The position numbers were made by a program, and so were the translations under genes. The notes under the pieces are model-generated. The model did no database searches. It had not been told where the DNA came from and worked only from the letters and a program-made list of their open reading frames with translations. This document shows, piece by piece, positions 1 to 64,000 of a stretch of DNA of 64,000 nucleotides (positions are counted from its first letter, which is position 1; every line of letters begins with the position of its first letter). The stretch comes from Acidobacteriota bacterium (GTDB lineage: Bacteria > Acidobacteriota > Thermoanaerobaculia > Multivoradales > J023), in assembly GCA_029263315.1 (NCBI GenBank), contig JAJCXR010000055.1, forward strand, positions 124,195 to 188,194. The letters run 5' to 3'.

Positions 1-593
1 ACGTCCCCGATACGGCCGGACGTGGCCATGCCTACTTCAAGCGCTACTTCTTCCCGCAGGTCCACAAGGATGCGGTGATCGTCGACGAGCGCTACAACGG
101 CGGCGGGCAGATTGCCGACTACTACATCGACATCCTGCGCCGGCCGTCGATCGCCCACTGGACGACCCGCTACGGTCAGGATTTGCATACCCCGCTGGGG
201 GCCATTTACGGCCCCAAGGTGATGATCATCGACGAGACCGCCGGTTCCGGTGGTGACCTCCTGCCTTGGATGTTCAACAAGCTCGAGATCGGTCCGCTGG
301 TCGGCAAACGGACGTGGGGTGGTTTGGTGGGTATCCTCGGTTTCCCGGTGCTGATGGACGGCGGCGGTGTGACCGCCCCCAACATCGCCATCTGGACGAA
401 GGACGGCTTTGTCGTCGAGTCCGTTGGCGTGCCGCCGGATGTAGAAGTCGAGCAGACGCCCAAGGAGGTTATCGCCGGGCATGATCCACAGCTGGAGAAG
501 GCCATCGAGCTGGCCTTGGAAGCCCTGGAAGCCAATCCGCCGGAGACGCCGGAACGGCCGCCCTTCCCGGTGCGTGCGATGCAGCATCGGTGA
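1..593 (+). CDS. Tricorn / tail-specific (S41) protease-like protein, C-terminal fragment; 5' end outside window
   Basis: The frame is open from the window edge (frame 3). Motifs IDETAGSGGD and KRTWGGLVGI are typical of the S41 / tricorn C-terminal catalytic region. Stop at 591-593. Confidence 0.55.
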   Translation, partial: VPDTAGRGHAYFKRYFFPQVHKDAVIVDERYNGGGQIADYYIDILRRPSIAHWTTRYGQDLHTPLGAIYGPKVMIIDETAGSGGDLLPWMFNKLEIGPLVGKRTWGGLVGILGFPVLMDGGGVTAPNIAIWTKDGFVVESVGVPPDVEVEQTPKEVIAGHDPQLEKAIELALEALEANPPETPERPPFPVRAMQHR

Positions 594-605
594 GCCGTCA
601 GGGCC

Positions 606-3600
606 TCAGCCGCCCGAGCGAAAGGTGAAACGTTTCACCCGCGGGGCCCAGCGCTGCAAATCGTGCAGGGTCCGGTCTTGCCCTGCGAAATTGCAGTAGG
701 TATCGAAGGCCAGATGGACGGCGTCGGCCTCTGCTTTGGGGGCTCTCTGCAAACGACGATACCTGCGTAGGGCATCGCGCCAGGTGCCGGCGTCGGCGTC
801 GGCATCTTGCTGTTCCAATAAACGATAGAGGGCGGCGGCGAGGCTGGGGGCGCCGGTGGTCAGGGCGAGCAAGGTCATGGCGGCACGGTAGCTGCCGTCA
901 CGGCCATCATCGCGCACAAAGCGCAAGGCTTCACCCGGAGTGCAGCTCGCTTTGAGGATGCGGTACACATTGACGAAGCGCTTGAGACGGCGCGGTGAAC
1001 GCCCCACGGCACCGGCCAAGGCCTCCATGTAGAGGATCTCGCCGTCTTCCATGTGCAGGGCTTGGGCGGCGGCGACGGTGTTTGGCACGCCGGAGAGAAG
1101 TTGTGAAAGCGGCTCTTCGGAACCTGGAGGGGGCGCCTCGGACGTCGGATCGGTGCGGTCGGATTCTGGCCCCGAGGACGGCTCTGCGTTTTTGGCAAGC
1201 GCTTCATCCTGTGCTTCGACCGACTGCGAGTTGCCAACCGACTGCGACCCGTCGCAAGGCCGGGCGCCCTCTTCAGCCACCGGGTCGATGGCGGGCTGGG
1301 AGGCGTCGGTGGGGAGTGTGCCGTGTGTCACTTGCGATGCGCCGGCCGTCCCGAGGTCTTGCCTTGCCGTGCTGTCCTCGGCCGGGGGATCGAGGTTTGG
1401 CTCTAGTGTTGTCAGGGCGCGGATCAGGTTGCGGCTGGCCTGTTGCCCCATGGGGGGCAGCCAGAAGGGGATCTGGAAAATCTTCTCCAAGTAGTCGTGG
1501 GGCGTGGCCCGACGCTGGAATAACAGGGGGGCTTCGTCCTCAGACGGTTCGGCAGCCTTTGTTCCCCCTGCCCGCAAGTGCTGCGGATACCGATCGGCCA
1601 AAGACTGGGCCACCCAACGCACGTCGACACCCACAACCACCACGAAGAGATCAAAAGCCAGCAGCAGGTGGATGGCCTCCAGCACTTGCACCACGGTGGC
1701 GCTGGGACAGCGATCGAGATCGTCGATGTAGAGGACGATGCGGTCCACGTGGTGCTCGGCGTTGTCGAGCTGATCCTCGGACGCCCTCCGACGCGCCTCT
1801 TTGTGCCGCAGGAGAAGATCGCTCAGGGTGCGAAAATCGTTGTGGACGGCGGAGATGACCCCTAAGTGTTGGCTGTAGGTATTGTCCCCCAGGCGTTGCC
1901 GTAGGAAGCGGCTGAAGCTCGCGGGGGTGCGGAGAGCTTCGAGCTCCCGCAGGGCAGCGTCCCGCTCCGCCTCCAGCTGGGCCACTTGGCGCTGGGCCTC
2001 CTGGACATTCTCTTGATGGATTCGGAGCTTTTGCCGGAGCTCGTCATCAAGGCGGCGATGGTGGGTCTGCAGCCAGTCGCGCAGCGCCGTGAGTTGGCGC
2101 CAAGTTCGCCGTGCGATGTCGGCGATGGGGGCGAAAAAGGCCACCAAGACGGTCAACCCCGCAGCGATTTGGTGCCCCCGCTGTTGCCACCAATTGCTGT
2201 CGAACCACGAGGCCAGATCGACCTGGCTTAGAAGCGCCAGAACGATGAGGACCAGGGCGGCGGCCAGCAGCGGGCGTTTGGGATGGCGCCAGAGCTCGGC
2301 GATGATGGCGCGGATGCCGCTACGGGCCCTCTCGATACCGCTCAGCTGACGGTAGGCCAAGCGAGCGGTGTTGAGGGTTTCTTTCAAGCCAACAGCTTCT
2401 TGCAGGGTTTCGAGACTGCGTCGCACCTCGGAGGGAACCAGCTCCGGAGGCAAGGACTGCCAGAACTCGACACGCCAGATTTCCTCACCCCCCAGGAGTT
2501 GCTTTTCCTTGTCCGCCTCAGCCTGCTGCAAGGCCGCTTGGGCCGCCGCCAGACGCGCTTCTGCCTCTTGCTGTGCGATGCCGATGAGCTCCAGCTTCTG
2601 TAGCTTGGCCTGCGCCTTGGCTTCCCCGAGGGGCCTGTAGAGGCTGCGCAGGATGTGGTCCACCAGGCTGGCCCAGATCTGGGACTCGGCATAGTGCCAG
2701 GCATTGAAATCGATCTGGATGATGCTGCGGCAGAAAACCCGTTGGCCTTGAGCGTCACGGGTTGTATTGCCCTTGAGATCATGGATGGCGTCGTTGAGCA
2801 GGTGCATGAAGAAGCTCTTGCCCGAGCCCCATTCACCGAAGATGCCGATCGACAAAGGTTGTGGTGTTTCCCAGGCGGCCACCACCGCCGCCAGGGCCCG
2901 GGCATAGGGTTCGACAAAAAGTCGATCGGCCCCCTTCGGGCGGTCCGCGGCAAAACGGCTGACGAGATGTGGGCGGGGGCCCACCAGGGCCTGTTGCCAG
3001 ACGTTTTGGTTATCGCCGGGCCACTGCTGTTGCAGATGATCGAAGAGGTGATGGCGTAGGTATTCGAGGGAGTGGCCGGCCCGGTGCAAGCGTCGATGGG
3101 CATAGGCCGGTCTCAGATTGTCTGGCCCGTTGCTGAACAGCGACGCCAGCAAGTGGCGTGTACCGAGGGGTCCCCCGTGGCTCGACCTGGCCAGACGCTC
3201 AGCCCGTCGCAGAATGGTGGCGGCATTGAGGGTGAGGGTGGGCAGGTCGGTTTGGTGATCGAAGGGGAGGGTGAGATCGAGCTCGTCGCCCTGACGCCAT
3301 TGAGCGAGCAGGGAGGTCAGATCTTTCTCGATCTGGTGGCGAAAGGGCCGTTGCAGGCAGCGCCTGAAGAAGGCGACATCGGCATCCGTCGACAGTAGCG
3401 AGTGTGGGTCCGCCAAGGCGAGCAGCAGGGCCGAAGAGCTGAGACGCCGAGCTTTGCCCTCCTTGGAGGGTTTGCGACGACGGGTGTAGTCCACGGCGAT
3501 GTGTAGGGCAGCCCGGGCGTGGGAGTCGAGGGCCAGCCGTCGCAGCAAGCCGTCGTTCTCGGTGGAGTCTGTTGTGTCTTCGTCGGCGGAGTCTGTTGTA

Positions 3601-4658
3601 TCGGGGGAGGCGTCGTCGTCGAGCTCCGCATCGCGATCACCTTCGCCGGGGTCCGGGTCTGGCTGCGCGGCGTGTTCGATCAGAAAGAGGGGCGTCTCCG
3701 GCTCTTGGAGCCACAGGACTGGGCTTCCCCAGGCCGGCCCCGGATGCTCGGCAGCGACGCTTCTTCGAGCCTTGGCAACAGCCGCCTCGGGGGAGTCGCC
3801 TTGTCGTAATTGACGATAGAAGACACGGCTGAAATGGCGGGAGATCGCCCTGTCGATGGCTAGCTCGAATCCCACCGCGGCGGCCGAACCGAAGGCAAGG
3901 GCTTGGCGGGCCAAGAGGTGGCCACCATGCTCGCCAGACGTGTCTTCGATGAATACGAGCCGTGGCACAGGGCTGAGAGACTTTTGGTAGAGATCTTCGA
4001 GGCGCAGCCTCTTCTTGCCTAAATCGAGGGAAATGTGGCCTAGCTCATTGGTCAGGAGATTGGCCGAGAGGTGCAAGATTTCTACTGGTTTGTTGGCTAA
4101 ATCAAGCGAGTTGATATCGCGACCGGTGAAAAGCAGCACCTCTGCATTTGGTGATGCTTCGAGACGAATACTTTCTTCAGATTGATTAGAGCTGATGGGA
4201 GGGCTGATCCACAGAATTCGGCGCAAGGGACGGGGTGGGGAGCCTGCCATGGGTGGCTCGACGAGGCGCGACAGGGTGACGTTTCCCAGCAAGAGGTAGG
4301 CGGAGGTTTCGGCCTCGAAAAGGTACTCCCAAGGCAATTCCAGCCAAGCTCGAGATGCCTCGTCGGCGCTGAGACGCAGGGCCAAGGTCGTCTGGCGGCT
4401 GGAGGACTGGTCCAAGCTCCGCAGGAAAAGCTGCCGGGCTCGGCTTTGGGGGAACAGCGTATCGAAAAGCCGTAGCCCAGCGAGCTCGAGGGAGGTGCCT
4501 CCATCTTCTGGAAAAAGCTCAAAGGCTTGCTCGAGCTGTTCGACCAACCCATTGCGGAGATGGGCTCTTGACGAATGATAGGTCTCGTCGGCGGCGGTAT
4601 AAATCCACCCCTTTTCGGCGAAGCGAACCGACAGCACCGTGGGCGTTGAGGTCAGCAC
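606..4658 (-). CDS. KAP-family P-loop NTPase (1350 aa) with an N-terminal CHAT-like domain and a C-terminal extension
   Basis: KAP-type Walker A SIGIFGEWGSGKSFFMHLL (about nt 2818-2870), FNAWHY motif, Walker B IVLYIDDLDRC. Predicted TM helices are inserted inside the NTPase core (LLAAALVLIVLALL..., LTVLVAFFAPIA), which is the KAP hallmark. The N-terminal ~300 aa show CHAT landmarks: LPWEYLF (about nt 4322-4345), ILHLSAN..GH, and AVGFELAIDRAISRHFSRVFYRQL. The expected catalytic Cys position reads VFIEDTSGE (no Cys). Confidence 0.8.
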   Translation of the reverse strand: MLTSTPTVLSVRFAEKGWIYTAADETYHSSRAHLRNGLVEQLEQAFELFPEDGGTSLELAGLRLFDTLFPQSRARQLFLRSLDQSSSRQTTLALRLSADEASRAWLELPWEYLFEAETSAYLLLGNVTLSRLVEPPMAGSPPRPLRRILWISPPISSNQSEESIRLEASPNAEVLLFTGRDINSLDLANKPVEILHLSANLLTNELGHISLDLGKKRLRLEDLYQKSLSPVPRLVFIEDTSGEHGGHLLARQALAFGSAAAVGFELAIDRAISRHFSRVFYRQLRQGDSPEAAVAKARRSVAAEHPGPAWGSPVLWLQEPETPLFLIEHAAQPDPDPGEGDRDAELDDDASPDTTDSADEDTTDSTENDGLLRRLALDSHARAALHIAVDYTRRRKPSKEGKARRLSSSALLLALADPHSLLSTDADVAFFRRCLQRPFRHQIEKDLTSLLAQWRQGDELDLTLPFDHQTDLPTLTLNAATILRRAERLARSSHGGPLGTRHLLASLFSNGPDNLRPAYAHRRLHRAGHSLEYLRHHLFDHLQQQWPGDNQNVWQQALVGPRPHLVSRFAADRPKGADRLFVEPYARALAAVVAAWETPQPLSIGIFGEWGSGKSFFMHLLNDAIHDLKGNTTRDAQGQRVFCRSIIQIDFNAWHYAESQIWASLVDHILRSLYRPLGEAKAQAKLQKLELIGIAQQEAEARLAAAQAALQQAEADKEKQLLGGEEIWRVEFWQSLPPELVPSEVRRSLETLQEAVGLKETLNTARLAYRQLSGIERARSGIRAIIAELWRHPKRPLLAAALVLIVLALLSQVDLASWFDSNWWQQRGHQIAAGLTVLVAFFAPIADIARRTWRQLTALRDWLQTHHRRLDDELRQKLRIHQENVQEAQRQVAQLEAERDAALRELEALRTPASFSRFLRQRLGDNTYSQHLGVISAVHNDFRTLSDLLLRHKEARRRASEDQLDNAEHHVDRIVLYIDDLDRCPSATVVQVLEAIHLLLAFDLFVVVVGVDVRWVAQSLADRYPQHLRAGGTKAAEPSEDEAPLLFQRRATPHDYLEKIFQIPFWLPPMGQQASRNLIRALTTLEPNLDPPAEDSTARQDLGTAGASQVTHGTLPTDASQPAIDPVAEEGARPCDGSQSVGNSQSVEAQDEALAKNAEPSSGPESDRTDPTSEAPPPGSEEPLSQLLSGVPNTVAAAQALHMEDGEILYMEALAGAVGRSPRRLKRFVNVYRILKASCTPGEALRFVRDDGRDGSYRAAMTLLALTTGAPSLAAALYRLLEQQDADADAGTWRDALRRYRRLQRAPKAEADAVHLAFDTYCNFAGQDRTLHDLQRWAPRVKRFTFRSGG

Positions 4659-4840
4659 GGAACCGACGTCTCCAAGGGACCCGAGGCCGTCGGGTAGATC
4701 GATTCCAGGATCTGCGGCGACGACGGTCTGGGCATCAGGGCCTCACGTTCTTGGGCGTTGCGATACAAGTGCGATAGGACGCCATTGTAGCGGGCCCCTT
4801 CGAGGGCTCACAAGCCGGTGACGGAGGCCTGAAAAACGAA

Positions 4841-4874
4841 ACCCCCGGCACGGCGAGGCCGCAACCGGGGGTTT
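4841..4874. terminator. Bidirectional intrinsic terminator-like hairpin between the 303-aa secreted-protein gene and the KAP NTPase gene
   Basis: Stem CCCCCGG (4841-4847) pairs with CCGGGGG (4864-4870). The + strand follows with TTTT; the - strand follows with TTTCGTTTTT (complement of 4831-4840). Confidence 0.5.
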
Positions 4875-4899
4875 TGAAAGCGATGGATGGGGACTGGGT

Positions 4900-5811
4900 T
4901 CAGGGCTCGGTCGGCGACGCCGCCGTCAGCTCCGGTGAATCGAAGGCGAGGATACCACCGCCAATGACCGCTGTCGCGGCGGTGGGGATGAGCACTGCCG
5001 GCTTGCCCCACCAAGCGATGACGCAGGCTCGACAGCGCTCGTCACCGCGCTTGATCATGTTGGGGTTGATTCGGGCGATGATGCCGTCGCACAACCAGTG
5101 GAAGACCTCTTCGCCCCGTTGCCAGTGGGCCGTCTCGCCCACCGTCAAGTTCTCGGCCTCACCGAGCTGCTGCGGCGTCAGGTCAGGACGGCAGTTCTCC
5201 ACCACTTCGATCACCTTGGTCTTCGATTTGGCGATCAGGCGTCCCGTCGGATCGTGCACCGAAGTGTAAAACTCGGCGGGCTCGTTCTCCAACTGCTCGA
5301 GCCATTCTTGGAAGGTCTCGTTGTCCATGGTGGCCAGCCAGTCGCGGGAGACTTGCTTCCCCAGGCTGGCGCGCTCGCGGATCAGGTCGTCGTCGAGCTC
5401 GTTGTTGGGGTCGCGGTCGTCGGAGGCTTGCTTCTCCCTCCACCACAAAGCCCATTCGTAGTCGTCTTCCCTGTCCCGGCGACGCTCCTCGAGATCATGG
5501 CGGTCCAGGACCTGGTCTTCTGCTTTGGGGAAAACGCCCCAGTAGCGGTCTGACCCGGCCGGGCGCATTTGGACGTAGTACATATCCTCGACGACATCGT
5601 TGAGACGCCGGAAGTTGAGGCGAACCGTGGTGTCCGGGATGTTGTTTTCAACCCGAGCCCAGCCGACGCCATTACCCTCTTCAATGGGTAGGCAGGCAAC
5701 GTCTTCGGCATAAACCCGAAGCGGTTCCTCGGCTAGTGCTGGAAAGGTCAGCAGTGCGAACAGGGCCACCACCGACAAAAAGGGGCCCTGCAGGCTTCGA
5801 GCACGGCGCAT
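4900..5811 (-). CDS. Hypothetical secreted protein (303 aa), acidic, with a hydrophobic C-terminal segment
   Basis: N-terminal signal peptide MRRARSLQGPFLSVVALFALLTFPALA. No recognisable catalytic motifs. Sits directly upstream of the KAP NTPase gene on the same strand. Confidence 0.5.
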   Translation of the reverse strand: MRRARSLQGPFLSVVALFALLTFPALAEEPLRVYAEDVACLPIEEGNGVGWARVENNIPDTTVRLNFRRLNDVVEDMYYVQMRPAGSDRYWGVFPKAEDQVLDRHDLEERRRDREDDYEWALWWREKQASDDRDPNNELDDDLIRERASLGKQVSRDWLATMDNETFQEWLEQLENEPAEFYTSVHDPTGRLIAKSKTKVIEVVENCRPDLTPQQLGEAENLTVGETAHWQRGEEVFHWLCDGIIARINPNMIKRGDERCRACVIAWWGKPAVLIPTAATAVIGGGILAFDSPELTAASPTEP

Positions 5812-6243
5812 TCTCTTCTCCTCGCTTCAAAAGACCTATCGTTTGTTCTGGTCCCAGGAAAGTGCGTGCGAGGTCGCCGGGGGCGACAGCGGACGTACCT
5901 TCAACGGACGGCACGCTCAAAGAACGAGCGGCAAACGAAACGTTGAAGCAAGATTTGTACCAATGCGGTTATATTGCCGGGGCCCTTGTAAGTTGATTGT
6001 TTTCAGTCATTAGGGGGTGTCGAATGGGGATAGGGAGATTCTGTAGCCATGCCGAGGGGGTGGAATTCCCAGGCCGGGGGGCAGATTGCCCCGGTGCCGT
6101 TCGGCGGCACATGGCAGCCGTGGAGGGATAGGGCTCGGTGTCACGCCGGAAATTTTGACCCGCCTCATTTGAGGGCCAGCGCTTCGCTTCAGGCGTCGGC
6201 GGACAGCGCTTGGAGAGGAGCTACGGTATAAGATGGTCCGACT

Positions 6244-7041
6244 ATGAAAGCGATCGCGGTATACAACATCAAGGGTGGCGTCGGAAAAACCGCCAGCGCC
6301 GTCAACCTATCGTACATGGCGGCGCGCTCAGGCTGTCGAACCTTGGTTTGGGACCTCGATCCACAGGGGGCGGCATCGTTCTATTTCCGCATCAAACCGA
6401 AGCTCAAGGGGGGAAGAAAGAAGCTCCTCTCGGAAAAAAGGGGCGGCCTCGGTGAGCATATCCGTGGCAGTGATTTTGACCTCCTGGATGTGGTGCCGGC
6501 GGACTTTTCTTTTCGCCACCTGGACCGGGCCCTCGACGCCAGCAAGAAACCGGAGGAGCGTCTGAAGCGGTTGCTGGAGCCCTTGGCCGACGACTACGAC
6601 ATCGTCATCCTCGATTGTGCGCCCAGCATTTCAGTCACCTCGGAAAGTATCTTCAACGCCTCGGATGCTCTTTTGGTGCCGACCATCCCCACGCCCTTGT
6701 CGATGCGCACCTTGGAGCAATTGGACGCCCACCTAAGCAGAAAAGGGCCGAAGTCGCTGCGCGTCCTGCCTTTCATGTGCATGGTGGATCGGCGCAAGAA
6801 GCTGCACCGCATGGCCAAGGAAATGGCGACGGCCAGTGCCGCTGAATTTGACCATTGTGAGCCTTTCTTGCAGGCCGAGATCCCCTACTCCAGCCAAGTG
6901 GAGCGCATGGGCTTGGAGCGCACGCCGGTGACTGTTTTCTCACCCCGCAGCGCTGCCAGCCGAGCTTACGCCGCCCTCTGGCACGAGGTGGTGGCCCGTT
7001 TGGGTGGGGCGGGGGAGTCGTGCCGTGGGGCGAAGGCTTGA
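6244..7041 (+). CDS. ParA/MinD-family P-loop ATPase (orphan; no parB or parS seen)
   Basis: MKAIAVYNIKGGVGKTASAVNLS is the deviant Walker A KGGxGKT. 265 aa, typical ParA/Soj length. Confidence 0.8.
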   Translation: MKAIAVYNIKGGVGKTASAVNLSYMAARSGCRTLVWDLDPQGAASFYFRIKPKLKGGRKKLLSEKRGGLGEHIRGSDFDLLDVVPADFSFRHLDRALDASKKPEERLKRLLEPLADDYDIVILDCAPSISVTSESIFNASDALLVPTIPTPLSMRTLEQLDAHLSRKGPKSLRVLPFMCMVDRRKKLHRMAKEMATASAAEFDHCEPFLQAEIPYSSQVERMGLERTPVTVFSPRSAASRAYAALWHEVVARLGGAGESCRGAKA

Positions 7042-7066
7042 GGCGATTTCTGCCCTCCAACCGGAG

Positions 7067-8059
7067 CTACGGCTTGACTTGAAAGCGCCGCGGGGCGCCC
7101 TGCTCGGCACCGTCGTAGACCACCAGGATCTCCCAGCCGCCGGCCAGTCCGTGGTCCCGTAGCAGCGTCATGCCTTCCGGTTTGGCGCCGTCTTCGGCCC
7201 CTAGGGTGCCGAGACCCTGCAGCAGGCAAGTGGAGGCGCCGTCGTTGGGCAAGCAGTCCCGGCCATCCCAAAAGTACAGCTCGAACGATATCTCGGCGCC
7301 CCCCACGGCGCCGCCGATGACGAGAAACCCACCGTCGACGGCGGCCAGTGAGCGAATGCCGCGGCCGTCGAGCTGCAACCAGCGCAAGGTGTGTTGCGAC
7401 GGGGCATCGAAACGGGTGACCATGACCGGCACCCAATTGCCGCGCAAGACCGGACCACGAAAACCGATGAAGAGGTTGCCGTCACGCACGGCGAGCCCTT
7501 CGATGTCGATGCCGTTTTCTTTGCTCGGCTGCGTCTCGAAGCGGGAAAGGAAAGGGTCGTGGTGCAGGCGTCGCCGAAGATCTTGCCGCTCGATGTCGCC
7601 CGTCGGCCGCCCATTCGACGGGTCGAGTGTCAGGCGGAAGAGACCGTCGCGGCTCTCTTGGCAAGTCACGGTACGCAGCCGTTTGAGATTCTCGTCGCGA
7701 TCATGTTTTTGCTTGACGCTTCGACGGTTGCAAGCATGGGAGCCGATGACGTAGAGCATGAGCCCATCGCGGGCCATGGCTTCCACGTCGATCTCATCGC
7801 CGTCATCGCTGCGCAAGGGCAGGATGTCGCCGACTCGGCAAGGCCCCGGGTCGCAGTCCACGAGCAGCTGCAAGTGGCGTCCTTCGTCGACTCCGACGAC
7901 GTAAGCTCCGGCCCCGAGGGTCTCGACGGCGCTGACGTCCTCATGGTGTTTGAAGGTGCCGCTGAGGTCGAGCTCGCCGGACGGTTTGACCTCGGCGGTG
8001 ATCGGCGAGACCAAGGACAGTGTGAGGCACGTGGTGATCAAGAGTCGATAGGTCAACAT
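7067..8059 (-). CDS. Secreted beta-rich protein, DUF3616-like (start re-assigned to internal Met)
   Basis: The ORF is open to 8197, but a signal peptide begins at MLTYRLLITTCLTLSLVSPITA (ATG complement at 8057-8059). Motifs such as IEGLAVRDGNLFIGFRGPVLRG and GGAVGGAEISFELYFWDG resemble DUF3616 family members. Confidence 0.45.
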   Translation of the reverse strand: MLTYRLLITTCLTLSLVSPITAEVKPSGELDLSGTFKHHEDVSAVETLGAGAYVVGVDEGRHLQLLVDCDPGPCRVGDILPLRSDDGDEIDVEAMARDGLMLYVIGSHACNRRSVKQKHDRDENLKRLRTVTCQESRDGLFRLTLDPSNGRPTGDIERQDLRRRLHHDPFLSRFETQPSKENGIDIEGLAVRDGNLFIGFRGPVLRGNWVPVMVTRFDAPSQHTLRWLQLDGRGIRSLAAVDGGFLVIGGAVGGAEISFELYFWDGRDCLPNDGASTCLLQGLGTLGAEDGAKPEGMTLLRDHGLAGGWEILVVYDGAEQGAPRRFQVKP

Positions 8060-8343
8060 GGCGGACCCTCCAAAGATCGCACGGGCTGTCTGAGGTGACG
8101 ACGGGCAGCCGGCATTGCAGGGGGACAAGTACTGCAGGCAGACAAGTATTGCAGGCAGAGAGCGTTCCTGGGGTTGAGGGTCCATCGTATACTGCAAGCG
8201 ACTACCTACTTCAGCGCCATGCCGGCCGTCGATCTTCCATCATGAGGACTACTACCATGCTCAGAAGGCCCACCGATACCATGCTCAGAAGGCTCACCAA
8301 CCATGCCACCTCGATACTCTCGACCCTCGACCGGCCGTTTCCC

Positions 8344-10464
8344 ATGGGCCTGGCTTGGCTGGTCGTCATGGTTGTTTCAGTGTGGGCGATGCCTGCCCTG
8401 GGGGCGGAGGAGCATGGGCTCGAACCTTCTCCGGCGTCGCCGGGGGAAACAGCCGATGAGCTGGAGACGGAGGTGGCGTTGCTGGCTCAGATCGGCCGTT
8501 GCTTCTCGCCCAGTTTTTCTCCGGACGGAGAGCGCCTGGCTTTTGTTTCCGACCTCAATGGCATCCCACAGGTATGGACGATTCCCACCCGCGGTGGGTT
8601 TCCCTCCCTGGTGACCAGTCTGCAAGATCAAGTAGGAGAGGTGCATTGGTCGCCCCAAGGGGAGACCTTAGCTTTCAGCTTGGCGCCCGGTGGCGGCATG
8701 AATCAGCAGGTTTACCGTATCGAAGCCGACGGCTCGGGCCTTGAGCGGCTCACCGCCGGAGGGCGGGACAACAACTGGCTAGGGACCTTCGACGACTCGG
8801 GCAAATGGCTCAGTTGGTCGTCCAACGTCGCGGACCCGAGCTCCATGGACGTCTGGCTCTACGACCTGACGGCTGGCCAAGGGCGCCTGGTGGTGGACAA
8901 CGAAGGCATCGGTCGGCTGGTGGATCTGGATCTTGTCGGCGGCCGCGGTGTGGTCTATCGCATGGTGAACCGGGGTGATGACAACCTCTATTTGGTGGAC
9001 TTCGAGGCGTCGTCCGAGACCTTGCTGACGCCCCACCAGGGACCGGGTAGTTTTGGCGGCGGCACCTTTTCGGCCGATGGCCGGACGGTATATATGACGT
9101 CCAATGCCGAGCGCGATCTGTCGGCCTTTGCCAGGGTCCGTCTCGACGCCGCCGGCCAACCGGGTCCCATCGAAGTGTTAGTGGCCAGGGACGATGCCGA
9201 GCTCGAGGGTTTCGAGATTTCCCACGACGGTGATATCGCCGCCTTGATTTGGAATCAAGCAGGACGCAACGAGCTCGAAATGCTGGACTTGGCTACGTTG
9301 AAGCCGTTGCCGTCGCCGCAGATGCCGGCGCAGATGATCAACGGTCTGACCTTCTCAGCGGACGATCGGCGGCTGGCAATGGTGCTCAGTGGAGCCTCTG
9401 CGCCGCTCGACATTTGGGTATTGGAGTTGGCCAGCCAAGAGCTCTGGCAAGTCACCCGCAGCCCCCATCCGGGCATCGATCTCGATCGTCTGGTGCAACC
9501 TGAGCTGGTGCGGTACCCGGCCCACGATGGGCTCGAGCTCTCCGCCTGGCTCTATCGGCCGCTCGGCGTTCAGGGGTCGGCGCCGTTTGTCCTAAGCTTC
9601 CACGGTGGGCCCGAGGGGCAGGAACGGCCCCGCTTCAACAGTGTCTACCAAGCCTTGGTGCAGCGTGGCATCGGCGTCTTGGCGCCGAATGTCCGGGGTT
9701 CGTCGGGTTTTGGCAAGCGCTTCGTCAATCTCGACAACGGTGCCCTGCGTTTCGACGGCATCAAGGACATCGAGGCGTCGACGAATTACCTCATCGATCA
9801 TCACCACAGTGAGGTCGGGCAGCTCGGCATCATGGGCGGCTCCTACGGCGGCTACATGACCATGGCCGGTTTGGCGTGGTATCCCGACCTCTTCGCGGCC
9901 GGTGTCAATCTATTCGGAGTGGTCAACTTCGAGACCTTCTTTGCGCAGACGGAGCCCTGGATGGCCGCCGTCTCGAAAGTCGAATACGGTGATCCCGAGA
10001 CCCAGGCCGATCTTTTGCGCCGGCTCTCGCCCATCCATTATCTCGATGCGGTCAAAACGCCCACCTTGGTGGTGCACGGCGCCAACGACACCAATGTTCC
10101 AGTGGTGGAGGCAGAGCAGGTGGTCGATCATCTGGAGAAGCGCGGAATTCCGGTGAGCTACGTGCTCTTCCCCGACGAAGGCCACGGCTTCCGCAAAACC
10201 GCCAATCGGCTGCGCATGGCGGTGGAGATCGTGCGCTGGTTCGAGACTTACTTGGTACGCCGCCAACCCCAAAACCCGAGCAGCAGCAGCATGGCACCAC
10301 CGCCCGCGACCTTCCATCCCCAGGTCGATGCACCGGCCGCCGCTTCCGGCGACACCCTCAGGTCCCCATTGCCCAGCAGACTGACCCCGGCCCAGGCGGC
10401 GGTGGGAAGCCCCTTGGCGATGGCCTCCCGCCGGGCGGATCGCAGGGCGGCGGCGGCGCTTTGA
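8344..10464 (+). CDS. Prolyl oligopeptidase family (S9) serine peptidase with an N-terminal TolB-like beta-propeller
   Basis: Catalytic region GIMGGSYGGYM (Ser), HGANDTNV (Asp) and DEGHGF (His). The ORF is open from 8095, but the likely start is the Met before the signal peptide MGLAWLVVMVVSVWAMPALGA (ATG at 8344). The 3' ~70 codons after the DEGHGF catalytic-His motif are low-complexity and overlap the convergent CHAT gene by 217 bp. Confidence 0.8.
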   Translation: MGLAWLVVMVVSVWAMPALGAEEHGLEPSPASPGETADELETEVALLAQIGRCFSPSFSPDGERLAFVSDLNGIPQVWTIPTRGGFPSLVTSLQDQVGEVHWSPQGETLAFSLAPGGGMNQQVYRIEADGSGLERLTAGGRDNNWLGTFDDSGKWLSWSSNVADPSSMDVWLYDLTAGQGRLVVDNEGIGRLVDLDLVGGRGVVYRMVNRGDDNLYLVDFEASSETLLTPHQGPGSFGGGTFSADGRTVYMTSNAERDLSAFARVRLDAAGQPGPIEVLVARDDAELEGFEISHDGDIAALIWNQAGRNELEMLDLATLKPLPSPQMPAQMINGLTFSADDRRLAMVLSGASAPLDIWVLELASQELWQVTRSPHPGIDLDRLVQPELVRYPAHDGLELSAWLYRPLGVQGSAPFVLSFHGGPEGQERPRFNSVYQALVQRGIGVLAPNVRGSSGFGKRFVNLDNGALRFDGIKDIEASTNYLIDHHHSEVGQLGIMGGSYGGYMTMAGLAWYPDLFAAGVNLFGVVNFETFFAQTEPWMAAVSKVEYGDPETQADLLRRLSPIHYLDAVKTPTLVVHGANDTNVPVVEAEQVVDHLEKRGIPVSYVLFPDEGHGFRKTANRLRMAVEIVRWFETYLVRRQPQNPSSSSMAPPPATFHPQVDAPAAASGDTLRSPLPSRLTPAQAAVGSPLAMASRRADRRAAAAL

Positions 10465-13103
10465 CCCGTTGCTAGATGACCGTAGAAGCTTTCGAAGAAA
10501 AAGGCGGCGTCGGCGTCCCGCAAGGGCCAACGGGAGCCGATGACACCGTGGGCTCCCGCTTCGAAGAAGGCCCGCGCCAGACTCAAGATGCCTTCGGCCC
10601 GCAGCAGCTCACCGGCGGCTGTCTGGCAAGCGGAGACCACCACCAGGCGACCTCCGAGATCGAGGTCGGCGATCTCCGGCGATCTCAGCAGGCCATCCTC
10701 TTCCAAGCCCCCGGGGGTGAGGATGAGGCAGGAACGCTCGGCCCGTTGACCGTCGGCGACCGCATGGGAGGCAAAATGAACGACACCATATTGGGCCAGG
10801 TCGTGCCCCTTGACAAAGTGCTCACTAGCCTCGGCGCCGACCACCAAGCGTCCTCCCAAGCGCCGGACGATGGCTCTGCCTTCGTGTCGTGCATGGGGCA
10901 GCTGGCCGAGATGTAGGCCCTGCAGCAGGACAGCGCTGCGGGTGGTGTCGGCATGCCGCGGAGCGGAGGGTAGCCGTGGGTCGGCGAGGGCGAGCAGCGA
11001 ACGCCGGGCGGGGGGAACCTCGTCGTGGCGCCAGCGGTGCCACAGGCTGGCGGACGGCGCCTGGACGATCTCAAAACGTTGGCCGAGGGCCGGGGCCTCC
11101 GGTTCAGCCCGCAAGGCCGCAAAGGGCAAGTGATGCAGCACTCCATCGGGCACCAGCACGAGGCGCCGGGTGGCGGCGGGGAGATCCGCCAGGGCGTCGG
11201 TCAGCAGGGCGGTGTAGAGCTGGTGTGCCACGTCGGCCTCGCTGCCGTCCCGGCGCTGCAGCAGGCCGAGAAAAATGGAGACCGACGGCGCCAGGGCCAG
11301 CGAAGGGTCGAGGGCGAAGCGTCGGCTACCCTGCGCCGTGCTGACGATGACCCAGGCGCCGCCCCCCGCCTGGCCGAAGAAGTCGATCCACAGGTCGATC
11401 TGAAAGGACAATAGCGCCTCGTCGGGCCGCAACGTCGCCTCGATCTCCCGCAGCTCGACGAAACGGGTCTCGCGGCGCTCCTTGGCGACCTCGGGGGCGG
11501 CGAGGAAACGCTCTTGGAGCTCCCAGCCGTCGAGCTCGTTGAGCAGGCGTTGACGGAGGTCGGAACCCAGGCCGGGATCGAGCAGACGCCGCTGGATGGC
11601 AGCGATGCGTTTGCGGATCCGCCGACGCTCACCTTCGGAGGTCCCAACGGTGGGGCTTCGCTCCACGCTCTCCAGCAGCACCGGCGAGCGCAGGCGCTCG
11701 ATGATGGCGAAGGCTTGGGCCAAATCCGGCGTTTCGTCTTCCAGCAGACGGCCCGCCAGCCAAGCCAGCTCCGTCGACCAGTTGCTCAGCAGCTGTGCTC
11801 GGGTGAGGGGATCTTGTTGCACCTTTCGCAAGCTTTCGATGGCGTCGAGGGCCTGGTGGCTGACCTCCAGAGCGGCCTCCCGTTCGAGGGCATGCCAGGC
11901 GGCACGCACCAGGGAGCGCCAAGCGAACACTTCGTAGAGAGGATTCTGATGTCGCTGCGCGAGATCGAGGCCCTGGCGACTCGCCGCCAGCGCCGCGGCC
12001 GGGTCTCGCTGGGCCAAGAGTCGGCCGCGCACCGAATGGCAGGAGGACTCGATGGCCACGTCGGCGATCTCCCTGGCCGCTGCAAGACAGGCCTCGATAT
12101 GGACTTTGGCGTCCTCGGGCCGACGGCTGATCAAAACCTCCGCCAGCATGCGATGGGCCCGTGCGGCGTTGATCCGGCTGCCTTCCTTGTTCGCTAAGTC
12201 GAGGGCGACCGCCGCTCGGGCCTCGAGATCCGGCAGAGCCGCCGCGTCTGGGGCCAGCTCCAACTGGCCTTGACGTGCCATGGCGATATTGAGGGCGATG
12301 CCCGCCGTGCCGTAGGCATCCTCCTGGGCCTGGCGCAGGGCCAGCAGATGCTCATAGGTGGTGATGGCGTCATGCCAGCGACCCAGCTCGAAGGCCAGCC
12401 TGCCGAGCTCGAAGAGAATCGACGATTGCAGGCGTGCCAGGTCATCTCGTTCGGCAACCAGCCCGGCGGCCCGTTGTAGATCGGCGTAGGAGCGCCCGAG
12501 GTCACCCCCGGTGTTGAGGCGATGGCTGGCGGCAAGCACCAGGGCTCGGGCCGTGGCCTCGCTGTTCGCGCCAGCTTCGGCGCTGCGTTGGGCTGCCAAC
12601 ATGTGCTCTGTCGCGGCCCGGTGTTGGCCCTGTCGCAGCAGAATGCGGTGGGCATTGGCATGGGCTAGGACCACTCCGAGGGTTTCACCGTGCCTTTCGA
12701 GCTGTGGGATGGCGGCTTCGAAGTGACGCAAGGCCGCCTCGTTGTCGCGCCCGGTGGCGAAATAGCCGAGCACCAAGCTGGGCCAGCCGTGGTCTGTATC
12801 GTCTCGGCGGCGGGTTTGCAGCGCCTCCCTCGATTGTGACCAGGCTTGGGGGTGGGTCGAACGGGAGTACTGGCGGGCGACCTGGAAGAAGCACAGGTGG
12901 CTAAGGTAGTCCTGGGGAGCGTCTAACACTTTCTGACGGCAAGCGGCGAGCTGCATCGCCGGGTCGTTTTCTTCGCCGCTGGCCCAGGCCGGTTGGAGAG
13001 TCAGCCAGGCGAGGCACACAACAAGCACCGCAGCGACGAGCCCAACTGAGGGCGCGCTGTAGCACGCAGTGTGTCGACGCAAGGCCCGGAGCTCAGAACC
13101 CAT
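10248..13103 (-). CDS. Secreted/anchored TPR-repeat protein with a C-terminal CHAT (caspase-like) peptidase domain
   Basis: CHAT landmarks: LVLVPDGVLHHLPFAALRA, His in VHFASHAVADG, Cys in LVVVSACQTAAG, and the closing GAHGVIGSRWPLRDADAAFFFESFY. The upstream part is TPR-like helical repeats. A signal/anchor follows the internal Met MGSELRALRRH... (ATG complement at 13101-13103); the ORF is open further to 13271. Confidence 0.85.
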   Translation of the reverse strand: MGSELRALRRHTACYSAPSVGLVAAVLVVCLAWLTLQPAWASGEENDPAMQLAACRQKVLDAPQDYLSHLCFFQVARQYSRSTHPQAWSQSREALQTRRRDDTDHGWPSLVLGYFATGRDNEAALRHFEAAIPQLERHGETLGVVLAHANAHRILLRQGQHRAATEHMLAAQRSAEAGANSEATARALVLAASHRLNTGGDLGRSYADLQRAAGLVAERDDLARLQSSILFELGRLAFELGRWHDAITTYEHLLALRQAQEDAYGTAGIALNIAMARQGQLELAPDAAALPDLEARAAVALDLANKEGSRINAARAHRMLAEVLISRRPEDAKVHIEACLAAAREIADVAIESSCHSVRGRLLAQRDPAAALAASRQGLDLAQRHQNPLYEVFAWRSLVRAAWHALEREAALEVSHQALDAIESLRKVQQDPLTRAQLLSNWSTELAWLAGRLLEDETPDLAQAFAIIERLRSPVLLESVERSPTVGTSEGERRRIRKRIAAIQRRLLDPGLGSDLRQRLLNELDGWELQERFLAAPEVAKERRETRFVELREIEATLRPDEALLSFQIDLWIDFFGQAGGGAWVIVSTAQGSRRFALDPSLALAPSVSIFLGLLQRRDGSEADVAHQLYTALLTDALADLPAATRRLVLVPDGVLHHLPFAALRAEPEAPALGQRFEIVQAPSASLWHRWRHDEVPPARRSLLALADPRLPSAPRHADTTRSAVLLQGLHLGQLPHARHEGRAIVRRLGGRLVVGAEASEHFVKGHDLAQYGVVHFASHAVADGQRAERSCLILTPGGLEEDGLLRSPEIADLDLGGRLVVVSACQTAAGELLRAEGILSLARAFFEAGAHGVIGSRWPLRDADAAFFFESFYGHLATGQSAAAALRSARREAIAKGLPTAAWAGVSLLGNGDLRVSPEAAAGASTWGWKVAGGGAMLLLLGFWGWRRTK

Positions 13104-13183
13104 CACCGGGCGGGACGCCCTTCGGGGCGCCCCGCCTATGGTTTCTCGGGCTGCTGCCTTGGCGGCAAAGTTGAAGGGGGTGA

Positions 13184-13735
13184 TCAGAAGGTGGTCTCCC
13201 CAGACTGCCAAACCCCAGGGCAATCCCCGTTGAAGATCGGACCCTCTTCTTCGGCTGCTGGCCCAGTGCACTTCACTAGCTCTTCGGTGGTCATGTTGCC
13301 GAGGTCGATCTGGTTGAGCGAGGTAATCGGCTGCATTCCCGCTTCGGTCTTGCGGCTCAACACGATGACGAACCTCACCGTGAGGGTTAGCCCATTATGG
13401 TTGTAGTCGTCACCCCGGACCGTCAGGCTCAACGCCTGACCAGCATTCAGGTTCTGATGAAGATCCTCGAGACGTACGCCGAGATCGTCGTAGGCTTCGA
13501 GGGTGAGCGTGCCGCCCTCACTGGTCGCGGCGACATCGGCCACGGTCAGCAATAGGAGCTGATCCGGCAGGAGGTCGTAGAACCCCGTTTTCATGGTCGA
13601 GGTCAGGACATCGGCGCTCGCCGGCAGGGATGTCAGCATGAGCAGAACGAGAAAGCACCCCGCTCCCAAAATCTTGCCTACGACGCGGTGGGGGATCAAA
13701 GATGAGGAGGAGATCGTTGCATTGGGTTGAGACAT
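13184..13735 (-). CDS. Hypothetical small secreted protein (183 aa)
   Basis: Hydrophobic signal-like segment ILGAGCFLVLLMLTSLPASA. No known motifs. Sits between the anti-sigma factor gene and the CHAT-TPR gene on the same strand. Confidence 0.4.
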   Translation of the reverse strand: MSQPNATISSSSLIPHRVVGKILGAGCFLVLLMLTSLPASADVLTSTMKTGFYDLLPDQLLLLTVADVAATSEGGTLTLEAYDDLGVRLEDLHQNLNAGQALSLTVRGDDYNHNGLTLTVRFVIVLSRKTEAGMQPITSLNQIDLGNMTTEELVKCTGPAAEEEGPIFNGDCPGVWQSGETTF

Positions 13736-13815
13736 GGCTGCTTCTCCGAAGGTAATCTGAGGTTGATCGAAGCAACAGTGGAGTTGGGGGCGCCCGTCCG
13801 TCGGAGCGAGCTCCG

Positions 13816-14535
13816 CTACTGCATCTCGGCGAAGAAGGTCGCCGAGGTGAGCCGACGACCATCGGGTAGATGGGCATCGATTTGCCAGAGGAGACGGGAG
13901 CCTGAAGGGATGGCGCTCAGCTGTTGGGCCGCGACGCGATACTCGTTGGTTCCGAGATCATCGACATCGAGTAGCACCTGCAACTGCGGCGTCAGCAGTC
14001 GCAACCGATAGCGGGCATCTTCGATCGCCGACCACCGGAGCGTAAAATCCTGCCTGGGAAGACGTTCCCCTTCGGCCAACAGGCTGACGACTTCGTCTTG
14101 CGTCGCCTGCCGGTATTGGGAGACCGATCCGGGCATCCATGGAGACTGACTGAGACCTATGCTCAGGGCCAACATGGCTGCCACCGCAAATCCGAGGCTC
14201 CATTGATGCCGCCGAACCCACGGTCGGGTGGCGACCCAAGAGGGCGTCGCGGTTTGGCGTGCGCTGACCTCAGCGTCTTCTTCCGCCCCTAGGCGTTGGT
14301 CTGCCGTGACCAGGTCGCCGAGCTCGTCGCTGAGGGCTTTGGCGATGCGCCAGGATTCCGCCATGGCTGGATTTCGAGCCGTCTCTTCGATCACTGCATG
14401 GCGTTCTTCTCGGCTCAGCTCGCCCCGTACCGCTCGCCAGATGCGTTCATCGTCGACCGTATCCAGGTCGCCGTCTTCCGCCATCGCGGAAAAGGCTCGA
14501 CGTAGCGCTTCGCTGTCTTCGGGGTTGAAGCTCAA
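13816..14535 (-). CDS. Putative anti-sigma factor (single-pass membrane protein)
   Basis: Start overlaps the stop of the upstream ECF sigma gene by 4 bp (ATGA coupling). Cytoplasmic N-terminal ~100 aa, one TM helix (SLGFAVAAMLALSIGL), then a periplasmic domain. This is the usual ECF partner architecture. Confidence 0.55.
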   Translation of the reverse strand: MSFNPEDSEALRRAFSAMAEDGDLDTVDDERIWRAVRGELSREERHAVIEETARNPAMAESWRIAKALSDELGDLVTADQRLGAEEDAEVSARQTATPSWVATRPWVRRHQWSLGFAVAAMLALSIGLSQSPWMPGSVSQYRQATQDEVVSLLAEGERLPRQDFTLRWSAIEDARYRLRLLTPQLQVLLDVDDLGTNEYRVAAQQLSAIPSGSRLLWQIDAHLPDGRRLTSATFFAEMQ

Positions 14536-15083
14536 GGCTGGATTCCCTTCTTGCGCAGACAGTGCCTTAGATTATCGAGGCCACGGAACACTAGATTCTC
14601 GGTTCGTTTTCGCTTCCATCCCAAGGTTCGGGAGGATTCTGGTACCGAGTGACCCTGCAAGTAGAGGATCACCGCCATGCGGCGTTCTTGTTTCATGAGA
14701 CCTAAACAATCTTTGATCGCCCGTCCCGTCTGGCGGGCGACCGCGTCCCGTTCCGGATCGTGGGCGTCCCTTGGTTCCACTGTGTCGTCGCTGTCCTCCA
14801 GTGGGCTCTCCCGTTGGCGGCGTAAACGACGGATTTCATCGACGAGGGCACTGTGTGCCACTCTGAACAGATAGGACGCATTGGCGGGGATCATTCCCTC
14901 ACTCTGTCTTCGCTGCATCTGCATGATCTTCATCATTGCCATTTGCACCAAGTCGTCGCGGCGATCGGACAGCCAGGCGGGACAAATACGATAGATGGCC
15001 CGCTCCAGCTTGGGCCGTAGCTCATCCAGGGAGATGCCGTCGGCCTGTCCTGTCTCGGGGTTTGCCATCGCTGGTTCCATCAT
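14532..15083 (-). CDS. ECF (sigma-70 family) RNA polymerase sigma factor
   Basis: Region-2-like DDLVQMAMMKIMQ and region-4 HTH RMAVILYLQGHSVPESSRTLGWKRKRTENLVFRGLDNLR. The ORF is open to 15572, but an ECF-sized 184-aa product starts at MMEPAMANPETG (ATGATG complement at 15078-15083). Confidence 0.75.
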   Translation of the reverse strand: MMEPAMANPETGQADGISLDELRPKLERAIYRICPAWLSDRRDDLVQMAMMKIMQMQRRQSEGMIPANASYLFRVAHSALVDEIRRLRRQRESPLEDSDDTVEPRDAHDPERDAVARQTGRAIKDCLGLMKQERRMAVILYLQGHSVPESSRTLGWKRKRTENLVFRGLDNLRHCLRKKGIQP

Positions 15084-15467
15084 GTTTGTCTTCGTTGCCC
15101 TTGGTGAATGAAGCACCCTGTGGACCAATCGCTCGGGATCTGCCGTTCCTTGGATCGACAATAACAGCCGATCGACGTTCGCCTGCGGACACCACCGTCC
15201 CGGTATCGGACATTGGGCCGTCCCGGAATGGCGGATGCCAGGGTAGGCCAGAGGGCCGTCGAGACCGGTGGCTCCATACAATAAGGCGAGAAGCCATCCC
15301 TCATCCCTTTGTCGACGGAGATTCTGCCGTCTGGAACGTCCTTTGCAAAGACCGAGGTCGATAAGACATTTTTGCAGCTCCATGCAACCACAGGCGTCTG
15401 GCGACAGGGAAGCGCATGGGGCTGTATGGGGCGAAGGTTGTGATGTGCGTGGGTTATGGTGTTGTGG

Positions 15468-15563
15468 GGCTGTAGTACTTTGCCGTAGCTCTTCGAAGCC
15501 GTAGCGCTTTGAAGCCGTTGCGCGGTGAAAGCTGTGGTGCTGTGAAGCTGTAGTGTCTTGAAA
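15468..15563. repeat. Array of 5-6 degenerate ~16-bp direct repeats (GCYGTNGYGYBNTGAA) ending 18 bp upstream of the permease start codon
   Basis: Units read directly: gccgtagctcttcgaa / gccgtagcgctttgaa / gccgttgcgcggtgaaa / gctgtggtgctgtgaa / gctgtagtgtcttgaaa, preceded by a weaker copy gctgtagtacttt. They lie in the divergent ECF-sigma / permease intergenic region. Confidence 0.5.
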
Positions 15564-15583
15564 GTTGGACATGGAGATCGGTG

Positions 15584-18001
15584 ATGTTGGGTGAGCTTCT
15601 ACGGGATGTGGGCTTGGCGGCCCGTCGCTTGATCAGGCGCCCGTTGTGGACGCTGCAGGCGGTGACTGTCTTGGCCTTGGGTTTGGGGGCGGCGCTAGCG
15701 CTGTACGGCGTCATCCATGCGGTGCTGCTGCGGCCTTTGCCCTTTGATCAGGCGCAGGAGGTGGTCAAGGTGATGCCACAACATCGCCAGACCGGTACCC
15801 TGTCGACGGTTCCCTACCGTAGTTTTGTGCGTTGGCGAGATACCGTCGACGGTTTCAGCGACATCGCGGTGTTCCGCGGCGGAATGCGGGTGCTCGATGG
15901 TGCGGAGCTCCCGGAACGGTTGTCGACGGCGGCGGTTTCGGAGGACTATTTCGACGTTTTGGGGGTCACGGCTGATCGCGGTCGGGTGTTTGTGGCGGAG
16001 GATTTTGCAGCCGGCGCCCCGCCGACGGTGGTCATTGATCGGCGGCTCTGGCGGAGCCGCTTCGGCGGCGACAAAGATGTCGTGGGCCGTCGTATTGTCC
16101 TCGACGGCGAGCCCGCGACGGTGATCGGCGTGGTGGATCGCCAATACCACGATGCCCGGGCGGATCTATTCGGCTGGAAAGCCGTGTGGGTGCCGTTGCG
16201 GGTGGACGAAGCGGTGGAGGTGGCGGCCGGTACCCATGGTTATGGGGTGGTGGCGCGGTTGGCCGATGGCGTCGACGTGACGGCGGTGGAGTCGTCCCTC
16301 GAAGCGGTGGCTCTGAACCTGGAAGCCACCTATCCCGACACCCACCGGGGCTGGGGAGTGAGCGTCCGCACGGCGCCGGATCTGCTGCTCGGTGAGGCTG
16401 AGGAACCGCTGCGCATTTTGACCGTCGCCGTCCTCCTGTTGTTGCTCATCGCTTGCTCCAATGTGGCCCACCTCTTCCTCGCCCTAGCCCCTGAGCGCCG
16501 CCGGCGGGCGGCGATTTGCCGCGCTCTGGGGGCTAGCAATTGGCAGATGTTGCGTCAGCTTTGGTGCGAGAGTCTGTGGGTATCCTGCCTGGCCGCGGTC
16601 GGCGGGCTGCTGCTGGCGCTCTGGGTCCTGGAGATCATCCCCCTGCTGGCGCCGGCCGGCACCCCGCGGCTCGATCATCTGGCGATCGGCGGCCCGGTCT
16701 TGTGGGGTGCCTTGATCCTGACCCTCGGCACGGCGTTCCTGTCGAGTCTCTTGCCGGCCCTCGGTCTGCGGCGTATGGGCGCCGAGACGTTTGCCAGTCG
16801 ACGCCACGGTCGGCCCCGCCACGGCCGTTGGTCGCGGGAGCTCTTGGTGGTCGCTGAGGTGGCCTTGGCCCTCGTCCTGGTGCTCTCCACCGGGCTCCTA
16901 CTGCGCAGCTTGTGGAGCCTGCAGGCGGTAGACCCGGGGTTCGACAGCAATAATCTATTGCTAGCCCGCATCGACCTACCGCCCTCCCGCTATGGTGACG
17001 CAGAGCAGCGGCAGGAGCTGGCCAGCCATCTCGAGACGACGTTGCGTCAGCTGCCCGAAATCGAGGACGCGGGACTGCTCTTCCAAGAACCGCCGCTCAA
17101 GGATCTGCCCCATGTCTTCCACTATTGGCTGCCCGGGTCGCCGCCACCGGAGGGCCGTCGCTACACCGCCGGATGGCTGGTCAGCGGTGGCTACCAGCGG
17201 GCCATGGGATTGCGACTGTTGGCGGGACGCTGGTTCGAGGACGACGAGCGCACCGACAACAGCACTCATTTGGTGATCAACCAGACACTGGCCCGGAGCC
17301 TCTGGCCGGACCAGGACGCGGTGGGTCGTATCTTGATGTCGGGCACCGCGGATGCCCCAAAGCAGCATCGGGTCCTCGGGGTCGTGGCGGATGTGGCCTA
17401 TGCCGGCTTGGGGACAACGCCGGAGCTGCAAATGGAGATGTATGCCCCGTGGGGTTCCGTCCAGCGGCAAGTGACCGCAGTGGTGCGGGGGCCGGGCATC
17501 ACCAGGCGACGGCAGCAAGTGGAGGACGCCATCCGGCAGATCCTCCCCGGGGCGCCCATCCTCGGCCTGGAGAGTGGCCGTGAGCTACTCGCAGCCGATC
17601 TCGTCGAGCAGCGTTTCCTCACCCAACTGCTCAGCGCCTTCGCCCTCCTCGCCTTGGTCCTGGCCGCCGCCGGGCTCCATGGGGTGCTCAGCCATGGGGT
17701 CAGCCAACGACGAGCCGAAATCGGTCTGCGCATGGCCCTGGGAGCCGATGCCAGGCAGATGGCGGGCATGATCGCCGCCCAGGGCATGCGGGCGGTGGGC
17801 CTCGGCTTGATGGTCGGTGTTGTGCTGTCCTTGGCCTTGCGCCGTCCCTTGGCGTCCCACCTGTACGGTATCGGTCCCGGAGACTTGATGACCTATGCGG
17901 TGGTCATCATGCTGTTGCTGGGCGTCGCCCTGGTGGCCAGTTGGTGGCCCGCCCGGCGCGCCGCACGCACTGACCCGGCGACGACCCTGCGGTGGGAGTA
18001 A
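15584..18001 (+). CDS. MacB/FtsX-type ABC transporter permease with duplicated FtsX domains (806 aa); no adjacent ATPase subunit
   Basis: N-terminal TM, large periplasmic domain, a four-TM bundle, then a second periplasmic domain and TM bundle (DUF214/FtsX-like pattern). GTG at 15581 and ATG at 15584 are both possible starts. Confidence 0.75.
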   Translation: MLGELLRDVGLAARRLIRRPLWTLQAVTVLALGLGAALALYGVIHAVLLRPLPFDQAQEVVKVMPQHRQTGTLSTVPYRSFVRWRDTVDGFSDIAVFRGGMRVLDGAELPERLSTAAVSEDYFDVLGVTADRGRVFVAEDFAAGAPPTVVIDRRLWRSRFGGDKDVVGRRIVLDGEPATVIGVVDRQYHDARADLFGWKAVWVPLRVDEAVEVAAGTHGYGVVARLADGVDVTAVESSLEAVALNLEATYPDTHRGWGVSVRTAPDLLLGEAEEPLRILTVAVLLLLLIACSNVAHLFLALAPERRRRAAICRALGASNWQMLRQLWCESLWVSCLAAVGGLLLALWVLEIIPLLAPAGTPRLDHLAIGGPVLWGALILTLGTAFLSSLLPALGLRRMGAETFASRRHGRPRHGRWSRELLVVAEVALALVLVLSTGLLLRSLWSLQAVDPGFDSNNLLLARIDLPPSRYGDAEQRQELASHLETTLRQLPEIEDAGLLFQEPPLKDLPHVFHYWLPGSPPPEGRRYTAGWLVSGGYQRAMGLRLLAGRWFEDDERTDNSTHLVINQTLARSLWPDQDAVGRILMSGTADAPKQHRVLGVVADVAYAGLGTTPELQMEMYAPWGSVQRQVTAVVRGPGITRRRQQVEDAIRQILPGAPILGLESGRELLAADLVEQRFLTQLLSAFALLALVLAAAGLHGVLSHGVSQRRAEIGLRMALGADARQMAGMIAAQGMRAVGLGLMVGVVLSLALRRPLASHLYGIGPGDLMTYAVVIMLLLGVALVASWWPARRAARTDPATTLRWE

Positions 18002-18050
18002 GGCACAATGTCACCGAATGGACCGCCGCCGAGTAACGTACAATGAACCT

Positions 18051-18473
18051 ATGCGTGCCCTCGGCCAACATCTTCTGCTCGACCTCTGGGGGGTCGGCTC
18101 CCTGCTCGACGATGCGGAGGCCTTGCGCCTCCATTTGGAGGCGGCAGCCAGGGCCGGTGGAGCGACGGTGGTGGAGTCCCGCTTCCATCGGTTTACACCC
18201 CAGGGGGTGAGCGGCGTGGTTATCCTAGCGGAGAGCCATCTCGCCCTGCATACGTGGCCCGAGAACGATTTTGCGGCTGTGGATGTCTTCACCTGCGGCG
18301 ATCCCGAGCTGACACGTGCCGTGGCCGATGAGGTGGTGGCTCGTTTGTCACCTCTGGTGCACCAGGTACGCCGCTTCGAGCGCGGCTCTCCGCTGGCCGT
18401 GAAGCGCGAGAGACCTGAGACGCCCAAGAGACCTGTGACGCTCAAGAAACCTGTGACGGCAGAGAACCACTAG
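18051..18473 (+). CDS. speH: S-adenosylmethionine decarboxylase proenzyme, small bacterial/archaeal pyruvoyl type
   Basis: Signature autoprocessing motif VVILAESHLALHTWPE (about nt 18222-18263) and FTCGD. Start taken at the internal Met MRALGQHLLLDLWG (18051). The ORF is open from 17895 but overlaps the permease. Confidence 0.8.
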   Translation: MRALGQHLLLDLWGVGSLLDDAEALRLHLEAAARAGGATVVESRFHRFTPQGVSGVVILAESHLALHTWPENDFAAVDVFTCGDPELTRAVADEVVARLSPLVHQVRRFERGSPLAVKRERPETPKRPVTLKKPVTAENH

Positions 18474-18476
18474 GCG

Positions 18477-19118
18477 ATGCAAGGCCCACCTCCCCCGCGC
18501 ACCATCGCGTGCCCGTCCTGTGGTGCATCGCGCACCCTGCACAATCCCGGCTTGGCCATGTTCGTCTGTGAGTACTGCTCCAGCGCCGTCTACTGGGACG
18601 ACGAGAAAGTACGGGCCGCCGGCCAGACAGCCGTCCTCAGTGAGGGTTGCTCGCGGCTCTATCGCGGCGCCGTGGGGAGTTTTCACAGCAAGCGTTTCCG
18701 TGTCCTCGGCCGAGTGCGCTACGGCTTCGCCGACGGATTCCTGGACGAATGGTTCCTCGAGCTGGACGACGGCTCCACCTGCTGGATGAGCGAAGATCAG
18801 CATCAGCTGGCGGTGCAAAGGCGCATCGAGCTCGAAGCTCTGCGGGCCTTCGAGCACTATGCCGTCGGCATGGAGATCGCAGCCCGCGACAGTCGTTTCA
18901 TGGTGCAGGAGATCGGCCACCTGACCTGCCTGGGGCTCGAAGGGGAGCTGCCGAAGGCCATCGAGGTGGGAGAGACCTACCCTTATGTCGACGCCACCAG
19001 CCTGGAGGGGCGCTATGCCCTGGGCATTGAATTCGACGACGATCCGCCATCGGTATTCCTCGGCCGTTGGTTGGGCAACAGCGAAGTGAAGCTCGACGAC
19101 GAAGGGGAAGTCTGGTGA
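18477..19118 (+). CDS. DUF4178-family protein with an N-terminal zinc ribbon
   Basis: CPSCGASRTLHNPGLAMFVCEYCSSAVYWD is a Cys4 ribbon. It is followed by the ~150-aa beta-rich region characteristic of DUF4178 proteins. Placed 4 bp after the speH stop. Confidence 0.55.
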   Translation: MQGPPPPRTIACPSCGASRTLHNPGLAMFVCEYCSSAVYWDDEKVRAAGQTAVLSEGCSRLYRGAVGSFHSKRFRVLGRVRYGFADGFLDEWFLELDDGSTCWMSEDQHQLAVQRRIELEALRAFEHYAVGMEIAARDSRFMVQEIGHLTCLGLEGELPKAIEVGETYPYVDATSLEGRYALGIEFDDDPPSVFLGRWLGNSEVKLDDEGEVW

Positions 19119-20431
19119 CTTCGTCGTCCTTTGCTGCCGGTGCCGGCCGTGCCCGCCCAGCCTACCAACCCAGGCGGTCGGCTTGCCCCCATTGTGGTGC
19201 CCCGCTGGACCTCAAAGACGAAAACAGCCGCATGGTGGTCTGCGGTTCCTGTGGCAGCCACCTACAAGCAGACGCCGGGGTCTCCGAGGTGGAGCTGCGA
19301 GTGCTGTCGCAGCAGGCCATCGCTCAGCCGCACGGTTTTGTCTTGGAGATCGGCGATTCCTTTGTCCACGAGAAAGCCCGTTACGAGGTCATCGGGCGGT
19401 TGGCCATCGGCGACGCCGAAGAGCCCCATGGCGAGCCGACGCTGCAGTATTTGCTCTTCAATCCCCGGCGCGGCACCCTGTGGTTGAGCTCCTACCTAGG
19501 GCATTGGGATCTGTCCGAGACCTGGCGTGTCTTGCCGGCGGGTGAGCCCAGGGCGTTGCGCAAGGGCGACGCCATGAAGAGCCATGACGGGCGCTCCTGG
19601 CTGCTGGTGGAGCAGGGGACCTCGGTGATCCGCTACGTCGATGGGGCCTTGCCTTGGGTGGCACACATCGGGGACCGCTCCGACTATGTTGAGCTAGCCG
19701 CCGCCGACGGCAGCGGTGAGCTCTATGAGGTGGAATACCGTCAAGGGGAGATGGAGGTGGGGCGGGGCCGCTGGTTGTCGGTGGCGGATGTGGCCCAAGC
19801 CACCGGCAAAGAGATCGCCAAACCCCAGGTTCGGCGGGAGAACGTCGCCCAGGTTCTGAAGACCTACAACGGCATGCTGTGGATCGCCGGATTGATTCTG
19901 GTGGTCAATATCGTCTTCGCATTGATGACCCTCAGCCTCGGTGATCGGGTGCTGGACCAACGGCTGGATACCGAAGCCCTGCGCGGCGAGGTGTTGACCG
20001 AGCCGTTCAACGTCGCCTCGCCGGGCAACGTCATCGACGTTTCCTTCGAGGCCCCCTTGGACAACGCCTGGATGAGCATCGACTGGGCGGTGGTGCGGGG
20101 CGACGAAGAAGTCATCCATGTCGACGACGGCGATCTCGAGTACTACCATGGCGTCGAGGGGGGCGAAAGCTGGAGCGAGGGCAGCCGTTCGAGCACATCG
20201 TACCTGCGCATCGACGAGGCGGGGAGCTACCGCTTGCTGGTACGGGCGGTCAGCGCCCGAGGGGAAGCGGTCGAAGCCCAGCCCAGTCAGGTGCCCGTGC
20301 GGGTCAAAGTCATCGACGGGGCGCGGCCGCCGTGGTTCGCCCTGCTGGCCTTGGGGGCCAGCGTCCTAGCCTTCATCATGGTGGCGGTGCTTCGCCATCA
20401 GTGGAAAACCGGCGACGAGGAGGACGACTGA
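19067..20431 (+). CDS. Second DUF4178-like protein with N-terminal zinc ribbon, two TM helices and an extracytoplasmic domain
   Basis: Zinc ribbon CPHCGAPLDLKDENSRMVVCGSCGSHL. Its domain is paralogous to the preceding gene (HGFVLEIGDSF..ARYEVIGR). TM helices MLWIAGLILVVNIVFALMTL and WFALLALGASVLAFIMVAVL. The start could be ATG 19067 or GTG 19115. Confidence 0.55.
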   Translation: MVGQQRSEARRRRGSLVTSSSFAAGAGRARPAYQPRRSACPHCGAPLDLKDENSRMVVCGSCGSHLQADAGVSEVELRVLSQQAIAQPHGFVLEIGDSFVHEKARYEVIGRLAIGDAEEPHGEPTLQYLLFNPRRGTLWLSSYLGHWDLSETWRVLPAGEPRALRKGDAMKSHDGRSWLLVEQGTSVIRYVDGALPWVAHIGDRSDYVELAAADGSGELYEVEYRQGEMEVGRGRWLSVADVAQATGKEIAKPQVRRENVAQVLKTYNGMLWIAGLILVVNIVFALMTLSLGDRVLDQRLDTEALRGEVLTEPFNVASPGNVIDVSFEAPLDNAWMSIDWAVVRGDEEVIHVDDGDLEYYHGVEGGESWSEGSRSSTSYLRIDEAGSYRLLVRAVSARGEAVEAQPSQVPVRVKVIDGARPPWFALLALGASVLAFIMVAVLRHQWKTGDEEDD

Positions 20432-20629
20432 ATGTTCAAACGATTGTTATTGGCTGTGCTGTTGGGTGGAGGCTCTCTGTTGGCCATGGCGGCCACCTTC
20501 CTCAATGTCGGCGTGGCCCGTGCTGAGGAACCCCAAGGCGTTCAGTTGCGCCAGGAAAGCGCCCGCGGCGGCGCCTTTTTCACCACCTACCGCAGCCACC
20601 GTGGGGGTGGTCTCCGCGGCGGTAAATGA
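20432..20629 (+). CDS. Small secreted Gly-rich protein (65 aa)
   Basis: Its ATG directly abuts the previous gene's TGA (ctgaATG). Signal peptide MFKRLLLAVLLGGGSLLAMAATFLNVGVARA. An RBS-like GAGGA for the next gene overlaps its stop. Confidence 0.4.
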   Translation: MFKRLLLAVLLGGGSLLAMAATFLNVGVARAEEPQGVQLRQESARGGAFFTTYRSHRGGGLRGGK

Positions 20630-20639
20630 GGATGGAACG

Positions 20640-20852
20640 ATGAGCAACGATCCCGTATGGACCTTGATTTCGACGCTTTTCTACGCTGGGCTCGGCGTGG
20701 TTTTTTTCGGTTTTTCTTTTTGGGTGGTGACGATGATCGCCCCCTTCTCGGTACGTAAGGAGATCGAAGAGGATCAGAACATCGCCTTGGCCATCATCCT
20801 GGGCGCGGTGTTCATCGGCTTGTCGATCATCATCGCCGCCGCCATCACTTGA
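20640..20852 (+). CDS. DUF350-family small membrane protein (YjfL-like)
   Basis: 70-aa two-TM protein MSNDPVWTLISTLFYAGLGVVFFGFSFWVVTMIAPFSVRKEIEEDQNIALAIILGAVFIGLSIIIAAAIT. This is the DUF350 pattern (TM, ..R.EI..DN.A.AI.., TM). Confidence 0.6.
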   Translation: MSNDPVWTLISTLFYAGLGVVFFGFSFWVVTMIAPFSVRKEIEEDQNIALAIILGAVFIGLSIIIAAAIT

Positions 20853-22507
20853 CGGAACCCCCGATGCAGACATCGAGCGATCGACGGACGGCCGCGGCGC
20901 CTACGAGTCCGGTCGCTCAAGTCTTACTGCTGGCCTCGGTGTTTGCCGTGGCCACTTGCGGTTTGGTCTATCAGCTGGTGGCGGGGGCCATTTCCAGCTA
21001 CCTCTTCGGCGACGCGGTCACCCAGTTCTCCCTGGTGATCGGCGTCTTCCTCAGCGCCATGGGGGTGGGCTCGTACTTCTCCCAGTTCATCCGTCGCAAC
21101 CTGCTGGCGACGTTTGTCGAGCTGGAGATTTGGATCGGCCTGGTGGGCGGTACAAGCTCCCTGGCCATGTTCGCCGTCAGCGCCTACGCCGACCAGGTCT
21201 TTGCCCCCTTCTTCTACAGCCTGTGCGGCCTGATCGGCATCATGGTGGGTCTGGAGATCCCGCTGCTGGTACGTATCCTCGGCTCCGGCCGCGGTGCTGA
21301 AGCCACCGCCAGTGCCGCGGTTGCCGATGCCGACAACCTCGCGACCGACGGCGACCAGCCGCTGAGGGACCGTGCCCTCAGCCAAGTCCTGGCCCTCGAC
21401 TACATCGGCGCCCTGGCCGGTTCCCTGGCTTTTCCGTTCTTCGCCTTGCCTTGGTTTGGCCTCAGCCGGGCCTCGGTGGTCTTCGGCATCATGAACCTGG
21501 CGGTGGCCGCCGCCGGCCTGGCGTTGGTGCCTGGGCGTCGAGTCTGGCAAGGCCTGCGGTGGGGCGCCGCGGTCACCCTCTTGGCGGTCACCTTCTTTTA
21601 CTCCGCGGCGTGGATCGGTTTCCTGGAAGATCGCCTCTACCAGGATCAAATCCTCCTCACCCGCGATACTCCCTACCAGCGCATCGTCGTCACCCGCTGG
21701 CGCGACGATGTCCGGCTCTTCCTCAACGGCCACCTGCAATTCAGCTCCGTCGACGAGGCGCGCTATCACGAGAGCTTGGTGGTGCCGATCATGGCGGCCA
21801 CCGCTGCGAAGCAGGTGCTGATCCTCGGCGGCGGCGACGGCCTAGCGGTACGAGAGCTGCTCAAGTTCCCGTCGGTGGAGAGCATCACCTTAGTCGATAT
21901 CGACCCGGAGATGACTCGGTTGGCGGCTAGCCGTCCCGAGCTCAACGCGCTCAATGACGGTGCCCTCGAATCGCCGAAGCTGAGTATCGTCCACCAGGAC
22001 GCCATGCGCTTTCTTCAAGAGGATGCCGGCTTCTACCAGGCCATCCTCATCGACCTGCCCGATCCGTCGACCTTGACTCTAGCCAAGCTCTACTCCCAGT
22101 CCTTTTATGCCCTGGTCATGCGGCGCCTGTCCGAAGATGGCGTTCTGGTGACCCAGGCCACCTCGCCGTACTTCGCCCGGCAGGCCTTTTGGTGTGTCGT
22201 CACCACCCTGGAATCGGTCACCACCGACGCTGAAGAGGCAGCTGGTTTGCCGGTTGTCCAAACCTACCCCTACCGCGTCCACGTGCCCAGCTTCGGTGAG
22301 TGGGGGTTCGTCATGGCCGGCAAGCGCCCGGTGGCCATCGAAGCGTTGCGCGTCCAAGTACCCACCCGCTTCCTCGAAGACGCCGTGCTGCCCGGTCTCT
22401 TTGTCTTCGGCAAAGATATCCAGCGGCAAGAAGCGGAGGTCAACCGGCTGGATCATCCGGTGTTGCATCGGTATTACCAGCGGGGTTGGCAGACATATAA
22501 CGAGTAG
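20849..22507 (+). CDS. Membrane-anchored polyamine aminopropyltransferase (spermidine/spermine synthase-like) fused to an N-terminal multi-TM domain
   Basis: About 7 predicted TM helices in the first ~230 aa. The C-terminal catalytic domain carries VLILGGGDGLAVRELLKF (SAM/dcSAM-binding glycine loop), VDIDPEM and ILIDLPDPST. Its TTG start overlaps the DUF350 stop; an alternative ATG lies at 20864. Confidence 0.85.
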   Translation: MTEPPMQTSSDRRTAAAPTSPVAQVLLLASVFAVATCGLVYQLVAGAISSYLFGDAVTQFSLVIGVFLSAMGVGSYFSQFIRRNLLATFVELEIWIGLVGGTSSLAMFAVSAYADQVFAPFFYSLCGLIGIMVGLEIPLLVRILGSGRGAEATASAAVADADNLATDGDQPLRDRALSQVLALDYIGALAGSLAFPFFALPWFGLSRASVVFGIMNLAVAAAGLALVPGRRVWQGLRWGAAVTLLAVTFFYSAAWIGFLEDRLYQDQILLTRDTPYQRIVVTRWRDDVRLFLNGHLQFSSVDEARYHESLVVPIMAATAAKQVLILGGGDGLAVRELLKFPSVESITLVDIDPEMTRLAASRPELNALNDGALESPKLSIVHQDAMRFLQEDAGFYQAILIDLPDPSTLTLAKLYSQSFYALVMRRLSEDGVLVTQATSPYFARQAFWCVVTTLESVTTDAEEAAGLPVVQTYPYRVHVPSFGEWGFVMAGKRPVAIEALRVQVPTRFLEDAVLPGLFVFGKDIQRQEAEVNRLDHPVLHRYYQRGWQTYNE

Positions 22508-22691
22508 GGGTGTCGATGATCGAGAAGCTCACTGGAGCTATCTCGAAGAGGCGCAGCCGATTCTCGATATGTGGGCGTGCGACCGTTGTGTTTCCATGAC
22601 CTTGCGGCTCAGACAGCGCTCCGTCCGTGCTCGCTCGGAGGGCCTCCCGCTGGCACCAATTTCGGTAGAACTGAATGGACACCAACTAGAA

Positions 22692-22985
22692 CTAAGCGGC
22701 GTCGAGCTCAACCTCTTGAACCTCAGACAGGTCTATTGCCTTTCTAGCTCGATAGAGATCGTAGCTATGCTGCATCGCGAGCCAGCTCTCGGGAGACCGC
22801 CCAAGGGCCTTGGACAAACGCAGTGCCATTTCCGGGCTGATCCCACTGCGCTGGCCAATGACGCGTGCGAGCGTCGAGGGGGATATACCCAAACTTCGGG
22901 CCAACGAACGGATGCTCAAGCCGAACGGCACGATGTAGGTGGCTCGGATGAATTCTCCGGGGTGTGGGGGATTGTGCATGACCAT
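22692..22985 (-). CDS. higA: HigA-type antitoxin (XRE-family HTH)
   Basis: MVMHNPPHPGEFIRATYIVPFGLSIRSLARSLGISPSTLARVIGQRSGISPEMALRLSKALGRSPESWLAMQ is the conserved HigA/VapI antidote HTH. Confidence 0.75.
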   Translation of the reverse strand: MVMHNPPHPGEFIRATYIVPFGLSIRSLARSLGISPSTLARVIGQRSGISPEMALRLSKALGRSPESWLAMQHSYDLYRARKAIDLSEVQEVELDAA

Positions 22986-23054
22986 CAGTGATAATCCTCG
23001 TAGTCCAAGATGTGGACGTTACCATCCTTGAGCTGACGGCTCTCTGGCCTCGGC
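22986..23054 (-). pseudogene. higB: Relic of a HigB-type toxin gene (C-terminal ~24 codons only)
   Basis: The frame ending TGA (overlapping the higA ATG as TGATG) encodes ...KDGNVHILDYEDYH*. This matches the conserved C-terminus of Rts1-type HigB toxins (...NGDAYILNYEDYH). No start codon and no room for the N-terminal ~70 residues: the M20 peptidase stop is at 23055. Confidence 0.5.
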
Positions 23055-24389
23055 TCATTGAACCGGCATCAACTCCTTGAGCGCGATTACCGTTGCCACC
23101 ACACCGCTGCGCACGGAGGGCTCGGGCGAGATCTCGAAGAGCGGCGAATGGTGGGAGGGCACGGGTTTGCCCCCCGCGGCCTCTTCGTCAAAACGCTCCT
23201 TGGGAGTGCCGCCGATGGCGAAATAAGCGCTGGGAATGTACGGATCCGTGGTCAGGAAGCCAAAGTCTTCAGCGCCCATGCCTTGGCGCTCGTGGTCGGC
23301 AAAGACCCCATCGCCGAGCTCAGCGCGCCAACGACTGCTGATCCGCTTGACCAGGGATACATCATTGACGGTGACGGGAACCCCGCCCCGCAGCTCAACC
23401 CGCGGCAGCCGATCCTCCGGCAGACCCGCGGCGCGGCCGGTGTTGACGGCGATACGCTCGATGCCTTCGAGCAGGGTCTGTCTCGTTTTTGTAGAGTCGG
23501 AGCGCACGGTTAGCTCGAGCACCGCCTCTTCGCCGATGATATTTCTCTTGTTACCGGCGCGAAAGACACCGACCGTGACCACCCCCGGTTCTCTGGGGTC
23601 GAGCTCCCGCGACACCAGCTGCTGAAGCGCCACGACGATCTGTGAGCCGATGAGAATCGGATCTTTGCCGCGATGGGGACTGGCCCCATGGGCACCGATG
23701 CCCGGAACGATGATGTCGACGCTGTCGGCCCCTGAGTAGGCGGCGCTCTCGGCGACAAAGATCTTTCCGGCTTCGATGGCCGCGGCCACATGAAAGGCCA
23801 GGGCAAAGTCGGGCTGGCCGAAGCGTTTCCAGAGATCGTCTTGGTGCATTGCCTGGGCGCCGGAAATCTTCCACTCTTCTGCCGGCTGTCCGATCAACAT
23901 GAGCGTGCCGGACCAGGAGCCCTTCTCGGCGGCCATGCGGCGGGCCGTGCCCACCAGTGACGTGATGTGCACATCGTGGCCGCAGGCATGCATCACCGGA
24001 AATTCCTGGCCGTCGTCGTTGACCTGCGTCGCTTGGGAGGCGTAGGGCAGACCCGAGAGCTCCTTGACCGGCAGGCCATCCATGTCGGCCCGCATCATCA
24101 CCAGGGGCCCAGGCCCGTTCTCCATTATGGCCACGATACCCGTGCGTCCCACCTTCTCAGTGACCTCGAAACCGGCGCTACGCAGCTCCGCCGCCAGCCG
24201 TGAAGCGGTCTTGTGCTCGACAAAAGAGTGCTCCGGGTTGGCGTGAAAGTGCTTGAAGAGGGTGCCCAGATGGGCGTCGTAGTCGGCTTTCACCGCCGCG
24301 ATCAGCTCGTCGTTGGCTGATGCCAGGGACGGTAGCCCGACAAGAGCTATCAGGGTGAGGGAAATCATCAGGCGTTGCATCATCGGCAC
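23055..24389 (-). CDS. M20D-family amidohydrolase/peptidase (aminoacylase / hippurate hydrolase-like), secreted
   Basis: Signal peptide MPMMQRLMISLTLIALVGLPSLASA. Metal-binding motif MHACGHDVH and the M20 dimerisation-domain pattern. Confidence 0.85.
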   Translation of the reverse strand: MPMMQRLMISLTLIALVGLPSLASANDELIAAVKADYDAHLGTLFKHFHANPEHSFVEHKTASRLAAELRSAGFEVTEKVGRTGIVAIMENGPGPLVMMRADMDGLPVKELSGLPYASQATQVNDDGQEFPVMHACGHDVHITSLVGTARRMAAEKGSWSGTLMLIGQPAEEWKISGAQAMHQDDLWKRFGQPDFALAFHVAAAIEAGKIFVAESAAYSGADSVDIIVPGIGAHGASPHRGKDPILIGSQIVVALQQLVSRELDPREPGVVTVGVFRAGNKRNIIGEEAVLELTVRSDSTKTRQTLLEGIERIAVNTGRAAGLPEDRLPRVELRGGVPVTVNDVSLVKRISSRWRAELGDGVFADHERQGMGAEDFGFLTTDPYIPSAYFAIGGTPKERFDEEAAGGKPVPSHHSPLFEISPEPSVRSGVVATVIALKELMPVQ

Positions 24390-24536
24390 CTCAAGGTCGT
24401 GGAGTTGGCAGCAGATCCAAGTTGCGACCCTGAGTCAAAAGCGCCCGCGGTCGTACACTTTTGGCCGGATCGTTCAATTTGTGGGAGCTCAGAAGCCTCA
24501 GTTGATTGGAGGATAGCAGCGATCGAATCATGAAGA

Positions 24537-24980
24537 TTACGGCTGGGGTGGGACGATCGGCGCCTCGGCCTGGGCCAGTGCAGCCAAGAGCTCTCTTGGC
24601 ACATAGACGGCAAGGGCGCCGGCCGCGAAGCCGCTAGGATCCCGGGTCACCACCGCTTCCACTCCAGCCTCACGGCCAGCCTCGTGCAGCACTGCGTCAT
24701 CGAAATCTTTGATTCCCGTCAACAGGGCCGATTCCAGGACGCTTCGAGTTACGGGAGCAATCTCGAAGAGCCGAAGCAGATCCTCTAGGAATGTGCAAGC
24801 TGCCGTCGGATTTCGTGCACGGGCCGCAACATAGTGAATCGTCGTCAAGGTCGTTGCGCCGAGGACCCCTGTCAACTCACCTCGCTCTACTAGGTCGATC
24901 AGCTCGGCGGCGCTGTCCGACCACGGTGCTCTGTCCAAGAGAAGATCCAAGACAAGGTTGGTATCAAAGAGAATCTTCAA
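24537..24980 (-). CDS. vapC: PIN-domain ribonuclease toxin (VapC-like)
   Basis: MKILFDTNLVLDLLLDR... with the conserved acidic residues of the PIN fold. Overlaps the upstream antitoxin by 4 bp. Confidence 0.75.
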   Translation of the reverse strand: MKILFDTNLVLDLLLDRAPWSDSAAELIDLVERGELTGVLGATTLTTIHYVAARARNPTAACTFLEDLLRLFEIAPVTRSVLESALLTGIKDFDDAVLHEAGREAGVEAVVTRDPSGFAAGALAVYVPRELLAALAQAEAPIVPPQP

Positions 24981-25216
24981 AGGTGTTTGTCCAACAGGTG
25001 ATTTCGATAGTCGTCCTCATCGATATTCACCCCCGACAGAGTTCCTCGCAACCTCCTGACGATCGGTGACAGCTCTTTTCGAGGCTCGCGAGGGGCTGTC
25101 AGGGCAATGAAGTAGTCTTCGACCAGGCGCGACACCGGCTTGCCGACTTTCCGAGAATAGGACTTGGCACGGTGGATGACGTTTTCATCGAGGCGTAGAG
25201 TTAGCTTCGTATTCAT
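24977..25216 (-). CDS. Putative VapB-type antitoxin (79 aa)
   Basis: MNTKLTLRLDENVIHRAKSYSRKVGKPVSRLVEDYF is a CopG/RHH-like antitoxin N-terminus. Start at the internal Met (25216); the ORF is open to 25255. Confidence 0.5.
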   Translation of the reverse strand: MNTKLTLRLDENVIHRAKSYSRKVGKPVSRLVEDYFIALTAPREPRKELSPIVRRLRGTLSGVNIDEDDYRNHLLDKHL

Positions 25217-25306
25217 CTGCTGAGCCCCCTGTGATGTTGACGTACAGTCTACCATGACAGTGCCGTGCAGCGCCCTGGGTCCTGGAGCCTTTTGACAGGT
25301 GCTTTT

Positions 25307-28300
25307 CTACTCCGCCAAGGCCCGCGTATCGATCTTGCGCAACGACGCCACCAAGTCACGCATCATGTCGAGGTTGCGCAGGGTGCGATCCAGGTAGTGG
25401 GTCATCTGCCGATCGCCCTTGGATTGCTGGCCCAAGGTCTTGACGACGGGCATCAGCTGGTCGTTGACGGCGTCGCTGAGGCGGCTCAGCAATTCGTGCA
25501 CGCCGGGGGTGAGGGACTGGACGACCTCCTTGCCCCGGGGGGCCTCGGCCAGGCGCTCCAGGGTGCTGCCGAGGCGTTCCAGGTAAGGGCTCAGGTCGGT
25601 GCCAGGCACCTGCGGCGGAGCGCTGGCGGGCACAGTGCCCGATGCTGGTGGGAGGTTTTGTGTCGCCTGGAGGACGCCCTTGGCGAGGTGCTCACCGAGC
25701 TCGCTGAAGGTGGCGTCGAGGCGTTCTAGGAGGGGCGACAGGTCGGGCGCGGGCGGGGGGGCCTTTGCCGGCTTGCCCTTGGACGGCGCAGCGGCCTTGG
25801 CCAGGGCTTCGAGACGGGCGATGAGGGTGTCGAGGCGGGGTGCCAGCAGGTCTCCGATGCCGGAGTCGCCGCTTTCCGGGGACGCCGAATCCTGCGACTG
25901 TGCTGCCAGGGCCTCGAGGTTACCCTGCAGCTTGTCGAGGAAGGGATCGACGAGGCCGGCGAGGCTTTGGAGTAGGGGGCCGTCGTCCCGCTGCGGGGCC
26001 TCCCGGGCTTTGTCGATACCGCGGCCGATTTCTCCGAGGCGATCGGAGACCAGCCCCAACTGACCCAGGAGACGAATGGCCGGGTCGTCGTCGGAGCCGC
26101 CCATGGCCTGGACGCGGGCGAAGCCGCGTTTGATCTCTTGCCAACGTTCCTCCTGCTCCGGCGTCAGGGTGCCGCGCAACTCCGCCAGCTTGAGCAGGTT
26201 GTGCTCGGCGCCGCTGGTCAAGGTTTGGGCCTCGCCGATGTAATGATCGTCGATCAGGGCTTCCAGCTCACGATCGTTCATCACCGCCACAACTTTTTCC
26301 GCCAGCTTGTTCATGTTGCGGTAGCTGCCCTGCAACTGGAAGCGGGGCTCGGTGCGATAGGCGTCGTCCTGGGCCGCCGACAGGATGTATTGCTGGTTGA
26401 TGGCCAACACCACCTCTTGGATGCGCAACAGCTTGCGCAGCACTGAGAGGATTTCTTCCAGCTCCATGGCGGAATAGCCGTGGCTCAGCTGGTCGGCCTG
26501 CAGCGCACCGTCGCGGGCCATCTCCACCAGCTTGAAGACATCGTCCGGGTCGCGGGTGGTGAGCGGCGCCAGGACGGCGTTGGAGGTCAGGCTGTTCTCG
26601 ATGTAGCTGAGGGCGAAGACGTCGTCCTTGCCTTCGAGAATGTCCCCCAGGTTGTATGTGTCGGCTCGGTTGGCCAGCATGTCGGGGATCTGGAATTTGT
26701 CACCGGACTCGGTGTAGGGATTGCCGGCCATGCAGATGGCGAAGCGTTTGCCCTTGAAATCGTAGGTGCGGGTGCGGCCGTTCCACACCCCTTCGATGCG
26801 CCGTTGGGCGTCGCAAAGAGAGATGAATTTTTGCAGCAGCTCGGGATGGGTGTGCTGGATGTCGTCGAGGTACAGCAACACATTGTTACCCATCTCCAGG
26901 GCGAAATTGATCTTCTCGACCTCCTGCCGTGCCGTGGCGTTGGGAGCGTCTAGGGGGTCGATGGAGGTGACGGCGTGGCCGAGGGCGGGCCCATTGACCT
27001 TGACGAAGACCAACCCCAGACGGTTGGCGATGTACTCCATCAGGGTGGTTTTGCCATAGCCCGGGGGCGAAATGAGCAGCAAGAGCCCCATCTGATCGGT
27101 GCGTTTGTCGTCGCCGAGGGCGCCCATCTGCTTGGCCAAGTTGTCGCCGATGATCGGCAGGTAGACCTCGTTGATCAGGCGGTTACGGACGAACGAGCTC
27201 ATCACTTGGGGTTTGTATTCACCGAGCCGCAAGGCATGTCGCTGTTGCTCCAGGAGTCGATGCCTGAGGGCCTGGAAACGGCGGAAACCGGGCACTCGAT
27301 GCTGGCGGAAGTGGGCCAGGCGGCTGAGCAGCTCGTCGAGGCGCAAGCTCAGGGTGCGCTGCTCGATCCGAGGATGCTGGCCCAACAATCCGCTGACCTC
27401 GGCTTTGGCCAGGGCTTCGCTGGCCGACCTCTCGATACGGTCGCGGCTGATCAGCTGGACGACGGCCTCATTCTCTGCCGGTGCCAGCTGCATCAGCTCC
27501 TTGGCCCGCTGGCTCACATCGTCGTCGGAGGCTGCGCCCGCGGAGGCGAGGAAACCGCCCAGCCAAGCCTTGGCCAGGTGAAAGCGCTGGCCGAGATGCC
27601 CTTCCAGCTCCTGCAAATCCCGCTGCAATTCACCTGCGCTGCGACTGTTCTTCAGGTGTTCGGAGAACAGCTCGAGCAGCTTGTTGGCTTCGGCGCTGAT
27701 CACCAAACGCACCGGGTCTTGGCACAGCTCTTCGAAGAGATAACCCCCCGCCATGTGGGCGTCCTCCGGTGTCAGCTCGATGCTGTGCTGACGGTGGAAG
27801 GCGGCGATGCCCTCGCTGAGCTCTGCGGCCAAGGTGACGATGGCCGGGCTGTGGGCGAAGGCGGTCCGCAGGCGTGCCAGGCTGACGGCGCGACGGTGCC
27901 AGGTGGCACGCTGCGTCGCCTCGTCGAAGAAGGCCCAGTAGAGGACAGCGGCGGCCCTGGCCCGGGGTGTGAAGCGCAGCAGGCCCGCATTGGAGTAGAG
28001 CGCTATCAGCTGTTGCAGGATGAGCACCGTGTCGGCGTCGTGTAGTCCCCGCTCGTAGCCTTCGTCATAGCGCTCGGCGCTGTAGGTGCGCACCAAGCCG
28101 AGGAGGGCCCCGGGCTCTTCCGCCGCTTGCTGCAGGGCCGTCAAGCTGAGCCCTGCCCGCTCTTCCTCGGCATCGAAGAGGATCGAGGCGGCGAGATACT
28201 CCCCCCGGTAGACCTGCGCCGTTTCGGAGACCAAATGCTGGTCCCAGTAGTCGCGGGTGGCAGCAAAGGCCTCGTCGTTCACCGGCTGATAGAAATCGGT

Positions 28301-30970
28301 GCCGGTGAGGTGATAGGCCATGGTCGTCTGCCCCTCGTCGTCGGCCCTGGGTACCAAAGTGAGGGCGACGGGCTGGGTGTTGACGCTGAAGCGGTGACGG
28401 CCGAATTTGATGACGTTGCTGCCGTCCTCGAAGATATCTTGCCGGTCGCGCAGGGCACGGGCGGCCTCTTCTTTCGTCGCCTTGAGGCGCGAGTCCAGCT
28501 CGTCGGCGCGGACGTTTTCTTTGATTTCCCGCAGCTCTGAGGCCAGGTCCCGCACCTTGGCCACCATGGCGTCGCCGACGAAATAGGTATTGAGATCGTC
28601 GGCCGACTCGAGGGCCGAGGCTCGGCGGGTGATGCCCTCGAGGATGCGTTGCGCCGCCTGCACCATGCGACCGGCCCGTCGCTGCCGGGCGTCGAGCAAG
28701 GATTGCTTGCGGGAGCTGAAAGCCTCGTAGACGTCCTCTCGCTTGGTGGCCAGTTGCTCGATGAACTGGTCGAGCTCGCCGAAGCGGCTTTCCAGCTCTT
28801 CCAGCTGCAGCATCAGCTTGGAGAGTTGCTCGTCGCATTTCTCCGGCGTATCGGCCATCGCCAAGGCGCCGCTCACCGCCTGGCTGAAAAGCTTGAACTG
28901 GGCGCCAAACTCGGCCACCCCTTCGGCCGACATCAGCTCCTTGCGCCGCGCCTCGAGCAGGGCGCGGCCGCGGTTGAGGTTGCCTAAAACCTCGGAAATG
29001 TCTTCCAAGATGGCGGTGCGAACCGTGGCGTCGTCGATGTCGAGACCACCCAAGACGTCGTTGAGCAGCTCGAGGCTGGTGGCCACGTGGTCGAGCCCGT
29101 CGCGGATGGGGACGGTCTCGGCGACCTTGGCGACCTCATCCACCGAGGCCACCAGCCCTTCGATCTTCTGGTGGTACGGCGCCAGGGCGGTGTCGCCTTC
29201 GAGAAAGGCCACCATTTGATCACTGAGCTCGGAAAAGCGCTCGACGAGGCGCTGCTCTAGGGCATCGACCCGCTCTTGATCGACGTAGCGCAACTCCCGC
29301 ACGGTGAGCAGGTGGCCCCGTTGGTGGCGCAACTCGGCGAGGGCATCGACGAAGTGGTCGACGGCGTCGCGGGACTGTCGCCGCAGGGTTTCGAAAAGCT
29401 CTTCCAGGGTGCCCTCGGCGGCGTCGGTGGCTTCCTGGGCGCGACGCTGAATGGCTTGGACCTTGGCGAATTCGTCGACGATGAGCTCGGCGGTGCCGTA
29501 GATCTCCTGCAGCTCGTCGGCCAAGTTGCCGACTTCGTCGCGATTCAACCAGTAGTAGGTGTCCTGGGCTCGCACCACACTGGCGATCAGATCCTCGTAG
29601 GTCTGCGTCGTCGGCTCTTGATCTTCGATGGTGCGGCAAATGGAGAGGGCGTCCGAGATGCCGCGCACCAGATCGGCATTGCCCACCTTCTCCAGAAAGG
29701 TCCCCTGGGACGGCGCCTGGGCGGCGTGCACGTCGCTCATGTAGGGGGTCTGCCAGACCTGCATCGGGTGGACCCGCGTCGGCTCGCTGGAGACGGCGCG
29801 GAAGATCACCAGGCGGCCGTCGTCGAAGAGGCTGAAGCCATTGCAGTAGATGGGGTTCTCCACCTGCTTGCGGATCATGTTGTACGACAACAGGATGCTC
29901 TGGCCGCTGTCGCGCTCGTGGAAGACGTAGAGCACATCTTCGCCATTGGGAGAGCGCACTGACTTGAGGAATTCCATCTGCTCGATGTTGCCCTCAAAGG
30001 TCTTGGTCTCACCGTTCTGCAGGTAGTAGCCGCCGGGAAAGATCAGGCCGTGGTCCTCTGGCAGCAGCAGACAGGCTTGGCCGATGGCGTCGATGCGATG
30101 CACCTTCTGGTTGCGGGTATTGAAGATCAGATAACGCCAGATGGTCTCGTTGTAGGGCAGGATCTTGAGCAGGATCAGGCTGCCCACCTTGGCGTAGTGG
30201 ACCTGCGCGTCATCGAGGCTCTGCTGCGCTTCGTCGACATCTTCGCTGTAGATGCCGAGGCCGTCCTCGGTGTTGTCCTCCACCTTGACGGTGAGGTCAC
30301 CGCCTACCGTTTCGACGAAGACTTCGTCGAGGATGTTGACGTGGGGATGCCGTCCGTGCACGTGATGCTGGCGGCCGGTCTCCTGCCACTCGAAGTCGTG
30401 GGAGGGCGGAAAGACATGGTCCCGCTCGCCGCGATTGTCGATGTAGGTAACCCGGCCCTGCGGGTCCACCGCCCAGCGGAAGACTTTGAAATCCGTCAGG
30501 TTGGCGCCGGTGCGGAAGACCGCCAGCAGCTTGCCTTCGGTGCGTCGGAGCTGCATCAGGCGAGCGTCTTTGTAGTACTTGTAGAGCTCTTGGAAGTCCC
30601 GCAGCAAGGTACGGTCGTTGAGGAAGTACTGCCGTGCGTCCGTGGCCACCGGCTCGAAAGAGAAGGTGTCGTCCTTCTCGACGAAACGGTGCAGGCTGAG
30701 CACGTCCTCCATGTGGGTCTCGGTCTTGAGCCCCAGAAAGACGTTGTAGCCGAAGAGCAAGAGCTCACCGACGGCTCGGATGTCCCGCGGCACACAGTTG
30801 TGCTCGGTGCGGATGCGCTCGTTGCCGATCAACGCCATCTCGGTGCCGCCGAAGAGCTCCAGGCGCTCGCCGTTGAGGCTGTTGGCCTTCTTGGCGAGCT
30901 TCTTGGAATGCTCCCCTAGGCGGCCCCGGAGAATCTCGTAGGTGCCGCGTTCGATGGTGTCGCTGCTCAT
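25307..30970 (-). CDS. Giant (1887 aa) multidomain protein with a single dynein/MoxR-type (AAA_5-like) AAA+ module in its C-terminal third
   Basis: Walker A LLLISPPGYGKTTLMEYI (about nt 27045-27080), Walker B NVLLYLDDIQ, sensor FAICMAGNP. The N-terminal ~430 aa are beta-rich (possibly a propeller). About 850 aa of helical/coiled-coil follow before the AAA+ domain; the C-terminal ~350 aa are helical with a Pro/Ala-rich linker. The stop lies 5 bp after the start of the upstream flotillin gene. Confidence 0.8.
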   Translation of the reverse strand: MSSDTIERGTYEILRGRLGEHSKKLAKKANSLNGERLELFGGTEMALIGNERIRTEHNCVPRDIRAVGELLLFGYNVFLGLKTETHMEDVLSLHRFVEKDDTFSFEPVATDARQYFLNDRTLLRDFQELYKYYKDARLMQLRRTEGKLLAVFRTGANLTDFKVFRWAVDPQGRVTYIDNRGERDHVFPPSHDFEWQETGRQHHVHGRHPHVNILDEVFVETVGGDLTVKVEDNTEDGLGIYSEDVDEAQQSLDDAQVHYAKVGSLILLKILPYNETIWRYLIFNTRNQKVHRIDAIGQACLLLPEDHGLIFPGGYYLQNGETKTFEGNIEQMEFLKSVRSPNGEDVLYVFHERDSGQSILLSYNMIRKQVENPIYCNGFSLFDDGRLVIFRAVSSEPTRVHPMQVWQTPYMSDVHAAQAPSQGTFLEKVGNADLVRGISDALSICRTIEDQEPTTQTYEDLIASVVRAQDTYYWLNRDEVGNLADELQEIYGTAELIVDEFAKVQAIQRRAQEATDAAEGTLEELFETLRRQSRDAVDHFVDALAELRHQRGHLLTVRELRYVDQERVDALEQRLVERFSELSDQMVAFLEGDTALAPYHQKIEGLVASVDEVAKVAETVPIRDGLDHVATSLELLNDVLGGLDIDDATVRTAILEDISEVLGNLNRGRALLEARRKELMSAEGVAEFGAQFKLFSQAVSGALAMADTPEKCDEQLSKLMLQLEELESRFGELDQFIEQLATKREDVYEAFSSRKQSLLDARQRRAGRMVQAAQRILEGITRRASALESADDLNTYFVGDAMVAKVRDLASELREIKENVRADELDSRLKATKEEAARALRDRQDIFEDGSNVIKFGRHRFSVNTQPVALTLVPRADDEGQTTMAYHLTGTDFYQPVNDEAFAATRDYWDQHLVSETAQVYRGEYLAASILFDAEEERAGLSLTALQQAAEEPGALLGLVRTYSAERYDEGYERGLHDADTVLILQQLIALYSNAGLLRFTPRARAAAVLYWAFFDEATQRATWHRRAVSLARLRTAFAHSPAIVTLAAELSEGIAAFHRQHSIELTPEDAHMAGGYLFEELCQDPVRLVISAEANKLLELFSEHLKNSRSAGELQRDLQELEGHLGQRFHLAKAWLGGFLASAGAASDDDVSQRAKELMQLAPAENEAVVQLISRDRIERSASEALAKAEVSGLLGQHPRIEQRTLSLRLDELLSRLAHFRQHRVPGFRRFQALRHRLLEQQRHALRLGEYKPQVMSSFVRNRLINEVYLPIIGDNLAKQMGALGDDKRTDQMGLLLLISPPGYGKTTLMEYIANRLGLVFVKVNGPALGHAVTSIDPLDAPNATARQEVEKINFALEMGNNVLLYLDDIQHTHPELLQKFISLCDAQRRIEGVWNGRTRTYDFKGKRFAICMAGNPYTESGDKFQIPDMLANRADTYNLGDILEGKDDVFALSYIENSLTSNAVLAPLTTRDPDDVFKLVEMARDGALQADQLSHGYSAMELEEILSVLRKLLRIQEVVLAINQQYILSAAQDDAYRTEPRFQLQGSYRNMNKLAEKVVAVMNDRELEALIDDHYIGEAQTLTSGAEHNLLKLAELRGTLTPEQEERWQEIKRGFARVQAMGGSDDDPAIRLLGQLGLVSDRLGEIGRGIDKAREAPQRDDGPLLQSLAGLVDPFLDKLQGNLEALAAQSQDSASPESGDSGIGDLLAPRLDTLIARLEALAKAAAPSKGKPAKAPPPAPDLSPLLERLDATFSELGEHLAKGVLQATQNLPPASGTVPASAPPQVPGTDLSPYLERLGSTLERLAEAPRGKEVVQSLTPGVHELLSRLSDAVNDQLMPVVKTLGQQSKGDRQMTHYLDRTLRNLDMMRDLVASLRKIDTRALAE

Positions 30971-30974
30971 CGCC

Positions 30975-33026
30975 TCAGGACTTGAAGAGGGCCGAGAGCT
31001 TTACATCTTCGACGCCCATGCGCTCGACCACTTCCGACAGCTGCTCGAGCTTGACCTGTTTGTCGCCTTCGGACTTGCTCGCCAATTGGGAGAGGAAGGC
31101 GGCCAGGGTGAGATTGCGCACATCGGCGCTGGAGGTGGCGGGACGGGTGAGCACGTCCTTGAGGTCGGCGGCAAAGCTGGAATCGCCGCTGAGGTAGTCG
31201 CCGAGCAGCTTCTGGCCGGTTTCGCTGCGATCGATGAAACCATCGATGGATTTGCTCATGCCGATGCTGTTGACCAGGCGATCGAAGAACATGCTGTCGC
31301 CGCCGACGATGTCGATCTTGGCGTTCTGCAGGCCCGTCGACAGCACACCGGCTTGCACCTCTGCCACTTTGCGGTGGGCGTCCACTTGTGCCAGGGCGAC
31401 ATCCTTCTCCATGGCCAGGCGCAAGCGAAATTCCTCGTGCTCCTGGCTGGCTTCGTCGAGGGCCTTCATGGCGTTGGCTTTCTCGGTCAGGCCCTCGGCT
31501 TCGCCCTTGAGCTTTTCGCGGATGGCTTCGGCTTCCGCCAAACCCATTTCCTTGAGCACCTTGGCTTCGATGAGCTGCATGCGCTCCTCGGCATCGACAT
31601 CCGCTTGTTTGACTTCCACCTCCGCCAGTCCGACCTTCTTGGTGGCGTCGGCATTGGCTTCTTTGACCCGCACTTGGGCCAAGCCGACCTTCTCGATGGC
31701 CTCGGCGTCGGCCTCTTTGACTTGGACCTCGGCCAAACCCCTGGCGGCGGTCTCCGCCTGCACACCTTCGGCCATTCGCATCTTGGCTTTGGCTTCCTTG
31801 TCGCTGGCTTCGAGGTGGGCTTCGGCGAGGATCAGCTGTTCGCGGCCCTTGTGCTTGGCGGCGGCTTCGGCGGCTTCGGCGGCCTTGATGTCCTTGACCA
31901 ACTGTTCTTCGGCGTGGGCTTCGGCGCCGATGATGGTCGCTTCTTTGGTCCGGTTGGCCTCTTCGACGAGGCGCAGCCGCTTGATGGCCTCCTCCTCCTC
32001 CGCCACCGTCTTCTCCACCGAGATGCGCTCGCGGATAACGCTGGCGATGTCCCGTTTCTGGACTTCCACTTCCTTGTCCTTGGCGATGGTCTGGAGCTCG
32101 GTCTCCCGTTCCCGGGAGATGACCTCGATCAGGCGTTCCTTTTCGACCCGCTCGGTCTCCACGGCCACCACCCGCTCGCGGTTCTTTTGGGCCACCTCCA
32201 CTTGACGCTTGAGGTTCTCCTCCTGGACGGCGATGTCCTCATCGGCCTTGATGCGCGCCGTCTCGAACTTGAGCCGTTCCTCGGCCTCGATTTTTTGTGT
32301 TTCCGCCTGCTCCCGGGCCCGGACCGACAGGATCTCCCGCTGCTGTTTGGCCTCGGCGTCGGATTTCTGACGCTCGAGCTCGAAGATGGCCTCCGCCGCT
32401 TCGACATCCTGCTTGGTGATCTGCTTCTTCTCGGTGTTCTGGAACTCGTTGGTGCGCACGTGCTCGATGGCCGTCAGCTCAGTGATCTTGCGGATACCCT
32501 GGGCATCGAGGATATTGTGCTCGTCGAGCTTTGAAATTGGCGTCTGCTCGAGGTAGTCGATGGCGCAGTCTTCGAGGGAATAGCCGTTGAGATCCTGGCC
32601 AATGACCTCGATGATCTCATCGCGAAACTCTTTCCGCTGGGTGTAGAGATCGACGAAATCCAGCTTCTTGCCCGCGGTTTTCAAAGCTTCCGAGAATTTG
32701 GCGGCGAAGAGGTGCTCCAGCGTTTTCTGATCCGAAGCGCGGGCGCAGCCGATGATCTGTGCCACCTTGATGACGTCTTCGGCGGTTTTGTTGACCCGCA
32801 CGAAGAAGGTCACTTTGATGTCGGCGCGGATGTTGTCGCGACAGATCAAGCCATCAGAGCCGCTGCGATCGATCTCGATGGTCTTGACCGAGATGTCCAT
32901 GAGCTCGGCTTTGTTGATCACCGGGACAACCAGGCCGCCGGTGAAGCTGACCGTCACCGTGCCCCTGACCACGTTGCTCAGAACCAATGCTTTGCCTTGT
33001 TCTACCTTGAGAATGCCGAATGCCAT
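30975..33026 (-). CDS. SPFH/band-7 flotillin-like protein (YqiK-like) with a long Glu/Ala-rich coiled-coil tail
   Basis: N-terminal membrane hairpin + SPFH domain (MAFGILKVEQGKALVLSNVVRGTV...). Extended EA-rich repeats (GLAEVQVKEADAEAIEKV / GLAQVRVKEANADATKKV / GLAEVEVKQADVDAEERM). Confidence 0.85.
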   Translation of the reverse strand: MAFGILKVEQGKALVLSNVVRGTVTVSFTGGLVVPVINKAELMDISVKTIEIDRSGSDGLICRDNIRADIKVTFFVRVNKTAEDVIKVAQIIGCARASDQKTLEHLFAAKFSEALKTAGKKLDFVDLYTQRKEFRDEIIEVIGQDLNGYSLEDCAIDYLEQTPISKLDEHNILDAQGIRKITELTAIEHVRTNEFQNTEKKQITKQDVEAAEAIFELERQKSDAEAKQQREILSVRAREQAETQKIEAEERLKFETARIKADEDIAVQEENLKRQVEVAQKNRERVVAVETERVEKERLIEVISRERETELQTIAKDKEVEVQKRDIASVIRERISVEKTVAEEEEAIKRLRLVEEANRTKEATIIGAEAHAEEQLVKDIKAAEAAEAAAKHKGREQLILAEAHLEASDKEAKAKMRMAEGVQAETAARGLAEVQVKEADAEAIEKVGLAQVRVKEANADATKKVGLAEVEVKQADVDAEERMQLIEAKVLKEMGLAEAEAIREKLKGEAEGLTEKANAMKALDEASQEHEEFRLRLAMEKDVALAQVDAHRKVAEVQAGVLSTGLQNAKIDIVGGDSMFFDRLVNSIGMSKSIDGFIDRSETGQKLLGDYLSGDSSFAADLKDVLTRPATSSADVRNLTLAAFLSQLASKSEGDKQVKLEQLSEVVERMGVEDVKLSALFKS

Positions 33027-33052
33027 GGAATCAATACCTCCAGAAAAAGGGC

Positions 33053-33817
33053 TCAGAGATCGCGGACGAGCGGCGACGGCGCGGCCGTCTCGACATCGGC
33101 GCGCGGTTGAGCGACGAAAAAAACTTGGGTCTGAGGGTCGTAGTCGAAGATCAATGCCTTGTCGCCGCGACGCAAGGTGTTGGCGTCTCGACTGCGGGCT
33201 TGGATGAGAATCGTCGAGGCGTCATTGTCCACCACTTCGGCCTGGCCGAAGGTTCCGTCGACCCTCAGCGTGGTGACGGTGCAGACCTTGCCCACCAGGT
33301 CGGAATGCTGGGTCACCGGCGGTAGGGCGAAGACCTTTTTCAGCGGACGCAGGCTGATCGAGGTGGCCACCAAGGAAGCTCCGACGGAGCCGACTCCCAC
33401 AGCCCAAGGCACCAAGGCCACCATCGAGGCTGCCAGATCGAGGTGGGAAATCCACGACGATCCGAAGTAGGACCCCAGCCAGCCGAAGACCGTGAAGGTG
33501 GTGAGGATGATGATGCTCGGCACCCCTCCCAGACCGAGGCAACCATCGTGGTCGCCCATGCCATCGGCCCCTTCGGCCAAACCCTCGGCGGCGCCCTCCG
33601 CGGCCCCTTCGATCATGCCTTCGGCGGCCCCGCCGATGGAGTCCGTCGCGCCACCCAAGGACTCGGCGGCTCCGCCGACGGAATCAAAGACGCCGTCCAG
33701 GATCTCTAGATCCAGAATGCCGAAAAGAAACGTCAGCCAGTAGAAAGCCACCAGGATCAGCAGCCCGCTGAAAATGGCGGTGGGTAGCGAGAAGGCGGCT
33801 TCGAGGAACGCGCTCAT
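33053..33817 (-). CDS. NfeD-like membrane protein (YqiJ-like) with C-terminal OB-fold
   Basis: N-terminal TM helices, a Gly/Ala-rich middle, and a C-terminal NfeD OB-fold-like segment GKVCTVTTLRVDGTFGQAEVVDNDASTILIQARSRD..LRRGDKALIFDYD. Sits 26 bp upstream of the flotillin gene, which is the classic yqiJ-yqiK arrangement. Confidence 0.65.
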   Translation of the reverse strand: MSAFLEAAFSLPTAIFSGLLILVAFYWLTFLFGILDLEILDGVFDSVGGAAESLGGATDSIGGAAEGMIEGAAEGAAEGLAEGADGMGDHDGCLGLGGVPSIIILTTFTVFGWLGSYFGSSWISHLDLAASMVALVPWAVGVGSVGASLVATSISLRPLKKVFALPPVTQHSDLVGKVCTVTTLRVDGTFGQAEVVDNDASTILIQARSRDANTLRRGDKALIFDYDPQTQVFFVAQPRADVETAAPSPLVRDL

Positions 33818-33980
33818 GGTTTGTGGCTCACAGGAAAGAGGTTGTCGGTCACAACCCTCTTTACGGTAGGCGAGGACGCTCTATTCGTCACCATCTCCTC
33901 GATTGTGTGAGCGGGTTCTCAGTCCCTCGGCCCGCCGAAGCAGCCCATAGGTCGAAGCTTCATCACCCCAGCGCCCAGCC

Positions 33981-36440
33981 TCAATAACCCCAGCGCGGCC
34001 ACAGGGCTTCCGTGCCGGTGATCTTGCCCAGGCCCTCGGTGTACATGCGCGCCGTCTCGACCAAACCCGGGGTGATGATGTGCTGGCCGCGGTGGTCCAT
34101 CTGGAAGAGATGTTTCCAGGTCTCGCGGGTGCCGAGCTCGATGCGCCGCCGGGTCACCTTGTCCCCCAACCGACGGAGGCGTAGCAGCATGGCGTTGAGA
34201 CCGCAGGTGGTGAAGTACGAGCCGATTTCGACCTCCTGCAGCCAGCTCTTCAGCGCCTCGGAGGAGTCGAAAGAGTGGACTTGGGACGCCAAGTCGCGAT
34301 GTGAGGCGGCCTTGGCCGTGGTGGCCAAGGCGTGGGGTCGCAGGTCGACAAAACCGTTGTTGACGATGGTCCAATCGCGGTAGGTGGTCATCGGAACGCC
34401 GATGGCGGTGGCCCGTTCTCGCCACAGGTCGCTCACCTCGTGTCGGCGTACGATGGCGGCGTCGAGGGGGGCAACATAGGGCCCCACCAACATGCGATCC
34501 CGCCGGCGTCCGGTATCGTGGAAGAGGATGGGGATACCGAGGGAGGTGATGCTTTGCAGATAGCGTCCGATACGGGTGGCCAAACGGGCTAAAAAACGTT
34601 CCCGCCCCGGCTGCCGGAGGCCATGGGTGTGCGGGTCGTAGCCCAAGAGCTGGCCGGCGGATTCCATCGAATCGGCCCGACAGAGATTGTAGAAACCGCA
34701 GGCCAGCTCGTCGACGCCCAGGGTCTGCAAATCCTCGAAGCAGGGACGATGGGTTTCGTGCCACAGGAAGTCGTCGATGTCCGTCAAGGCATCGATCAGC
34801 TGTTGCTCGGTGTAAAGATGAAACTTGCTGGCCAATTGCCGTAGGCGCAACAGGAGCAACAGCAAGCCGAGCTCGTGGAGCCTCGCCTGGTGGGTGGCGG
34901 AGCCCAGGGCTTGATAAGCCTGGAGGGCAAAGGGCCCATGGTGGGCCCTCTGCAATTGCGGGTAGTTGTCCAACAGGCGCAGGGCGAAATAGGAGTTCTC
35001 GGTCTCGGTGTAATAAGCGATTTTTTCCTGGAACCAGTCCCGACGCCGTTCTGGACCAAAGAGGGCATGGCGCACCAAGACCATGGCCAGCTCTTCGGGG
35101 ATGGCGACCTTCATGACGTTGTACAGGGCGATGCAATTGGCGACCGAGAACAGGCCGTTTTCGCCGGAGCGAATTGCGGCGGCGACCATCAGCTCCTTGC
35201 CCTGCCCGAACTGCAACAGATCCTTGTCGGCTTTCGGGGCTTGGAGGCCTTGGATCGGCAGCTCCTGGGTGACGTCGTCGTTCTCGGGGAACGGGGCGCC
35301 GGCCTCGGGCGACGGGTTCTCCTGTTCCGGCGCTCCAGCCGCCGCGCTCTGGTCCCCGTTCCCTGGGGCGGCATCGACGGTTGCCTCGGACGCTTCCGCC
35401 GGCTTCTCGAAATCCAGCGGCAGCTCCTGGCAGGGATAGAGGAGGATATTGGGTTGGTCGAGGTCGGCGGGCCGCAGATGGGGTTTGTCGAGGCCCCGGA
35501 GCCGTTGCTCGACGGCACCCTTGATGGCCGGCGTGGCGGGAAGCTGACAACGCAACTCGACGGCGTCGATGCCGATGGCCGCGGCGGTGACCAGGACGTC
35601 GAAGCCGTGGTCGATGTAGAGTTGGGTCAGCTCGTCGGCAAAATATTTCTTGTCCACCAGCTTGTCACCGAGGGCGCTGTGGGCAAAGCCGAGGCGGATC
35701 TCTGCCTGTCCGCCGTCGACCCGGTACATGCCACCGACCGCGGTGGTGTGGGCGATCACCACATGGCGAGCATGGCGTTGCTGGATGACGGCCAGGCCTC
35801 GGATGAAGGTTTGCAGGTAAGCCTTCTTGAGGCGCTGATTCTGCACGTGATCCATGCCGTGTTCCGCCGCCAAACGATCAATCGCCACCAGCGTATAGGT
35901 GGCGACGCTGGGTAGTGGAATGGCCACCACCACGGCGTGCAACAGGCGGGCATCGAGGCCTTCGATGTAGCTGAGGAAAGGGCAGGGCTGGGCGGCGAAG
36001 TAGGCGTCGAGGGCTACCCCCAGGTCAAAGCTTTCGCCTTTGGCCACCCGCCGTTCGGCGACGTGGGTCGGCAAATCTTGAGGGATTTCGAGCTGCAAGA
36101 GGGAGAACTTCAAATCGATGCGGCCGTCGATGCGGAAATGGCGCCGAGGTTTGATCTTTTCGACGGAAAACTCACCATCGAAGGCCAGGTAGAGCCGCTG
36201 CACGAACTTGACGATTTCTTTCTCAGACATGCCGGTGGCGTGGATTTCCCCCTGCAAGGGGCTCTGGCGCAAGCTCTTGGACATCAAGATCATGCGGCAG
36301 AGCTCCATCACCGAAGCGCCTCCCACGGCACCGGTGCCACCAAAAACGACGAAGTACACCGGCTCGTTGCCGCCGCCGGGCAATAGGCGGGTGGCGAGAA
36401 TGTGCTCGAGGGACTCGAACTCGTGATAAACGGTTCTCAT
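33981..36440 (-). CDS. Hypothetical 819-aa two-domain protein; N-terminus has a GGTGAVGG Rossmann-type dinucleotide-binding loop
   Basis: YFVVFGGTGAVGGASVMEL near the N-terminus. Acidic/Pro-rich linker (EKPAEASEATVDAAPGNGDQSAAAGAPEQENPSPEAGAP). C-terminal ~430-aa domain of unknown type. The overlapping 543-aa ORF in another frame is R/P/G-rich and judged spurious. Confidence 0.6.
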   Translation of the reverse strand: MRTVYHEFESLEHILATRLLPGGGNEPVYFVVFGGTGAVGGASVMELCRMILMSKSLRQSPLQGEIHATGMSEKEIVKFVQRLYLAFDGEFSVEKIKPRRHFRIDGRIDLKFSLLQLEIPQDLPTHVAERRVAKGESFDLGVALDAYFAAQPCPFLSYIEGLDARLLHAVVVAIPLPSVATYTLVAIDRLAAEHGMDHVQNQRLKKAYLQTFIRGLAVIQQRHARHVVIAHTTAVGGMYRVDGGQAEIRLGFAHSALGDKLVDKKYFADELTQLYIDHGFDVLVTAAAIGIDAVELRCQLPATPAIKGAVEQRLRGLDKPHLRPADLDQPNILLYPCQELPLDFEKPAEASEATVDAAPGNGDQSAAAGAPEQENPSPEAGAPFPENDDVTQELPIQGLQAPKADKDLLQFGQGKELMVAAAIRSGENGLFSVANCIALYNVMKVAIPEELAMVLVRHALFGPERRRDWFQEKIAYYTETENSYFALRLLDNYPQLQRAHHGPFALQAYQALGSATHQARLHELGLLLLLLRLRQLASKFHLYTEQQLIDALTDIDDFLWHETHRPCFEDLQTLGVDELACGFYNLCRADSMESAGQLLGYDPHTHGLRQPGRERFLARLATRIGRYLQSITSLGIPILFHDTGRRRDRMLVGPYVAPLDAAIVRRHEVSDLWRERATAIGVPMTTYRDWTIVNNGFVDLRPHALATTAKAASHRDLASQVHSFDSSEALKSWLQEVEIGSYFTTCGLNAMLLRLRRLGDKVTRRRIELGTRETWKHLFQMDHRGQHIITPGLVETARMYTEGLGKITGTEALWPRWGY

Positions 36441-36649
36441 GTGATGTCGTCGTCCGCCAAAGACTGTATTGCACCTGCCAACAGGGTGCTCCCATCAACA
36501 GAGGTCTGTATTGATTGTCCTGTGTCGATCTTTCTGGGCCGATCGTAGCTTCAGAACCTGTAGTGTCTAGGTACGTTCTTACCCCGTGATCATAGCGGAT
36601 CGACGGGGCATCGCCCATGGCCCATTTCGAATGCCGACGTCGGAGGGCC

Positions 36650-37933
36650 TCAGCAGAGGGGAGTGTCCTCGCCGAGGGGCAAAAGGGGGGCGCTGGGGGT
36701 CAAGGGAGCGTCCTCCGGCTCGCCGACGCTCCAGGTGGCGTCGAGCTCTGCCAAGTAGGCGCGCACCGACCCGGCGACGCTAGCTGCGATCTGGCCCGCC
36801 ACCTGATCGGCATCACTGCGCAGACGCCAAGGCAAGCCTCGATCATCGAGGTCGCAGAGCAGATCCTTGCGGACCTCGAGGCCGAGGCAGCTGGGTCGCA
36901 CCTTGGGATCAAGACGGTACATCTCCACCAGCTCGTTGCGATGGGTGGCCTGGAAGCGACTGATCTTGGCGTAGGCTTTGCGGGCTTCGGCGAACAGGGT
37001 TTCGCTGCCGGGGGGGGCTTCCCGATAGCGGTGCAAGTAGGCCCGGAGGCGTTCGCAGGGGGCAGAGCGGCGAACCACGTCGAGCAAAAGCTGCCAAATC
37101 CGTTGGTAGGCCAGCTGATCGCTGGTCTCCGGGTGGGCAGCGGTGAAGCGACGCCGCAGGAAGCGGAAATAAAACCAGACCTGGGCACGGATCTCCACCG
37201 AGCCTTCGGGCATCAAATAGGGATAGTCGAGGGCGGTGGGCCAATCCAGGTCCTCGAGATCGAGGGCGATGCGATAGCTCAGCTTGCGGTGCGTCGTTTG
37301 CTCCCCGAGGATATGTGGGAACAGCGGATCAAAGATGAATGGAGGCATCTCCGATGTCTCCTGATAGGAGAGAGAGCGGGTCACCAGGCTGATTTCGGGC
37401 CGTGAGGTGCCGGTGCGATTCACCTGATCGTAGGTGTGAACCGCCAAGGTCAGGCGCCGGTCGGCGAAATGCTGCACCAGATTCTGAGACATGGTGTCGT
37501 AATAGCGCGCCAACAGGTCATGGCGCGCCTCTTCGGAGAGTAAATGCTGCAACGGCGGGAAGATGGAGTGGCGTAGCAGGTAATTCTCGCCGATCGACGA
37601 AATACCCGGGAAGCGGCCGAAATCGAGCACCACACGGGCCAACGAAACTCGCAGGTAGGAGTCTTGTCCGAGCTCTTTGGCGAGGTGGCGAGCCACCAGA
37701 TTGGCACCCCAATCGCGCTCGCGGGCATAGGCGTCACGGACTTCCGGTAGGTCGATCACTTGGTCGCTGCGTTCGCCGAAGAGATGACGCGGGAAGCCAT
37801 CCCCATCATGGATGGTGAAGACCAGCGGTCCGTCGGGGTCGGTGGCCGTTTGGGGTTGGCTAGACACCGGAATCCTCTCCAGCGGCTCCATCGCATCGAC
37901 GATCTTGGGGCGGGGCGATTCGGTAACAGTCAT
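36650..37933 (-). CDS. Hypothetical protein, N-formylglutamate amidohydrolase (FGase)-like N-terminal domain with a ~150-aa C-terminal extension
   Basis: LVFTIHDGDGFPRHL, ARVVLDFGRFPG and LTLAVHTYD align by eye to the FGase motifs (..PHAG.., ..IDLNRP.., ..WDAHS..). Weak call. Confidence 0.35.
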   Translation of the reverse strand: MTVTESPRPKIVDAMEPLERIPVSSQPQTATDPDGPLVFTIHDGDGFPRHLFGERSDQVIDLPEVRDAYARERDWGANLVARHLAKELGQDSYLRVSLARVVLDFGRFPGISSIGENYLLRHSIFPPLQHLLSEEARHDLLARYYDTMSQNLVQHFADRRLTLAVHTYDQVNRTGTSRPEISLVTRSLSYQETSEMPPFIFDPLFPHILGEQTTHRKLSYRIALDLEDLDWPTALDYPYLMPEGSVEIRAQVWFYFRFLRRRFTAAHPETSDQLAYQRIWQLLLDVVRRSAPCERLRAYLHRYREAPPGSETLFAEARKAYAKISRFQATHRNELVEMYRLDPKVRPSCLGLEVRKDLLCDLDDRGLPWRLRSDADQVAGQIAASVAGSVRAYLAELDATWSVGEPEDAPLTPSAPLLPLGEDTPLC

Positions 37934-38159
37934 TGGGTAAGGGATTCCTGAGGCAGTTCTTGGGGGTGGGGGCGATATGTTGCGATCCCACTGTCGGGGC
38001 GATTGTCAAGGGGGATCCAATAAGCTCAAATGCCTGTCGACGTGCGCATTGTATCCAGGAAAGGGGACCGATGGAAGACCGACCGGTTGGACGGAAAAGG
38101 TCTGTCGCCAGGCGCAAGGGTTTACGCCAACCGTCGAAGACGATCGGTCACGCCAGCCG

Positions 38160-39377
38160 TCAATGTAACCAGCCGCTCTCTACGGTGTCTTCGGCCGATC
38201 GGTTAGCCCGCCGCCCGGCCAACACGTCGACCGCTTCGGCGATACCGTCGAGGGTGAGCTCGTACATGGGGAAGAGCTGACGGATGAGGCGCACGCTGGG
38301 GGCCGCCCAAATGCGCTGCGGCTCCGGGTTGAGCCACAGGGAGCTCGGGCAGCGCTCGCGAAAACGGCGTAACCATTCGAGACCGGTGGTGCGGTTGTGA
38401 TGGAAGTAATCGATGGCGCCGCCGGCATGGGTGAGCTCGTAGGGGCTCATCCAGGCGTCGCCGACGAAAAGAACGGACCACGTGGTGTCGATCCGCCGTA
38501 GGACATCCGAGGTCGCCTCCCCTTTGCCCAGGTAGATGTCGCTGTAGAGGCGTTCATAGGGGCAGTTGTGGAAGAAGAGGTGCTCGAAGTGGTGAAAGTG
38601 GTTGGCGGCATGGGCGGCGCTGAACAGGCGTTCCGAAAGGTCGGCGTGGGGATCCATTGAGCCGCCGACATCGATCAGCAGGAGCAGCTTGATGCGGTTG
38701 CGGCGCGGTGGCGCAAACACCAGATCGATATCGCCGCCGTTACGGGCGCTGACATCGATGGTGGCGTCGATATCCAGCTCCTCCAGGCCGTCGTCTTTAC
38801 CCAGACGTCGCAGCCGGCGCAGCGCCATGCCGATCTGCCGGGTGTCGAGAACGCGGTCGCTGCGCAAATTACGAAATCGACGGTCGCTGGCCACCTGAAC
38901 TGCCGAACGCCCACCTCCCGGGCCGCCGATGCGGACGCCGGTGGGATGGGTGCCGCCGTGGCCGAAGGGCGACGTGCCCCCGGTGCCGATCCACCGACTG
39001 CCCCCGTCATGGCGCTCGTCCTGCTCGCCGCGCCGTTCCTCGAAACGGCGGCGCAATTCGTCGAGGTCCAAGGCCTCGAGGGCGGCCCGCTCTTCGTCGC
39101 TCAGCTCTCGGGGCAGGATGGGATCGGCCAGCCACTGCAAAAGCTCATCGTCGATGTCGAATTGAGCTTCGATGTCGCGAAAGAACTCTGAAAATGCCTG
39201 GTCGAAGCGGTCGTAGTCGGTTTCCCTCTTGATCAACAGGGCGCGGCTCAGATGGTAGAAAACGCTGAGGTCGCTGCGGGCATGGCCCTCCGCCAAGGCG
39301 CGGATCAGCGGCAGCCATTCGCTGAGGGACACTTTCAGGCCCCGGCCCCGCAAGTGAAAGAGGAAATCCGTGAACAC
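38160..39377 (-). CDS. VWA-domain protein of the CoxE type (MoxR partner)
   Basis: CoxE-type N-terminus (MFTDFLFHLRGRGLKVSLSEWLPLIRAL...FDQAF). VWA core LLLLIDVGGSMDP (MIDAS DxGxS). 8 bp downstream of the MoxR gene. Confidence 0.8.
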   Translation of the reverse strand: MFTDFLFHLRGRGLKVSLSEWLPLIRALAEGHARSDLSVFYHLSRALLIKRETDYDRFDQAFSEFFRDIEAQFDIDDELLQWLADPILPRELSDEERAALEALDLDELRRRFEERRGEQDERHDGGSRWIGTGGTSPFGHGGTHPTGVRIGGPGGGRSAVQVASDRRFRNLRSDRVLDTRQIGMALRRLRRLGKDDGLEELDIDATIDVSARNGGDIDLVFAPPRRNRIKLLLLIDVGGSMDPHADLSERLFSAAHAANHFHHFEHLFFHNCPYERLYSDIYLGKGEATSDVLRRIDTTWSVLFVGDAWMSPYELTHAGGAIDYFHHNRTTGLEWLRRFRERCPSSLWLNPEPQRIWAAPSVRLIRQLFPMYELTLDGIAEAVDVLAGRRANRSAEDTVESGWLH

Positions 39378-39384
39378 GTCGGGC

Positions 39385-40218
39385 TCAGCTCACCGGACGT
39401 CGTCGTTGGCGGGGGCCGCTGATGGCCTCGAGGTCTTGCTCCCGCTTCAACAGGACGCCGAGGAAAGGCAGCTTCTCCTGGAGCGTTTCGACAGCGATAC
39501 CGGCCCGCCGTAGGGCGGCGATCCAATCGATCAGCTCGCTGGTGGACGGACGTTTGCGGATCTCGGTCTGCTCCCGCAGCCAGTAGAAGGCGATCAGCAC
39601 TTGCCGCACCAGCTCTTCTTCCACCTCCGGATGATGCACCCGTACGATGTCGTTCATCATCGCCTTGTCGGGAAACGAGATGAAGTGGAAGACGCAGCGC
39701 CGCAGGAAGGCATCGGGCAATTCTTTCTCGTTGTTCGAGGTTACCAAGACGATGGGTCGCTGCTCGGCGGTGACCGTCTCGCCGGTTTCGTCGATGTGGA
39801 AGCTCATTTGATCGAGCTCGTGTAGGAGGTCGTTGGGGAACTCCATATCCGCCTTGTCGATCTCGTCGATCAGCAAGACGCGGCGCCGGTTGTCGCGGAA
39901 GGATTGGCCGAGGGGGCCGAGCTTGATGTATTGGCTGATATCGCTGATGTCACGATCGTCGAAGCGGGCATCGTTCAAGCGTTGGACGGTGTCGTAGACG
40001 TAAAGGCCGTCCCGCGCCTTGCTGGTGGATTTGACGTTCCAGCTTAGCAACTCCAGGTCGAGATCTTGAGCGATGGCTTCGGCCAGCCTGGTCTTGCCGG
40101 TGCCGGGCTCGCCTTTGATCAGTAGCGGTTTTTCGAGGGCGATGGCGACGTTGACGGCATCGCGGAGCTCTGCTGAAGCGAGGTAGCTGTCGGTGCCGGT
40201 GAATTGCATGAAATTCAT
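39385..40218 (-). CDS. MoxR-family AAA+ ATPase (CoxD/NorQ-like, 277 aa)
   Basis: Walker A LLIKGEPGTGKTRLAEAIA, Walker B RVLLIDEIDKA, sensor IVLVTSNNEKELPDAFLRRC. Confidence 0.85.
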   Translation of the reverse strand: MNFMQFTGTDSYLASAELRDAVNVAIALEKPLLIKGEPGTGKTRLAEAIAQDLDLELLSWNVKSTSKARDGLYVYDTVQRLNDARFDDRDISDISQYIKLGPLGQSFRDNRRRVLLIDEIDKADMEFPNDLLHELDQMSFHIDETGETVTAEQRPIVLVTSNNEKELPDAFLRRCVFHFISFPDKAMMNDIVRVHHPEVEEELVRQVLIAFYWLREQTEIRKRPSTSELIDWIAALRRAGIAVETLQEKLPFLGVLLKREQDLEAISGPRQRRRPVS

Positions 40219-41750
40219 AGATTCTCCTTGGGGGCCCCCGACTGTACCTGAATTCCGTCCTGATCCGAATCCGGTCGCAGCACCAAGGCCAGGGTGCCGG
40301 TGGCCTCACCTTGGAGAAGGGCCGGCGGCTCGGAAGTTGCGCTGTCTTGCAACTGAAGGATGAACTGCGAGCCCTTGCCGAGGGCGCTTTCGACTTTGAT
40401 GTGCAAGCCCAAGCGCTGGCTGAGCAGGCGGCAGATGGCCAAACCCAAGCCGCTGCTGTGCTCAGAGGATTCGCTGCCATCGGTGTCGAGATTCTGCTCG
40501 TAGGGCTCGAAGATATGTTCCAGTCGGTCGGCGGGGATGCCCGGGCCGGTGTCTTGGATCACCACCGCCAAGGGACGCAGCGTTTGGCGCTCGCCCCGCA
40601 GCCGTAGGGTGACGCCGCCTTGTTGGGTGAACTTGATGGCGTTGCCCAGCAGGTTGATGAGGATCTGCTTGAAGCGCCGCCGGTCGGTCTCGATGGGAAG
40701 GAGCTTGGCCGGGCTTTCGAGATGCAAGGAAAGGCCCTTCTCGCGAGCCAAGGGGTGCAACTCGTGCAATGTCTCGCTGGCCAGCTCGGCGAGGTCGAAG
40801 CTGGACAAGGTGAGGTCGAGCCGATCGGCTTCGAGGCTGGAGAGATCCAGCACCTGATTGATCACTCCGAGGAGGTGGTGCCCATTGCCGCTGATCCGCG
40901 AGATGTAATGCAGCTGTTTATCATCGAGGTTCTGTTGGCGATTCTTACCGAGCAGATTGGCAAAGCCGATGACGGCGTTCAACGGCGTGCGCATCTCGTG
41001 GCTCAGGTGGGCGATGAAGCGACTCTTTCCCCGGCTGACGGTGATCGCCTTGCTGGCCAGCTCTTGGAGCTGTAGCTGTTGGCTCTGGCTTTTCTGATGC
41101 ATGGTGCCTAGAGCTTCCAGTTGCCGCCGGTGGACGATGTGCAGGACGACGCTCAGCAGGGTGGCAGTGAGCATGGCGAAGGCGAAATGGCTCCATTGCT
41201 GTGGGGCTGGTGCAAGAAGCCATAGGGCGGCCCACGTGGTGATGACGCAGAGGGCGCCGCCGGTGAACCAGCGGTGGTCCAGCAGAACAAAAGCGATGCC
41301 GACGAGCATCAGCAGAAAGTTGGTGGTCTGTTTGGGATCCGACAGCAAGTAGAGATGGGCGGCCGAATTGACCACCGGAATGGCGACCAGGGCGGTCATC
41401 GTCAGATGGCCCTTACCGGGTGCCACCGGTTGACTGCGCAATCGCCATGCGAGAATCAGGGTAACCGTCGCCGAGACGACGGCGAGAGTCGTCATGATCA
41501 GACGGGGACCGGTCGGCAGAACCAGAACGTGGCTGGTGGCGAGGAGCGCGTAAAGAACCGCCATGCCTAGGCTGACCGGTTGCAAGGCGGTGGCAACTTG
41601 TCGATCGAGGAAACTTGCCAGGGAGTGATTTACTGTCACGGTGCTCTTTTGGACATGCTGGGGAAAATGAGACGGCCACAAAGATGACCGCATGATGTAA
41701 GTATAGCCCTTGCGGAGGATGTTGTGCCCACATGACGCAAGAGGACGCAT
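40215..41750 (-). CDS. Sensor histidine kinase with an N-terminal ~6-7 TM sensing domain; no response regulator in the window
   Basis: HisKA H-box FIAHLSHEMRTPLNAVIGF and HATPase_c G-boxes (LGNAIKFT, DTGPGI, GSGLGLAICR). Its stop overlaps the MoxR start (ATGA). The true start may be an internal Met (the ORF 5' end overlaps the divergent methyltransferase). Confidence 0.8.
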   Translation of the reverse strand: MRPLASCGHNILRKGYTYIMRSSLWPSHFPQHVQKSTVTVNHSLASFLDRQVATALQPVSLGMAVLYALLATSHVLVLPTGPRLIMTTLAVVSATVTLILAWRLRSQPVAPGKGHLTMTALVAIPVVNSAAHLYLLSDPKQTTNFLLMLVGIAFVLLDHRWFTGGALCVITTWAALWLLAPAPQQWSHFAFAMLTATLLSVVLHIVHRRQLEALGTMHQKSQSQQLQLQELASKAITVSRGKSRFIAHLSHEMRTPLNAVIGFANLLGKNRQQNLDDKQLHYISRISGNGHHLLGVINQVLDLSSLEADRLDLTLSSFDLAELASETLHELHPLAREKGLSLHLESPAKLLPIETDRRRFKQILINLLGNAIKFTQQGGVTLRLRGERQTLRPLAVVIQDTGPGIPADRLEHIFEPYEQNLDTDGSESSEHSSGLGLAICRLLSQRLGLHIKVESALGKGSQFILQLQDSATSEPPALLQGEATGTLALVLRPDSDQDGIQVQSGAPKENL

Positions 41751-41872
41751 TTCTTGATAGGGACTGCGTGTTCCATGGGCGGCTAGCGCCGCAATATGCT
41801 AGGAGAGAGGGGAGGCAAAGCGACGTGTCAGCCTTGAATTTTTCGCAGCGACAAGGTGATCTTAGGGAACGT

Positions 41873-42532
41873 ATGGAGGATCCGGAAGCCGATCCTGAGT
41901 GGATGCGCAACAGCTACGCCCAATTTCGCCATGTCAATCGGCTGGTTTCCAGCTGGCGGAGCTTGTATCGGCGCCATTTGCGTCCCCATATGGCCCGTCA
42001 AGGGCCGACCACCCTGTTGGATATCGGCTTTGGCGGCGGCGATGTGGTGGCGGGGTTGGCGAGCTGGGCTCGCCGCGATGGTTTGCATCTGGAAATTACC
42101 GCCATCGACAGCGATGGGCGGGCCTTTGCCTGGACAAAGGGCCGCCAGTGGCCCGCCAATCTGACCTTTCGCCATGCTAGAGCAGAGGATTTGCTGGCGG
42201 CGGGAGAGCGCTTCGATTGGGTGACCTCGAACCATGTGCTTCACCACTTGGAGGATGACAGCTGGGACGGATTTCTCGACGTCAGTCGGCGTCTGGGGAA
42301 GCGCGTCCTGCACTGCGATCTAGTGCGCAGCCGACGCGCCTACATTCTCTTCCGCTGCTTCGTGGCACCGTTCTTTCGGCACTCTTTCATCGCTGAAGAT
42401 GGTCTGCTCTCGGTACGTCGGAGCTACACCTTGCAAGAGATGCATCAGCGCGTCCCCGAGGTCTGGGATGTGAGACCGGTGTTTCCCTTCCACCAACTAC
42501 TGAGTCACCCGGCGGATGGTACGGCGTTCTGA
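41873..42532 (+). CDS. Class I SAM-dependent methyltransferase
   Basis: Motif I LLDIGFGGGDVV, then ..AIDSD.. and the post-II acidic loop. The ORF is open from 41732, but that start overlaps the divergent kinase gene, so the start is placed at Met 41873. Confidence 0.65.
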   Translation: MEDPEADPEWMRNSYAQFRHVNRLVSSWRSLYRRHLRPHMARQGPTTLLDIGFGGGDVVAGLASWARRDGLHLEITAIDSDGRAFAWTKGRQWPANLTFRHARAEDLLAAGERFDWVTSNHVLHHLEDDSWDGFLDVSRRLGKRVLHCDLVRSRRAYILFRCFVAPFFRHSFIAEDGLLSVRRSYTLQEMHQRVPEVWDVRPVFPFHQLLSHPADGTAF

Positions 42533-42863
42533 GTGGCTGCGTCGGAACCCGGCGCTCCACCTACCGGATTTGACGCCGCGGCGTCGCCTATGGTTGTTGG
42601 TGGTTGGATGGTTTTTGATGTTGTTGGGAGTTGTCGGGCTGTTCTTGCCGATCCTGCAGGGGTTTCTTTTCTTGGCCCTAGGGGCCGCCACCTTGTCGCT
42701 GGTCAGCGAGTCCATGCTGTGGGGATTGCGCTGGTTGATGGGTCCATGTCCACGGGCCTGGAGGGCTATCCTACGGGTACGGCGACGCCTTTTGCGTGAA
42801 GTGGGCGGCAGCGGGCGAAAGGACGAGGGCACGACCGAAGACGGCCCAGATCAGAGCGGCTGA
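42516..42863 (+). CDS. Small inner-membrane protein, DUF454/YbaN-like
   Basis: LWLLVVGWFLMLLGVVGLFLPILQGFLFLALGAATLS resembles the YbaN pattern GWLAVVLGTLGVVLPVLPTTPFILLAAW. Two to three TM helices. Confidence 0.4.
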   Translation: MVRRSEWLRRNPALHLPDLTPRRRLWLLVVGWFLMLLGVVGLFLPILQGFLFLALGAATLSLVSESMLWGLRWLMGPCPRAWRAILRVRRRLLREVGGSGRKDEGTTEDGPDQSG

Positions 42864-42970
42864 GCGGCGTAATGGCGCACTTCAACCGGGGGGACAGCAA
42901 CAGGGATCACAGCGCCCCTCGAGACTTGATCTGGGTACCCCGGGATTGGGAAATGGCCCACAACGTATAA

Positions 42971-42993
42971 AGGCCAGGCTTGGAGCCTGGCCT
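42971..42993 (-). terminator. Hairpin downstream of tRNA-fMet (on the minus strand)
   Basis: Perfect inverted repeat AGGCCAGGC-ttgga-GCCTGGCCT. On the minus strand it is followed by TTTAT. Lies 40 bp beyond the tRNA 3' end. Confidence 0.4.
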
Positions 42994-43030
42994 TGAACGA
43001 AATCCAGATGAATTTCGGTGACTGATAAAG

Positions 43031-43109
<79 letters not shown>

Positions 43110-43440
43110 ACACTTTTTGTTCCCGCTGGCCTTGGAAACCGTCGACCTCGGAAGGCTGTGGATTCGAAGACCTTGTCGGCGTTGCCCGATACCGTTTTAG
43201 GTCAAAATTTTTGACTCAAAGCCGGTTTGAAAATCGGTCCCGCCGTCAGCGGACAGTTAGAGTCTCACAAGGGTAGAGGGCTGTCAACCGTCAGTTGTTG
43301 GGAATTCTACGATAATTCCAAGGGTCACAAGATTGTGACCGAGGCGCTTTGCGGTTATCCTTCGCTGATGTAAGTGACGTCGGCGAGCGCTTGAAACGGC
43401 CGCCCTGGGGGGCCGGAAGCCATCTGCCGTAATGATCTGA

Positions 43441-45074
<1,634 letters not shown>

Positions 45075-45099
45075 CACGCCTTTTTTTGATTCAAACATT

Positions 45100-48000
45100 A
45101 TGTCGAGATCCAATGTCTGGGACGAGCCTACCCGCCTGTTGCGACAGAGCGTCCCCTATGGGCGCCTGTCGCAGCAGCTTGGGGAGGTGGTGCGCCTGCC
45201 GGTGCCGGCGGCGGCCTGGGTTCTCGATCTGCTGAGTGAAGATCTCGGGCGTCCACTGTTGGTGGTGGTGCCCCACGAGGTCAACGCCTACGAATGGCTG
45301 GAGGCCAGCCGCCACTTCTGTCGTCACCCGGCGACCTACTTCCCGGCTCCCTCCCTCAGCCCCTACCAGGAGACCGCGGTGTCGTTGCTGGTGCGGGCCG
45401 AAGAGGCGGGTGCCCTGGATCGACTGTTTCGTGGTCAGATCCAAACCGTCGTCACGACCCCCCGCGCCCTGTTTCAGCGCCTTCCGGACAAACACGATTT
45501 CGAGCCCTCGGTGCTCGACCTGGCGGTCGATCAGGAGATCGCCATCGACGGGCTTGTCGAGCATTTGATGCGTTGGGGTTACCGGCGCAGCGACCTGGTG
45601 TTCGAGGTAGGGCAACTGGCGGTCCGCGGTGGCGTCTTCGATCTGTTCCCCCCCGGTGAAAGTCTGCCCATTCGTCTCGATTTCTTTGGCGACACCATCG
45701 ATGCCATCCATCAATTCGAACCTGAAGGCCAGCGTTCCCAGGATAGCTTGGATGGCATTCGCATTCTGCCCTTGTCGCTCTTTCCACAGGGGGCGGAGGA
45801 GGCCAAGTTTCTGGCTGACCTACTGGCCGAGCAGGTGGGGCCCGGCGCCGGTCAAGAGATTTCAGAGAAGTTGGCGGCGCTGCGCAACGAAGGGGGTTTC
45901 GACGGCTGGGAGCATTATTTGCCGCTGTTGGCCGCCTCGACCACCACCTTGCCCGAGTTGCTCGCCGACCCGTTGATCGTCAGTCTCGACCACGCAGCCT
46001 TGGTGGAGGAGGTAGCCCACCACGGCGAGATTCTGCAAGCAGAGGTGGGCGAGCGGCAGCGGCAAGGTCGATTGGCGATTCCCCCGGAGCTCTTGGAAAC
46101 GCCACCGGATGAGGTGAAGGATTGGTTGGACCGGGCTCAGGTCCGCCTCGGGGATTTGCTGGTGGAGCAACGGACGGCGGTGGACTTCGAAGCCAGCAGG
46201 ACCGACCTCCTGCACGATCAGCTGCCCCGCCTGTCGCGGGAAGTGGATGTCGCCAAGAGCCGCGGTGATCGCTTCATACTCATGACGCCGGAGGAGCATC
46301 GGTCGCGCATGTCGGAGCTCCTGGAAGGGCGCGACATCGTGCTCGGCAGCTCCGGCGTCGAGCTGGCGACCGGTGATCTGCAACGGGGGTTCCGTCTGCC
46401 GGCGGCGGCGGTGACCGTCTTCGGCGAGCGCCAGCTGCTGCGTCGTAGCCCCATCCTGCGTCGGCGCAAAGAGCGCAACAAGAGCTACGGTGTTTTTCTG
46501 TCGTCATTGCGCGATCTCAAGATCGGCGATTACGTTGTGCACTCGGACCACGGCATCGGCCAGTTCGTCGCCCTGCGCTCGGTGGGCGGCTCGTCGGGCC
46601 CGCTGCGCGAGATCCCCTCCGAGGTCGGCAAAGCGGCGCCGGAGGGTGCCGACGGTGTCGAGGTGATGGAGATTTCCTACGCCTCCGGTAAGAGTCTGTT
46701 GCTGCCCTTGAGCCGCCTGGATCAGGTCCAGAAATACAGCGGCATCGAGGGCCTGGCACCACGCCTCGACCGTCTCGGCGGTAGCTCCTGGAAACGCACC
46801 AAGAAGCGCATCAAGTCCGGCCTTCGGGACATGGCGGAAGAGCTGCTCAAGCTCTATGCCGAACGTCAATTGGCCCAGGCACCGCAGATCGGCACCCAGG
46901 GTGACTTGATGGGGCAGTTCGAAGCGGTCTTCGAATACGAGGCGACGGAAGATCAAGTGGATGCCATCCGCGACATCTTCGACGACTTGAGCAAAGCTCA
47001 GCCGATGGATCGACTGCTGTGCGGCGATGTGGGGTTCGGTAAGACCGAAGTTGCCATGCGCGCCGCTTTCCGGGTGGTGGAGGGGGGCTATCAAGTGGCC
47101 GTCCTGGCGCCGACGACCATCCTCGCGGATCAACACCTGGAGACCTTCCAGAAGCGCTTCAAAGACTTTCCGGTGCGTATCGAGATGATTTCCCGTTTCC
47201 GCAGTCAAGCGGAGGTGCGGGAGATCCAGAAGCAGGTCGAAGCGGGCAAGATCGATATCTTGATCGGTACCCATCGCCTGCTCAGCCGCAAGATCCAGTT
47301 TCCCAAGCTCGCCATGGTCATCATCGACGAAGAGCAGCGCTTCGGCGTCGCCCACAAGGAGCGCCTCAAGCAGATGCGCAAGGATGTGCATGTGCTCGCC
47401 ATGTCGGCGACGCCGGTACCCCGCACCCTGCAACTGTCCCTGGCCGGCGTGCGGGACCTGTCGTTGATCGAGACGCCGCCGCGGGATCGCATGGCGGTGG
47501 AGACGGCCATCCTGCCCTTCGACGCCAATTTCATTCGCGAAGCGGTGGAGTTCGAGCTCGAGCGCCAAGGCCAGGTGTATTACGTCTACAACCGTGTCGA
47601 GTCGATCGACAACATGGCGACGTATCTCAAGGAAGTGATACCCGGCCTCAAAGTGACGGTGGGGCATGGCCAGATGGATGAGAAGGAGCTGTCGAAGCGT
47701 ATGCACGCTTTTGTCAACGGCGACTACCATCTCTTGCTGGCCACCACGATCATCGAGAATGGCATCGACATCCCCAACGTCAACACCATGATCGTGCACC
47801 GGGCCGATCGCTTTGGCCTGTCGCAGCTCTACCAGCTGCGCGGTCGGGTGGGGCGTAGCGATCAACTGGCCTACTGCTATCTGCTGGTGCCGCAGGATCG
47901 GGTCCTGTCGCAAGAGGCCCGCAAGCGCCTCGACGCCATCCGTGAGTTCACCGAGCTGGGAGCGGGTTTTCGTGTCGCCGGTCGAGATCTGGAGATCCGC

Positions 48001-48567
48001 GGTGCAGGCAATCTATTGGGATCCGAGCAGAGTGGCCACATCGCCGCGGTGGGGATCGAAACCTATCTAAAGATGCTCGAAGAGATGGTGGCGGAGCTCA
48101 AGGGAGAAGCGCCGCAGGAAGCGCCGTCGGTGGCTCTGGATTTGCCCGTGCCCATGGCCATCCCGGAGGATTACGTCAGCGAAGCCAATCTGCGCATGGA
48201 GATTTACCGCCGTTTGGCCACCGGCGACGAATCCGAAGAGGCATTGCTGGCCGAGCTGCGCGACCGCTTCGGCCCACCGCCGGAAAGCGTCTTGACGCTC
48301 CTACAGGTGGCGGGGATCAAGCGGCTGGCCGAGTCCCTCTACCTGCAAGCCATCTCGGCCCGCAACGGCAAGCTGGTGCTGCGGCTGCGCCAGGACGCCA
48401 AGGTCGAGCCGCAACGGTTGATCGATTTGGTGTCGCAGCGGCCCAAAACCCATTTCAGCCCCTCCGGTGCCCTGACCCTCGATGGGGTGCCGACGGCGGA
48501 TATCCTCGACACCGCACGGCGGGTGCTCGAGCATTTGGCGCAACCGGTCGAGGCGACCGAAGCATGA
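45100..48567 (+). CDS. mfd: Transcription-repair coupling factor
   Basis: 1155 aa. UvrB-homology N-terminus, RNAP-interaction domain, and superfamily-2 translocase motifs (CGDVGFGKTEVAMRAAF, DEEQRFGV, TRIG-like C-terminus). Confidence 0.9.
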   Translation: MSRSNVWDEPTRLLRQSVPYGRLSQQLGEVVRLPVPAAAWVLDLLSEDLGRPLLVVVPHEVNAYEWLEASRHFCRHPATYFPAPSLSPYQETAVSLLVRAEEAGALDRLFRGQIQTVVTTPRALFQRLPDKHDFEPSVLDLAVDQEIAIDGLVEHLMRWGYRRSDLVFEVGQLAVRGGVFDLFPPGESLPIRLDFFGDTIDAIHQFEPEGQRSQDSLDGIRILPLSLFPQGAEEAKFLADLLAEQVGPGAGQEISEKLAALRNEGGFDGWEHYLPLLAASTTTLPELLADPLIVSLDHAALVEEVAHHGEILQAEVGERQRQGRLAIPPELLETPPDEVKDWLDRAQVRLGDLLVEQRTAVDFEASRTDLLHDQLPRLSREVDVAKSRGDRFILMTPEEHRSRMSELLEGRDIVLGSSGVELATGDLQRGFRLPAAAVTVFGERQLLRRSPILRRRKERNKSYGVFLSSLRDLKIGDYVVHSDHGIGQFVALRSVGGSSGPLREIPSEVGKAAPEGADGVEVMEISYASGKSLLLPLSRLDQVQKYSGIEGLAPRLDRLGGSSWKRTKKRIKSGLRDMAEELLKLYAERQLAQAPQIGTQGDLMGQFEAVFEYEATEDQVDAIRDIFDDLSKAQPMDRLLCGDVGFGKTEVAMRAAFRVVEGGYQVAVLAPTTILADQHLETFQKRFKDFPVRIEMISRFRSQAEVREIQKQVEAGKIDILIGTHRLLSRKIQFPKLAMVIIDEEQRFGVAHKERLKQMRKDVHVLAMSATPVPRTLQLSLAGVRDLSLIETPPRDRMAVETAILPFDANFIREAVEFELERQGQVYYVYNRVESIDNMATYLKEVIPGLKVTVGHGQMDEKELSKRMHAFVNGDYHLLLATTIIENGIDIPNVNTMIVHRADRFGLSQLYQLRGRVGRSDQLAYCYLLVPQDRVLSQEARKRLDAIREFTELGAGFRVAGRDLEIRGAGNLLGSEQSGHIAAVGIETYLKMLEEMVAELKGEAPQEAPSVALDLPVPMAIPEDYVSEANLRMEIYRRLATGDESEEALLAELRDRFGPPPESVLTLLQVAGIKRLAESLYLQAISARNGKLVLRLRQDAKVEPQRLIDLVSQRPKTHFSPSGALTLDGVPTADILDTARRVLEHLAQPVEATEA

Positions 48568-49517
48568 GCCAGATGCCGAGTTTCCGGGGCAGATGGGCCG
48601 AGGCGGCTGGGCTGGCCGTCGTTCGGCGCACAGGTGTAGGCTTGGACAGACGCCGTCGCCTTGTTCGACGGTGGACCTTGGTGGGGTATTGTGCCGCCCT
48701 TGGCGCCGTGCTTTCGGCCTGTGGGCCCCACAGTGGCTCGCAGGCTGGCATGGCGCTGGCGATCGAGGGTGAGCCCATTGCCTATGGCGATTTCGAGAGC
48801 TACTCGAGGCGTCAGCTCGGCGGTGAGGAGCTGGCCCTTGATGGGGTCGTCGAGAGCCGTCTCCTCGATCGTTTCATCGACGAACGGTTGGTGGTTCGCC
48901 TAGCCCGAGATCGTGGTTTGACCCGCCAATCCGAGCCCTTGGACCAACAGGATGCCATCTCCTTTCTGCTACGCGATCAGCGGCGTGCCAGGGTGACCGA
49001 GGAGCGTCTACGGTCTTACTATGATCAGCACCTGGCGCGTTACCAACGGCCGGCCGGGGTCTGGCTCTGTCAGATTTTGGTGGACGACAAGCAGCGGGCG
49101 GCGGCGGCCTACCAGGCCTTGCAGGAGGGCGAGCCATTTGTCGAGGTGGCGGCACGATTCTCGCAGGGGCCCAAGGCACAGCAGGGCGGTGATCAAGGAC
49201 GCCTCGCCAAGGAGGACTTGCCGCCGGAATTCGTCGACGTGATCTTCCACCTGGAGCCTGGGGAGTTTTCTCAGGTGGTGGTGGCCGACTATGGCCTGCA
49301 TATTTTCCAAGTGAAGGCGGTCTATGCCGCCGAAGTGCAGCCTTTCGAAGACGTTGTCGACGATATTCGACAAGAGCTGCTCCGCCTCCAGGTCGACGAG
49401 ATCGTCGACGGTTTCTTCGCCGAAGCGAGGAAGCGGTACAATGTGCAAGTCTTCTCCCTCAACCTTCCTTTCGACTACCAGGGTTCCTTTTCCTATGACA
49501 CGCAAGATACCCCTTGA
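48564..49517 (+). CDS. Parvulin-type peptidyl-prolyl cis-trans isomerase, probable lipoprotein
   Basis: Lipobox LSAC after a signal sequence. PpiC-type rotamase domain (GVWLCQILVDD...DYGLHIFQV). Start overlaps the mfd stop by 4 bp. Confidence 0.6.
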   Translation: MSQMPSFRGRWAEAAGLAVVRRTGVGLDRRRRLVRRWTLVGYCAALGAVLSACGPHSGSQAGMALAIEGEPIAYGDFESYSRRQLGGEELALDGVVESRLLDRFIDERLVVRLARDRGLTRQSEPLDQQDAISFLLRDQRRARVTEERLRSYYDQHLARYQRPAGVWLCQILVDDKQRAAAAYQALQEGEPFVEVAARFSQGPKAQQGGDQGRLAKEDLPPEFVDVIFHLEPGEFSQVVVADYGLHIFQVKAVYAAEVQPFEDVVDDIRQELLRLQVDEIVDGFFAEARKRYNVQVFSLNLPFDYQGSFSYDTQDTP

Positions 49518-50667
49518 CGCTCTGGCCGGCCGGCGCCCTGCCGTTCTGGCACTCCTCTCAACCCTTTGCCTGGCGGCTGCTTTCGGGGCGATGGCGGCGG
49601 AAGACCTGGACCGCGTGGTGCTGCGTGTCAATGATGAAATCGCCACCCTGCACGAGTACGAGGCCCGCAAGTCGGCGGAGATGACCCGTATCCTCGGCAG
49701 CCCCCAGATGACGGCGGACCAACGCCAGGAGTCCATGGAAACGGTGGGTCAGGAGGTCATGCAAGGTATCTTCAGCGAGCTGTTGCTGCTCTCCTTCGCC
49801 GATCAGCAAGGCATCAAGATTCGCGACGCCGAAGTCGAAGCCGCCCTAGAGACCATGAAGCAGCAGCAAGGGGTAAGCAGTCGGGCTGAGCTGGAAGAGG
49901 CGTTGGCCGCCTTTGGCATGACCTACGACGATCTCTGGGAGAACACGCGCCGAGATCTGTTGTGGAATCAGGTGGTGGGCCGCGAGGTCAACTCGCAGAT
50001 CGATATCGGCGACGAAGAGTTACGGGCCTACTACCGCAACAACCGCGAGCAGTTTCAGCTGCCAGAGAAACGGCAGCTGCGGGAGATCATCGTGCTCGAC
50101 AGCAGCGGTCTGGACGGTGACGCGTTGCTGGCCAAGGCGAACGAGTTGCGGCAGCGAATTGTGGCGGGGGAAGGCCTCGAGAGCGTAGCTGCGGAGGGCA
50201 AAGAGGCCGGATGGACCACCGGTGTCATCGATCTCGACTGGCTTCAGGAGGGCGAGCTGGAAGCGGCCTTGGGCGAAGCCGCCTGGGGGCTTAAGGTGGG
50301 TGAGGTCTCCGCTCCCGTCGCTGGCCGTGGTGGATTCCACATCCTCGAGCTGGTGGCCTTGGAAGAAGCCGGTCTGCGGCCCTTCAAGGAAGTCGAAGAG
50401 CTGATCGCCCGCCGCGAGCGCTCCCGGCGTTTTGCCAAAGAGCTGCGCGATTTCGTCAAAGAGCTCGAGCGCAAGTCCTACATCGTCGAGAATTTGCCGC
50501 CCGAAGCGGTGGGTTATCGAAATTTGGTGGAGGACTTCGAGAGCGAGGACGGCCTGGAGGCCTTTCGTGCTCAGGTGATCCCCTCGAAGGCTTCCGAGGC
50601 GGCCCCTGAGGAAGCCTTGCCGGAAGAGGCTGAAGCGGGAGAGGCCGTCACCCCAGCCGAGGGCTGA
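49495..50667 (+). CDS. SurA-like periplasmic chaperone / parvulin PPIase
   Basis: Signal peptide (MTRKIPLDALAGRRPAVLALLSTLCLAAAFGAMA), SurA_N-like helical region, then a rotamase domain (REIIVLD...GGFHILEL). Start taken at internal Met 49495; the ORF is open from 49324. Confidence 0.6.
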   Translation: MTRKIPLDALAGRRPAVLALLSTLCLAAAFGAMAAEDLDRVVLRVNDEIATLHEYEARKSAEMTRILGSPQMTADQRQESMETVGQEVMQGIFSELLLLSFADQQGIKIRDAEVEAALETMKQQQGVSSRAELEEALAAFGMTYDDLWENTRRDLLWNQVVGREVNSQIDIGDEELRAYYRNNREQFQLPEKRQLREIIVLDSSGLDGDALLAKANELRQRIVAGEGLESVAAEGKEAGWTTGVIDLDWLQEGELEAALGEAAWGLKVGEVSAPVAGRGGFHILELVALEEAGLRPFKEVEELIARRERSRRFAKELRDFVKELERKSYIVENLPPEAVGYRNLVEDFESEDGLEAFRAQVIPSKASEAAPEEALPEEAEAGEAVTPAEG

Positions 50668-50968
50668 TCCAGGCTCGGCCTTCTTCGCCGCTAGCAGCTC
50701 GCCGCATCGGCCCGCTATCTGGCCCGATATCCGGCCCAATATCCGGCCCAACATATTGTGTGTGCCAGCTCAATGGTAACGATATGTTGGGCTTTTCCAT
50801 TTTCGTTTAGAAAACACTTTCCAATCCCACTGCCACCGCCTGCCAGCGCTGAGGCTTCGGTGCCGGGCACTTGCTGCTCAACATCCTAGGGGCCCCAGCG
50901 GTGGGGGTTTGCAACCGATTCATACCCAGTTAGTGGAACAAAGTGGATAATTGTGTTTCTCAGTGGAA

Positions 50969-51037
50969 GGAAATGGACAAAAATGGACGATAATGGTACG
51001 TTGCCAAGGCTAACCCCCCTGCGAGGTGAAATGGACT
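50969..51037 (+). promoter_or_regulatory. Putative Pmra promoter / MraZ operator: AATGGAC-type direct repeats at 10-bp spacing upstream of mraZ
   Basis: gaAATGGACaa (50969), aAAATGGACga (50979), tAATGGTACg (50989), and gAAATGGACtt immediately before the mraZ ATG (51027). Weaker copies AAGTGGA (50942) and CAGTGGA (50961). The region is locally AT-rich. Confidence 0.4.
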
Positions 51038-51038
51038 T

Positions 51039-51479
51039 ATGTTTCGAGGCAGCGCACCGACAAAGATCGACGACAAAGGTCGTCTCAAGGTTCCGACGGA
51101 ATTCCGTCGGATCCTCGAGGAGAGCTTTGGGCCGGAGGTCTTCATCACGTCGCTGCATGGCGATTCAGCGATTCTCTACCCGCTGCCGGTTTGGGAAGAG
51201 ATCGAGCGCAAGTTGATGCAAGTGCCATCGGCCTCCAGCTCCAAGCAGCGGTACCTGGCAAGGGTCAACTACTTTGGGCAGCAGCTACGCCTTGATAGCC
51301 AAGGGCGTGTGGTCTTGCCTCAAATCCTGCGCGAGCATGCCGAGATGGCGGGGGAAGCCATCGTCAGCGGTCGACTGGACCGCTTGGAGATCTGGAACCG
51401 TGACCTCTTCGCTCGCAAGCTGGAGCTGGAACCCTTCTCCGAGGACGATGCGCAGAAGCTGACGGATTATGGGATCTAG
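51039..51479 (+). CDS. mraZ: Transcriptional regulator MraZ
   Basis: MFRGSAPTKIDDKGRLKVPTEFRR... with the duplicated SpoVT/AbrB-like halves (..DSQGRVVLPQILREHA..). Confidence 0.9.
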   Translation: MFRGSAPTKIDDKGRLKVPTEFRRILEESFGPEVFITSLHGDSAILYPLPVWEEIERKLMQVPSASSSKQRYLARVNYFGQQLRLDSQGRVVLPQILREHAEMAGEAIVSGRLDRLEIWNRDLFARKLELEPFSEDDAQKLTDYGI

Positions 51480-52518
51480 CGACGAATCCGTCGACGGTTT
51501 GGCGGAGCAGTCGGCCAGCTTGGATGTCACAGGGAAGGGGCCTGCCAACGACGGAAAGTCGGCGCCCCGGCATCTACCGGTTCTCCTGGCAGAGACACTG
51601 GACCTCTGGGTGAGCGATCCCCGAGGTTGTTATGTCGATGCGACGCTGGGGCTCGGGGGTCATGGAGAGGCCCTGTTGCAGCGCTGTCCGGAGGCCACCT
51701 TGGTGGGCCTGGACCGAGACCCCAGGGCCTTGGCCTTGGCTGCGGAGCGGTTGGCGATTTTTGGCGATCGGGTGCGATTGGTGCGTGGGCGGTTCGATCA
51801 GTTGAGTGAGCGGCTGAGGGATCTCGGTATTACGGCGGTGGATGGGATCTTGGCGGATCTCGGTGTGTCGTCGATGCAGTTGGACTTAGCAGCGCGTGGT
51901 TTTTCGTTTGCTCGTCCTGGGCCCCTCGATATGCGAATGGGTTTGGGCGAAATGACGGCGGCGGATGTCGTCAACGGCTACCCGGAGGACGATTTGGTCA
52001 CAATCTTCAAGGAATACGGCGAAGAGAAGAAGGCGCGCCCGATCGCTCGAGCGATCGTCCGGCAGCGCGCCGAGGAACCCTTCGAGACGACGGCCGATCT
52101 CTGCAAGGTGGTCGAAAGCTGCAAAAAGGCACCCCCCGCTTGGGTAGCCCATCGACAGCGTCGTGGTGGTGGACGTCAGCGCACCATCCATCCGGCTACA
52201 CAGGTATTTCAGGCACTGCGCATCGAGGTCAACGACGAGCTTCGGCAGGTGGAGGCGCTGCTCGACGAATCGGTCCAAATGCTGCGGCAGGAGGGGCATT
52301 TGGTGGTGATTTCGTACCACAGCTTGGAGGATCGCATCGTCAAGCATCGGTTGCGGGATATGGCTCGCGGCGAGGTGGAGCCGGTCACCGGACGCCCCCG
52401 TGCCGAGACGCAGCTCATCGAGGTGTTGACACGGCGGCCGGTGCGTCCCAGTGACACGGAAGTGGTGGCCAATCCACGTTCACGCTCGGCTAGGCTCCGT
52501 GCCGCCAAGAGAATTTGA
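51469..52518 (+). CDS. rsmH: 16S rRNA (cytosine1402-N4)-methyltransferase
   Basis: HLPVLLAETLDLW.., YVDATLGLGGHGEALL, GILADLGVSSMQLD. Confidence 0.9.
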   Translation: MGSSDESVDGLAEQSASLDVTGKGPANDGKSAPRHLPVLLAETLDLWVSDPRGCYVDATLGLGGHGEALLQRCPEATLVGLDRDPRALALAAERLAIFGDRVRLVRGRFDQLSERLRDLGITAVDGILADLGVSSMQLDLAARGFSFARPGPLDMRMGLGEMTAADVVNGYPEDDLVTIFKEYGEEKKARPIARAIVRQRAEEPFETTADLCKVVESCKKAPPAWVAHRQRRGGGRQRTIHPATQVFQALRIEVNDELRQVEALLDESVQMLRQEGHLVVISYHSLEDRIVKHRLRDMARGEVEPVTGRPRAETQLIEVLTRRPVRPSDTEVVANPRSRSARLRAAKRI

Positions 52519-52714
52519 GGGTCATACGACGTTGGAGAGAGAAACTTTGGGTAGCGGAGCTTTGGATGTGTGGAGCGGCAACGGGTCTGTAGTGGACAGG
52601 TCTGTGGTGGGCAGCCGTGCGGTGATCGGCTTCGGGGGCAAGGCCTGAGGGCCTGCTGCCGGAGCTTCTGAGAGCGGTATTCGATGCGCTGGCCGAGACG
52701 ACCCGTCAGGGCGG

Positions 52715-53080
52715 ATGGTAAGAGGTTCGAACGAGTTGAGACAGTACGCCATACGTCGACCGGTGGAAAACACCTACTTGGTGCGGCAACTCGACCGCCG
52801 TCGTTTGCGCGAGCTGTTGGGTGTTTTTGGCATCGTGTGTCTGGTAGGCAGCGGATTATTGGCGTACACCTGGGTTCATATCGAAATCATGCGCACTGGA
52901 TATCAAGTCAATGATTTGGAACGCACGCTCGAGCGATTGCAGGAAGAGGAACGCCGCTATCGCTTAGAAGCCTCCTTTTTGGCACATCCTCGCCAGTTGG
53001 AAGAGCGCTCGGCAGAAGAGCTGGGCATGGTGACGCCGACCCTCGAGCAAACGGTTTTCTTCCACGAGATGGTGCCGTGA
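52715..53080 (+). CDS. ftsL: Cell division protein FtsL
   Basis: Small bitopic protein (one TM, then leucine-zipper-like coiled coil). Located between rsmH and ftsI. Exact start uncertain. Confidence 0.6.
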   Translation: MVRGSNELRQYAIRRPVENTYLVRQLDRRRLRELLGVFGIVCLVGSGLLAYTWVHIEIMRTGYQVNDLERTLERLQEEERRYRLEASFLAHPRQLEERSAEELGMVTPTLEQTVFFHEMVP

Positions 53081-55059
53081 AACCCCGTCTGATCATTTTG
53101 ACGGCCTTGGCTGCCTCCTGGGTTCTTGCCGTCAGCCTGCGTCTGTACGACTTGCAGGTTCGGCAGCATGAGCACTATTTCCAGAAGGCGGAGCAACAAC
53201 AGCAGCGTGTCGTGGTGCTCGATCCGCCCCGCGGCACGATCTACGATGCCCAGGGCCGTGAGCTTGCGGTCTCGGTAGAGGTCAAATCGTTGGCCGCCGA
53301 TCCGAGCCGTATCGTGGACCCTGTCGCCACCGCGCGGGCACTGGCGGAAATTTTGAGTGTCGACGCCGGCTCCTTGGCCAAGACCTTCGCCTCCCCCCGA
53401 CAGTTCGTCTGGATTCAGCGCAAGCTCGACATTCCGGTGGCGGAGCGCATCGAAGCACTGGGTCTGGAAGGGGTTTTTACCCTGCCCGAGAACAAACGCT
53501 ACTACCCGTTGCACGAGCTGGGAGCGCAGATTCTCGGCTATGTCGGCACTGACAACTCCGGTTTGGCCGGGCTCGAGTACCTCTACGAAAAGGAAGTGGC
53601 CGGCGAGCAAGGGCGTCGTCGGGTGGTACAGGATGCCCGCCTGGGTACGGTGCAATACCCACACACCGATCTATCGTCGGCGCGTCCGGGGCGGGATCTC
53701 TACTTGACTTTGGATGCCACGATCCAACACATCACGGAGCGGGAGCTGGCCAAGGCGGTGCAAGGAAGCGGTGCCAAAAGTGGCATGGCGGTGGTCATGG
53801 ACCCCAACACCGGAGCCATCCTGGCCATGGCTTCCTACCCCACCTTCGACCCCAACGACTTCGCTGCCTCACGCCCGGAGACGTGGCGCAATCGTCCCGT
53901 CATGGACGCTTACGAGCCCGGTTCCACCTTCAAGATGGTGACCTTGGCGGCTGCCCTCGAGGCGGGGACCCTCGATCCCCTACGGCAAGTGGACTGCGGC
54001 AATGGAGGCATCGTGCTGGGTGGGGTGAGGATCAACGATCACACATCCTTCGGTATGTTGACGACGCAGGAAATCATCGCCAACTCCAGCAACATCGGCG
54101 CCATCAAGCTCGGCATGGCAGCGGGACGCAAGCGGTTCTACGACACCATTCTGGAGTTCGGCTTCGGCAAGCCGACGGATATCGATTTGCCGAGCGAAAG
54201 CTCCGGCATTCTGCGGCCCTTGGATCGTTGGACGCCCTTGGCACCGGCCTACATCTCCTTTGGCCAAGGGATTTCGGTGACCGCCCTGCAGTTGACCACT
54301 TCGTTTGCCGCCATCGCCAACGGTGGAGAGCTCTTGCGGCCCTATATCGTCGCCTCCATCGGCACGCCCCGAGAAGGGCGGCGGGTCTGGAAACAGCGGC
54401 AAGTGGTGGCCCGCCCGGTCTCCCGTGACACGGTGCATCAGGTGCGGGCGATTCTGGAAAGCGTCGTCGTCGACGGCACGGCCAGCAAGGCGGGTCTCGG
54501 AGACTACCGGGCGGCGGGCAAAACCGGCACGGCGGAGAAGGCGGTGCCGGGCCGAGGTTATGCCGCCCACAAATACATCGCCAGCTTTGTCGGCTTTGCT
54601 CCGGTCAGTCGTCCGGCCCTGGCCGCGTCGGTCATCCTCGATGAGCCTTGGCCCCGCTACCATGGTGGCGATGTGGCGGCGCCGGCCTTTGCGGCCATTG
54701 CCCAGCGGGTATTGTTGTACCTCGGCGTGCCGCCGGAACGTCGTCGTTCGGAGGAACCGTCGGCCCCGGAGACGATCGCTGAGGTAACGCTGCATGCGGT
54801 GCCCGAGCCCACCGTGGAGAGCCAACCGCTGGCCCTGCGCTGGCGCGGCGAGGCGACGGGCGCTCCGGTGCCCGCGGGCACGGTGCCGGACTTGGTGGGA
54901 CTGTCGGCCCGTCAAGCCCTGGTACAGACACAGGCCTCGGGTCTACGTTTAGCCCTCAACGGACACGGGGCCGTGAGCCGTCAGCTCCCGGCTCCTGGAA
55001 CGCCGCTGGAAACCACCGGTGGCGCGGTGGAAGTTTGGCTGACGGCGGGTGGACCGTGA
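53077..55059 (+). CDS. ftsI: Peptidoglycan D,D-transpeptidase FtsI (PBP3)
   Basis: N-terminal anchor and PBP dimerisation domain. Transpeptidase motifs STFK (..PGSTFKMV..), SSN (..ANSSNIGA..), KTG (..AAGKTGTAE..). Confidence 0.9.
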   Translation: MKPRLIILTALAASWVLAVSLRLYDLQVRQHEHYFQKAEQQQQRVVVLDPPRGTIYDAQGRELAVSVEVKSLAADPSRIVDPVATARALAEILSVDAGSLAKTFASPRQFVWIQRKLDIPVAERIEALGLEGVFTLPENKRYYPLHELGAQILGYVGTDNSGLAGLEYLYEKEVAGEQGRRRVVQDARLGTVQYPHTDLSSARPGRDLYLTLDATIQHITERELAKAVQGSGAKSGMAVVMDPNTGAILAMASYPTFDPNDFAASRPETWRNRPVMDAYEPGSTFKMVTLAAALEAGTLDPLRQVDCGNGGIVLGGVRINDHTSFGMLTTQEIIANSSNIGAIKLGMAAGRKRFYDTILEFGFGKPTDIDLPSESSGILRPLDRWTPLAPAYISFGQGISVTALQLTTSFAAIANGGELLRPYIVASIGTPREGRRVWKQRQVVARPVSRDTVHQVRAILESVVVDGTASKAGLGDYRAAGKTGTAEKAVPGRGYAAHKYIASFVGFAPVSRPALAASVILDEPWPRYHGGDVAAPAFAAIAQRVLLYLGVPPERRRSEEPSAPETIAEVTLHAVPEPTVESQPLALRWRGEATGAPVPAGTVPDLVGLSARQALVQTQASGLRLALNGHGAVSRQLPAPGTPLETTGGAVEVWLTAGGP

Positions 55060-56603
55060 TGCGTTTGGGCGAGCTCTTGCCGGAGCACGGTGGCATGGAT
55101 GCGTCGGTGTCACATTTGGAGGTCAGTGGCGTGACCCAGGATTCCCGCCGCGTCCAACCTGGAGATTTGTACGTCGCGGTACGCGGTCAAACCTTCGACG
55201 GGCGTTGTTTTGTACCCGAAGCCTTGCGTCGGGGAGCCGTCGCCGTGTTGGCCGAAGACGCTCCCCTCGATGAGGTCAGCGTCCCATGGCTGACGGTTCC
55301 GGAGGTACGTTCCCTGCTGGCGCCGTTGGCGGCCACTTTGTACGACCAGCCGGATCGCAAAATGTGTCTGGTGGGCATCACCGGCACCAACGGAAAATCA
55401 ACCGTGGCCACCCTGGTCGGCCGGATCATGGAAGCGGCATCGCGGCCCACCGGAGTCCTCGGAACCCTGGGGTATCACTTTGCCGGCAGGTCCTTCGGCG
55501 GTGCAAGCGACAACCGTGGCCAGAGGACGACGCCGGAAGCCGCCGAGCTCTACCGCATTCTGGCGGCCATGTGGCGCCAGGGGGCGGAGGCGGTGGCGAT
55601 GGAAGTCTCCTCCCACGCCCTCGAGCTCGGACGCGTCGTCGGCATCGAGTTTCAAGTTGGCGTGTTTACCAACCTCACCCACGACCACCTGGATTTCCAT
55701 GGTGACATGGAGCGTTATTTCCTGGCCAAGTGCCGTCTCTTCGATCAACTCGGCGAAGCTGGCCAAGCGGTGATTTGTACCGACAGCGAATATGGCCGGC
55801 GTTTGGCGAAGCAATACCCGGAAGCCTTGACCTTTGGTCGCGGCGGCCAGGTGACGGTTGAACGGGAGAGCTTCGACTACTCTGGAATGGACCTCCAGTT
55901 ACGGACACCCCGCGGAGCCTTGGCACTGACCTGTCCTTTGCTCGGCAGCTTCAATCGCGACAATGTCTTGGCGGCGGTGTCGGTGGCGGAGGCCTTGCAG
56001 TTGCCTCAGGCGGCGATCATCGAAGGGCTGCGTCTTCAGTCGCCATTGCCGGGACGCCTGGAGCCGGTGCAAGCCGGACAGCCCTTCCCCGCCTTGGTGG
56101 ACTATGCCCACACCCCCGAAGCCCTGCGAGCAGTCCTCGGCTCCCTGCGTCAGTTGGGCGAGCACCGCTTGGCGGTGGTGTTCGGATGTGGCGGCGGCCG
56201 TGATGCCAGCAAACGGCGTCCCATGGGACTCATCGCGGGGCAGGGGGCGGACCTGCCAGTGGCGACCTCGGACAATCCGCGCAACGAAGATCCCGAGGCC
56301 ATTTTGGCCATGGTGGAAGAAGGGTTGGAGCTCAGTGGCAATACCGCTTACCGCAGTGTCGTCGACCGACGTCAGGCTATCTTCGAGGCGGTGACAAAGG
56401 CCGTCGAGGAAGAGGGCTGGGCTGTTCTGGTGGCCGGTAAAGGCCACGAGACAGTGCAGATCTTGGCCGATCGGACCGAGCCATTCGATGACCGCCTGGA
56501 GCTGGCGGCGGCCATCCGCCAGGCCCTGCGACAGCGGGCCCAAGAATCCTTCGAAAGTCCGTCCGGAGGACAAGACAAAGGGGTAAACCATGGCGGAGCG
56601 TAG
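55035..56603 (+). CDS. murE: UDP-N-acetylmuramoyl-L-alanyl-D-glutamate--2,6-diaminopimelate ligase
   Basis: Mur ligase P-loop GITGTNGKSTV and the DAP-specifying region (DNPR). Confidence 0.9.
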   Translation: MADGGWTVMRLGELLPEHGGMDASVSHLEVSGVTQDSRRVQPGDLYVAVRGQTFDGRCFVPEALRRGAVAVLAEDAPLDEVSVPWLTVPEVRSLLAPLAATLYDQPDRKMCLVGITGTNGKSTVATLVGRIMEAASRPTGVLGTLGYHFAGRSFGGASDNRGQRTTPEAAELYRILAAMWRQGAEAVAMEVSSHALELGRVVGIEFQVGVFTNLTHDHLDFHGDMERYFLAKCRLFDQLGEAGQAVICTDSEYGRRLAKQYPEALTFGRGGQVTVERESFDYSGMDLQLRTPRGALALTCPLLGSFNRDNVLAAVSVAEALQLPQAAIIEGLRLQSPLPGRLEPVQAGQPFPALVDYAHTPEALRAVLGSLRQLGEHRLAVVFGCGGGRDASKRRPMGLIAGQGADLPVATSDNPRNEDPEAILAMVEEGLELSGNTAYRSVVDRRQAIFEAVTKAVEEEGWAVLVAGKGHETVQILADRTEPFDDRLELAAAIRQALRQRAQESFESPSGGQDKGVNHGGA

Positions 56604-58011
56604 CGTCGCTTTTGCCATGGCGGCCATGGGTGCGGAGCTGCTCAGCGGTGATCGCCAACAGCTGTGGCGGGGTATCGACTTCGATTGCCGCCGTCTGCGG
56701 GGTGGGGAGCTTTTTTTCGCCCTGCCCGGCGAACGGCTCGACGGCCATGATTTTGTGGCCCAAGCGGCAGCGTCCGGGGCCGTCGGAGTGGTGGTGACGC
56801 GGGATCTGAGACCCCAAGTGGAGCAGGATATCGCTTGGCTCAAGGTCGACGATACTCTCCGAGCCCTGCACGCTTTGACCCACGCCGTACGCCGGGAGGT
56901 GCCGGAAAACCTCGTGGCGATCACCGGTTCGGCGGGCAAGACCACCACCAAAGAGCTGCTGAGCGCCATGTTGGAGCGCCGATTTCGGGTCGCCAAGAGC
57001 CCGGGCAACTTCAATAACCTGTATGGCTTTCCGCTATCCCTGCTCAACATTCCCGATGACACCGAATGGATGGTGGCGGAGATGGGCATGTCGGTGCCGG
57101 GTGAGCTGCGGCAGGTGAGCAAGTTGGGCTGCCCGGAGGTGGCGGTGTTCACCAACGTGCGCCCAGTGCATTTGGAGAATTTCGACAACCTGCGGGGCAT
57201 CTCCGAGGCCAAAGCCGAGCTCCTGGCGGGGCTCGCCGATGGGGGTCTCGTGGTGGCCAACTGTGACGATCGAGAGGTCATGCACATCGTCCGAACCCAT
57301 CTGCCGGAGGGTGCCCGCTTGCTGCGCTACGGTTTTTTGAAGGAAGCGGAGGTACGCGGCCGTGAGCTCCAGCCGTTGGGGCCGGATCGTCCCGGCTGTC
57401 GTTTTCTGCTCACCGTCGAGGATGAGGGGGAGCAGTGGATCGAGCTTCCCATCCACGGACTCTACAACGCCGAGAATTGCCTGGCGGCGGCGGCCACCAG
57501 CCATGCCTTGGGCATTTCCTTGGCTGAGATCGCCGAGGCGATGGCCTCGTTTCGCCCCAGCAGCATGCGCGGTGAGGTGCATCGTTTGGCCGGTGGCCTG
57601 GCGGTGGTCGACGATTCCTACAACTCCAACCCCGACGCCGCCATCAAAGCCTTGGAAAGCGCCCGTCAGCTGGCGGCGAAGCGCTACTGGGCGGTGCTCG
57701 GTGACATGTTGGAGCTCGGTCCCCAGGGGCCGGAAATGCATCGCCAGGTGGGGAAACGGGCAGCGGATCTCGGGTTCAACGTGGTCGGAGTGGGGCCCCT
57801 TTGTCAGCAGCTGGTCGCGGCGGTCCAGGGGGCGGGCGGGCGGGGAGAGCATCTGCCGGATGCGGCCTCGGCGGCGGCCTGGGCCGAAGAGCAGGTGATG
57901 AGCCATAAGCTTTCAGACGGCGATCTGATCTTGATCAAGGGTTCGCGGGGTATCGGTCTAGAGGCCGTGACGCAGGCCTTGGTGCGAGCGGCGCAGGGAG
58001 ATGCCGACTGA
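56590..58011 (+). CDS. murF: UDP-N-acetylmuramoyl-tripeptide--D-alanyl-D-alanine ligase
   Basis: Mur ligase P-loop [12 protein letters not shown]. Position between murE and mraY. Confidence 0.9.
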
Positions 58012-59096
58012 TGCTCTATCACTTGCTCTATCCGCTCAGCGACAGCATCCGGCTGTTCAATGTCTTTCGCTACATCACCTTTCGCACCGCCGGCGCAGTG
58101 GTCACCGCCTTGCTCCTGTCTTTGCTGCTGGGGCCTTGGTTCATCCGTACCCTGAGGCGCCTGTCGGTAGGTCAGAACATCCGCGAGGTGGGTCCGGAAA
58201 CACACCAAGTCAAGGCCGGTACGCCGACCATGGGCGGGTTGCTGATTCTTTTTGCCCTCCTCAGCTCGACGCTGTTGTGGGCCAATCTCACCAACCCCTT
58301 TGTGTGGTTGACGGTGGGGGTGACCGCCATTTATGGCTTGATCGGCTTTTGGGACGACTTCATCAAGGTGCGCAAGCACCGCAACCTGGGGTTGACCTCC
58401 CGCGGCAAGGCCCTGTTGCAAGCCTTGGTGGCGGGCGGCGTCGCGGTGCTGTTGTTGTCCAAACCCGAGGTCTTTCATCTCGAGCCGGTTTTGACCTTCC
58501 CCTTCTTCAAGAACCTGAGCCTCGACCTCGGTTGGCTCTATGTGCCCTTTGTCATGGTGGTCTTGGTGGGGGCGTCGAACGCGGTCAATCTCACCGACGG
58601 GCTCGATGGTTTGGCCATCGGTTCGACACTCATTGCGGCGGCCACCTACGCCATCTTCACCTATGTCACGGGCCACGCCGTCGTCGCTTCGTATCTCCAG
58701 CTGACGACGGTGCCCGGGGTCGGCGAGGTGACCGTCTTCTGCGGCGCCCTGGTGGGTGCCAGCCTCGGCTTCTTGTGGTTCAACAGCCATCCGGCGGAGG
58801 TCTTCATGGGGGACGTGGGTTCCCTGGCCCTCGGCGCCGGCATCGGCATCGTCGCCGTGCTCACCCGTCAGGAGCTGGTATTGGTCTTGGTGGGTGGGCT
58901 CTTTGTCATGGAGGCGGGCTCGGTCATCCTGCAGGTGACGTCCTACAAGCTGTTTGGGCGACGCATCTTCAAGATGGCGCCGATCCATCATCACTTCGAG
59001 CTCAAGGGCTGGGCCGAGCCGAAGATCATCGTCCGTTTCTGGATCCTGGCGGTGCTCTTTGCGCTGCTCGGTCTGTCGACTCTCAAGTTGCGGTGA
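58011..59096 (+). CDS. mraY: Phospho-N-acetylmuramoyl-pentapeptide-transferase
   Basis: Ten-TM protein with [13 protein letters not shown] and the conserved HHH region (APIHHHFEL). Confidence 0.95.
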
Positions 59097-59105
59097 GGAG
59101 CTGAC

Positions 59106-60575
59106 ATGACGATCCCATGGCATGAGCAACATTGGCGGCGAGCCTTGGTCTACGGACTGGGCATCTCCGGCCGTGCCGCCGCCGCCGTCTTGCGCCATCG
59201 CGGCATCGAAGTCGTGGCGTTGGACGAACGGGCCATGGTCGGCACCGAGCTCGGTCCCTTGGCGGGCGATCCCGGCGTCGAGCTGATGCTCGGGCCGCCG
59301 CCCGAGAGCCTGCCCAGCGGCCTCGACGCCGTGGTGGTGAGCCCTGGTGTGCCGTTGAATCGTCCTCTGCTGCAGGCGGCCCGCGATGCCGGGTTGCCGG
59401 TCCTAGCCGAAGTGGAGCTGGCCTTTCCGCTGCTCGACGGGCCGGTGATCGGCATCACCGGGTCCAACGGCAAGAGCACCACCACCGCCCTGGCCGGTGC
59501 CATGCTGCGGGCAGGCGGGCATCGGGTGGAGGTGTGCGGCAATATCGGCGAGGCGTTGACGGCTCGCCTGTCGGAGATGGTGGGCGAAGTGCCCGGCCGA
59601 ATTTTTGTCGTCGAGTTGTCGAGCTTTCAGCTGGAAACCATTGATCGCTTTCATCCGCAGGCCGCAGCTTTGCTCAACCTGACCCCGGATCACCTCGATA
59701 GGCATGCGGATTTTGCCGCCTATCGCGATGCCAAGGTAGCCCTGTTCCGGTCGCAGGTCGGTGACGATTTGGCAGTGCTCAACGCGGGCGATCCCGAGGT
59801 CGCCGATCTGCCCTTGACGGCCCGCTGTCGCTACTTTGCGTCCCGCGGCACGGTGCGGGACGGCTGCCATCTGCAAGGGGATACGGTGGTGGAGGTGGTG
59901 CCCGGCGGCGAGGCGTCAGTGCTCTTCGAACGCCAGGACATGCCCTTGCCGGGGTTGCACAATTTGGAGAACGCCATGGCAGCGGCGCTGCTGGCGCGTT
60001 CCTTCGGCGTCGCCGCCAAGACCATCCGGCGGGCCGTGCAAGGCTTTTGTGGTTTGCCCCATCGGCTCGAATGGGTCGGCCAGCGACACGGTGTCGATTG
60101 GTACGACGATTCGAAGGGGACCAATCTGGCTGCCACCGTGCGTTCCTTGGAGGGTTTTGCGGACAACTCCGTGCACATCATTCTCGGTGGCATCTACAAG
60201 GGCGGTGACTTGACGGAGCTCTGCGAGGCGGTGGAGCGCAAGGCCTGCCGCGCCTATCTCATCGGTCAGGCGGCGCCGACCTTTGGCGAAGCCTTGGCCG
60301 CTCGGCAGGTGGCGCACGAGCACTGCGGCGAGCTGGCGTCGGCGGTGGGACGGGCCTCCGAGACGGCCTCGGTGGGGCAATGTGTGCTGCTGTCCCCCGC
60401 TTGTTCCAGCTTCGATCAGTTTCCCAATTTCGCGGAGCGGGGGCGTGTCTTCAAACGTTTGGTGCGAGCCCTGGATGGTCTGCAGGAAGAGCGCCATCCG
60501 CAGACCTCTCAGCGGGCACCGGGTCGCCGGGCGATGGCCGGCGCAGCGCCAAAAGGAGACCGGCATGGCGCGTAA
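59106..60575 (+). CDS. murD: UDP-N-acetylmuramoylalanine--D-glutamate ligase (with ~40-aa basic C-terminal tail)
   Basis: P-loop GITGSNGKSTTT and MurD-specific C-terminal domain. The tail overlaps the ftsW start by 11 bp. Confidence 0.9.
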   Translation: MTIPWHEQHWRRALVYGLGISGRAAAAVLRHRGIEVVALDERAMVGTELGPLAGDPGVELMLGPPPESLPSGLDAVVVSPGVPLNRPLLQAARDAGLPVLAEVELAFPLLDGPVIGITGSNGKSTTTALAGAMLRAGGHRVEVCGNIGEALTARLSEMVGEVPGRIFVVELSSFQLETIDRFHPQAAALLNLTPDHLDRHADFAAYRDAKVALFRSQVGDDLAVLNAGDPEVADLPLTARCRYFASRGTVRDGCHLQGDTVVEVVPGGEASVLFERQDMPLPGLHNLENAMAAALLARSFGVAAKTIRRAVQGFCGLPHRLEWVGQRHGVDWYDDSKGTNLAATVRSLEGFADNSVHIILGGIYKGGDLTELCEAVERKACRAYLIGQAAPTFGEALAARQVAHEHCGELASAVGRASETASVGQCVLLSPACSSFDQFPNFAERGRVFKRLVRALDGLQEERHPQTSQRAPGRRAMAGAAPKGDRHGA

Positions 60576-61650
60576 GCTGGTCTTTGATCGCATCCTTTTT
60601 TCCACCGTCATCGCCCTGACCGGCCTTGGCCTGGTCATGGTGTTCTCCGCCAGCGCCGTGATGGCGCGGGAACGGGGGTTGGCCTTCAATCCCTATTTTG
60701 CCAAGCAATGCGTGGCTGCGGTATTGGGCCTGGTGGGCATGTTTGTGGTCATGCATGTCGACTATCGGCGGCTGCGCAAGCCGGTGGTGATCTACACCAT
60801 GGTGGGGGGTGTCATGGTGTTGTTGGTGGCGGTTCTCTTCATGCCGGCCCTCAACAATTCCCATCGCTGGTTCTTCATCGGCGGTCTGTCGATCCAACCC
60901 TCGGAGCTGGCCAAGCTGGCATTGATCCCCTTTGTCGCGTATCAGATCGATCGCAAGGCGGATCAGATCAATACCTACGCCCTGCTGGTCCCCTGTGCCT
61001 TCTTGACCGCCACCATGGTGGCGCTGATTTTTCTCGGCCGAGATCTCGGGACGACGGTATTGCTGAGTATTCCGCCCCTGGTGATGATTTTCTTGGCCGG
61101 CATCTCGGCTCGTCTGTTGTTCGTGGGCGGCGCCATGTTGCTGCCCATGGTCGCCATGGCCATCGCCTTGGAGCCCTACCGTTTTCGTCGCATGACGGCA
61201 TTTTTGGATCCCGAGCAGGACCCCCTGGGCACCGGTTTCCAGCCCCTGCAATCGCTCATCGCCGTGGGTTCCGGTGGCATCTTTGGCCTGGGGCCGGGAA
61301 ACAGCGTCCAGAAGCTCTACTTCTTGCCCTCGCCCCATGCCGATTTCATCTATTCGATCATCGCCGAGGAGCTGGGCCTGATCGGCGGGCTTTTTGTCTT
61401 GGGGCTGTTCGGGGTATTGCTATGGCGCGGCATCATCGCCGGTCAGCAAGCGCCGGACAACCTGGGCCGCTATTTGGCTTGGGGATTCACCTGCCTGATC
61501 GTCGTCCAGGCGTTGATGCATATCAGTGTCACCCTTTCGATCATGCCCACCACCGGAATGCCGCTGCCCTTGGTGTCCCACGGCGGCTCGTCCCTGGTCA
61601 CCACCATGCTCGCCTGTGGCGTGGTGCTCAACGTCTCGCAGCACACCTGA
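60565..61650 (+). CDS. ftsW: Peptidoglycan glycosyltransferase FtsW (SEDS family)
   Basis: Ten-TM SEDS pattern (MARKLVFDRILFSTVIALTGLGLVMVFSAS...). ATG at 60565; the longer 455-aa ORF upstream is out-of-frame overlap with murD. Confidence 0.9.
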   Translation: MARKLVFDRILFSTVIALTGLGLVMVFSASAVMARERGLAFNPYFAKQCVAAVLGLVGMFVVMHVDYRRLRKPVVIYTMVGGVMVLLVAVLFMPALNNSHRWFFIGGLSIQPSELAKLALIPFVAYQIDRKADQINTYALLVPCAFLTATMVALIFLGRDLGTTVLLSIPPLVMIFLAGISARLLFVGGAMLLPMVAMAIALEPYRFRRMTAFLDPEQDPLGTGFQPLQSLIAVGSGGIFGLGPGNSVQKLYFLPSPHADFIYSIIAEELGLIGGLFVLGLFGVLLWRGIIAGQQAPDNLGRYLAWGFTCLIVVQALMHISVTLSIMPTTGMPLPLVSHGGSSLVTTMLACGVVLNVSQHT

Positions 61651-61651
61651 G

Positions 61652-62789
61652 GATGCACGTGTCGCCGATCACCCATCAACCTTCGCCTACCCCCCGGGAT
61701 CAGCATGCGCTGTTCTGCGGTGGCGGTAGCGGTGGTCATGTCTTCCCCGGTTTGGCGGTGGCCCAGGAGCTGCGTCAACGTGGTTGGCGGGTGAGCTGGA
61801 GTGGCTCGTCCCGGGGCATGGAAAAGCGCTTGCTGGAGGCACGCGACATACCGTTCTATGCCCTGCCTGCCCGGCCGCTGGTCGGGCAGGGCCCGTTGGG
61901 CAAGATGCGTGCTCTCTTCACTGTGGCGGCGGCTGCTTGGCGGGCCCGTGGCATGGTGCGGCGTCTGAAGGCGGGGGTGGTGATCGGCACCGGGGGTTAT
62001 GTTTCGGCGCCGATGGTCCTGGGAGCGCGTTTGGCGCGGCGTCCGGTGCTATTGCTCGAACCCAACGCCGAGGTTGGATTCGCCAACCGTTGGTTGTCGC
62101 GGGTCGCCTCCGAAGCGGCGGTGGTGGACGCCGCCAGCGGTGCTCAGCTGGCCTGCCCTTGGCGGCAAACCGGTATCCCCATTCGGCCCGAGCTCTTCAC
62201 CGTGGGGGAGGAACCGCCGTCGCCGCCATGGCGTCTCCTAGTGCTCGGTGGCAGCCAAGGGGCACGGCAGCTCAATCTGTTGTTGCCGGCGGCATTGGGA
62301 CGGCTGGGTCTCGATCAACCGGTGGCGGTACGTCATCAATGTGGTGAGCGTCATGTGGAGGCTACGCAAGCGGCCTACGCCGAGGCTGGGTTGACCTCCG
62401 ATCCGCGCTACGACATCGAGGTGGTGCCGTTTCTGGAGGATATGGCGGCGGCCCTCGGCGATTGCCATGTGGTGATCTCCCGTGCGGGTGCCATTACCTT
62501 GGCGGAAATATGTGCTGCCGGCCGCGCCAGCCTGCTGTTGCCCTTGTCGTTGGCGGCGGCCCATCAAGTGGGCAATGCGCGTCATCTGGTCGATGCCGGG
62601 GCCGCTGCCATGCTACTTGCCGAGGCCACGGCGGAGGATCTAGCGGCGCTGTTGGAGGCTTTATTGACCGACCTGCCACGGCGCCAGGCCATGGCTTCTT
62701 CGGCCCGTTCCTTGGCCCGTCCGCAGGCGGCCCAAGACATTGCTGATCGTATCGAGAGCTTGGCCCTCGAGGGGCGGGGGAAGGTCTGA
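61652..62789 (+). CDS. murG: UDP-N-acetylglucosamine--N-acetylmuramyl-(pentapeptide) pyrophosphoryl-undecaprenol N-acetylglucosamine transferase
   Basis: CGGGSGGHVFPGLAVAQEL (G-loop 1) and the C-terminal GT-B domain. The 693-aa ORF call starting at 60708 is mostly overlap with ftsW in another frame. Confidence 0.85.
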
Positions 62790-64000
62790 TGTTTCGCATT
62801 TTTGCAGGTCTATCGCACGTTCACTTCGTCGGCATCGGCGGCGCCGGCATGAGCGGTATTGCCGAGGTGCTCTTGGATTACGAGCTGCTGGTCAGCGGCT
62901 GCGACCGAGCGCGCAGCAACACTACGGACCGCCTCCAGCAGTTGGGGGTCAAGGTCAGCTTCGGCCACTCGCCGAGCCATCTCGACGGGGTCGATCTGGT
63001 GGTCAAGTCGTCGGCCATTCCCGACGACAATGAAGAGATCATGGCGGCCCGCGAACGGGGTATCACCGTGGTGCGGCGGGCTGAGATCCTGGGTGAGCTG
63101 ATGCGCCTCAAATACGGCATCGCGGTGGCGGGCACCCATGGCAAGACGACGACGACGTCGTTGATTGGTACTCTGTTCACCGAAGCGGGGCTCGACCCGA
63201 CGGTTATCGTCGGCGGTCGCATGCGGGTTTCCGGAACCGGTGCGCGGGTGGGGCGCAGCGATTATCTGGTGGCCGAGGCCGATGAGTTCGACCGCAGTTT
63301 TTTACGTTTGATGCCGGTGTTGGCGGTGATCACGTCCATCGACGAGGATCACCTCGACACCTACGGGAACTTCGCCGCCATCCGCGAGGCATTCCTCGAG
63401 TTCGCCGGTCGGGTGCCTTTCTTTGGCCAGATCATCCTATGTCTGGACGATGCCAATATTCAGCAGGTGTTGCCCACCCTGTCGAAGGAGCACCGGGTGG
63501 TGACCTATGGTCTCTCGCCGCAGGCGGATCTGATGGCTCAGGACATCGAGGCGACCCCCGAAGGCTGCCGTTTTCAGGTCATCGCTGCGGGGGAAGGTTT
63601 GCTCGGCACCATCGAGGTTCCCATGCCCGGGCATCACAACGTCTGCAACACCTTGGCGGCGGTGGCGGTGGGCCGAGCTGTCGGTTTGCGCTTCGAGCAA
63701 ATTGCCGAAGCGCTCAAAACCTTTGGTGGCGTGCATCGGCGGTTCGAGAGGGTGGGGCACTGCTCGCAGGCGGTGGTGGTCGACGACTATGCCCATCACC
63801 CGGCGGAAGTGAGGGCCACCCTCAACGCCGCCCGTCAAGCCTTCCCCAAGGGGCGCATCCACGCCATCTTCCAACCGCATTTGTTCACTCGCACCCGCGA
63901 TCTGGCGGAAGACTTCGGACGTGCTCTGATGGGAGCTGACCACGCGGTGGTGACCTCGATCTACGCTTCCCGCGAATCGCCGCTGCCGGGTGTCAGCGGC
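62789..64000 (+). CDS. murC: UDP-N-acetylmuramate--L-alanine ligase, 3' end outside window
   Basis: HFVGIGGAGMSGIAEVL (N-terminal Rossmann) and GTHGKTTTTS (Mur ligase P-loop). ATG at 62789 overlaps the murG stop. Open to the window edge. Confidence 0.9.
   Translation, partial: MFRIFAGLSHVHFVGIGGAGMSGIAEVLLDYELLVSGCDRARSNTTDRLQQLGVKVSFGHSPSHLDGVDLVVKSSAIPDDNEEIMAARERGITVVRRAEILGELMRLKYGIAVAGTHGKTTTTSLIGTLFTEAGLDPTVIVGGRMRVSGTGARVGRSDYLVAEADEFDRSFLRLMPVLAVITSIDEDHLDTYGNFAAIREAFLEFAGRVPFFGQIILCLDDANIQQVLPTLSKEHRVVTYGLSPQADLMAQDIEATPEGCRFQVIAAGEGLLGTIEVPMPGHHNVCNTLAAVAVGRAVGLRFEQIAEALKTFGGVHRRFERVGHCSQAVVVDDYAHHPAEVRATLNAARQAFPKGRIHAIFQPHLFTRTRDLAEDFGRALMGADHAVVTSIYASRESPLPGVSG

What the first reader, a model, noticed from the sequence alone, without database searches (positions are those of the whole stretch)
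606..4658. KAP P-loop NTPase fused to an apparently Cys-less CHAT-like domain
The 1350-aa protein has an unmistakable KAP core: GEWGSGKS Walker A, FNAWHY, DDLDRC, and TM helices inserted inside the NTPase. Its first ~300 aa carry the two landmark ends of a CHAT (caspase-HetF) domain (LPWEYLF, and AVGFELAIDRAISRHFSRVFYRQL) plus the His block (ILHLSAN..GH). The position where CHAT proteases have the catalytic Cys reads VFIEDTSGEHGG.

This suggests a pseudo-protease/recognition module driving a membrane-embedded NTPase switch. A 500-aa acidic C-terminal extension is also uncharacterised. KAP NTPases recur in anti-phage/conflict contexts, and a genuine CHAT-TPR protease is encoded 6 kb away.
Basis: partly seen in the sequence, partly recalled or inferred. 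Interest (0 to 1): 0.7.

Follow-up and report, generated by a model that had tools for sequence, protein, structure and literature searches.

The report
Membrane KAP ATPase with dead CHAT domain
A rare 1350-residue bacterial membrane ATPase of the KAP type carries at its front end a caspase-like CHAT domain that keeps its fold but has lost both catalytic residues, so that domain most likely binds proteins rather than cutting them.

Summary
The ORF is real but lies on the minus strand (606..4658). The KAP NTPase core is confirmed: Pfam 7.7e-28, intact Walker A and B, and a two-helix membrane hairpin between them.

Residues 1-325 are a true but degenerate CHAT domain.
- The family profile finds 8024 relatives, and all 8 sampled are strong Pfam CHAT proteins.
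- Both catalytic columns are lost in all five family members. His is N/V/T/S or a gap; Cys is T/N/N/L/T. The window domain has no cysteine at all.

The "500-aa acidic extension" is really the KAP tail, a 112-residue low-complexity linker and a 155-residue module shared by the whole KAP clade.

In 115 relatives the N-terminal slot holds TIR, EVE, SAVED, PG-binding or extra Clp_N modules, never CHAT. The upstream 303-aa gene is an Acidobacteriota core gene, not a partner. The nearby TPR-CHAT belongs to an ECF-sigma unit.

Best reading: a conflict-type membrane NTPase switch with a non-catalytic CHAT binding module. It is a new variant of a known kind, of moderate interest.

The parts
606..4658 (-). 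Whole gene, 1350 aa, GTG start at 4658, stop included
   Evidence: Identical protein P0001 is in the public collection. There are four full-length relatives, P0002-4 and P0010.
3684..4658 (-). Residues 1-325: catalytically dead CHAT (caspase-like, clan CD fold) domain
4059..4061 (-). Asn200, at the column of the catalytic His (HFxGHG in relatives)
   Evidence: His in 26/30 aligned relatives; N/V/T/S or a gap in the five family members.
3939..3941 (-). Thr240, at the column of the catalytic Cys (RLVVLNAC in relatives)
   Evidence: Cys in 25/30 relatives; T/N/N/L/T in the family. No Cys anywhere in residues 1-325.
3543..3683 (-). Residues 326-372: acidic variable linker (18 D/E of 47)
   Evidence: 19-50% identity within the family
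3024..3542 (-). Residues 373-545: Clp_N-like double-repeat domain
   Evidence: 4-sequence profile vs PDB: Hsp104 N-domain, E 4.8e-4. 13-sequence profile: ClpC N-domain, E 3.4e-10, and all but about 5 of the 60 listed matches are Clp/Hsp104 N-domains. Pfam Clp_N hits relative L057 at 1e-8. Pfam is silent on the window protein itself.
1410..2933 (-). Residues 576-1083: KAP P-loop NTPase core, including the inserted coiled-coil/TM region
   Evidence: Pfam KAP_NTPase 7.7e-28. The core profile matches 124 ORFs, including every one of the relatives' ORFs extracted from GTDB loci.
2814..2837 (-). Walker A GEWGSGKS (608-615)
   Evidence: intact in all 5 members
2115..2273 (-). Residues 796-848: two-helix membrane hairpin with a short Trp-rich loop, inserted between Walker A and B
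   Evidence: Hydropathy. 4 K/R in the 15 residues on each flank against 1 in the loop, which points to cytoplasmic flanks.
1707..1736 (-). Walker B VLYIDDLDRC (975-984)
   Evidence: intact in all 5 members
1074..1409 (-). Residues 1084-1195: acidic, Pro/Ser/Thr-rich low-complexity linker
   Evidence: 20 D/E, 4 K/R, 15 P, 23 S/T. 4-30% identity within the family.
609..1073 (-). Residues 1196-1350: conserved C-terminal module (SPRxxKRFVNxYR ... RFTFR) shared by the KAP clade
   Evidence: The family profile hits the C-termini of nearly all relatives, E down to 3e-20. No Pfam or PDB match.
4784..4813 (-). Promoter-like site in the 241-bp gap upstream of the gene (weak consensus evidence)
   Evidence: A terminator-like hairpin at 4858-4843 follows the upstream 303-aa gene.

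Best explanation
The gene encodes a cytoplasm-facing, membrane-anchored KAP-family P-loop NTPase. Its order of parts is: dead CHAT domain, acidic linker, Clp_N-like domain, KAP NTPase with a two-helix membrane hairpin and coiled coils between Walker A and B, low-complexity linker, and the clade's C-terminal module.

Shown: the NTPase motifs are intact. The CHAT domain keeps the family's fold and structural signature (LPWE, R131, H196, W310) but has lost both catalytic residues in all five known members, so it cannot be a cysteine protease.

Inferred: the protein belongs to the class of NTP-driven conflict or defence switches. A variable N-terminal module senses or acts, and the NTPase couples that event to oligomerisation or a change at the membrane, as proposed for PifA, EF_KAP and the YobI-type NTPase Tmn. 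In this family the N-terminal slot is filled by a non-catalytic CHAT, probably helped by the Clp_N-like domain. Together they would work as a protein- or peptide-binding recognition or assembly module. The output would come from the ATPase and membrane part, not from proteolysis.
For: Identity of the parts:
- KAP model, motifs and TM hairpin.
- CHAT homology over the whole domain.
- Confident CHAT/separase fold.
- Dyad lost by two independent alignments, and no Cys in the domain.
- Clp_N homology.

The dead CHAT is maintained rather than decaying. 61 positions are invariant across five members that are only 32-62% identical in this domain, and they include the positions that are invariant in active CHATs.

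Conflict-system affinity. Among 115 relatives of the same KAP clade, the N-terminal slot carries TIR_2 (L006, L036, L048, L052, L062, L064, P0007), EVE (L013, L014, L022, L025), SAVED (L019), PG_binding (L056, L064) or extra Clp_N repeats.

Sensor-like evolution. The N-terminal modules evolve much faster (32-68% identity) than the NTPase (73-92%).

Accessory gene. The family has only five members. It sits at a variable locus beside a conserved core gene.

Literature. KAP fusions give Walker-B-dependent phage defence (PMC13552941). KAP can replace STAND NTPases in conflict systems (PMC8195603). A TM-inserted P-loop NTPase acts at the membrane (Tmn, PMC13001434).
Against: - No experiment exists, and no ligand or trigger is known.
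- The visible neighbours are not defence genes: PADLOC finds nothing convincing on 9 neighbouring ORFs.
- The gene keeps one chromosomal position in related genomes, which also fits a lineage-specific housekeeping role.
- In many relatives the N-terminal slot holds an effector (TIR). A dead enzyme there could therefore be a decayed effector rather than a sensor.
- The residue-level structural superposition on an active CHAT could not be read out. The dyad assignment rests on sequence and profile alignments plus the secondary-structure register.
Confidence: 0.5

Rival explanations
1. Pseudo-protease partner. The dead CHAT heterodimerises with, and so regulates or recruits, an active CHAT protease encoded elsewhere, for example the TPR-CHAT at 10248..13271. 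This would resemble cFLIP with caspase-8 or the pseudo-protease domain of separase.
For: 8 of the 150 closest CHAT relatives are tandem proteins with one active and one dyad-less CHAT copy. Several of the very best hits (P0012-P0015, P0017) are of this kind. A genuine CHAT protease lies 5.6 kb away.
Against: The TPR-CHAT follows a single N-terminal TM helix. It is strung with an ECF sigma factor, like the periplasmic DdvA (PMC11506125). The dead CHAT is on the cytoplasmic side. Unrelated genes in both orientations lie between the two. No CHAT gene is called in the sequenced flanks of the other family members, L001-L003. Only 1 of 115 clade relatives has a CHAT ORF within its flank.
Confidence: 0.12
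2. Decayed effector. An ancestral active CHAT-KAP lost catalysis, and the N-terminal domain is now a functionless relic. The protein works through Clp_N, KAP and the C-terminal module alone.
For: The CHAT domain is the fastest-evolving folded part, at 32-62% identity. The residues at the former dyad columns differ among members. Relatives often carry a true effector (TIR) in this slot.
Against: 61 positions are invariant, including the CHAT structural signature. The domain is retained without truncation in all five members, down to 51% overall identity. The fold is predicted with high confidence. No active CHAT-KAP ancestor-like protein was found among 150 CHAT hits or 115 KAP relatives.
Confidence: 0.15
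3. Lineage-specific housekeeping or envelope function, not conflict. The protein is a membrane-associated ATPase scaffold that works with the neighbouring secreted 303-aa protein or with envelope and polysaccharide genes.
For: The chromosomal position next to the 303-aa gene is conserved in four family genomes. Sugar-nucleotide genes lie between the two in L003. There are no defence genes among the visible neighbours.
Against: The 303-aa gene has more than 245 homologues against five for the KAP family. In three other genomes the 303-aa gene is followed by unrelated genes. A terminator-like and a promoter-like site separate the two genes. No homologue of the 303-aa protein lies near any of 115 KAP relatives. 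The clade's N-terminal modules (TIR, SAVED, EVE) are typical of defence.
Confidence: 0.13
4. The domain is still a protease that uses non-canonical catalytic residues.
For: His196 is invariant. Thr240 sits at the nucleophile column in two members.
Against: His196 is the conserved non-catalytic first His of the HFxGHG motif and is also present in all active relatives. The nucleophile column is T/N/N/L/T. There is no conserved Cys or Ser nearby, and the window protein and P0002 have no Cys at all in this domain.
Confidence: 0.03

Closest known systems
KAP family P-loop NTPases (Pfam PF07693; PifA of the F plasmid, Kidins220/ARMS, EF_KAP of Enterococcus faecalis)
   Same: Same NTPase family by model score and motifs, with TM helices inserted in the P-loop domain. 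Modular accessory domains are fused to the NTPase. EF_KAP and other KAP fusions give Walker-B-dependent phage defence (PMC13552941). PifA excludes T7 at the membrane (cited in PMC13001434).
   Different: No described KAP protein that I could find carries a CHAT domain, active or dead, or a Clp_N-like domain. PADLOC PifA and QatA models match only the P-loop stretches. The fused module is N-terminal here, whereas the tested region of unknown function in EF_KAP is C-terminal.
QatA, the ATPase of the Qat anti-phage system
   Same: It is the best-scoring named defence model, and it is a KAP-type ATPase.
   Different: NCBIfam QatA scores 88 bits against a cutoff of 600 and covers only about 100 residues. 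No QatBCD-like neighbours were detected.
CHAT proteases: Csx29/TPR-CHAT of Craspase, SAVED-CHAT (PDB 8TL0), separase, DdvA
   Different: Both catalytic residues are absent. The domain is fused to a membrane NTPase rather than to TPR or SAVED.
Pseudo-proteases of the caspase clan: cFLIP, the separase pseudo-protease domain, bacterial pseudo-orthocaspases (PMC6426788)
   Same: A caspase-clan fold is kept after loss of the His-Cys dyad, with presumed binding or regulatory roles. Dyad-less CHAT copies recur among the closest relatives: 12 single and 8 in tandem with an active copy, out of 150.
   Different: Those examples pair with an active paralogue or stand alone. Here the dead domain is fused to a KAP NTPase, and no active partner is identified.
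[quoted passage not shown]
   Same: Two TM helices are inserted within the P-loop domain, with coiled-coil arms. The defence output at the membrane is driven by ATP turnover after a phage protein is recognised. This is a mechanistic analogy.
   Different: Tmn belongs to a different P-loop family (YobI, not KAP) and has no recognisable accessory domains. No Tmn model appeared among the PADLOC hits. The oligomeric state and ion export are unknown here.
Clp/Hsp100 N-terminal domains (Pfam Clp_N)
   Same: Two tandem repeats with the ...A..LA.....IGxxHLLxALL... pattern. The profile hits ClpC, ClpB and Hsp104 N-domains. In Clp ATPases this domain binds adaptors and substrates (established knowledge).
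   Different: It is not attached to an AAA+ unfoldase. The Pfam Clp_N model does not reach significance on the window protein itself.

Membership tests
KAP P-loop NTPase (PF07693) | Significant match to the family model | tested here: met
   98 bits against a gathering score of 20, E 7.7e-28
KAP P-loop NTPase (PF07693) | Intact Walker A (GxxxxGK[ST]) and Walker B (hhhhDD) | tested here: met
   GEWGSGKS at 608-615 and VLYIDDLDRC at 975-984, conserved in all 5 members
KAP P-loop NTPase (PF07693) | Transmembrane helices inserted within the NTPase domain | tested here: met
   Hydrophobic helices at about 796-816 and 829-848, between Walker A and B, with positively charged flanks
KAP P-loop NTPase (PF07693) | NTP hydrolysis activity | not testable with these tools
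   Only the motifs can be read
CHAT domain (PF12770), caspase clan CD | Sequence homology to the family | tested here: met
   Pfam 25 bits against 24. The family profile finds 2269 proteins at E<=1e-10, and 8/8 sampled are strong Pfam CHAT. The mixed profile hits SAVED-CHAT 8TL0 at 1e-23.
CHAT domain (PF12770), caspase clan CD | Caspase/separase-type fold | tested here: met
CHAT domain (PF12770), caspase clan CD | Catalytic His-Cys dyad (needed to be a peptidase of this family) | tested here: not met
   The His column is N200 and the Cys column is T240. The family shows N/V/T/S/gap and T/N/N/L/T, whereas relatives show H in 26/30 and C in 25/30. There are zero Cys in residues 1-325.
Clp_N (PF02861) domain | Match to the Pfam model | tested here: not met
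   No Pfam hit on residues 365-585 at E<=0.1. Relative L057 does hit Clp_N at 1e-8.
Clp_N (PF02861) domain | Profile-level homology to solved Clp N-domains, with two repeats | tested here: met
   The 13-sequence profile hits the ClpC N-domain at E 3.4e-10. Both ClpC repeats align, and some matches span the whole double repeat.
QatA (Qat defence system) | Score above the equivalog cutoff, and QatBCD neighbours | tested here: not met
   88 bits against 600. The neighbours are a 303-aa unknown, a ParA-like ATPase, DUF3616 and an S9 peptidase. There are no PADLOC Qat hits.
PifA | Full-length similarity to PifA | tested here: not met
   The PADLOC PifA model scores 40 bits, with its best stretch covering only the P-loop residues 576-632
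Tmn / YobI NTPases | Membership of the YobI P-loop family | tested here: inconclusive
   No Tmn model is among the PADLOC hits at E<=1. I did not verify that the library holds one. The resemblance is architectural only.

The most novel reading that the evidence does not exclude
The dead CHAT domain, together with the Clp_N-like domain, is a bait-type sensor. It keeps a protease's substrate groove and captures an invader protein, or a peptide produced during infection. That binding switches on the KAP ATPase, whose membrane hairpin then perturbs the membrane. This would be the first pseudo-protease used as the recognition module of a prokaryotic immune NTPase.
Probability: 0.2. Interest if true: 0.7.

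Novelty: new variant of a known kind. Interest (0 to 1): 0.42.

Why it matters
KAP NTPases are only now being shown experimentally to be phage-defence engines with exchangeable modules, and what those modules do is largely unknown. This family puts a catalytically dead caspase-like domain and a Clp adaptor-binding-type domain into the slot where relatives carry TIR, EVE or SAVED. If the dead CHAT proves to be a sensor or an assembly domain, that would extend the pseudo-enzyme principle known from cFLIP and separase to bacterial immune NTPases. It would also give a compact single-gene system for studying how ligand binding is coupled to a membrane-inserted P-loop. If the domain is a decayed effector, the family is an evolutionary curiosity confined to a few Acidobacteriota.

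Tried and rejected
Searches that found nothing or too little:
- Whole-protein phmmer against PDB sequences found nothing useful.
- The first AlphaFold run, with only the 4 family sequences, gave a poor model (pLDDT 56). It was replaced by a 34-sequence alignment.
- The word-indexed search with the N-terminal profile found a single CHAT protein.
- hhalign of the N-terminal profile against the neighbouring genuine CHAT aligned only the last 66 columns.
- The metagenome scan with N-terminal motifs found no further family member.
- Neither the GTDB scan nor the second metagenome scan found a CHAT-KAP fusion.
- The KAP-core profile found no KAP domain in the 150 best CHAT hits outside the family.
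- The C-terminal module has no Pfam or PDB match, even as a 12-sequence profile.
- The Aravind et al. 2004 KAP paper is not held in the library. I therefore could not check whether caspase-like fusions were listed there.

Ideas rejected:
- The 303-aa upstream protein as a functional partner.
- The TPR-CHAT 5.6 kb away as a partner.
- A defence-island context on the visible side of the window.
- QatA or PifA membership.
- An alternative catalytic pair in the CHAT domain.


Full report
**The observation**

The finding's coordinates hold one ORF, but it is on the minus strand (606..4658, GTG start, 1350 aa). All quoted motifs are present.
- Pfam gives KAP_NTPase at E 7.7e-28 (98 bits, cutoff 20).
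- Pfam gives CHAT just above threshold (25 bits, cutoff 24; residues 166-305 on profile positions 116-270).
- PADLOC and NCBIfam give only partial QatA, PifA and PDC-S20 hits on the P-loop stretches. QatA scores 88 bits against a cutoff of 600.
- Walker A (GEWGSGKS, 608-615) and Walker B (VLYIDDLDRC, 975-984) are intact.
- Two hydrophobic helices (about 796-816 and 829-848) lie between them. There are four K/R residues in the 15 residues on each flank and one in the Trp-rich loop. That pattern indicates a hairpin with all soluble parts in the cytoplasm. A third hydrophobic stretch (about 987-1017) is the core strand region after Walker B, not a TM helix.

**The family**

The word-indexed search of 5.8 billion proteins found only three full-length relatives, P0002-4, at 66, 64 and 51% identity. 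The exhaustive search added a fifth member, P0010, which is the 1388-aa gene of locus L003.

Within these five, identity differs strongly by part:

| Part | Identity within the family |
|---|---|
| N-terminal (CHAT) domain | 32-62% |
| Middle (Clp_N-like) domain | 45-68% |
| The two KAP halves | 73-92% |
| C-terminal module | 62-88% |
| The two linkers | 4-50% |

**The N-terminal domain is a real CHAT homologue**

A profile of residues 1-335 from four members was scored against 1.84 billion representatives. It gave 8024 hits at E<=1e-3 and 2269 at E<=1e-10, and many covered profile positions about 40-335 in one stretch. Eight of eight sampled hits are strong Pfam CHAT proteins, with E from 1e-25 to 1e-58.

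With four sequences AlphaFold gave a poor model (pLDDT 56). With 30 of these relatives added it gave pLDDT 89.8 and pTM 0.90.
- Foldseek against the PDB: the top 31 hits are all CHAT/separase-type. They are SAVED-CHAT 8TL0, Csx29, separase, the anti-sigma factor DdvA and the ciliary FAP46/CFAP46.

The refutation test "non-caspase fold" therefore fails, and the fold is confirmed.

Two independent alignments place the motifs the same way. One aligns the 150 hits to the family profile with HMMER. The other is a MAFFT alignment of 34 sequences.
- Relatives read H[IV][LF]HF[IV]GHG. The window protein reads ILHLSAN. His196 is the first, non-catalytic His, invariant in all 34 sequences. The catalytic His column is Asn200. 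It is His in 26 of 30 relatives and N/V/T/S or a gap in the family.
- Relatives read RLVVLNAC. The window protein reads RLVFIEDT. The Cys column is Thr240. It is Cys in 25 of 30 relatives and T/N/N/L/T in the family.

The mixed profile aligns these same motifs to HILHFIGHG and LVVLNAC of the solved SAVED-CHAT, 8TL0 (E 1e-23). In the model, Thr240 follows directly on strand 234-239, and Asn200 lies in the strand/hairpin 194-212. This is the register expected for the dyad.

Residues 1-325 of the window protein and of P0002 contain no cysteine at all. No Cys is conserved in the other members, and His196 is the only invariant His.

Even so, 61 positions are invariant across the five members. They include P109, W110, E111, R131, H196 and W310, which are also invariant in the active relatives. 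The fold is being maintained without catalysis.

Dyad-less CHAT domains are not unique to this family. Of the 150 best hits:
- 127 have a single active copy.
- 12 have a single dyad-less copy, five of which are this family.
- 8 have one active and one dyad-less copy in tandem.
- 5 have two active copies.

Residues about 373-545 contain two repeats of the Clp N-domain pattern (...RRLSSSALLLALAD; ...LGTRHLLASLFS).
- A four-sequence profile hit the Hsp104 N-domain at E 4.8e-4.
- After adding nine relatives from L003, L009 and metagenomic KAP loci, the 13-sequence profile hit ClpC N-domains at E 3.4e-10. All but about five of the 60 listed PDB matches are Clp/Hsp104 N-domains, both ClpC repeats align, and some matches span the whole double repeat.
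- Pfam's Clp_N model is silent on the window protein, but it hits relative L057 at 1e-8.

**The C-terminal part**

The KAP-core profile (576-1083) is matched end to end by relatives. Only 1084-1195 is an acidic, Pro/Ser/Thr-rich low-complexity linker (20 D/E, 4 K/R). A second acidic linker lies at 326-372.

Residues 1196-1350 (SPRRLKRFVNVYR ... RFTFRSGG) match the C-termini of nearly all clade relatives, with E down to 3e-20. This module has no Pfam or PDB counterpart. There is therefore no 500-aa acidic extension.

**The wider KAP clade**

Scans of GTDB species genomes (35 loci) and JGI metagenomes (80 loci) returned relatives with best-segment identities of 26-40% over the KAP core and C-terminal module. 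They come mostly from Acidobacteriota, Myxococcota, Actinomycetota and soil metagenomes.

None has a CHAT domain fused to the KAP core, and only one (L028) has a CHAT ORF in its flank. Their N-terminal regions carry:
- TIR_2: L006, L036, L048, L052, L062, L064, P0007.
- EVE: L013, L014, L022, L025.
- SAVED: L019.
- PG_binding_1: L056, L064.
- Extra Clp_N-like repeats: L041-L047, L057.

This is the modular layout of NTP-dependent conflict systems. The literature supports that reading:
- KAP can take the place of STAND NTPases in such systems (PMC8195603).
- KAP fusions give Walker-B-dependent phage defence (PMC13552941).
- The related TM-inserted YobI NTPase Tmn recognises a phage protein and acts at the membrane (PMC13001434).

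**Genomic context**

The upstream 303-aa protein has a signal peptide and a C-terminal TM helix. It is found next to the KAP gene in four family genomes.
- It is much better conserved than the KAP protein: at least 89% identity against 64-66%.
- It has more than 245 homologues, named only in Acidobacteriota, Thermoanaerobaculia and Holophagales MAGs.
- In three other genomes it is followed by unrelated genes.
- In L003 three sugar-nucleotide genes separate it from the KAP gene.
- No homologue of it lies near any of the 115 KAP relatives.
- A terminator-like hairpin and a promoter-like site lie in the 241-bp gap between the two genes.

It is a lineage core gene bordering a variable locus, not a partner.

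The genuine TPR-CHAT (10248..13271, minus strand; CHAT E 2e-53) has one N-terminal TM helix. It lies in a same-strand string with an ECF-type sigma factor at 14532..15572, which resembles the DdvS/DdvA pair (PMC11506125). Its CHAT domain is probably periplasmic and is unlikely to meet the cytoplasmic dead CHAT. PADLOC finds no defence system among nine neighbouring ORFs.

**Interpretation**

Shown:
- The protein is a KAP NTPase with intact motifs and a membrane hairpin.
- It carries an N-terminal CHAT fold without the dyad.
- It carries a Clp_N-like domain.
- It carries the clade's C-terminal module.
- The family is rare and accessory.

Inferred: the protein is a conflict-type NTPase switch. 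The dead CHAT, perhaps together with Clp_N, binds a protein or peptide or mediates assembly. The output comes from the ATPase and membrane part. My confidence is about 0.5.

Rivals:
- Regulator of an active CHAT in trans: 0.12.
- Decayed effector relic: 0.15.
- Non-conflict housekeeping role: 0.13.
- Non-canonical protease: 0.03.

**Novelty**

Each part is a known kind, and pseudo-caspase-clan domains are known. The combination of dead CHAT, Clp_N and KAP was not found in the literature I could search, nor outside five sequences. I rate it a new variant of a known kind, of moderate interest.

Noticed in passing
window 10248-15572 (minus strand): A same-strand string of an ECF-type sigma factor (14532-15572), two small ORFs (13816-14535 and 13184-13735) and a TPR-CHAT protein with an intact dyad (HFASHA / VVVSACQT) behind a single N-terminal TM helix. 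In composition it resembles the DdvS/DdvA sigma/anti-sigma pair that controls a CBASS-CRISPR island in Myxococcus (PMC11506125).
   Followed up: partly
window 4900-5811 (minus strand); L121, L122, L123: The 303-aa protein has a signal peptide and a C-terminal TM helix, no Pfam family, and more than 245 homologues at 48-81% identity, with Acidobacteriota names only. It often lies beside polysaccharide or sugar-nucleotide genes and a ParA-like ATPase. It is a conserved lineage-specific envelope protein of unknown function.
   Followed up: partly
proteins P0011-P0017, P0026, P0031 (hits): Several large bacterial proteins carry tandem CHAT domains in which one copy keeps the His-Cys dyad and the other has lost it. 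This is reminiscent of separase's pseudo-protease plus active domain. The dyad-less copies are the best matches to this family's domain.
   Followed up: partly
L027 7433-14026: A 2197-aa ORF joins a complete hydantoinase/oxoprolinase (Hydant_A_N, Hydantoinase_A, Hydant_A_C) to a KAP NTPase core. It is either an odd fusion or a read-through or assembly artefact.
   Followed up: no
window 1-593 (plus strand); L001 4984-8307: The C-terminal end of a Tricorn-type S41 protease converges on the KAP gene at the left edge of the window. The same arrangement is present in L001. In L002 and L003 the downstream genes are DinB_2, an alpha/beta hydrolase and a dethiobiotin-synthase-like gene, so the KAP gene sits at a recombining, variable junction.
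   Followed up: partly
L056 4066-6282; L064 4810-6564: KAP-clade relatives with a peptidoglycan-binding domain (PG_binding_1) in the N-terminal region, in L064 together with TIR. This is unexpected for a region predicted to be cytoplasmic. It may point to a different topology or to sensing of muropeptides.
   Followed up: no

Follow-up and report, generated by a model that had tools for sequence, protein, structure and literature searches.

An ECF sigma and anti-sigma gene pair in a conserved cassette with a predicted membrane-anchored TPR-CHAT protease

Links between caspase-like CHAT proteases and ECF sigma factors are known from just two characterised systems, Craspase and DdvA, the second reported chiefly in myxobacteria. 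In the DdvA-DdvS system of Myxococcus xanthus a transmembrane TPR-CHAT anti-sigma factor is paired with an ECF sigma factor (PDB 8ROT/8RW5); the TPR-CHAT region forms the periplasmic domain of DdvA, and self-cleavage has been proposed to take place before RseP acts (PMC11506125). Fused proteins of this kind have been reported only in Myxococcota and one Comamonas (PMC11506125). The proposed self-cleavage of DdvA is not yet testable, because its signal is not known. In the type III-E system Craspase, Cas7-11-Csx29, of which Csx29 is the TPR-CHAT component, cleaves Csx30, an inhibitor of the ECF-like CASP-sigma (PMC10028731).

Here we describe a four-gene cassette in a 64,000-nucleotide stretch of DNA, analysed as a whole and referred to below as the window, from a Gram-negative acidobacterium. 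The Mfd protein of this host is 71% identical to proteins from Thermoanaerobaculia/Acidobacteriota MAGs. The window is a housekeeping chromosomal region with mfd and a cell-division/cell-wall cluster, and a KAP-family NTPase with QatA-like matches is encoded at 606-4658, ~6-10 kb from the cassette. Judged from its sequence, the cassette is a split, so far uncharacterised relative of DdvA-DdvS. As in that system, an ECF sigma factor and a single-pass anti-sigma factor are found with a periplasmic TPR-CHAT protein carrying a His-Cys dyad. In DdvA, however, the TPR-CHAT region belongs to the anti-sigma polypeptide, whose N-terminus lies inside the cell, whereas in the window it is encoded on its own, as a protein with a signal peptide and a C-terminal anchor. 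The anti-sigma factor of the window is also small (239 aa), has an unrelated periplasmic domain and lacks the ligands of the zinc-bound CHCC anti-sigma domain present in DdvA. The hosts are Acidobacteriota-like soil bacteria, and overall identity to DdvA is only 16-17%. Since the CHAT protein has a signal peptide and no anti-sigma domain, the cassette works like DdvA at most and is not a member of the DdvA family. In Craspase, too, a sigma inhibitor is the link between a TPR-CHAT protein and an ECF-type sigma factor, and by analogy we propose a similar coupling here. That system is nevertheless cytoplasmic, RNA-guided and CRISPR-encoded, with a soluble Csx30, whereas the window cassette has no CRISPR context and a membrane and periplasmic topology.

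Gene order and the predicted TPR-CHAT protease

The cassette consists of four co-oriented open reading frames on the minus strand, in the order ECF sigma factor (14532-15083), anti-sigma factor (13816-14535), a 183-aa exported protein (13184-13735) and the TPR-CHAT protein (10248-13103). This agrees with a first-pass annotation of the window, as does the 4-nt overlap between the start of the anti-sigma gene and the stop codon of the sigma gene, which recurs in every related cassette examined. Across the family the gap between the anti-sigma gene and the third gene is 12-93 nt and that between the third gene and the CHAT gene 4-37 nt, so that many of the gaps are too short for a promoter. No terminator-like site was found between the cassette genes. 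A 12-bp GC-rich hairpin (13109-13136, minus strand) ends 5 nt before the CHAT start codon, in a region with a folding energy of -39.1 kcal/mol (z = -2.94; single-strand folding, 87 nt); it has no T run and is therefore not a typical terminator.

The fourth gene encodes a predicted TPR-CHAT caspase-like protease of 951 aa, identified from its Pfam CHAT match (E = 2.2e-53), its dyad and its fold. The length of 1007 aa annotated previously is that of the maximal open reading frame, which begins at a GTG at 13271 and would overlap the 183-aa gene by 88 nt. In the public gene call, as in all orthologues, translation begins with the ATG at 13103, which gives 951 aa, and protein P0001 is 100% identical over this length. 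A signal peptide (residues 1-41) is followed by a TPR superhelix (~48-540), the CHAT domain (~625-911; 10371-11231) and a membrane helix (~925-946; 10266-10331) that leads into a terminal RRTK. The TPR part matches structures of the Pins/LGN TPR proteins (profile search, E = 5e-16), and the AF2 model (pLDDT 80, pTM 0.74) has ~25 helices over residues 48-540. The protein thus has the architecture of the TPR-CHAT family, a helical-repeat superhelix N-terminal to a CHAT domain with a His-Cys dyad. The annotated dyad is indeed intact: none of 11 relatives differs at His780 (codon 10764-10766) or Cys826 (codon 10626-10628), and the two residues align with H862/C907 of DdvA and H615/C658 of Csx29.

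The top Foldseek match in the PDB was DdvA (8rw5, E = 4.2e-13, 16-17% identity). Separase (E about 1e-12) and Csx29 were matched at 11-12% identity, and the full-length matches to all three proteins had E values from 4e-13 to 1e-10. A profile of the CHAT domain alone gave DdvA at E = 1.5e-9 (8rot_B), Csx29 more weakly at 5.9e-5 and separase at 0.08. As the TPR superhelix makes up about half of the protein, one may ask whether it is instead a periplasmic binding platform or a receptor, with the 183-aa protein or envelope components as possible ligands and its caspase-like site unused. The site of DdvA is itself in a resting, incomplete state (PMC11506125), and the CHAT protein of the window has no known substrate. 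We nevertheless think a non-catalytic scaffold quite improbable, as His780, Cys826 and the surrounding motifs HFASHA and VVxSACQT do not change even among relatives with an overall identity of only 29-40%, which argues for selection on catalysis.

The protease had also been described as secreted. The signal peptide (…QPAWA/SGEEN) is in keeping with export, but the C-terminal hydrophobic helix and the basic residues behind it are conserved and speak against free secretion, and together these features suggest that the TPR-CHAT protein is exported and membrane-anchored. Among relatives, conservation at this end of the protein is confined to the helix and the basic tail. The tail of the window protein (VSPEAAAG…GGGAMLLLLGFWGWRRTK) looks like a PEP-CTERM/GlyGly-CTERM signal; we considered this reading and rejected it, as the SPE/TPE and GGG elements are absent from relatives of 38-39% identity (RPFQP…); the NCBIfam sorting-signal models gave no match to the tail.

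The sigma factor, the anti-sigma factor and the third gene

The first gene (14532-15083, minus strand) encodes an ECF (group IV) sigma factor of 183 aa with orthologues in all cassettes. It scored 54.7 bits against the TIGR02937 sigma70-ECF model (cut-off 42.9) and matches Sigma70_r2 over residues 21-89 and Sigma70_r4_2 over residues 121-170; these domains, together with the adjoining anti-sigma gene and its 4-nt overlap, place it in the ECF group. The open reading frame extends upstream as far as 15572, and for this reason the start may be either 15083 or 15080.

The second gene (13816-14535, minus strand) encodes a single-pass protein of 239 aa. It is laid out as an N-terminal class-I anti-sigma domain, a hydrophobic segment at ~111-129 (14149-14205) and a periplasmic beta-rich domain (140-239). 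The anti-sigma family comprises ~800 clusters at 50% identity in public metagenomes (E of 1e-10 or better). In 5 of 18 members zf-HC2 is matched, with a best E of 3.8e-5, the window protein not being among them; it has a weak match to the NCBIfam 'antisigma' model (E = 1.4e-3). Three relatives (L022, L024 and L028) carry HxxxCxxC at a position where the window protein has EETARNPAM. The loss of the zinc ligands suggests that the window protein is a zinc-free derivative of the class-I domain. The anti-sigma domains of RseA and MucA are likewise zinc-free. Taken with the 4-nt overlap, these sequence features support the assignment as an anti-sigma factor. A single Ala/Leu-rich hydrophobic segment at ~111-129 is kept in 18 members; in the window protein the 19-residue span WSLGF…GLSQ (110-128) has a borderline mean hydropathy of 1.48, calculated by hand, and a scripted threshold of 1.5 called no segment. 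Just outside the segment lies an invariant arginine, Arg142 (codon 14110-14112), which across the family stands 10-20 residues beyond the membrane in an otherwise variable linker.

The pair resembles sigma-E/RseA/DegS/RseP and SigW/RsiW in having a two-domain sigma factor, a co-transcribed and translationally coupled anti-sigma factor, one membrane segment and an extracytoplasmic domain, and the HxxxCxxC kept by relatives is shared with classical class-I pairs. It differs from both in that no DegS- or PrsW-type site-1 protease is linked to it; instead, a clan-CD CHAT protease is encoded in the putative operon.

The third gene (13184-13735, minus strand) is the variable gene of the cassette. 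Its 183-aa product is a beta-sandwich, and the earlier description of it as secreted holds in so far as it has an N-terminal hydrophobic signal sequence that ends in ASA, with probable cleavage after ASA41. Sequence searches against PDB chains returned nothing meaningful for the 183-aa family or for the anti-sigma family, and the idea that the 183-aa protein is homologous to the anti-sigma periplasmic domain was rejected (hhalign probability 0.5%). Separase also combines helical repeats with a CHAT domain, and it would be pure conjecture to see in the small protein, whose gene directly precedes the CHAT gene, a counterpart of an inhibitor or adaptor such as securin. The 183-aa protein, however, has no sequence or fold similarity to securin, and separase is a much larger protein of the cytoplasm or nucleus.

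Conservation of the cassette

The co-occurrence of sigma and anti-sigma genes with CHAT-TPR genes, proposed as a check in the first-pass annotation, is clear. Among 21 loci from close CHAT relatives with enough upstream sequence, representing several unrelated neighbourhoods, 20 carry the sigma/anti-sigma pair directly upstream, with flanking genes that vary. L002, L003 and the P0002 contig share synteny with the window, the cassette of L005 and L006 lies in another neighbourhood, and the same arrangement is seen in the metagenome loci L007-L014, L020, L022, L024, L025, L027 and L030. A reverse search from an anti-sigma homologue recovered the same cassette (L070). No other flanking gene family is common to more than 4 of 19 loci, and CHAT proteins that scored below 250 bits have no upstream sigma or anti-sigma gene. 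The exception is L004, where the CHAT gene stands without the sigma genes and where a ~300-bp palindrome and a truncated neighbouring gene suggest their secondary loss. The related loci all come from metagenome or MAG assemblies; a scan of genome contigs found only one distant Polyangium CHAT. The cassette is not rare and would represent an envelope-signalling route that is widespread, yet unstudied, in poorly characterised phyla.

It could be argued that the sigma pair and the CHAT gene are neighbours through local synteny only. The three closest relatives (56-80% identity) are indeed syntenic over more than 15 kb and are, on their own, uninformative about function. At 30-40% protein identity, however, at least four different neighbourhoods retain the cassette while all flanking genes have changed, and intergenic gaps down to 4-12 nt imply co-transcription. 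Chance adjacency is barely credible and is already contradicted by these sequence comparisons.

A candidate promoter and the proposed mechanism

A typical ECF promoter has GGAAC at -35 and CGT at -10 and usually lies upstream of its own operon. The first-pass annotation had predicted a promoter of the form AAC-N16/17-CGT upstream of 13735 and 13103, and neither this nor the motif described here is present in the two 80-nt gaps. A candidate cognate ECF-type promoter does lie upstream of the CHAT gene, in neither the predicted place nor the predicted form. It is located within the sigma coding region (14874-14902, minus strand), reads GTGAGGGAATGATCCCCGCCAATGCGTCC, and consists of GTGAGGGA as a -35-like element, a spacer of 16 nt and CGTCC as a -10-like element; it is directed at the anti-sigma, 183-aa and CHAT genes. 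In contrast to classical ECF pairs, this candidate lies within the sigma gene instead of preceding it, and its -35 half is GTGAGGG rather than GGAAC, while its -10 half has CGT. The annotation had held that its proposal of a protease induced by envelope signals would fall if the linkage were not conserved and no such promoter were present; as it turns out, the linkage is kept in 20 of 21 loci and a candidate is found within the sigma gene.

The copy in the sigma gene is the sole perfect match to the bipartite, family-specific motif GTGAGGGR-N16-CGTYC on either strand of the 64 kb. In 583 kb of related loci we counted 20 strict matches where 0.62 were expected (maximum of 4 over 100 simulations), a count that common descent of the copies could inflate, since the spacer of some non-coding copies is similar to that of the coding copy. 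In 17 of 18 loci T is the last base of the codon preceding GAG, even though the encoded residue differs between loci; overall, T occupies 12% of third codon positions. This points to a constraint on the motif at the nucleotide level. Part of the conservation is protein-driven, since the -10 half (TCG TCC / TCG TTC) overlaps conserved Ser-Ser/Phe codons. Two loci outside the motif derivation (L070 and L071) carry the motif at the predicted places, including the same position in the sigma gene. In L009, L013, L027, L070 and L071 it also stands directly before the third gene. Within 20-100 nt downstream of the non-coding copies there is a Shine-Dalgarno sequence with the start codon of a gene for a signal-peptide protein. 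We also considered the reverse reading, GAACGA-N14-TCCCTCAC, which would place sigma autoregulation upstream and make the motif antisense elsewhere; it was rejected because the copies located behind the CHAT stop codon, and likewise those in front of the sigma gene, precede a Shine-Dalgarno sequence and start codon of a gene in the other orientation. We assign the motif to the window sigma factor by association only, as its candidate promoter.

In relatives the motif precedes genes for BTRD1 (polyglycine-hydrolase-like) and beta-lactamase-fold proteins, for BTRD1 and metallopeptidase-like proteins and for RTX-repeat proteins, and it offers a concrete handle on a regulon that, in relatives, would include secreted polyglycine-hydrolase-like, metallopeptidase-like and RTX proteins. 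The regulon of DdvS, in contrast, is a CBASS/CRISPR island. Both characterised links between TPR-CHAT proteins and ECF sigma factors belong to phage defence (PMC11506125, PMC10028731), and the window cassette might similarly sense phage at the envelope and switch on defence genes, with the CHAT protein as sensor or abortive-infection effector; the KAP-family NTPase would fit such a role. Against this, PADLOC assigned no defence family to the sigma, anti-sigma or 183-aa proteins, and its one match for the CHAT protein, to BovA, was marginal (E = 1.3e-4). Genes of CRISPR, CBASS or other defence systems are not conserved beside the cassette (at most 4 of 19 loci for any flanking family), the surroundings in the window are of a housekeeping kind, and the motif-linked genes of relatives encode secreted hydrolases and RTX proteins. 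An anti-phage function is for these reasons a long shot.

The account that we find probable, if by no means securely so, is a sigma-controlled operon in which released sigma factor raises its own inhibitor together with a periplasmic caspase-like protease. This estimate covers the account as a whole, including that the four genes form one operon and a self-contained envelope-signalling module. The 4-nt overlap would couple translation of the sigma and anti-sigma genes. The anti-sigma factor would bind the sigma factor with its cytoplasmic zinc-free class-I domain, holding it at the inner membrane and exposing a domain of ~100 residues to the periplasm. A periplasmic signal, presumably arising at the envelope, would inactivate the anti-sigma factor and allow the free sigma factor to take RNA polymerase to GTGAGGGR-N16-CGTYC. 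The TPR-CHAT protein, with its complete His-Cys dyad, would be exported and held on the periplasmic side of the inner membrane by its C-terminal helix, where we infer that it acts as a protease. From the motif-linked genes of relatives, the module seems to turn on a set of exported proteolytic and hydrolytic functions. As the candidate promoter lies inside the sigma gene, sigma activity would raise the anti-sigma factor, the 183-aa protein and the TPR-CHAT protein and not the sigma factor itself. ECF systems are normally positively autoregulated, and an internal promoter that excludes the sigma gene is unusual; the wiring predicts negative autoregulation instead.

DdvA, the closest solved relative, is an anti-sigma factor, and by analogy the window protease may also act on one. 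The TPR-CHAT protein, tethered beside the anti-sigma factor on the periplasmic face, would then be an input rather than, or as well as, an output, serving as the site-1 protease of the anti-sigma factor: the TPR superhelix would sense a protein ligand, possibly with the 183-aa protein, the juxtamembrane linker would be cut and intramembrane proteolysis would free the sigma factor. DdvA is the best solved match both by Foldseek and by the CHAT-domain profile, and besides DdvA itself (PMC11506125) there is the precedent of Csx29 cleaving the sigma inhibitor Csx30 (PMC10028731). Both the TPR-CHAT protein and the anti-sigma factor are predicted at the periplasmic face of the inner membrane, and the invariant [Y/F]-Arg142 in the variable linker is a speculative candidate for the cut site. 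If the protease is also induced by the sigma factor, the result would be a feed-forward loop. On the other side, no fusion of anti-sigma factor and CHAT was found among the best 150 of 1275 family representatives, all of which are 202-265 aa long; the CHAT gene is placed where a member of the regulon would be expected, behind the putative sigma-dependent promoter; and the motif before other secreted hydrolases in relatives fits an output role. We regard an input role as possible but doubtful. The fuller version, a naturally split DdvA-type sensor in which a free-standing tethered caspase-like site-1 protease cuts after Arg, is induced by the sigma factor from the embedded promoter and has the 183-aa protein as co-sensor or inhibitor, seems to us rather unlikely. 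Were it true, it would amount to a caspase-driven feed-forward switch over a secreted hydrolase arsenal in soil Acidobacteriota and their relatives. Under either reading the protease is separate from the anti-sigma factor, so that protease, anti-sigma factor and partner can be expressed, mutated and mixed independently, making the idea of CHAT as a site-1 protease directly testable.

Returning to the sigma-controlled operon, we identified no promoter for the sigma gene itself in the window clade. Upstream of the sigma genes of 19 loci, the canonical forms AAC-N15-18-CGT and GAAC-N14-19-GTC gave only scattered, non-conserved matches, and a Gibbs sampler run on the 300 nt upstream produced no convincing common motif (~14 bits over 34 columns). 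Conserved blocks between the sigma gene and MacB in the window clade were considered as an ECF promoter; they are better read as a sigma-54-type promoter (15332-15347, plus strand) that, with inverted repeats upstream of it, serves the divergent transporter gene.

Gene content and conservation of the cassette

The cassette occupies positions 10248-15083 and consists of four open reading frames, all co-oriented on the minus strand, as the first-pass annotation had described. The first gene (14532-15083) encodes an ECF sigma factor of 183 amino acids, which scored 54.7 bits against TIGR02937 (cut-off 42.9) and contains the Pfam domains Sigma70_r2 and Sigma70_r4_2. The second (13816-14535) starts 4 nt ahead of the sigma stop codon and encodes an anti-sigma factor of 239 amino acids with no Pfam family of its own. 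The product of the third gene (13184-13735) is also 183 amino acids long, with an N-terminal hydrophobic signal sequence with an ASA end, and matched no Pfam, NCBIfam or PADLOC family. The fourth gene, running from an ATG at 13103 to 10248, encodes a TPR-CHAT protease of 951 amino acids (Pfam CHAT, E = 2.2e-53). The 1007 residues originally assigned to this protein correspond to the longest open reading frame, from a GTG at 13271, which shares 88 nt with the third gene; the ATG is the start in the identical database protein P0001 and in all orthologues. The host is an uncultured acidobacterium, with Mfd (45100-48567) being ~71% identical to proteins from Thermoanaerobaculia/Acidobacteriota MAGs, and the cassette sits in ordinary chromosome carrying mfd, ftsI and murG.

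Relatives at 80, 73 and 56% CHAT identity are uninformative on their own about linkage, because they are syntenic across the whole region. The database relatives P0009 and P0010, at 38% identity, carry the same four-gene cassette in a different neighbourhood. We scanned metagenomes with the CHAT alignment, obtaining 62 loci, and ran profiles of all four proteins on every one. The sigma and anti-sigma genes lie directly upstream, on the same strand, in every locus where CHAT scores above ~600 bits and at least 2 kb of upstream sequence is present (L007-L013, L020, L022, L024, L025, L027 and L030, with L014 partial), and never among the 62 loci where CHAT scores below 250 bits. A reverse look-up from a 37%-identical anti-sigma homologue returned L070, a locus with sigma, anti-sigma, a small ORF and a CHAT gene. 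The proposed co-occurrence of the ECF pair with TPR-CHAT genes held among the close CHAT relatives, the only exception being L004, which lacks the sigma and anti-sigma genes. Here a ~300-bp near-perfect palindrome (L004 9440-9740) and a 45-residue di-haem oxidoreductase fragment stand in place of the first three genes, which looks like a secondary loss, through a deletion or as a mobile-element scar. No flanking gene family was common to more than 4 of 19 cassettes. A defence role for the cassette was not supported, as PADLOC returned only a marginal match for it and no conserved defence neighbourhood surrounds the cassettes.

Homologues of the 183-residue third-gene protein were aligned from 16 loci, a first profile having missed the divergent members in L009 and L013. 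The gene is absent from L022 and L024, and its slot holds a 63-residue ORF in L070 and a 2.3-kb gene in L028; the third gene is thus an optional part of the cassette. At L028 (2031-9531) the sigma and anti-sigma genes come immediately after one CHAT gene and are themselves followed by the 2.3-kb gene and a second CHAT gene; this arrangement may represent two tandem cassettes with a different third gene. Compared with L005, its near-identical sister, L006 has a frameshift in the sigma gene (5580-6135) that moves C-terminal region 4 into another frame, reflecting either an error in sequencing or decay of this copy; the gene is also preceded by an inserted block of short, GC-rich direct repeats. 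At L072 (3-1625) the anti-sigma homologue is preceded by a gene for at least 540 residues, its frame being open to the contig start; the C-terminus of the product looks like sigma region 4, and the protein may be a sigma factor with a long extension at its N-terminus.

The protease and the anti-sigma factor

In an alignment of 11 relatives (29-100% identity), His780 (codon 10764-10766) and Cys826 (10626-10628) are invariant within the motifs HFASHA and VVxSACQT. A CHAT-domain-only profile searched against solved structures matched DdvA, the TPR-CHAT anti-sigma factor of Myxococcus xanthus, best (8rot_B, E = 1.5e-9), with Csx29, the TPR-CHAT protease of type III-E Craspase, at 5.9e-5 and separase at 0.08. 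The profile alignments placed His780 and Cys826 onto the catalytic dyads of DdvA (H862/C907; PMC11506125) and Csx29 (H615/C658; PMC10028731), bearing out the intact His/Cys dyad first noted in the sequence. In the AlphaFold model of the protein (pLDDT 80, pTM 0.74), ~25 helices precede an alpha/beta CHAT fold, and a Foldseek search of the PDB again returned DdvA as top match (E = 4.2e-13, 16-17% identity), followed by separase and Csx29.

All CHAT relatives in the alignment start with a signal peptide and carry a hydrophobic helix at the C-terminus, after which come Arg/Lys residues. These features suggest that the protease should face the periplasm while anchored in the inner membrane, exported yet not free. 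Of the secreted protein initially envisaged, export is supported by the signal peptide, and free secretion is contradicted by the conserved C-terminal helix. The C-terminal tail of the window protein resembles a GlyGly/PEP sorting signal, but we rejected this assignment as the motif is not conserved in the family. A convergent ORF of the S9 prolyl-oligopeptidase family (8095-10464, plus strand) overlaps the 3' end of the CHAT gene, on the opposite strand, by 217 nt (10248-10464). Its low-complexity C-terminal tail is absent from the orthologues in L002 and L003, which end 176 nt and 9 nt past the CHAT stop, respectively, and the extension may reflect a lost stop codon or an over-long ORF.

The 18 anti-sigma family members aligned all have a helical region at the N-terminus, a single hydrophobic segment rich in Ala and Leu and, at the C-terminus, a conserved domain of ~100 residues. 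Arg142, usually after Tyr or Phe, is invariant within a linker that is variable elsewhere, 10-20 residues outside the membrane segment. The anti-sigma factors of L022, L024 and L028 contain H-x3-C-x2-C, the window protein having EETARNPAM at exactly that position, and 5 of the 18 match Pfam zf-HC2, the anti-sigma zinc finger (best E = 3.8e-5). Taken together, these matches suggest that the window protein belongs to a ZAS-derived anti-sigma family and is itself zinc-free. Of 1.84 billion clusters at 50% identity, 1275 represent the family at E <= 1e-3 and 799 at <= 1e-10. The best 150 of the 1275 are all 202-265 residues long, so no fusion of anti-sigma and CHAT was seen among them.

In the main alternative reading, the CHAT protein could itself act as the site-1 protease for the 239-residue anti-sigma factor, which is not exclusive of the protease being an output of the operon. 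DdvA is its closest solved relative, and CHAT and anti-sigma should share the same face of the membrane. There is also literature precedent, with DdvA, an anti-sigma factor with a TPR-CHAT periplasmic domain, proposed to cut its own linker ahead of RseP (PMC11506125), and the sigma inhibitor Csx30 being cleaved by Csx29 (PMC10028731). The lack of fusions among the best 150 of 1275 representatives and the regulon-like position of the CHAT gene argue somewhat against this as its primary role.

Operon structure and a candidate promoter

Sigma stop and anti-sigma start overlap by 4 nt in every locus examined, an arrangement that is the usual signature of translational coupling. The first-pass annotation had looked to an AAC-N16/17-CGT-like promoter upstream of 13735 and 13103; neither of these gaps, 80 nt each, contains one or any conserved ECF-like element, and the corresponding gaps in relatives shrink to 12 nt before the third gene and 4 nt before CHAT. 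This points to the four genes forming an operon, in which promoters within the intergenic gaps would not be needed. A GC-rich hairpin of 12 bp, closed by the four-base loop CGAA (13109-13136, minus strand), ends 5 nt before the CHAT start codon, at the expected position of the ribosome-binding site, and the 87-nt gap before CHAT folds at -39 kcal/mol (z = -2.9). The hairpin could modulate translation or stabilise the transcript; similar small GC hairpins occur in cassette gaps of L002 and L011.

A recurrent 8-mer found upstream of sigma genes is part of a bipartite element that, read in the same sense as the cassette, is GTGAGGGR-N16-CGTYC. The 583 kb of related loci contain 20 strict matches, against a mean of 0.62 and a maximum of 4 in first-order Markov simulations. 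Cassette-linked copies lie inside the sigma gene on the sense strand, ~180 nt past the start, directly after the anti-sigma or CHAT stop, or upstream of sigma and directed away from it. In the copy within the sigma gene the codon ahead of the conserved GAG has T as its third base in 17 of 18 loci while encoding Ser, Arg, Gly or Thr, with T at 12% of third codon positions overall, which indicates a constraint on the DNA and not on protein alone. After the non-coding copies, a Shine-Dalgarno sequence and a start codon come within 20-100 nt, and the genes that begin there encode proteins with signal peptides. In relatives these proteins include combinations of BTRD1 with a beta-lactamase fold (polyglycine-hydrolase-like) or with a metallopeptidase-like domain, as well as one beta-lactamase-fold protein, RTX-repeat proteins and several small uncharacterised proteins. 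L070 and L071, retrieved later through the anti-sigma family and outside the motif-defining set, both have the element inside sigma and after the anti-sigma stop, and L070 also has it divergently upstream. The sole perfect match on either strand of the window, where ~0.02 would be expected by chance from base composition, is GTGAGGGAATGATCCCCGCCAATGCGTCC at 14874-14902 (minus strand), inside the sigma gene. By association, we read the element as the candidate cognate promoter of this sigma family.

Among the loci scanned, sigma genes have no sense-oriented copy in front of them, and the wiring predicts that transcription of the anti-sigma, third and CHAT genes depends on sigma whereas that of the sigma gene does not. 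Several relatives have an extended -10 element, TGnTAnnnT, ahead of the sigma start (TGCTAGACT is one example), suggesting basal transcription by the housekeeping sigma factor; no equivalent was identified in the window and its close syntenic relatives. Elements of the TGCTAGACT type are conserved in L008, L010, L011, L013 and L024, just upstream of the predicted sigma start codon and within ~10-20 nt of it, and the sigma mRNAs of these loci are possibly leaderless.

An envelope-signalling model and the gene neighbourhood

The best-supported model is that the operon is an envelope-signalling unit. Released sigma would raise its own inhibitor, the beta-sandwich protein encoded by the third gene and the membrane-anchored periplasmic CHAT protease and, in relatives, further secreted hydrolases. 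The earlier idea of a sigma-induced caspase-like protease agrees with this model, with its size, location and promoter position corrected. ECF sigma/anti-sigma pairs and TPR-CHAT proteases are already known, and DdvA-DdvS of M. xanthus joins both. In contrast to DdvA-DdvS, the functions here are split between a free-standing protease anchored by its C-terminus and a small anti-sigma factor that is zinc-free and has its own periplasmic domain, with an optional beta-sandwich partner, a candidate promoter embedded in the sigma gene and, in relatives, an exported-hydrolase regulon. The cassette occurs in Acidobacteriota-like soil bacteria, whereas reports of fused DdvA-like proteins are confined to Myxococcota and a single Comamonas. 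CHAT is not mentioned in the main text of the ECF re-classification paper.

A few kb from the cassette, 606-4658 (minus strand) encodes a 1350-residue KAP-family P-loop NTPase, which matches the PADLOC models for QatA (E = 2e-19) and PifA-like proteins and may be defence-related; it is not conserved beside the cassette in other loci. On the other side lies a divergent gene for a MacB/FtsX-type transporter (15581-18001). A sigma-54-type promoter, TGGAACGTCCTTTGCA (TGGAAC-N5-TTGCA; 15332-15347, plus strand), is situated 234 nt upstream of this gene, is the only such match in the window and is conserved in L002 and L003. Conserved GTCC/GGAC inverted repeats a further 100-140 nt upstream (~15170-15212) look like a site for an enhancer-binding protein. 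The MacB gene is followed (18000-22500) by genes for AdoMet decarboxylase, two DUF4178 proteins, a DUF350 protein and a spermine/spermidine-synthase-like protein, as inferred from synteny with L002, L003 and the P0002 contig.

What the first reader, a model, noticed from the sequence alone, without database searches (positions are those of the whole stretch)
22692..23054. Orphan HigA antitoxin next to a 24-codon relic of its HigB toxin
The intact HigA-type HTH gene is preceded by a start-less reading frame ending ...KDGNVHILDYEDYH. The stop TGA overlaps the higA ATG (TGATG). That tail is the conserved C-terminus of Rts1-type HigB toxins. The remaining ~70 N-terminal codons are gone: the M20 peptidase gene ends 1 bp away. 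This is a textbook toxin-loss / antitoxin-retention event.
Basis: partly seen in the sequence, partly recalled or inferred. Interest (0 to 1): 0.5.

Follow-up and report, generated by a model that had tools for sequence, protein, structure and literature searches.

The report
Leftover antitoxin gene, toxin deleted
This is the decayed remnant of a mobile toxin–antitoxin gene pair: the antitoxin gene (higA) is whole and only the last 16 codons of its toxin gene (higB) remain, which is a common and well-understood kind of genomic debris.

Summary
An intact 97-aa HigA antitoxin gene lies at 22692–22985 on the minus strand (TIGR02607, E 2.5e-31). A start-less frame ending QLKDGNVHILDYEDYH precedes it, and that frame's TGA overlaps the higA ATG.

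Seven distinct close HigA relatives (about 75–87% identical, 13 loci) all carry a full 92-codon higB at that position with the same TGATG overlap. That higB is an Rts1-type toxin (PF05015; PDB 4MCT, E 1e-25).

DNA homology to those operons covers only 23035–22692. It is 78–79% identical in the relic and 77–78% in higA, then drops to about 39%. So 16–17 toxin codons survive, not 24, and about 76 are gone. The conserved promoter/operator is gone too. So are the attC-like repeats that flank the unit as an integron cassette in several relatives.

The neighbouring M20 amidohydrolase gene keeps its normal C-terminus. No other higB lies in the 64 kb window. HigA shows no sign of decay and keeps its ribosome-binding site inside the relic. 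It is probably co-transcribed with the M20 gene, but that is inferred.

A second toxin fragment, of a PIN_3 gene, lies on the other side of higA. No relative with an intact operon at this locus was found.

Verdict: real, correctly interpreted and ordinary.

The parts
22692..22985 (-). Intact higA antitoxin gene encoding a 97-aa XRE-type helix-turn-helix protein.
   Evidence: It matches TIGR02607 at E 2.5e-31 and HTH_3 at E 5.7e-9. It matches solved HigA structures 2ICP, 6F8S and 4MCX at E 1e-15 to 3e-17. Only 2 conservative deviations (V34I, F94L) occur at 68 columns conserved at 90% or more, which is within the range of its 119 closest homologues.
22988..23035 (-). higB toxin relic: the last 16 codons (QLKDGNVHILDYEDYH), with no start codon. 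Its stop TGA at 22985–22987 overlaps the higA ATG.
   Evidence: tblastn with an intact HigB hits only here, E 4e-6, HigB residues 78–93. The relic is 78–79% nt identical to higB 3' ends of relatives, against 39–41% for the preceding 51 nt.
22995..22999 (-). GAGGA ribosome-binding site for higA, 9 nt before the ATG and lying inside the higB relic.
   Evidence: Read from the sequence. These columns are invariant in the alignment with the intact operons. Its function is inferred.
23036..23054 (-). 19-nt spacer between the M20 stop codon and the start of higB homology. The deletion or rearrangement junction lies here.
   Evidence: No similarity to higB. The M20 C-terminus ...KELMPVQ* has the normal length and sequence seen in its homologues.
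23055..24389 (-). Neighbouring M20-family amidohydrolase gene, intact. It is the probable source of transcription reaching higA.
   Evidence: It matches TIGR01891 at E 1.2e-77 and Peptidase_M20 plus M20_dimer. Homologues align through residues 441–444. No terminator-like or promoter-like site was found in 22400–24600.
23030..23075 (-). Predicted RNA hairpin spanning the M20 stop codon and ending at the junction. No U-tract follows it.
   Evidence: The 106-nt segment containing the hairpin folds at -36.9 kcal/mol, z -2.6, and 4 of 200 shuffles fold as well. Its significance is uncertain.
22509..22592 (-). Second toxin relic: a 28-codon internal fragment of a PIN_3 (VapC-like) gene. It lies downstream of higA and abuts the stop codon of the convergent spermidine-synthase-like gene (22507).
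   Evidence: It is 14/28 aa identical (E 5e-7 pairwise) to residues 57–84 of the intact PIN_3 gene at 24537..24980. A 64-nt direct repeat is 70% identical. It has no Pfam hit of its own.

Best explanation
This is the decayed remnant of a horizontally acquired higBA type II toxin–antitoxin cassette.

**Shown.** The ancestral unit, as preserved in close relatives, has five parts. They are a promoter with a palindromic operator, a GTG-start 92-codon higB (a RelE-like ribosome-dependent mRNase), a TGATG overlap, a 97-codon higA, and in several relatives flanking attC-like integron recombination sites. In this genome only the last 48 nt of higB and all of higA survive. They lie between an intact M20 amidohydrolase gene and a fragment of a PIN_3 toxin gene.

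**Inferred.**
- The toxin was inactivated by deletion or rearrangement. That loss is tolerated, whereas losing the antitoxin first would be lethal. This asymmetry explains why the antitoxin is what remains.
- higA can still be translated, because its GAGGA ribosome-binding site lies inside the retained relic.
- Having lost its own autoregulated promoter, higA is most likely transcribed by read-through from the M20 gene. That gene is 69 nt upstream on the same strand, with no recognisable terminator between.
- The HigA protein is either a neutral leftover awaiting decay, or it is kept because it can neutralise incoming HigB toxins (anti-addiction) or bind DNA as a regulator. The sequence data cannot separate these options.
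For: - HigA is identified and intact.
- The relic frame and the TGATG overlap are as described.
- The only HigB-like stretch in the window is 23035..22988, E 4e-6.
- All 13 loci of 7 close HigA homologues have a 92-codon higB in that position. That higB matches PF05015 at E 2e-23 and PDB 4MCT HigB at E 1e-25 over the full length.
- Homology is sharply bounded. The relic is 78–79% identical and higA 77–78%, then identity falls to 39% upstream. Downstream, homology ends at the higA stop codon.
- The conserved promoter/operator TTGTTGCGTGATGCGCAACGCGCTATACT of the relatives is absent from the window.
- attC-like repeats flank the unit in relatives. L010 has three copies, and an IntI-like N-terminus lies beside higBA in L009. 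None is present in the window.
- The M20 C-terminus is intact.
- GC content dips to 56–58% over the toxin–antitoxin segments, against 63–65% around them.
- Three separately assembled contigs have the identical junction.
- No terminator or sigma-70 promoter was found between M20 and higA.
- Literature: HigA-1 is among the most prevalent orphan antitoxins in one marine MAG catalogue (GOMC) and the most abundant in the other (MEER) (PMC12654330). Many orphan antitoxins are remnants of degraded systems, and anti-addiction has been proposed as a role (PMC7354431, PMC2654758). HigA (TIGR02607) is among the commonest functions in integron cassettes, and toxin–antitoxin cassettes carry their own promoter (PMC7370490, PMC2654758).
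Against: - No orthologous locus with an intact higBA between the M20 and spermidine-synthase-like genes was found. The 80 genome and 80 metagenome loci holding the closest M20 homologues (at most 81% identity) share no synteny. It is therefore not shown that the deletion happened in place. The fragment could have arrived already truncated.
- Expression of higA is inferred only. A fairly stable hairpin covers the M20 stop codon and the junction and might limit read-through.
- The sigma-70 consensus scan may not suit this organism.
- A higB elsewhere in the genome, beyond the 64 kb window, cannot be excluded.
- The three confirming assemblies come from consecutive run accessions. They are probably the same study and population as the source contig.
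Confidence: 0.88

Rival explanations
1. Assembly artefact: the metagenomic contig is chimeric at the M20/higB junction, and the real genome has a complete higBA.
For: The window appears to come from a metagenome-assembled contig. Contigs from the same samples break about 380 bp away, at 22608–22632, so the population or the assembly graph is not simple here.
Against: Three separately assembled contigs (SRR15505517, SRR15505518, SRR15505519) run uninterrupted and 100% identical from the DUF3686 or PIN genes through M20, the relic and higA. The break lies on the other side of higA, not at the junction.
Confidence: 0.03
2. Chance resemblance: the 16-residue tail is not derived from higB.
For: The stretch is short, and neither Pfam nor NCBIfam scores it.
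Against: tblastn gives E 4e-6 within the window. The stretch is 78–79% nt identical to real higB 3' ends, the same divergence as the adjacent higA. It sits in the exact operon position with the identical TGATG overlap.
Confidence: 0.01
3. Domesticated antitoxin: the toxin was lost, and higA is actively maintained. It is co-expressed with the M20 amidohydrolase and works as immunity against incoming HigB toxins on integron cassettes or plasmids (anti-addiction), or as a transcription factor with new targets.
For: HigA shows no decay: 2 conservative changes at 68 conserved columns, which is typical of toxin-linked homologues. The retained relic is just enough to keep the ribosome-binding site. 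The gene is on the same strand as M20, 69 nt away, with no terminator between. Closely related HigB toxins circulate on mobile cassettes. Anti-addiction has been proposed for orphan antitoxins (PMC7354431, PMC2654758).
Against: Intactness may only mean the deletion is recent, since the relic is no more diverged than higA. The cognate operator is absent from the 64 kb window. F94, invariant in 119 homologues, is changed to L. There are no expression or binding data.
Confidence: 0.2
4. The higA fragment arrived already truncated, for example by illegitimate recombination of a cassette fragment. On this reading it did not decay in place from a complete resident operon.
For: Both ends of the homologous block are trimmed exactly, to higB codon ~77 on one side and the higA stop codon on the other. 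No attC, promoter or integrase is nearby. No syntenic intact locus was found.
Against: An antitoxin-only fragment has no obvious means of fixation. In-place decay of toxin–antitoxin modules is the commonly documented route (PMC7354431). A second toxin relic next door suggests repeated insertion and erosion at this convergent intergenic site.
Confidence: 0.1

Closest known systems
HigBA of Proteus vulgaris plasmid Rts1 (PDB 4MCT/4MCX)
   Same: It has the same gene order, with the toxin first. The HigB of the close relatives aligns over its full length at E 1e-25, including the C-terminal ...YEDYH tail that survives here. The window HigA matches 4MCX chain A at E 3e-15.
   Different: Here only 16 toxin codons remain, and the promoter/operator is gone. 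The module cannot act as a toxin–antitoxin system.
higBA gene cassettes of chromosomal integrons (the Vibrio cholerae superintegron higBA-1 and higBA-2, cited in PMC2654758 and PMC7370490)
   Same: Several close relatives of this higA are flanked by 85–90-nt attC-like repeats and carry their own promoter. One lies beside an IntI-like gene, and another sits in an array with a GFA (PF04828) cassette.
   Different: The window copy has no attC-like repeat, no integrase nearby and no promoter. It is embedded between ordinary chromosomal genes.
Orphan antitoxins as remnants of degraded type II toxin–antitoxin systems (the Klebsiella pneumoniae complex survey summarised in PMC7354431; marine MAG survey PMC12654330)
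   Same: An intact antitoxin gene stands without a functional toxin, with a recognisable toxin remnant beside it. HigA-1 is among the most prevalent orphan antitoxins in the GOMC catalogue and the most abundant in MEER (PMC12654330).
   Different: Nothing is essentially different. This is one more example, here with the relic, the missing operator and the cassette ancestry documented at nucleotide level.
Anti-addiction modules (chromosomal ccd of Erwinia chrysanthemi acting against F-plasmid ccd; PMC2654758)
   Same: A chromosomal antitoxin related to antitoxins of mobile toxin–antitoxin modules could neutralise an incoming toxin.
   Different: The ccd example is a complete module with experimental proof. 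Here the role is only a possibility, and the toxin partner is absent.

Membership tests
HigA antitoxin (TIGR02607 / XRE-HTH) | Scores above the curated cut-off of the HigA equivalog model and has an HTH_3 domain. | tested here: met
   TIGR02607 scores 107.4 bits against a cut-off of 47.7, E 2.5e-31. HTH_3 scores E 5.7e-9. It matches solved HigA structures.
HigA antitoxin (TIGR02607 / XRE-HTH) | Encoded directly downstream of a higB toxin gene in one operon. | tested here: not met
   Only a 16-codon, start-less higB remnant lies upstream. The feature is met in all 13 related loci.
HigA antitoxin (TIGR02607 / XRE-HTH) | Binds and neutralises HigB, and represses the higBA promoter through a palindromic operator. 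| not testable with these tools
   The relatives' candidate operator GTTGCG-N5-CGCAAC is absent from the window beyond chance.
HigB toxin (Pfam PF05015, RelE-like) | Complete domain of about 92 aa with a start codon. | tested here: not met
   The frame is closed by a TGA 27 codons upstream. Only HigB residues 77/78–92 are recognisable, and there is no Pfam or NCBIfam hit.
HigB toxin (Pfam PF05015, RelE-like) | Conserved C-terminal ...Y-E-D-Y-H tail. | tested here: met
   The relic tail LDYEDYH aligns with LNYEDYH of 4MCT chain B and LDYEDYH of the relatives.
Functional type II toxin–antitoxin module | Both toxin and antitoxin genes are intact and share an autoregulated promoter. | tested here: not met
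   The toxin is truncated and the promoter/operator is missing.
Integron gene cassette | Bounded by an attC recombination site (RYYYAAC ... GTTRRRY imperfect palindrome). | tested here: not met
   The relatives' attC-like ends, GCCTAACAAGGCGCTGCAGC and GCTGAGCTTGGTCGTTAGGC, have no match in the window at up to 3 mismatches. Homology ends at the higA stop codon. In the relatives the repeats are present. No dedicated attC model was available, so they are called attC-like only.
PIN_3 (VapC-like) toxin, for the second relic | Complete PIN domain with its acidic catalytic residues. | tested here: not met
   Only 28 codons resemble residues 57–84 of the neighbouring intact PIN_3 protein. The 81-aa ORF has no Pfam hit.

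The most novel reading that the evidence does not exclude
After losing its toxin and its own promoter, the orphan higA has been captured into the transcription unit of the M20 amidohydrolase gene. It is maintained by selection as standing immunity against the closely related HigB toxins that circulate on integron cassettes in the same environments (an anti-addiction gene), or as a repurposed regulator.
Probability: 0.15. Interest if true: 0.35.

Novelty: already known. Interest (0 to 1): 0.15.

Why it matters
It matters little on its own. Orphan antitoxins beside toxin remnants are a recognised end-state of toxin–antitoxin decay, and HigA is among the commonest orphans in marine genomes (PMC12654330).

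The case is a clean, nucleotide-level illustration of that process. It shows which parts of a mobile higBA cassette are lost: the promoter/operator, 76 toxin codons and the attC boundaries. It also shows the minimum that is kept: higA plus the 48 nt holding its ribosome-binding site.

One practical by-product may be more useful. In 6 of the 7 related HigA families examined, the intact GTG-start higB was missing from the gene tables. Survey counts of 'orphan HigA' that rely on gene calls are therefore probably inflated. Orphan status should be checked at the DNA level, as was done here.

Tried and rejected
- **Synteny search.** I looked for an intact higBA at the same locus among the 80 closest M20 homologues in species-representative genomes and the 80 closest in metagenome contigs. 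None has higA, higB, the spermidine-synthase-like gene, the PIN_3/DUF6364 pair or the DUF3686 protein within 5–6 kb. The small ORFs downstream of M20 in the closest relatives (78–81% identity) have no Pfam family.
- **Missing higB 5' part elsewhere.** I searched the window for it, including the PIN–M20 and DUF3686–DUF6364 spacers. Only chance-level hits appeared, the best at E 0.09–0.16.
- **DUF6364 antitoxin relic.** I looked for one between higA and the PIN fragment and found nothing significant.
- **HigA operator or promoter.** I searched the window for the relatives' operator and promoter. Matches did not exceed chance.
- **Promoter and terminator scan of 22400–24600.** It found none.
- **Naming the organism.** Exact look-up of the window's proteins returned no names.
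- **Clipped M20 gene.** I considered that the M20 gene was clipped or fused by the event. I rejected this because its C-terminus matches its homologues in both length and sequence.
- **Repeat-induced contig break.** I considered that the Logan contig break at 22608–22632 was caused by the PIN-like repeat. This is unlikely, because the repeat is only 70% identical. The cause is unresolved.
- **attC-like repeat folding.** Single-strand folds of the relatives' repeats show the expected paired ends, but the energies do not stand out from shuffled sequence. The attC assignment rests on position, repetition and core-site motifs.

Full report
**1. What is in the sequence**

On the minus strand, 22692..22985 is an uninterrupted 97-codon ORF. 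It matches the NCBIfam equivalog TIGR02607, 'HigA family addiction module antitoxin', at E 2.5e-31 (107 bits, cut-off 47.7). It also matches Pfam HTH_3 at E 5.7e-9, and solved HigA structures 2ICP, 6F8S/6F8H and 4MCX at E 1e-15 to 3e-17.

Directly upstream, the minus-strand frame reads *CRFNEPRPESRQLKDGNVHILDYEDYH*. Its TGA at 22987..22985 overlaps the higA ATG as TGATG. The frame has no usable start codon and is closed by a TGA at 23071..23069.

The M20-family amidohydrolase gene (23055..24389, same strand; TIGR01891 E 1.2e-77, Peptidase_M20 plus M20_dimer) ends with the TGA at 23057..23055.

**2. Is the tail really a higB remnant?**

The closest HigA homologues in the protein collection are 75–87% identical. 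I fetched 13 loci for seven distinct homologues.

- Every locus has a 92-codon ORF ending ...FEF(R/K)DGNVHVLDYEDYH* immediately upstream of higA, with the same TGATG overlap.
- Twelve of these ORFs are uninterrupted. One (L010) has a single frameshift, in a 2x-coverage long-read contig.
- That protein matches Pfam PF05015 (HigB-like toxin) at E 2e-23. It aligns end to end with Proteus vulgaris/Rts1 HigB (PDB 4MCT chain B, E 1e-25), which ends ...ILNYEDYH.
- Searched against the whole window, this HigB hits only 23035..22988 (residues 78–93, E 4e-6). The next best hit has E about 0.09.
- At the DNA level, the last 48–51 nt before the higA ATG are 78–79% identical to the relatives' higB 3' ends. 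That equals the divergence of higA itself (77–78%). The preceding 51 nt are only 39–41% identical.

So 16–17 toxin codons survive, not 24, and about 76 are missing. The junction lies in the 19 nt between 23036 and the M20 stop codon.

The M20 protein ends ...KELMPVQ*, at the same position and with the same motif (...ELMPxx*) as its homologues. The event therefore did not clip it.

**3. What else was lost, and where the module came from**

Upstream of higB, all relatives share the invariant block TTGTTGCGTGATGCGCAACGCGCTATACT. I read this as a -35/-10 promoter pair with the palindrome GTTGCG-N5-CGCAAC between the two hexamers, which would be the likely HigA operator. This is an inference from the sequence. 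Neither the block nor an excess of the palindrome occurs anywhere in the 64 kb window.

In L004–L008, L010 and L176 the higBA unit is bracketed by 85–90-nt repeats.

- The repeats begin GCCTAACAAGGCGCTGCAGC, and the higA stop codon lies inside this motif. They end ...GCTGAGCTTGGTCGTTAGGC.
- These ends have the RYYYAAC/GTTRRRY core motifs and paired-end fold of integron attC sites. The fold energies are not exceptional.
- L010 has three copies in 3.6 kb, together with a GFA (PF04828) gene, which is a typical cassette function (PMC7370490).
- In L009 an ORF carrying an IntI-like N-terminal motif (...RYHHYSYKTEQIYVSWIVRFIRFSG...) lies divergent from higBA. That resemblance rests on my own recollection of the IntI1 sequence.

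Other relatives sit next to IS110 or DDE transposases. So this higBA lineage is mobile, and in several cases it is an integron cassette carrying its own promoter. This is a known arrangement (PMC2654758, PMC7370490).

The window has none of the attC-like sequence. Homology stops at the higA stop codon. GC content falls to 56–58% over the toxin–antitoxin segments, against 63–65% around them. That is consistent with foreign origin.

**4. Context**

higA lies at the meeting point of two convergent gene sets.

- **Plus strand:** a polyamine-related cluster of AdoMet decarboxylase, two DUF4178 genes, DUF350 and a spermidine-synthase-like gene ending at 22507.
- **Minus strand:** a DUF3686/AAA 1887-aa protein, an intact DUF6364–PIN_3 toxin–antitoxin pair, and M20.

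Between the higA stop and the spermidine-synthase-like gene lies a second relic. 22509..22592 (minus strand) encodes 28 residues that are 50% identical (E 5e-7 pairwise) to residues 57–84 of the intact PIN_3 toxin 2 kb away. A 64-nt DNA match is 70% identical. The site looks like a place where toxin–antitoxin cassettes have repeatedly landed and eroded.

**5. Is it an artefact?**

Three separately assembled Logan contigs (SRR15505517, SRR15505518, SRR15505519) are 100% identical to the window across M20, the relic and higA. They all stop at 22608. Contigs from the other side stop at 22632. So there is an assembly-graph branch between higA and the PIN fragment, but not at the higB junction.

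**6. State and likely working of the remaining gene**

HigA departs from the 90%-or-more consensus of its 119 nearest homologues at only two of 68 conserved columns, V34I and F94L. That is inside the homologues' own range of 0–4, so there is no sign of decay.

The GAGGA ribosome-binding site (22995..22999, 9 nt before the ATG) lies within the retained relic and is invariant among relatives. This may be why that much of higB persists.

With its own promoter gone, no promoter-like or terminator-like site in 22400–24600, and only 69 nt to the M20 stop on the same strand, read-through from M20 is the most economical source of transcription. This is inferred. A predicted hairpin (23030..23075; the 106-nt segment containing it folds at -36.9 kcal/mol, z -2.6) covers the M20 stop and ends at the junction. 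It has no U-tract, and it could modulate read-through.

Whether the protein is merely not yet decayed, protects against incoming HigB toxins (anti-addiction; PMC2654758, PMC7354431), or regulates something cannot be decided here.

**7. What could not be done**

No relative with an intact operon at the same chromosomal position was found. The 160 loci holding the closest M20 homologues (at most 81% identity, the best in a Marinacidobacterales MAG) share no synteny with the window. In-place deletion therefore cannot be formally separated from arrival of an already truncated fragment. The rest of the genome could not be searched for a higB acting in trans.

**8. Comparison and verdict**

This is a degraded Rts1-type higBA module with an orphan antitoxin. 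It is a well-documented outcome of toxin–antitoxin evolution. HigA-1 is among the most prevalent orphan antitoxins in the GOMC marine MAG catalogue and the most abundant in MEER (PMC12654330). Many orphan antitoxins have been traced to degraded systems (PMC7354431).

- The relic is 16–17 codons, not 24.
- The promoter/operator and the cassette ends were lost as well.
- The relatives' modules have an integron-cassette ancestry.
- A second toxin relic lies alongside.

Novelty: already known. Interest: low.

Noticed in passing
window 22509-22592 (minus strand): A 28-codon fragment of a PIN_3 (VapC-like) toxin gene lies downstream of higA and abuts the stop codon of the convergent spermidine-synthase-like gene. 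It is 14/28 aa identical, and 70% identical over 64 nt, to the intact PIN_3 gene at 24537-24980. It is a second toxin relic at the same site.
   Followed up: partly
window 22608-22632: All Logan contigs from three runs stop here. The higA-side contigs end at 22608 and the spermidine-synthase-side contigs at 22632. This suggests an assembly-graph branch, from strain variation or a shared k-mer, between higA and the PIN relic. The cause was not resolved.
   Followed up: partly
L004-L010, L173-L176 (upstream of each higA): An intact GTG-start 92-codon higB is present but missing from the called-gene tables in 6 of the 7 related HigA families. Counts of 'orphan HigA' based on annotation are probably inflated.
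   Followed up: yes
L004 2598-2688 and 3289-3378; L010 20-37, 2614-2631 and 3291-3308; L009 about 950-1345: The relatives' higBA units are flanked by 85-90-nt attC-like repeats. L010 has three copies plus a GFA (PF04828) cassette, and in L009 an IntI-like N-terminal motif is encoded divergently from higBA. This higBA lineage travels as an integron cassette.
   Followed up: partly
window 22704-22706 (HigA residue 94): Phe94 is invariant in the 119 closest, toxin-linked HigA homologues but is Leu in this orphan copy. This could reflect relaxed constraint on a toxin-contact or tail residue, or it could be nothing.
   Followed up: no
window 23030-23075 (minus strand): A predicted RNA hairpin spans the M20 stop codon and ends exactly where higB homology begins. 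The 106-nt segment containing it folds at -36.9 kcal/mol, z -2.6, and no U-tract follows the hairpin. It could be an mRNA 3' structure or related to how the junction formed.
   Followed up: no
window 24537-25255 (minus strand): An apparently intact DUF6364-PIN_3 toxin-antitoxin pair lies just upstream of the M20 gene (Pfam E 4e-22 and 1e-22). It sits in a low-GC patch of 56-58%.
   Followed up: partly
window 25307-37933 (minus strand): A 1887-aa DUF3686/DUF7902/AAA protein is preceded by co-directional ORFs of 683, 254, 819 and 427 aa that have no Pfam hit. Of these ORFs, the 683-, 254- and 819-aa ones were also scanned against PADLOC and have no hit; the 427-aa one was not scanned. The large protein has only a weak LmuB-like PADLOC hit, E 9e-6. 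This is an uncharacterised large-protein cluster.
   Followed up: no
L010 2724-2998: The higB of this relative carries a single frameshift. The N-terminal 23 codons are in one frame and the remainder in another. The contig is a 2x-coverage long-read assembly, so a sequencing error is as likely as a real toxin-inactivating mutation.
   Followed up: no
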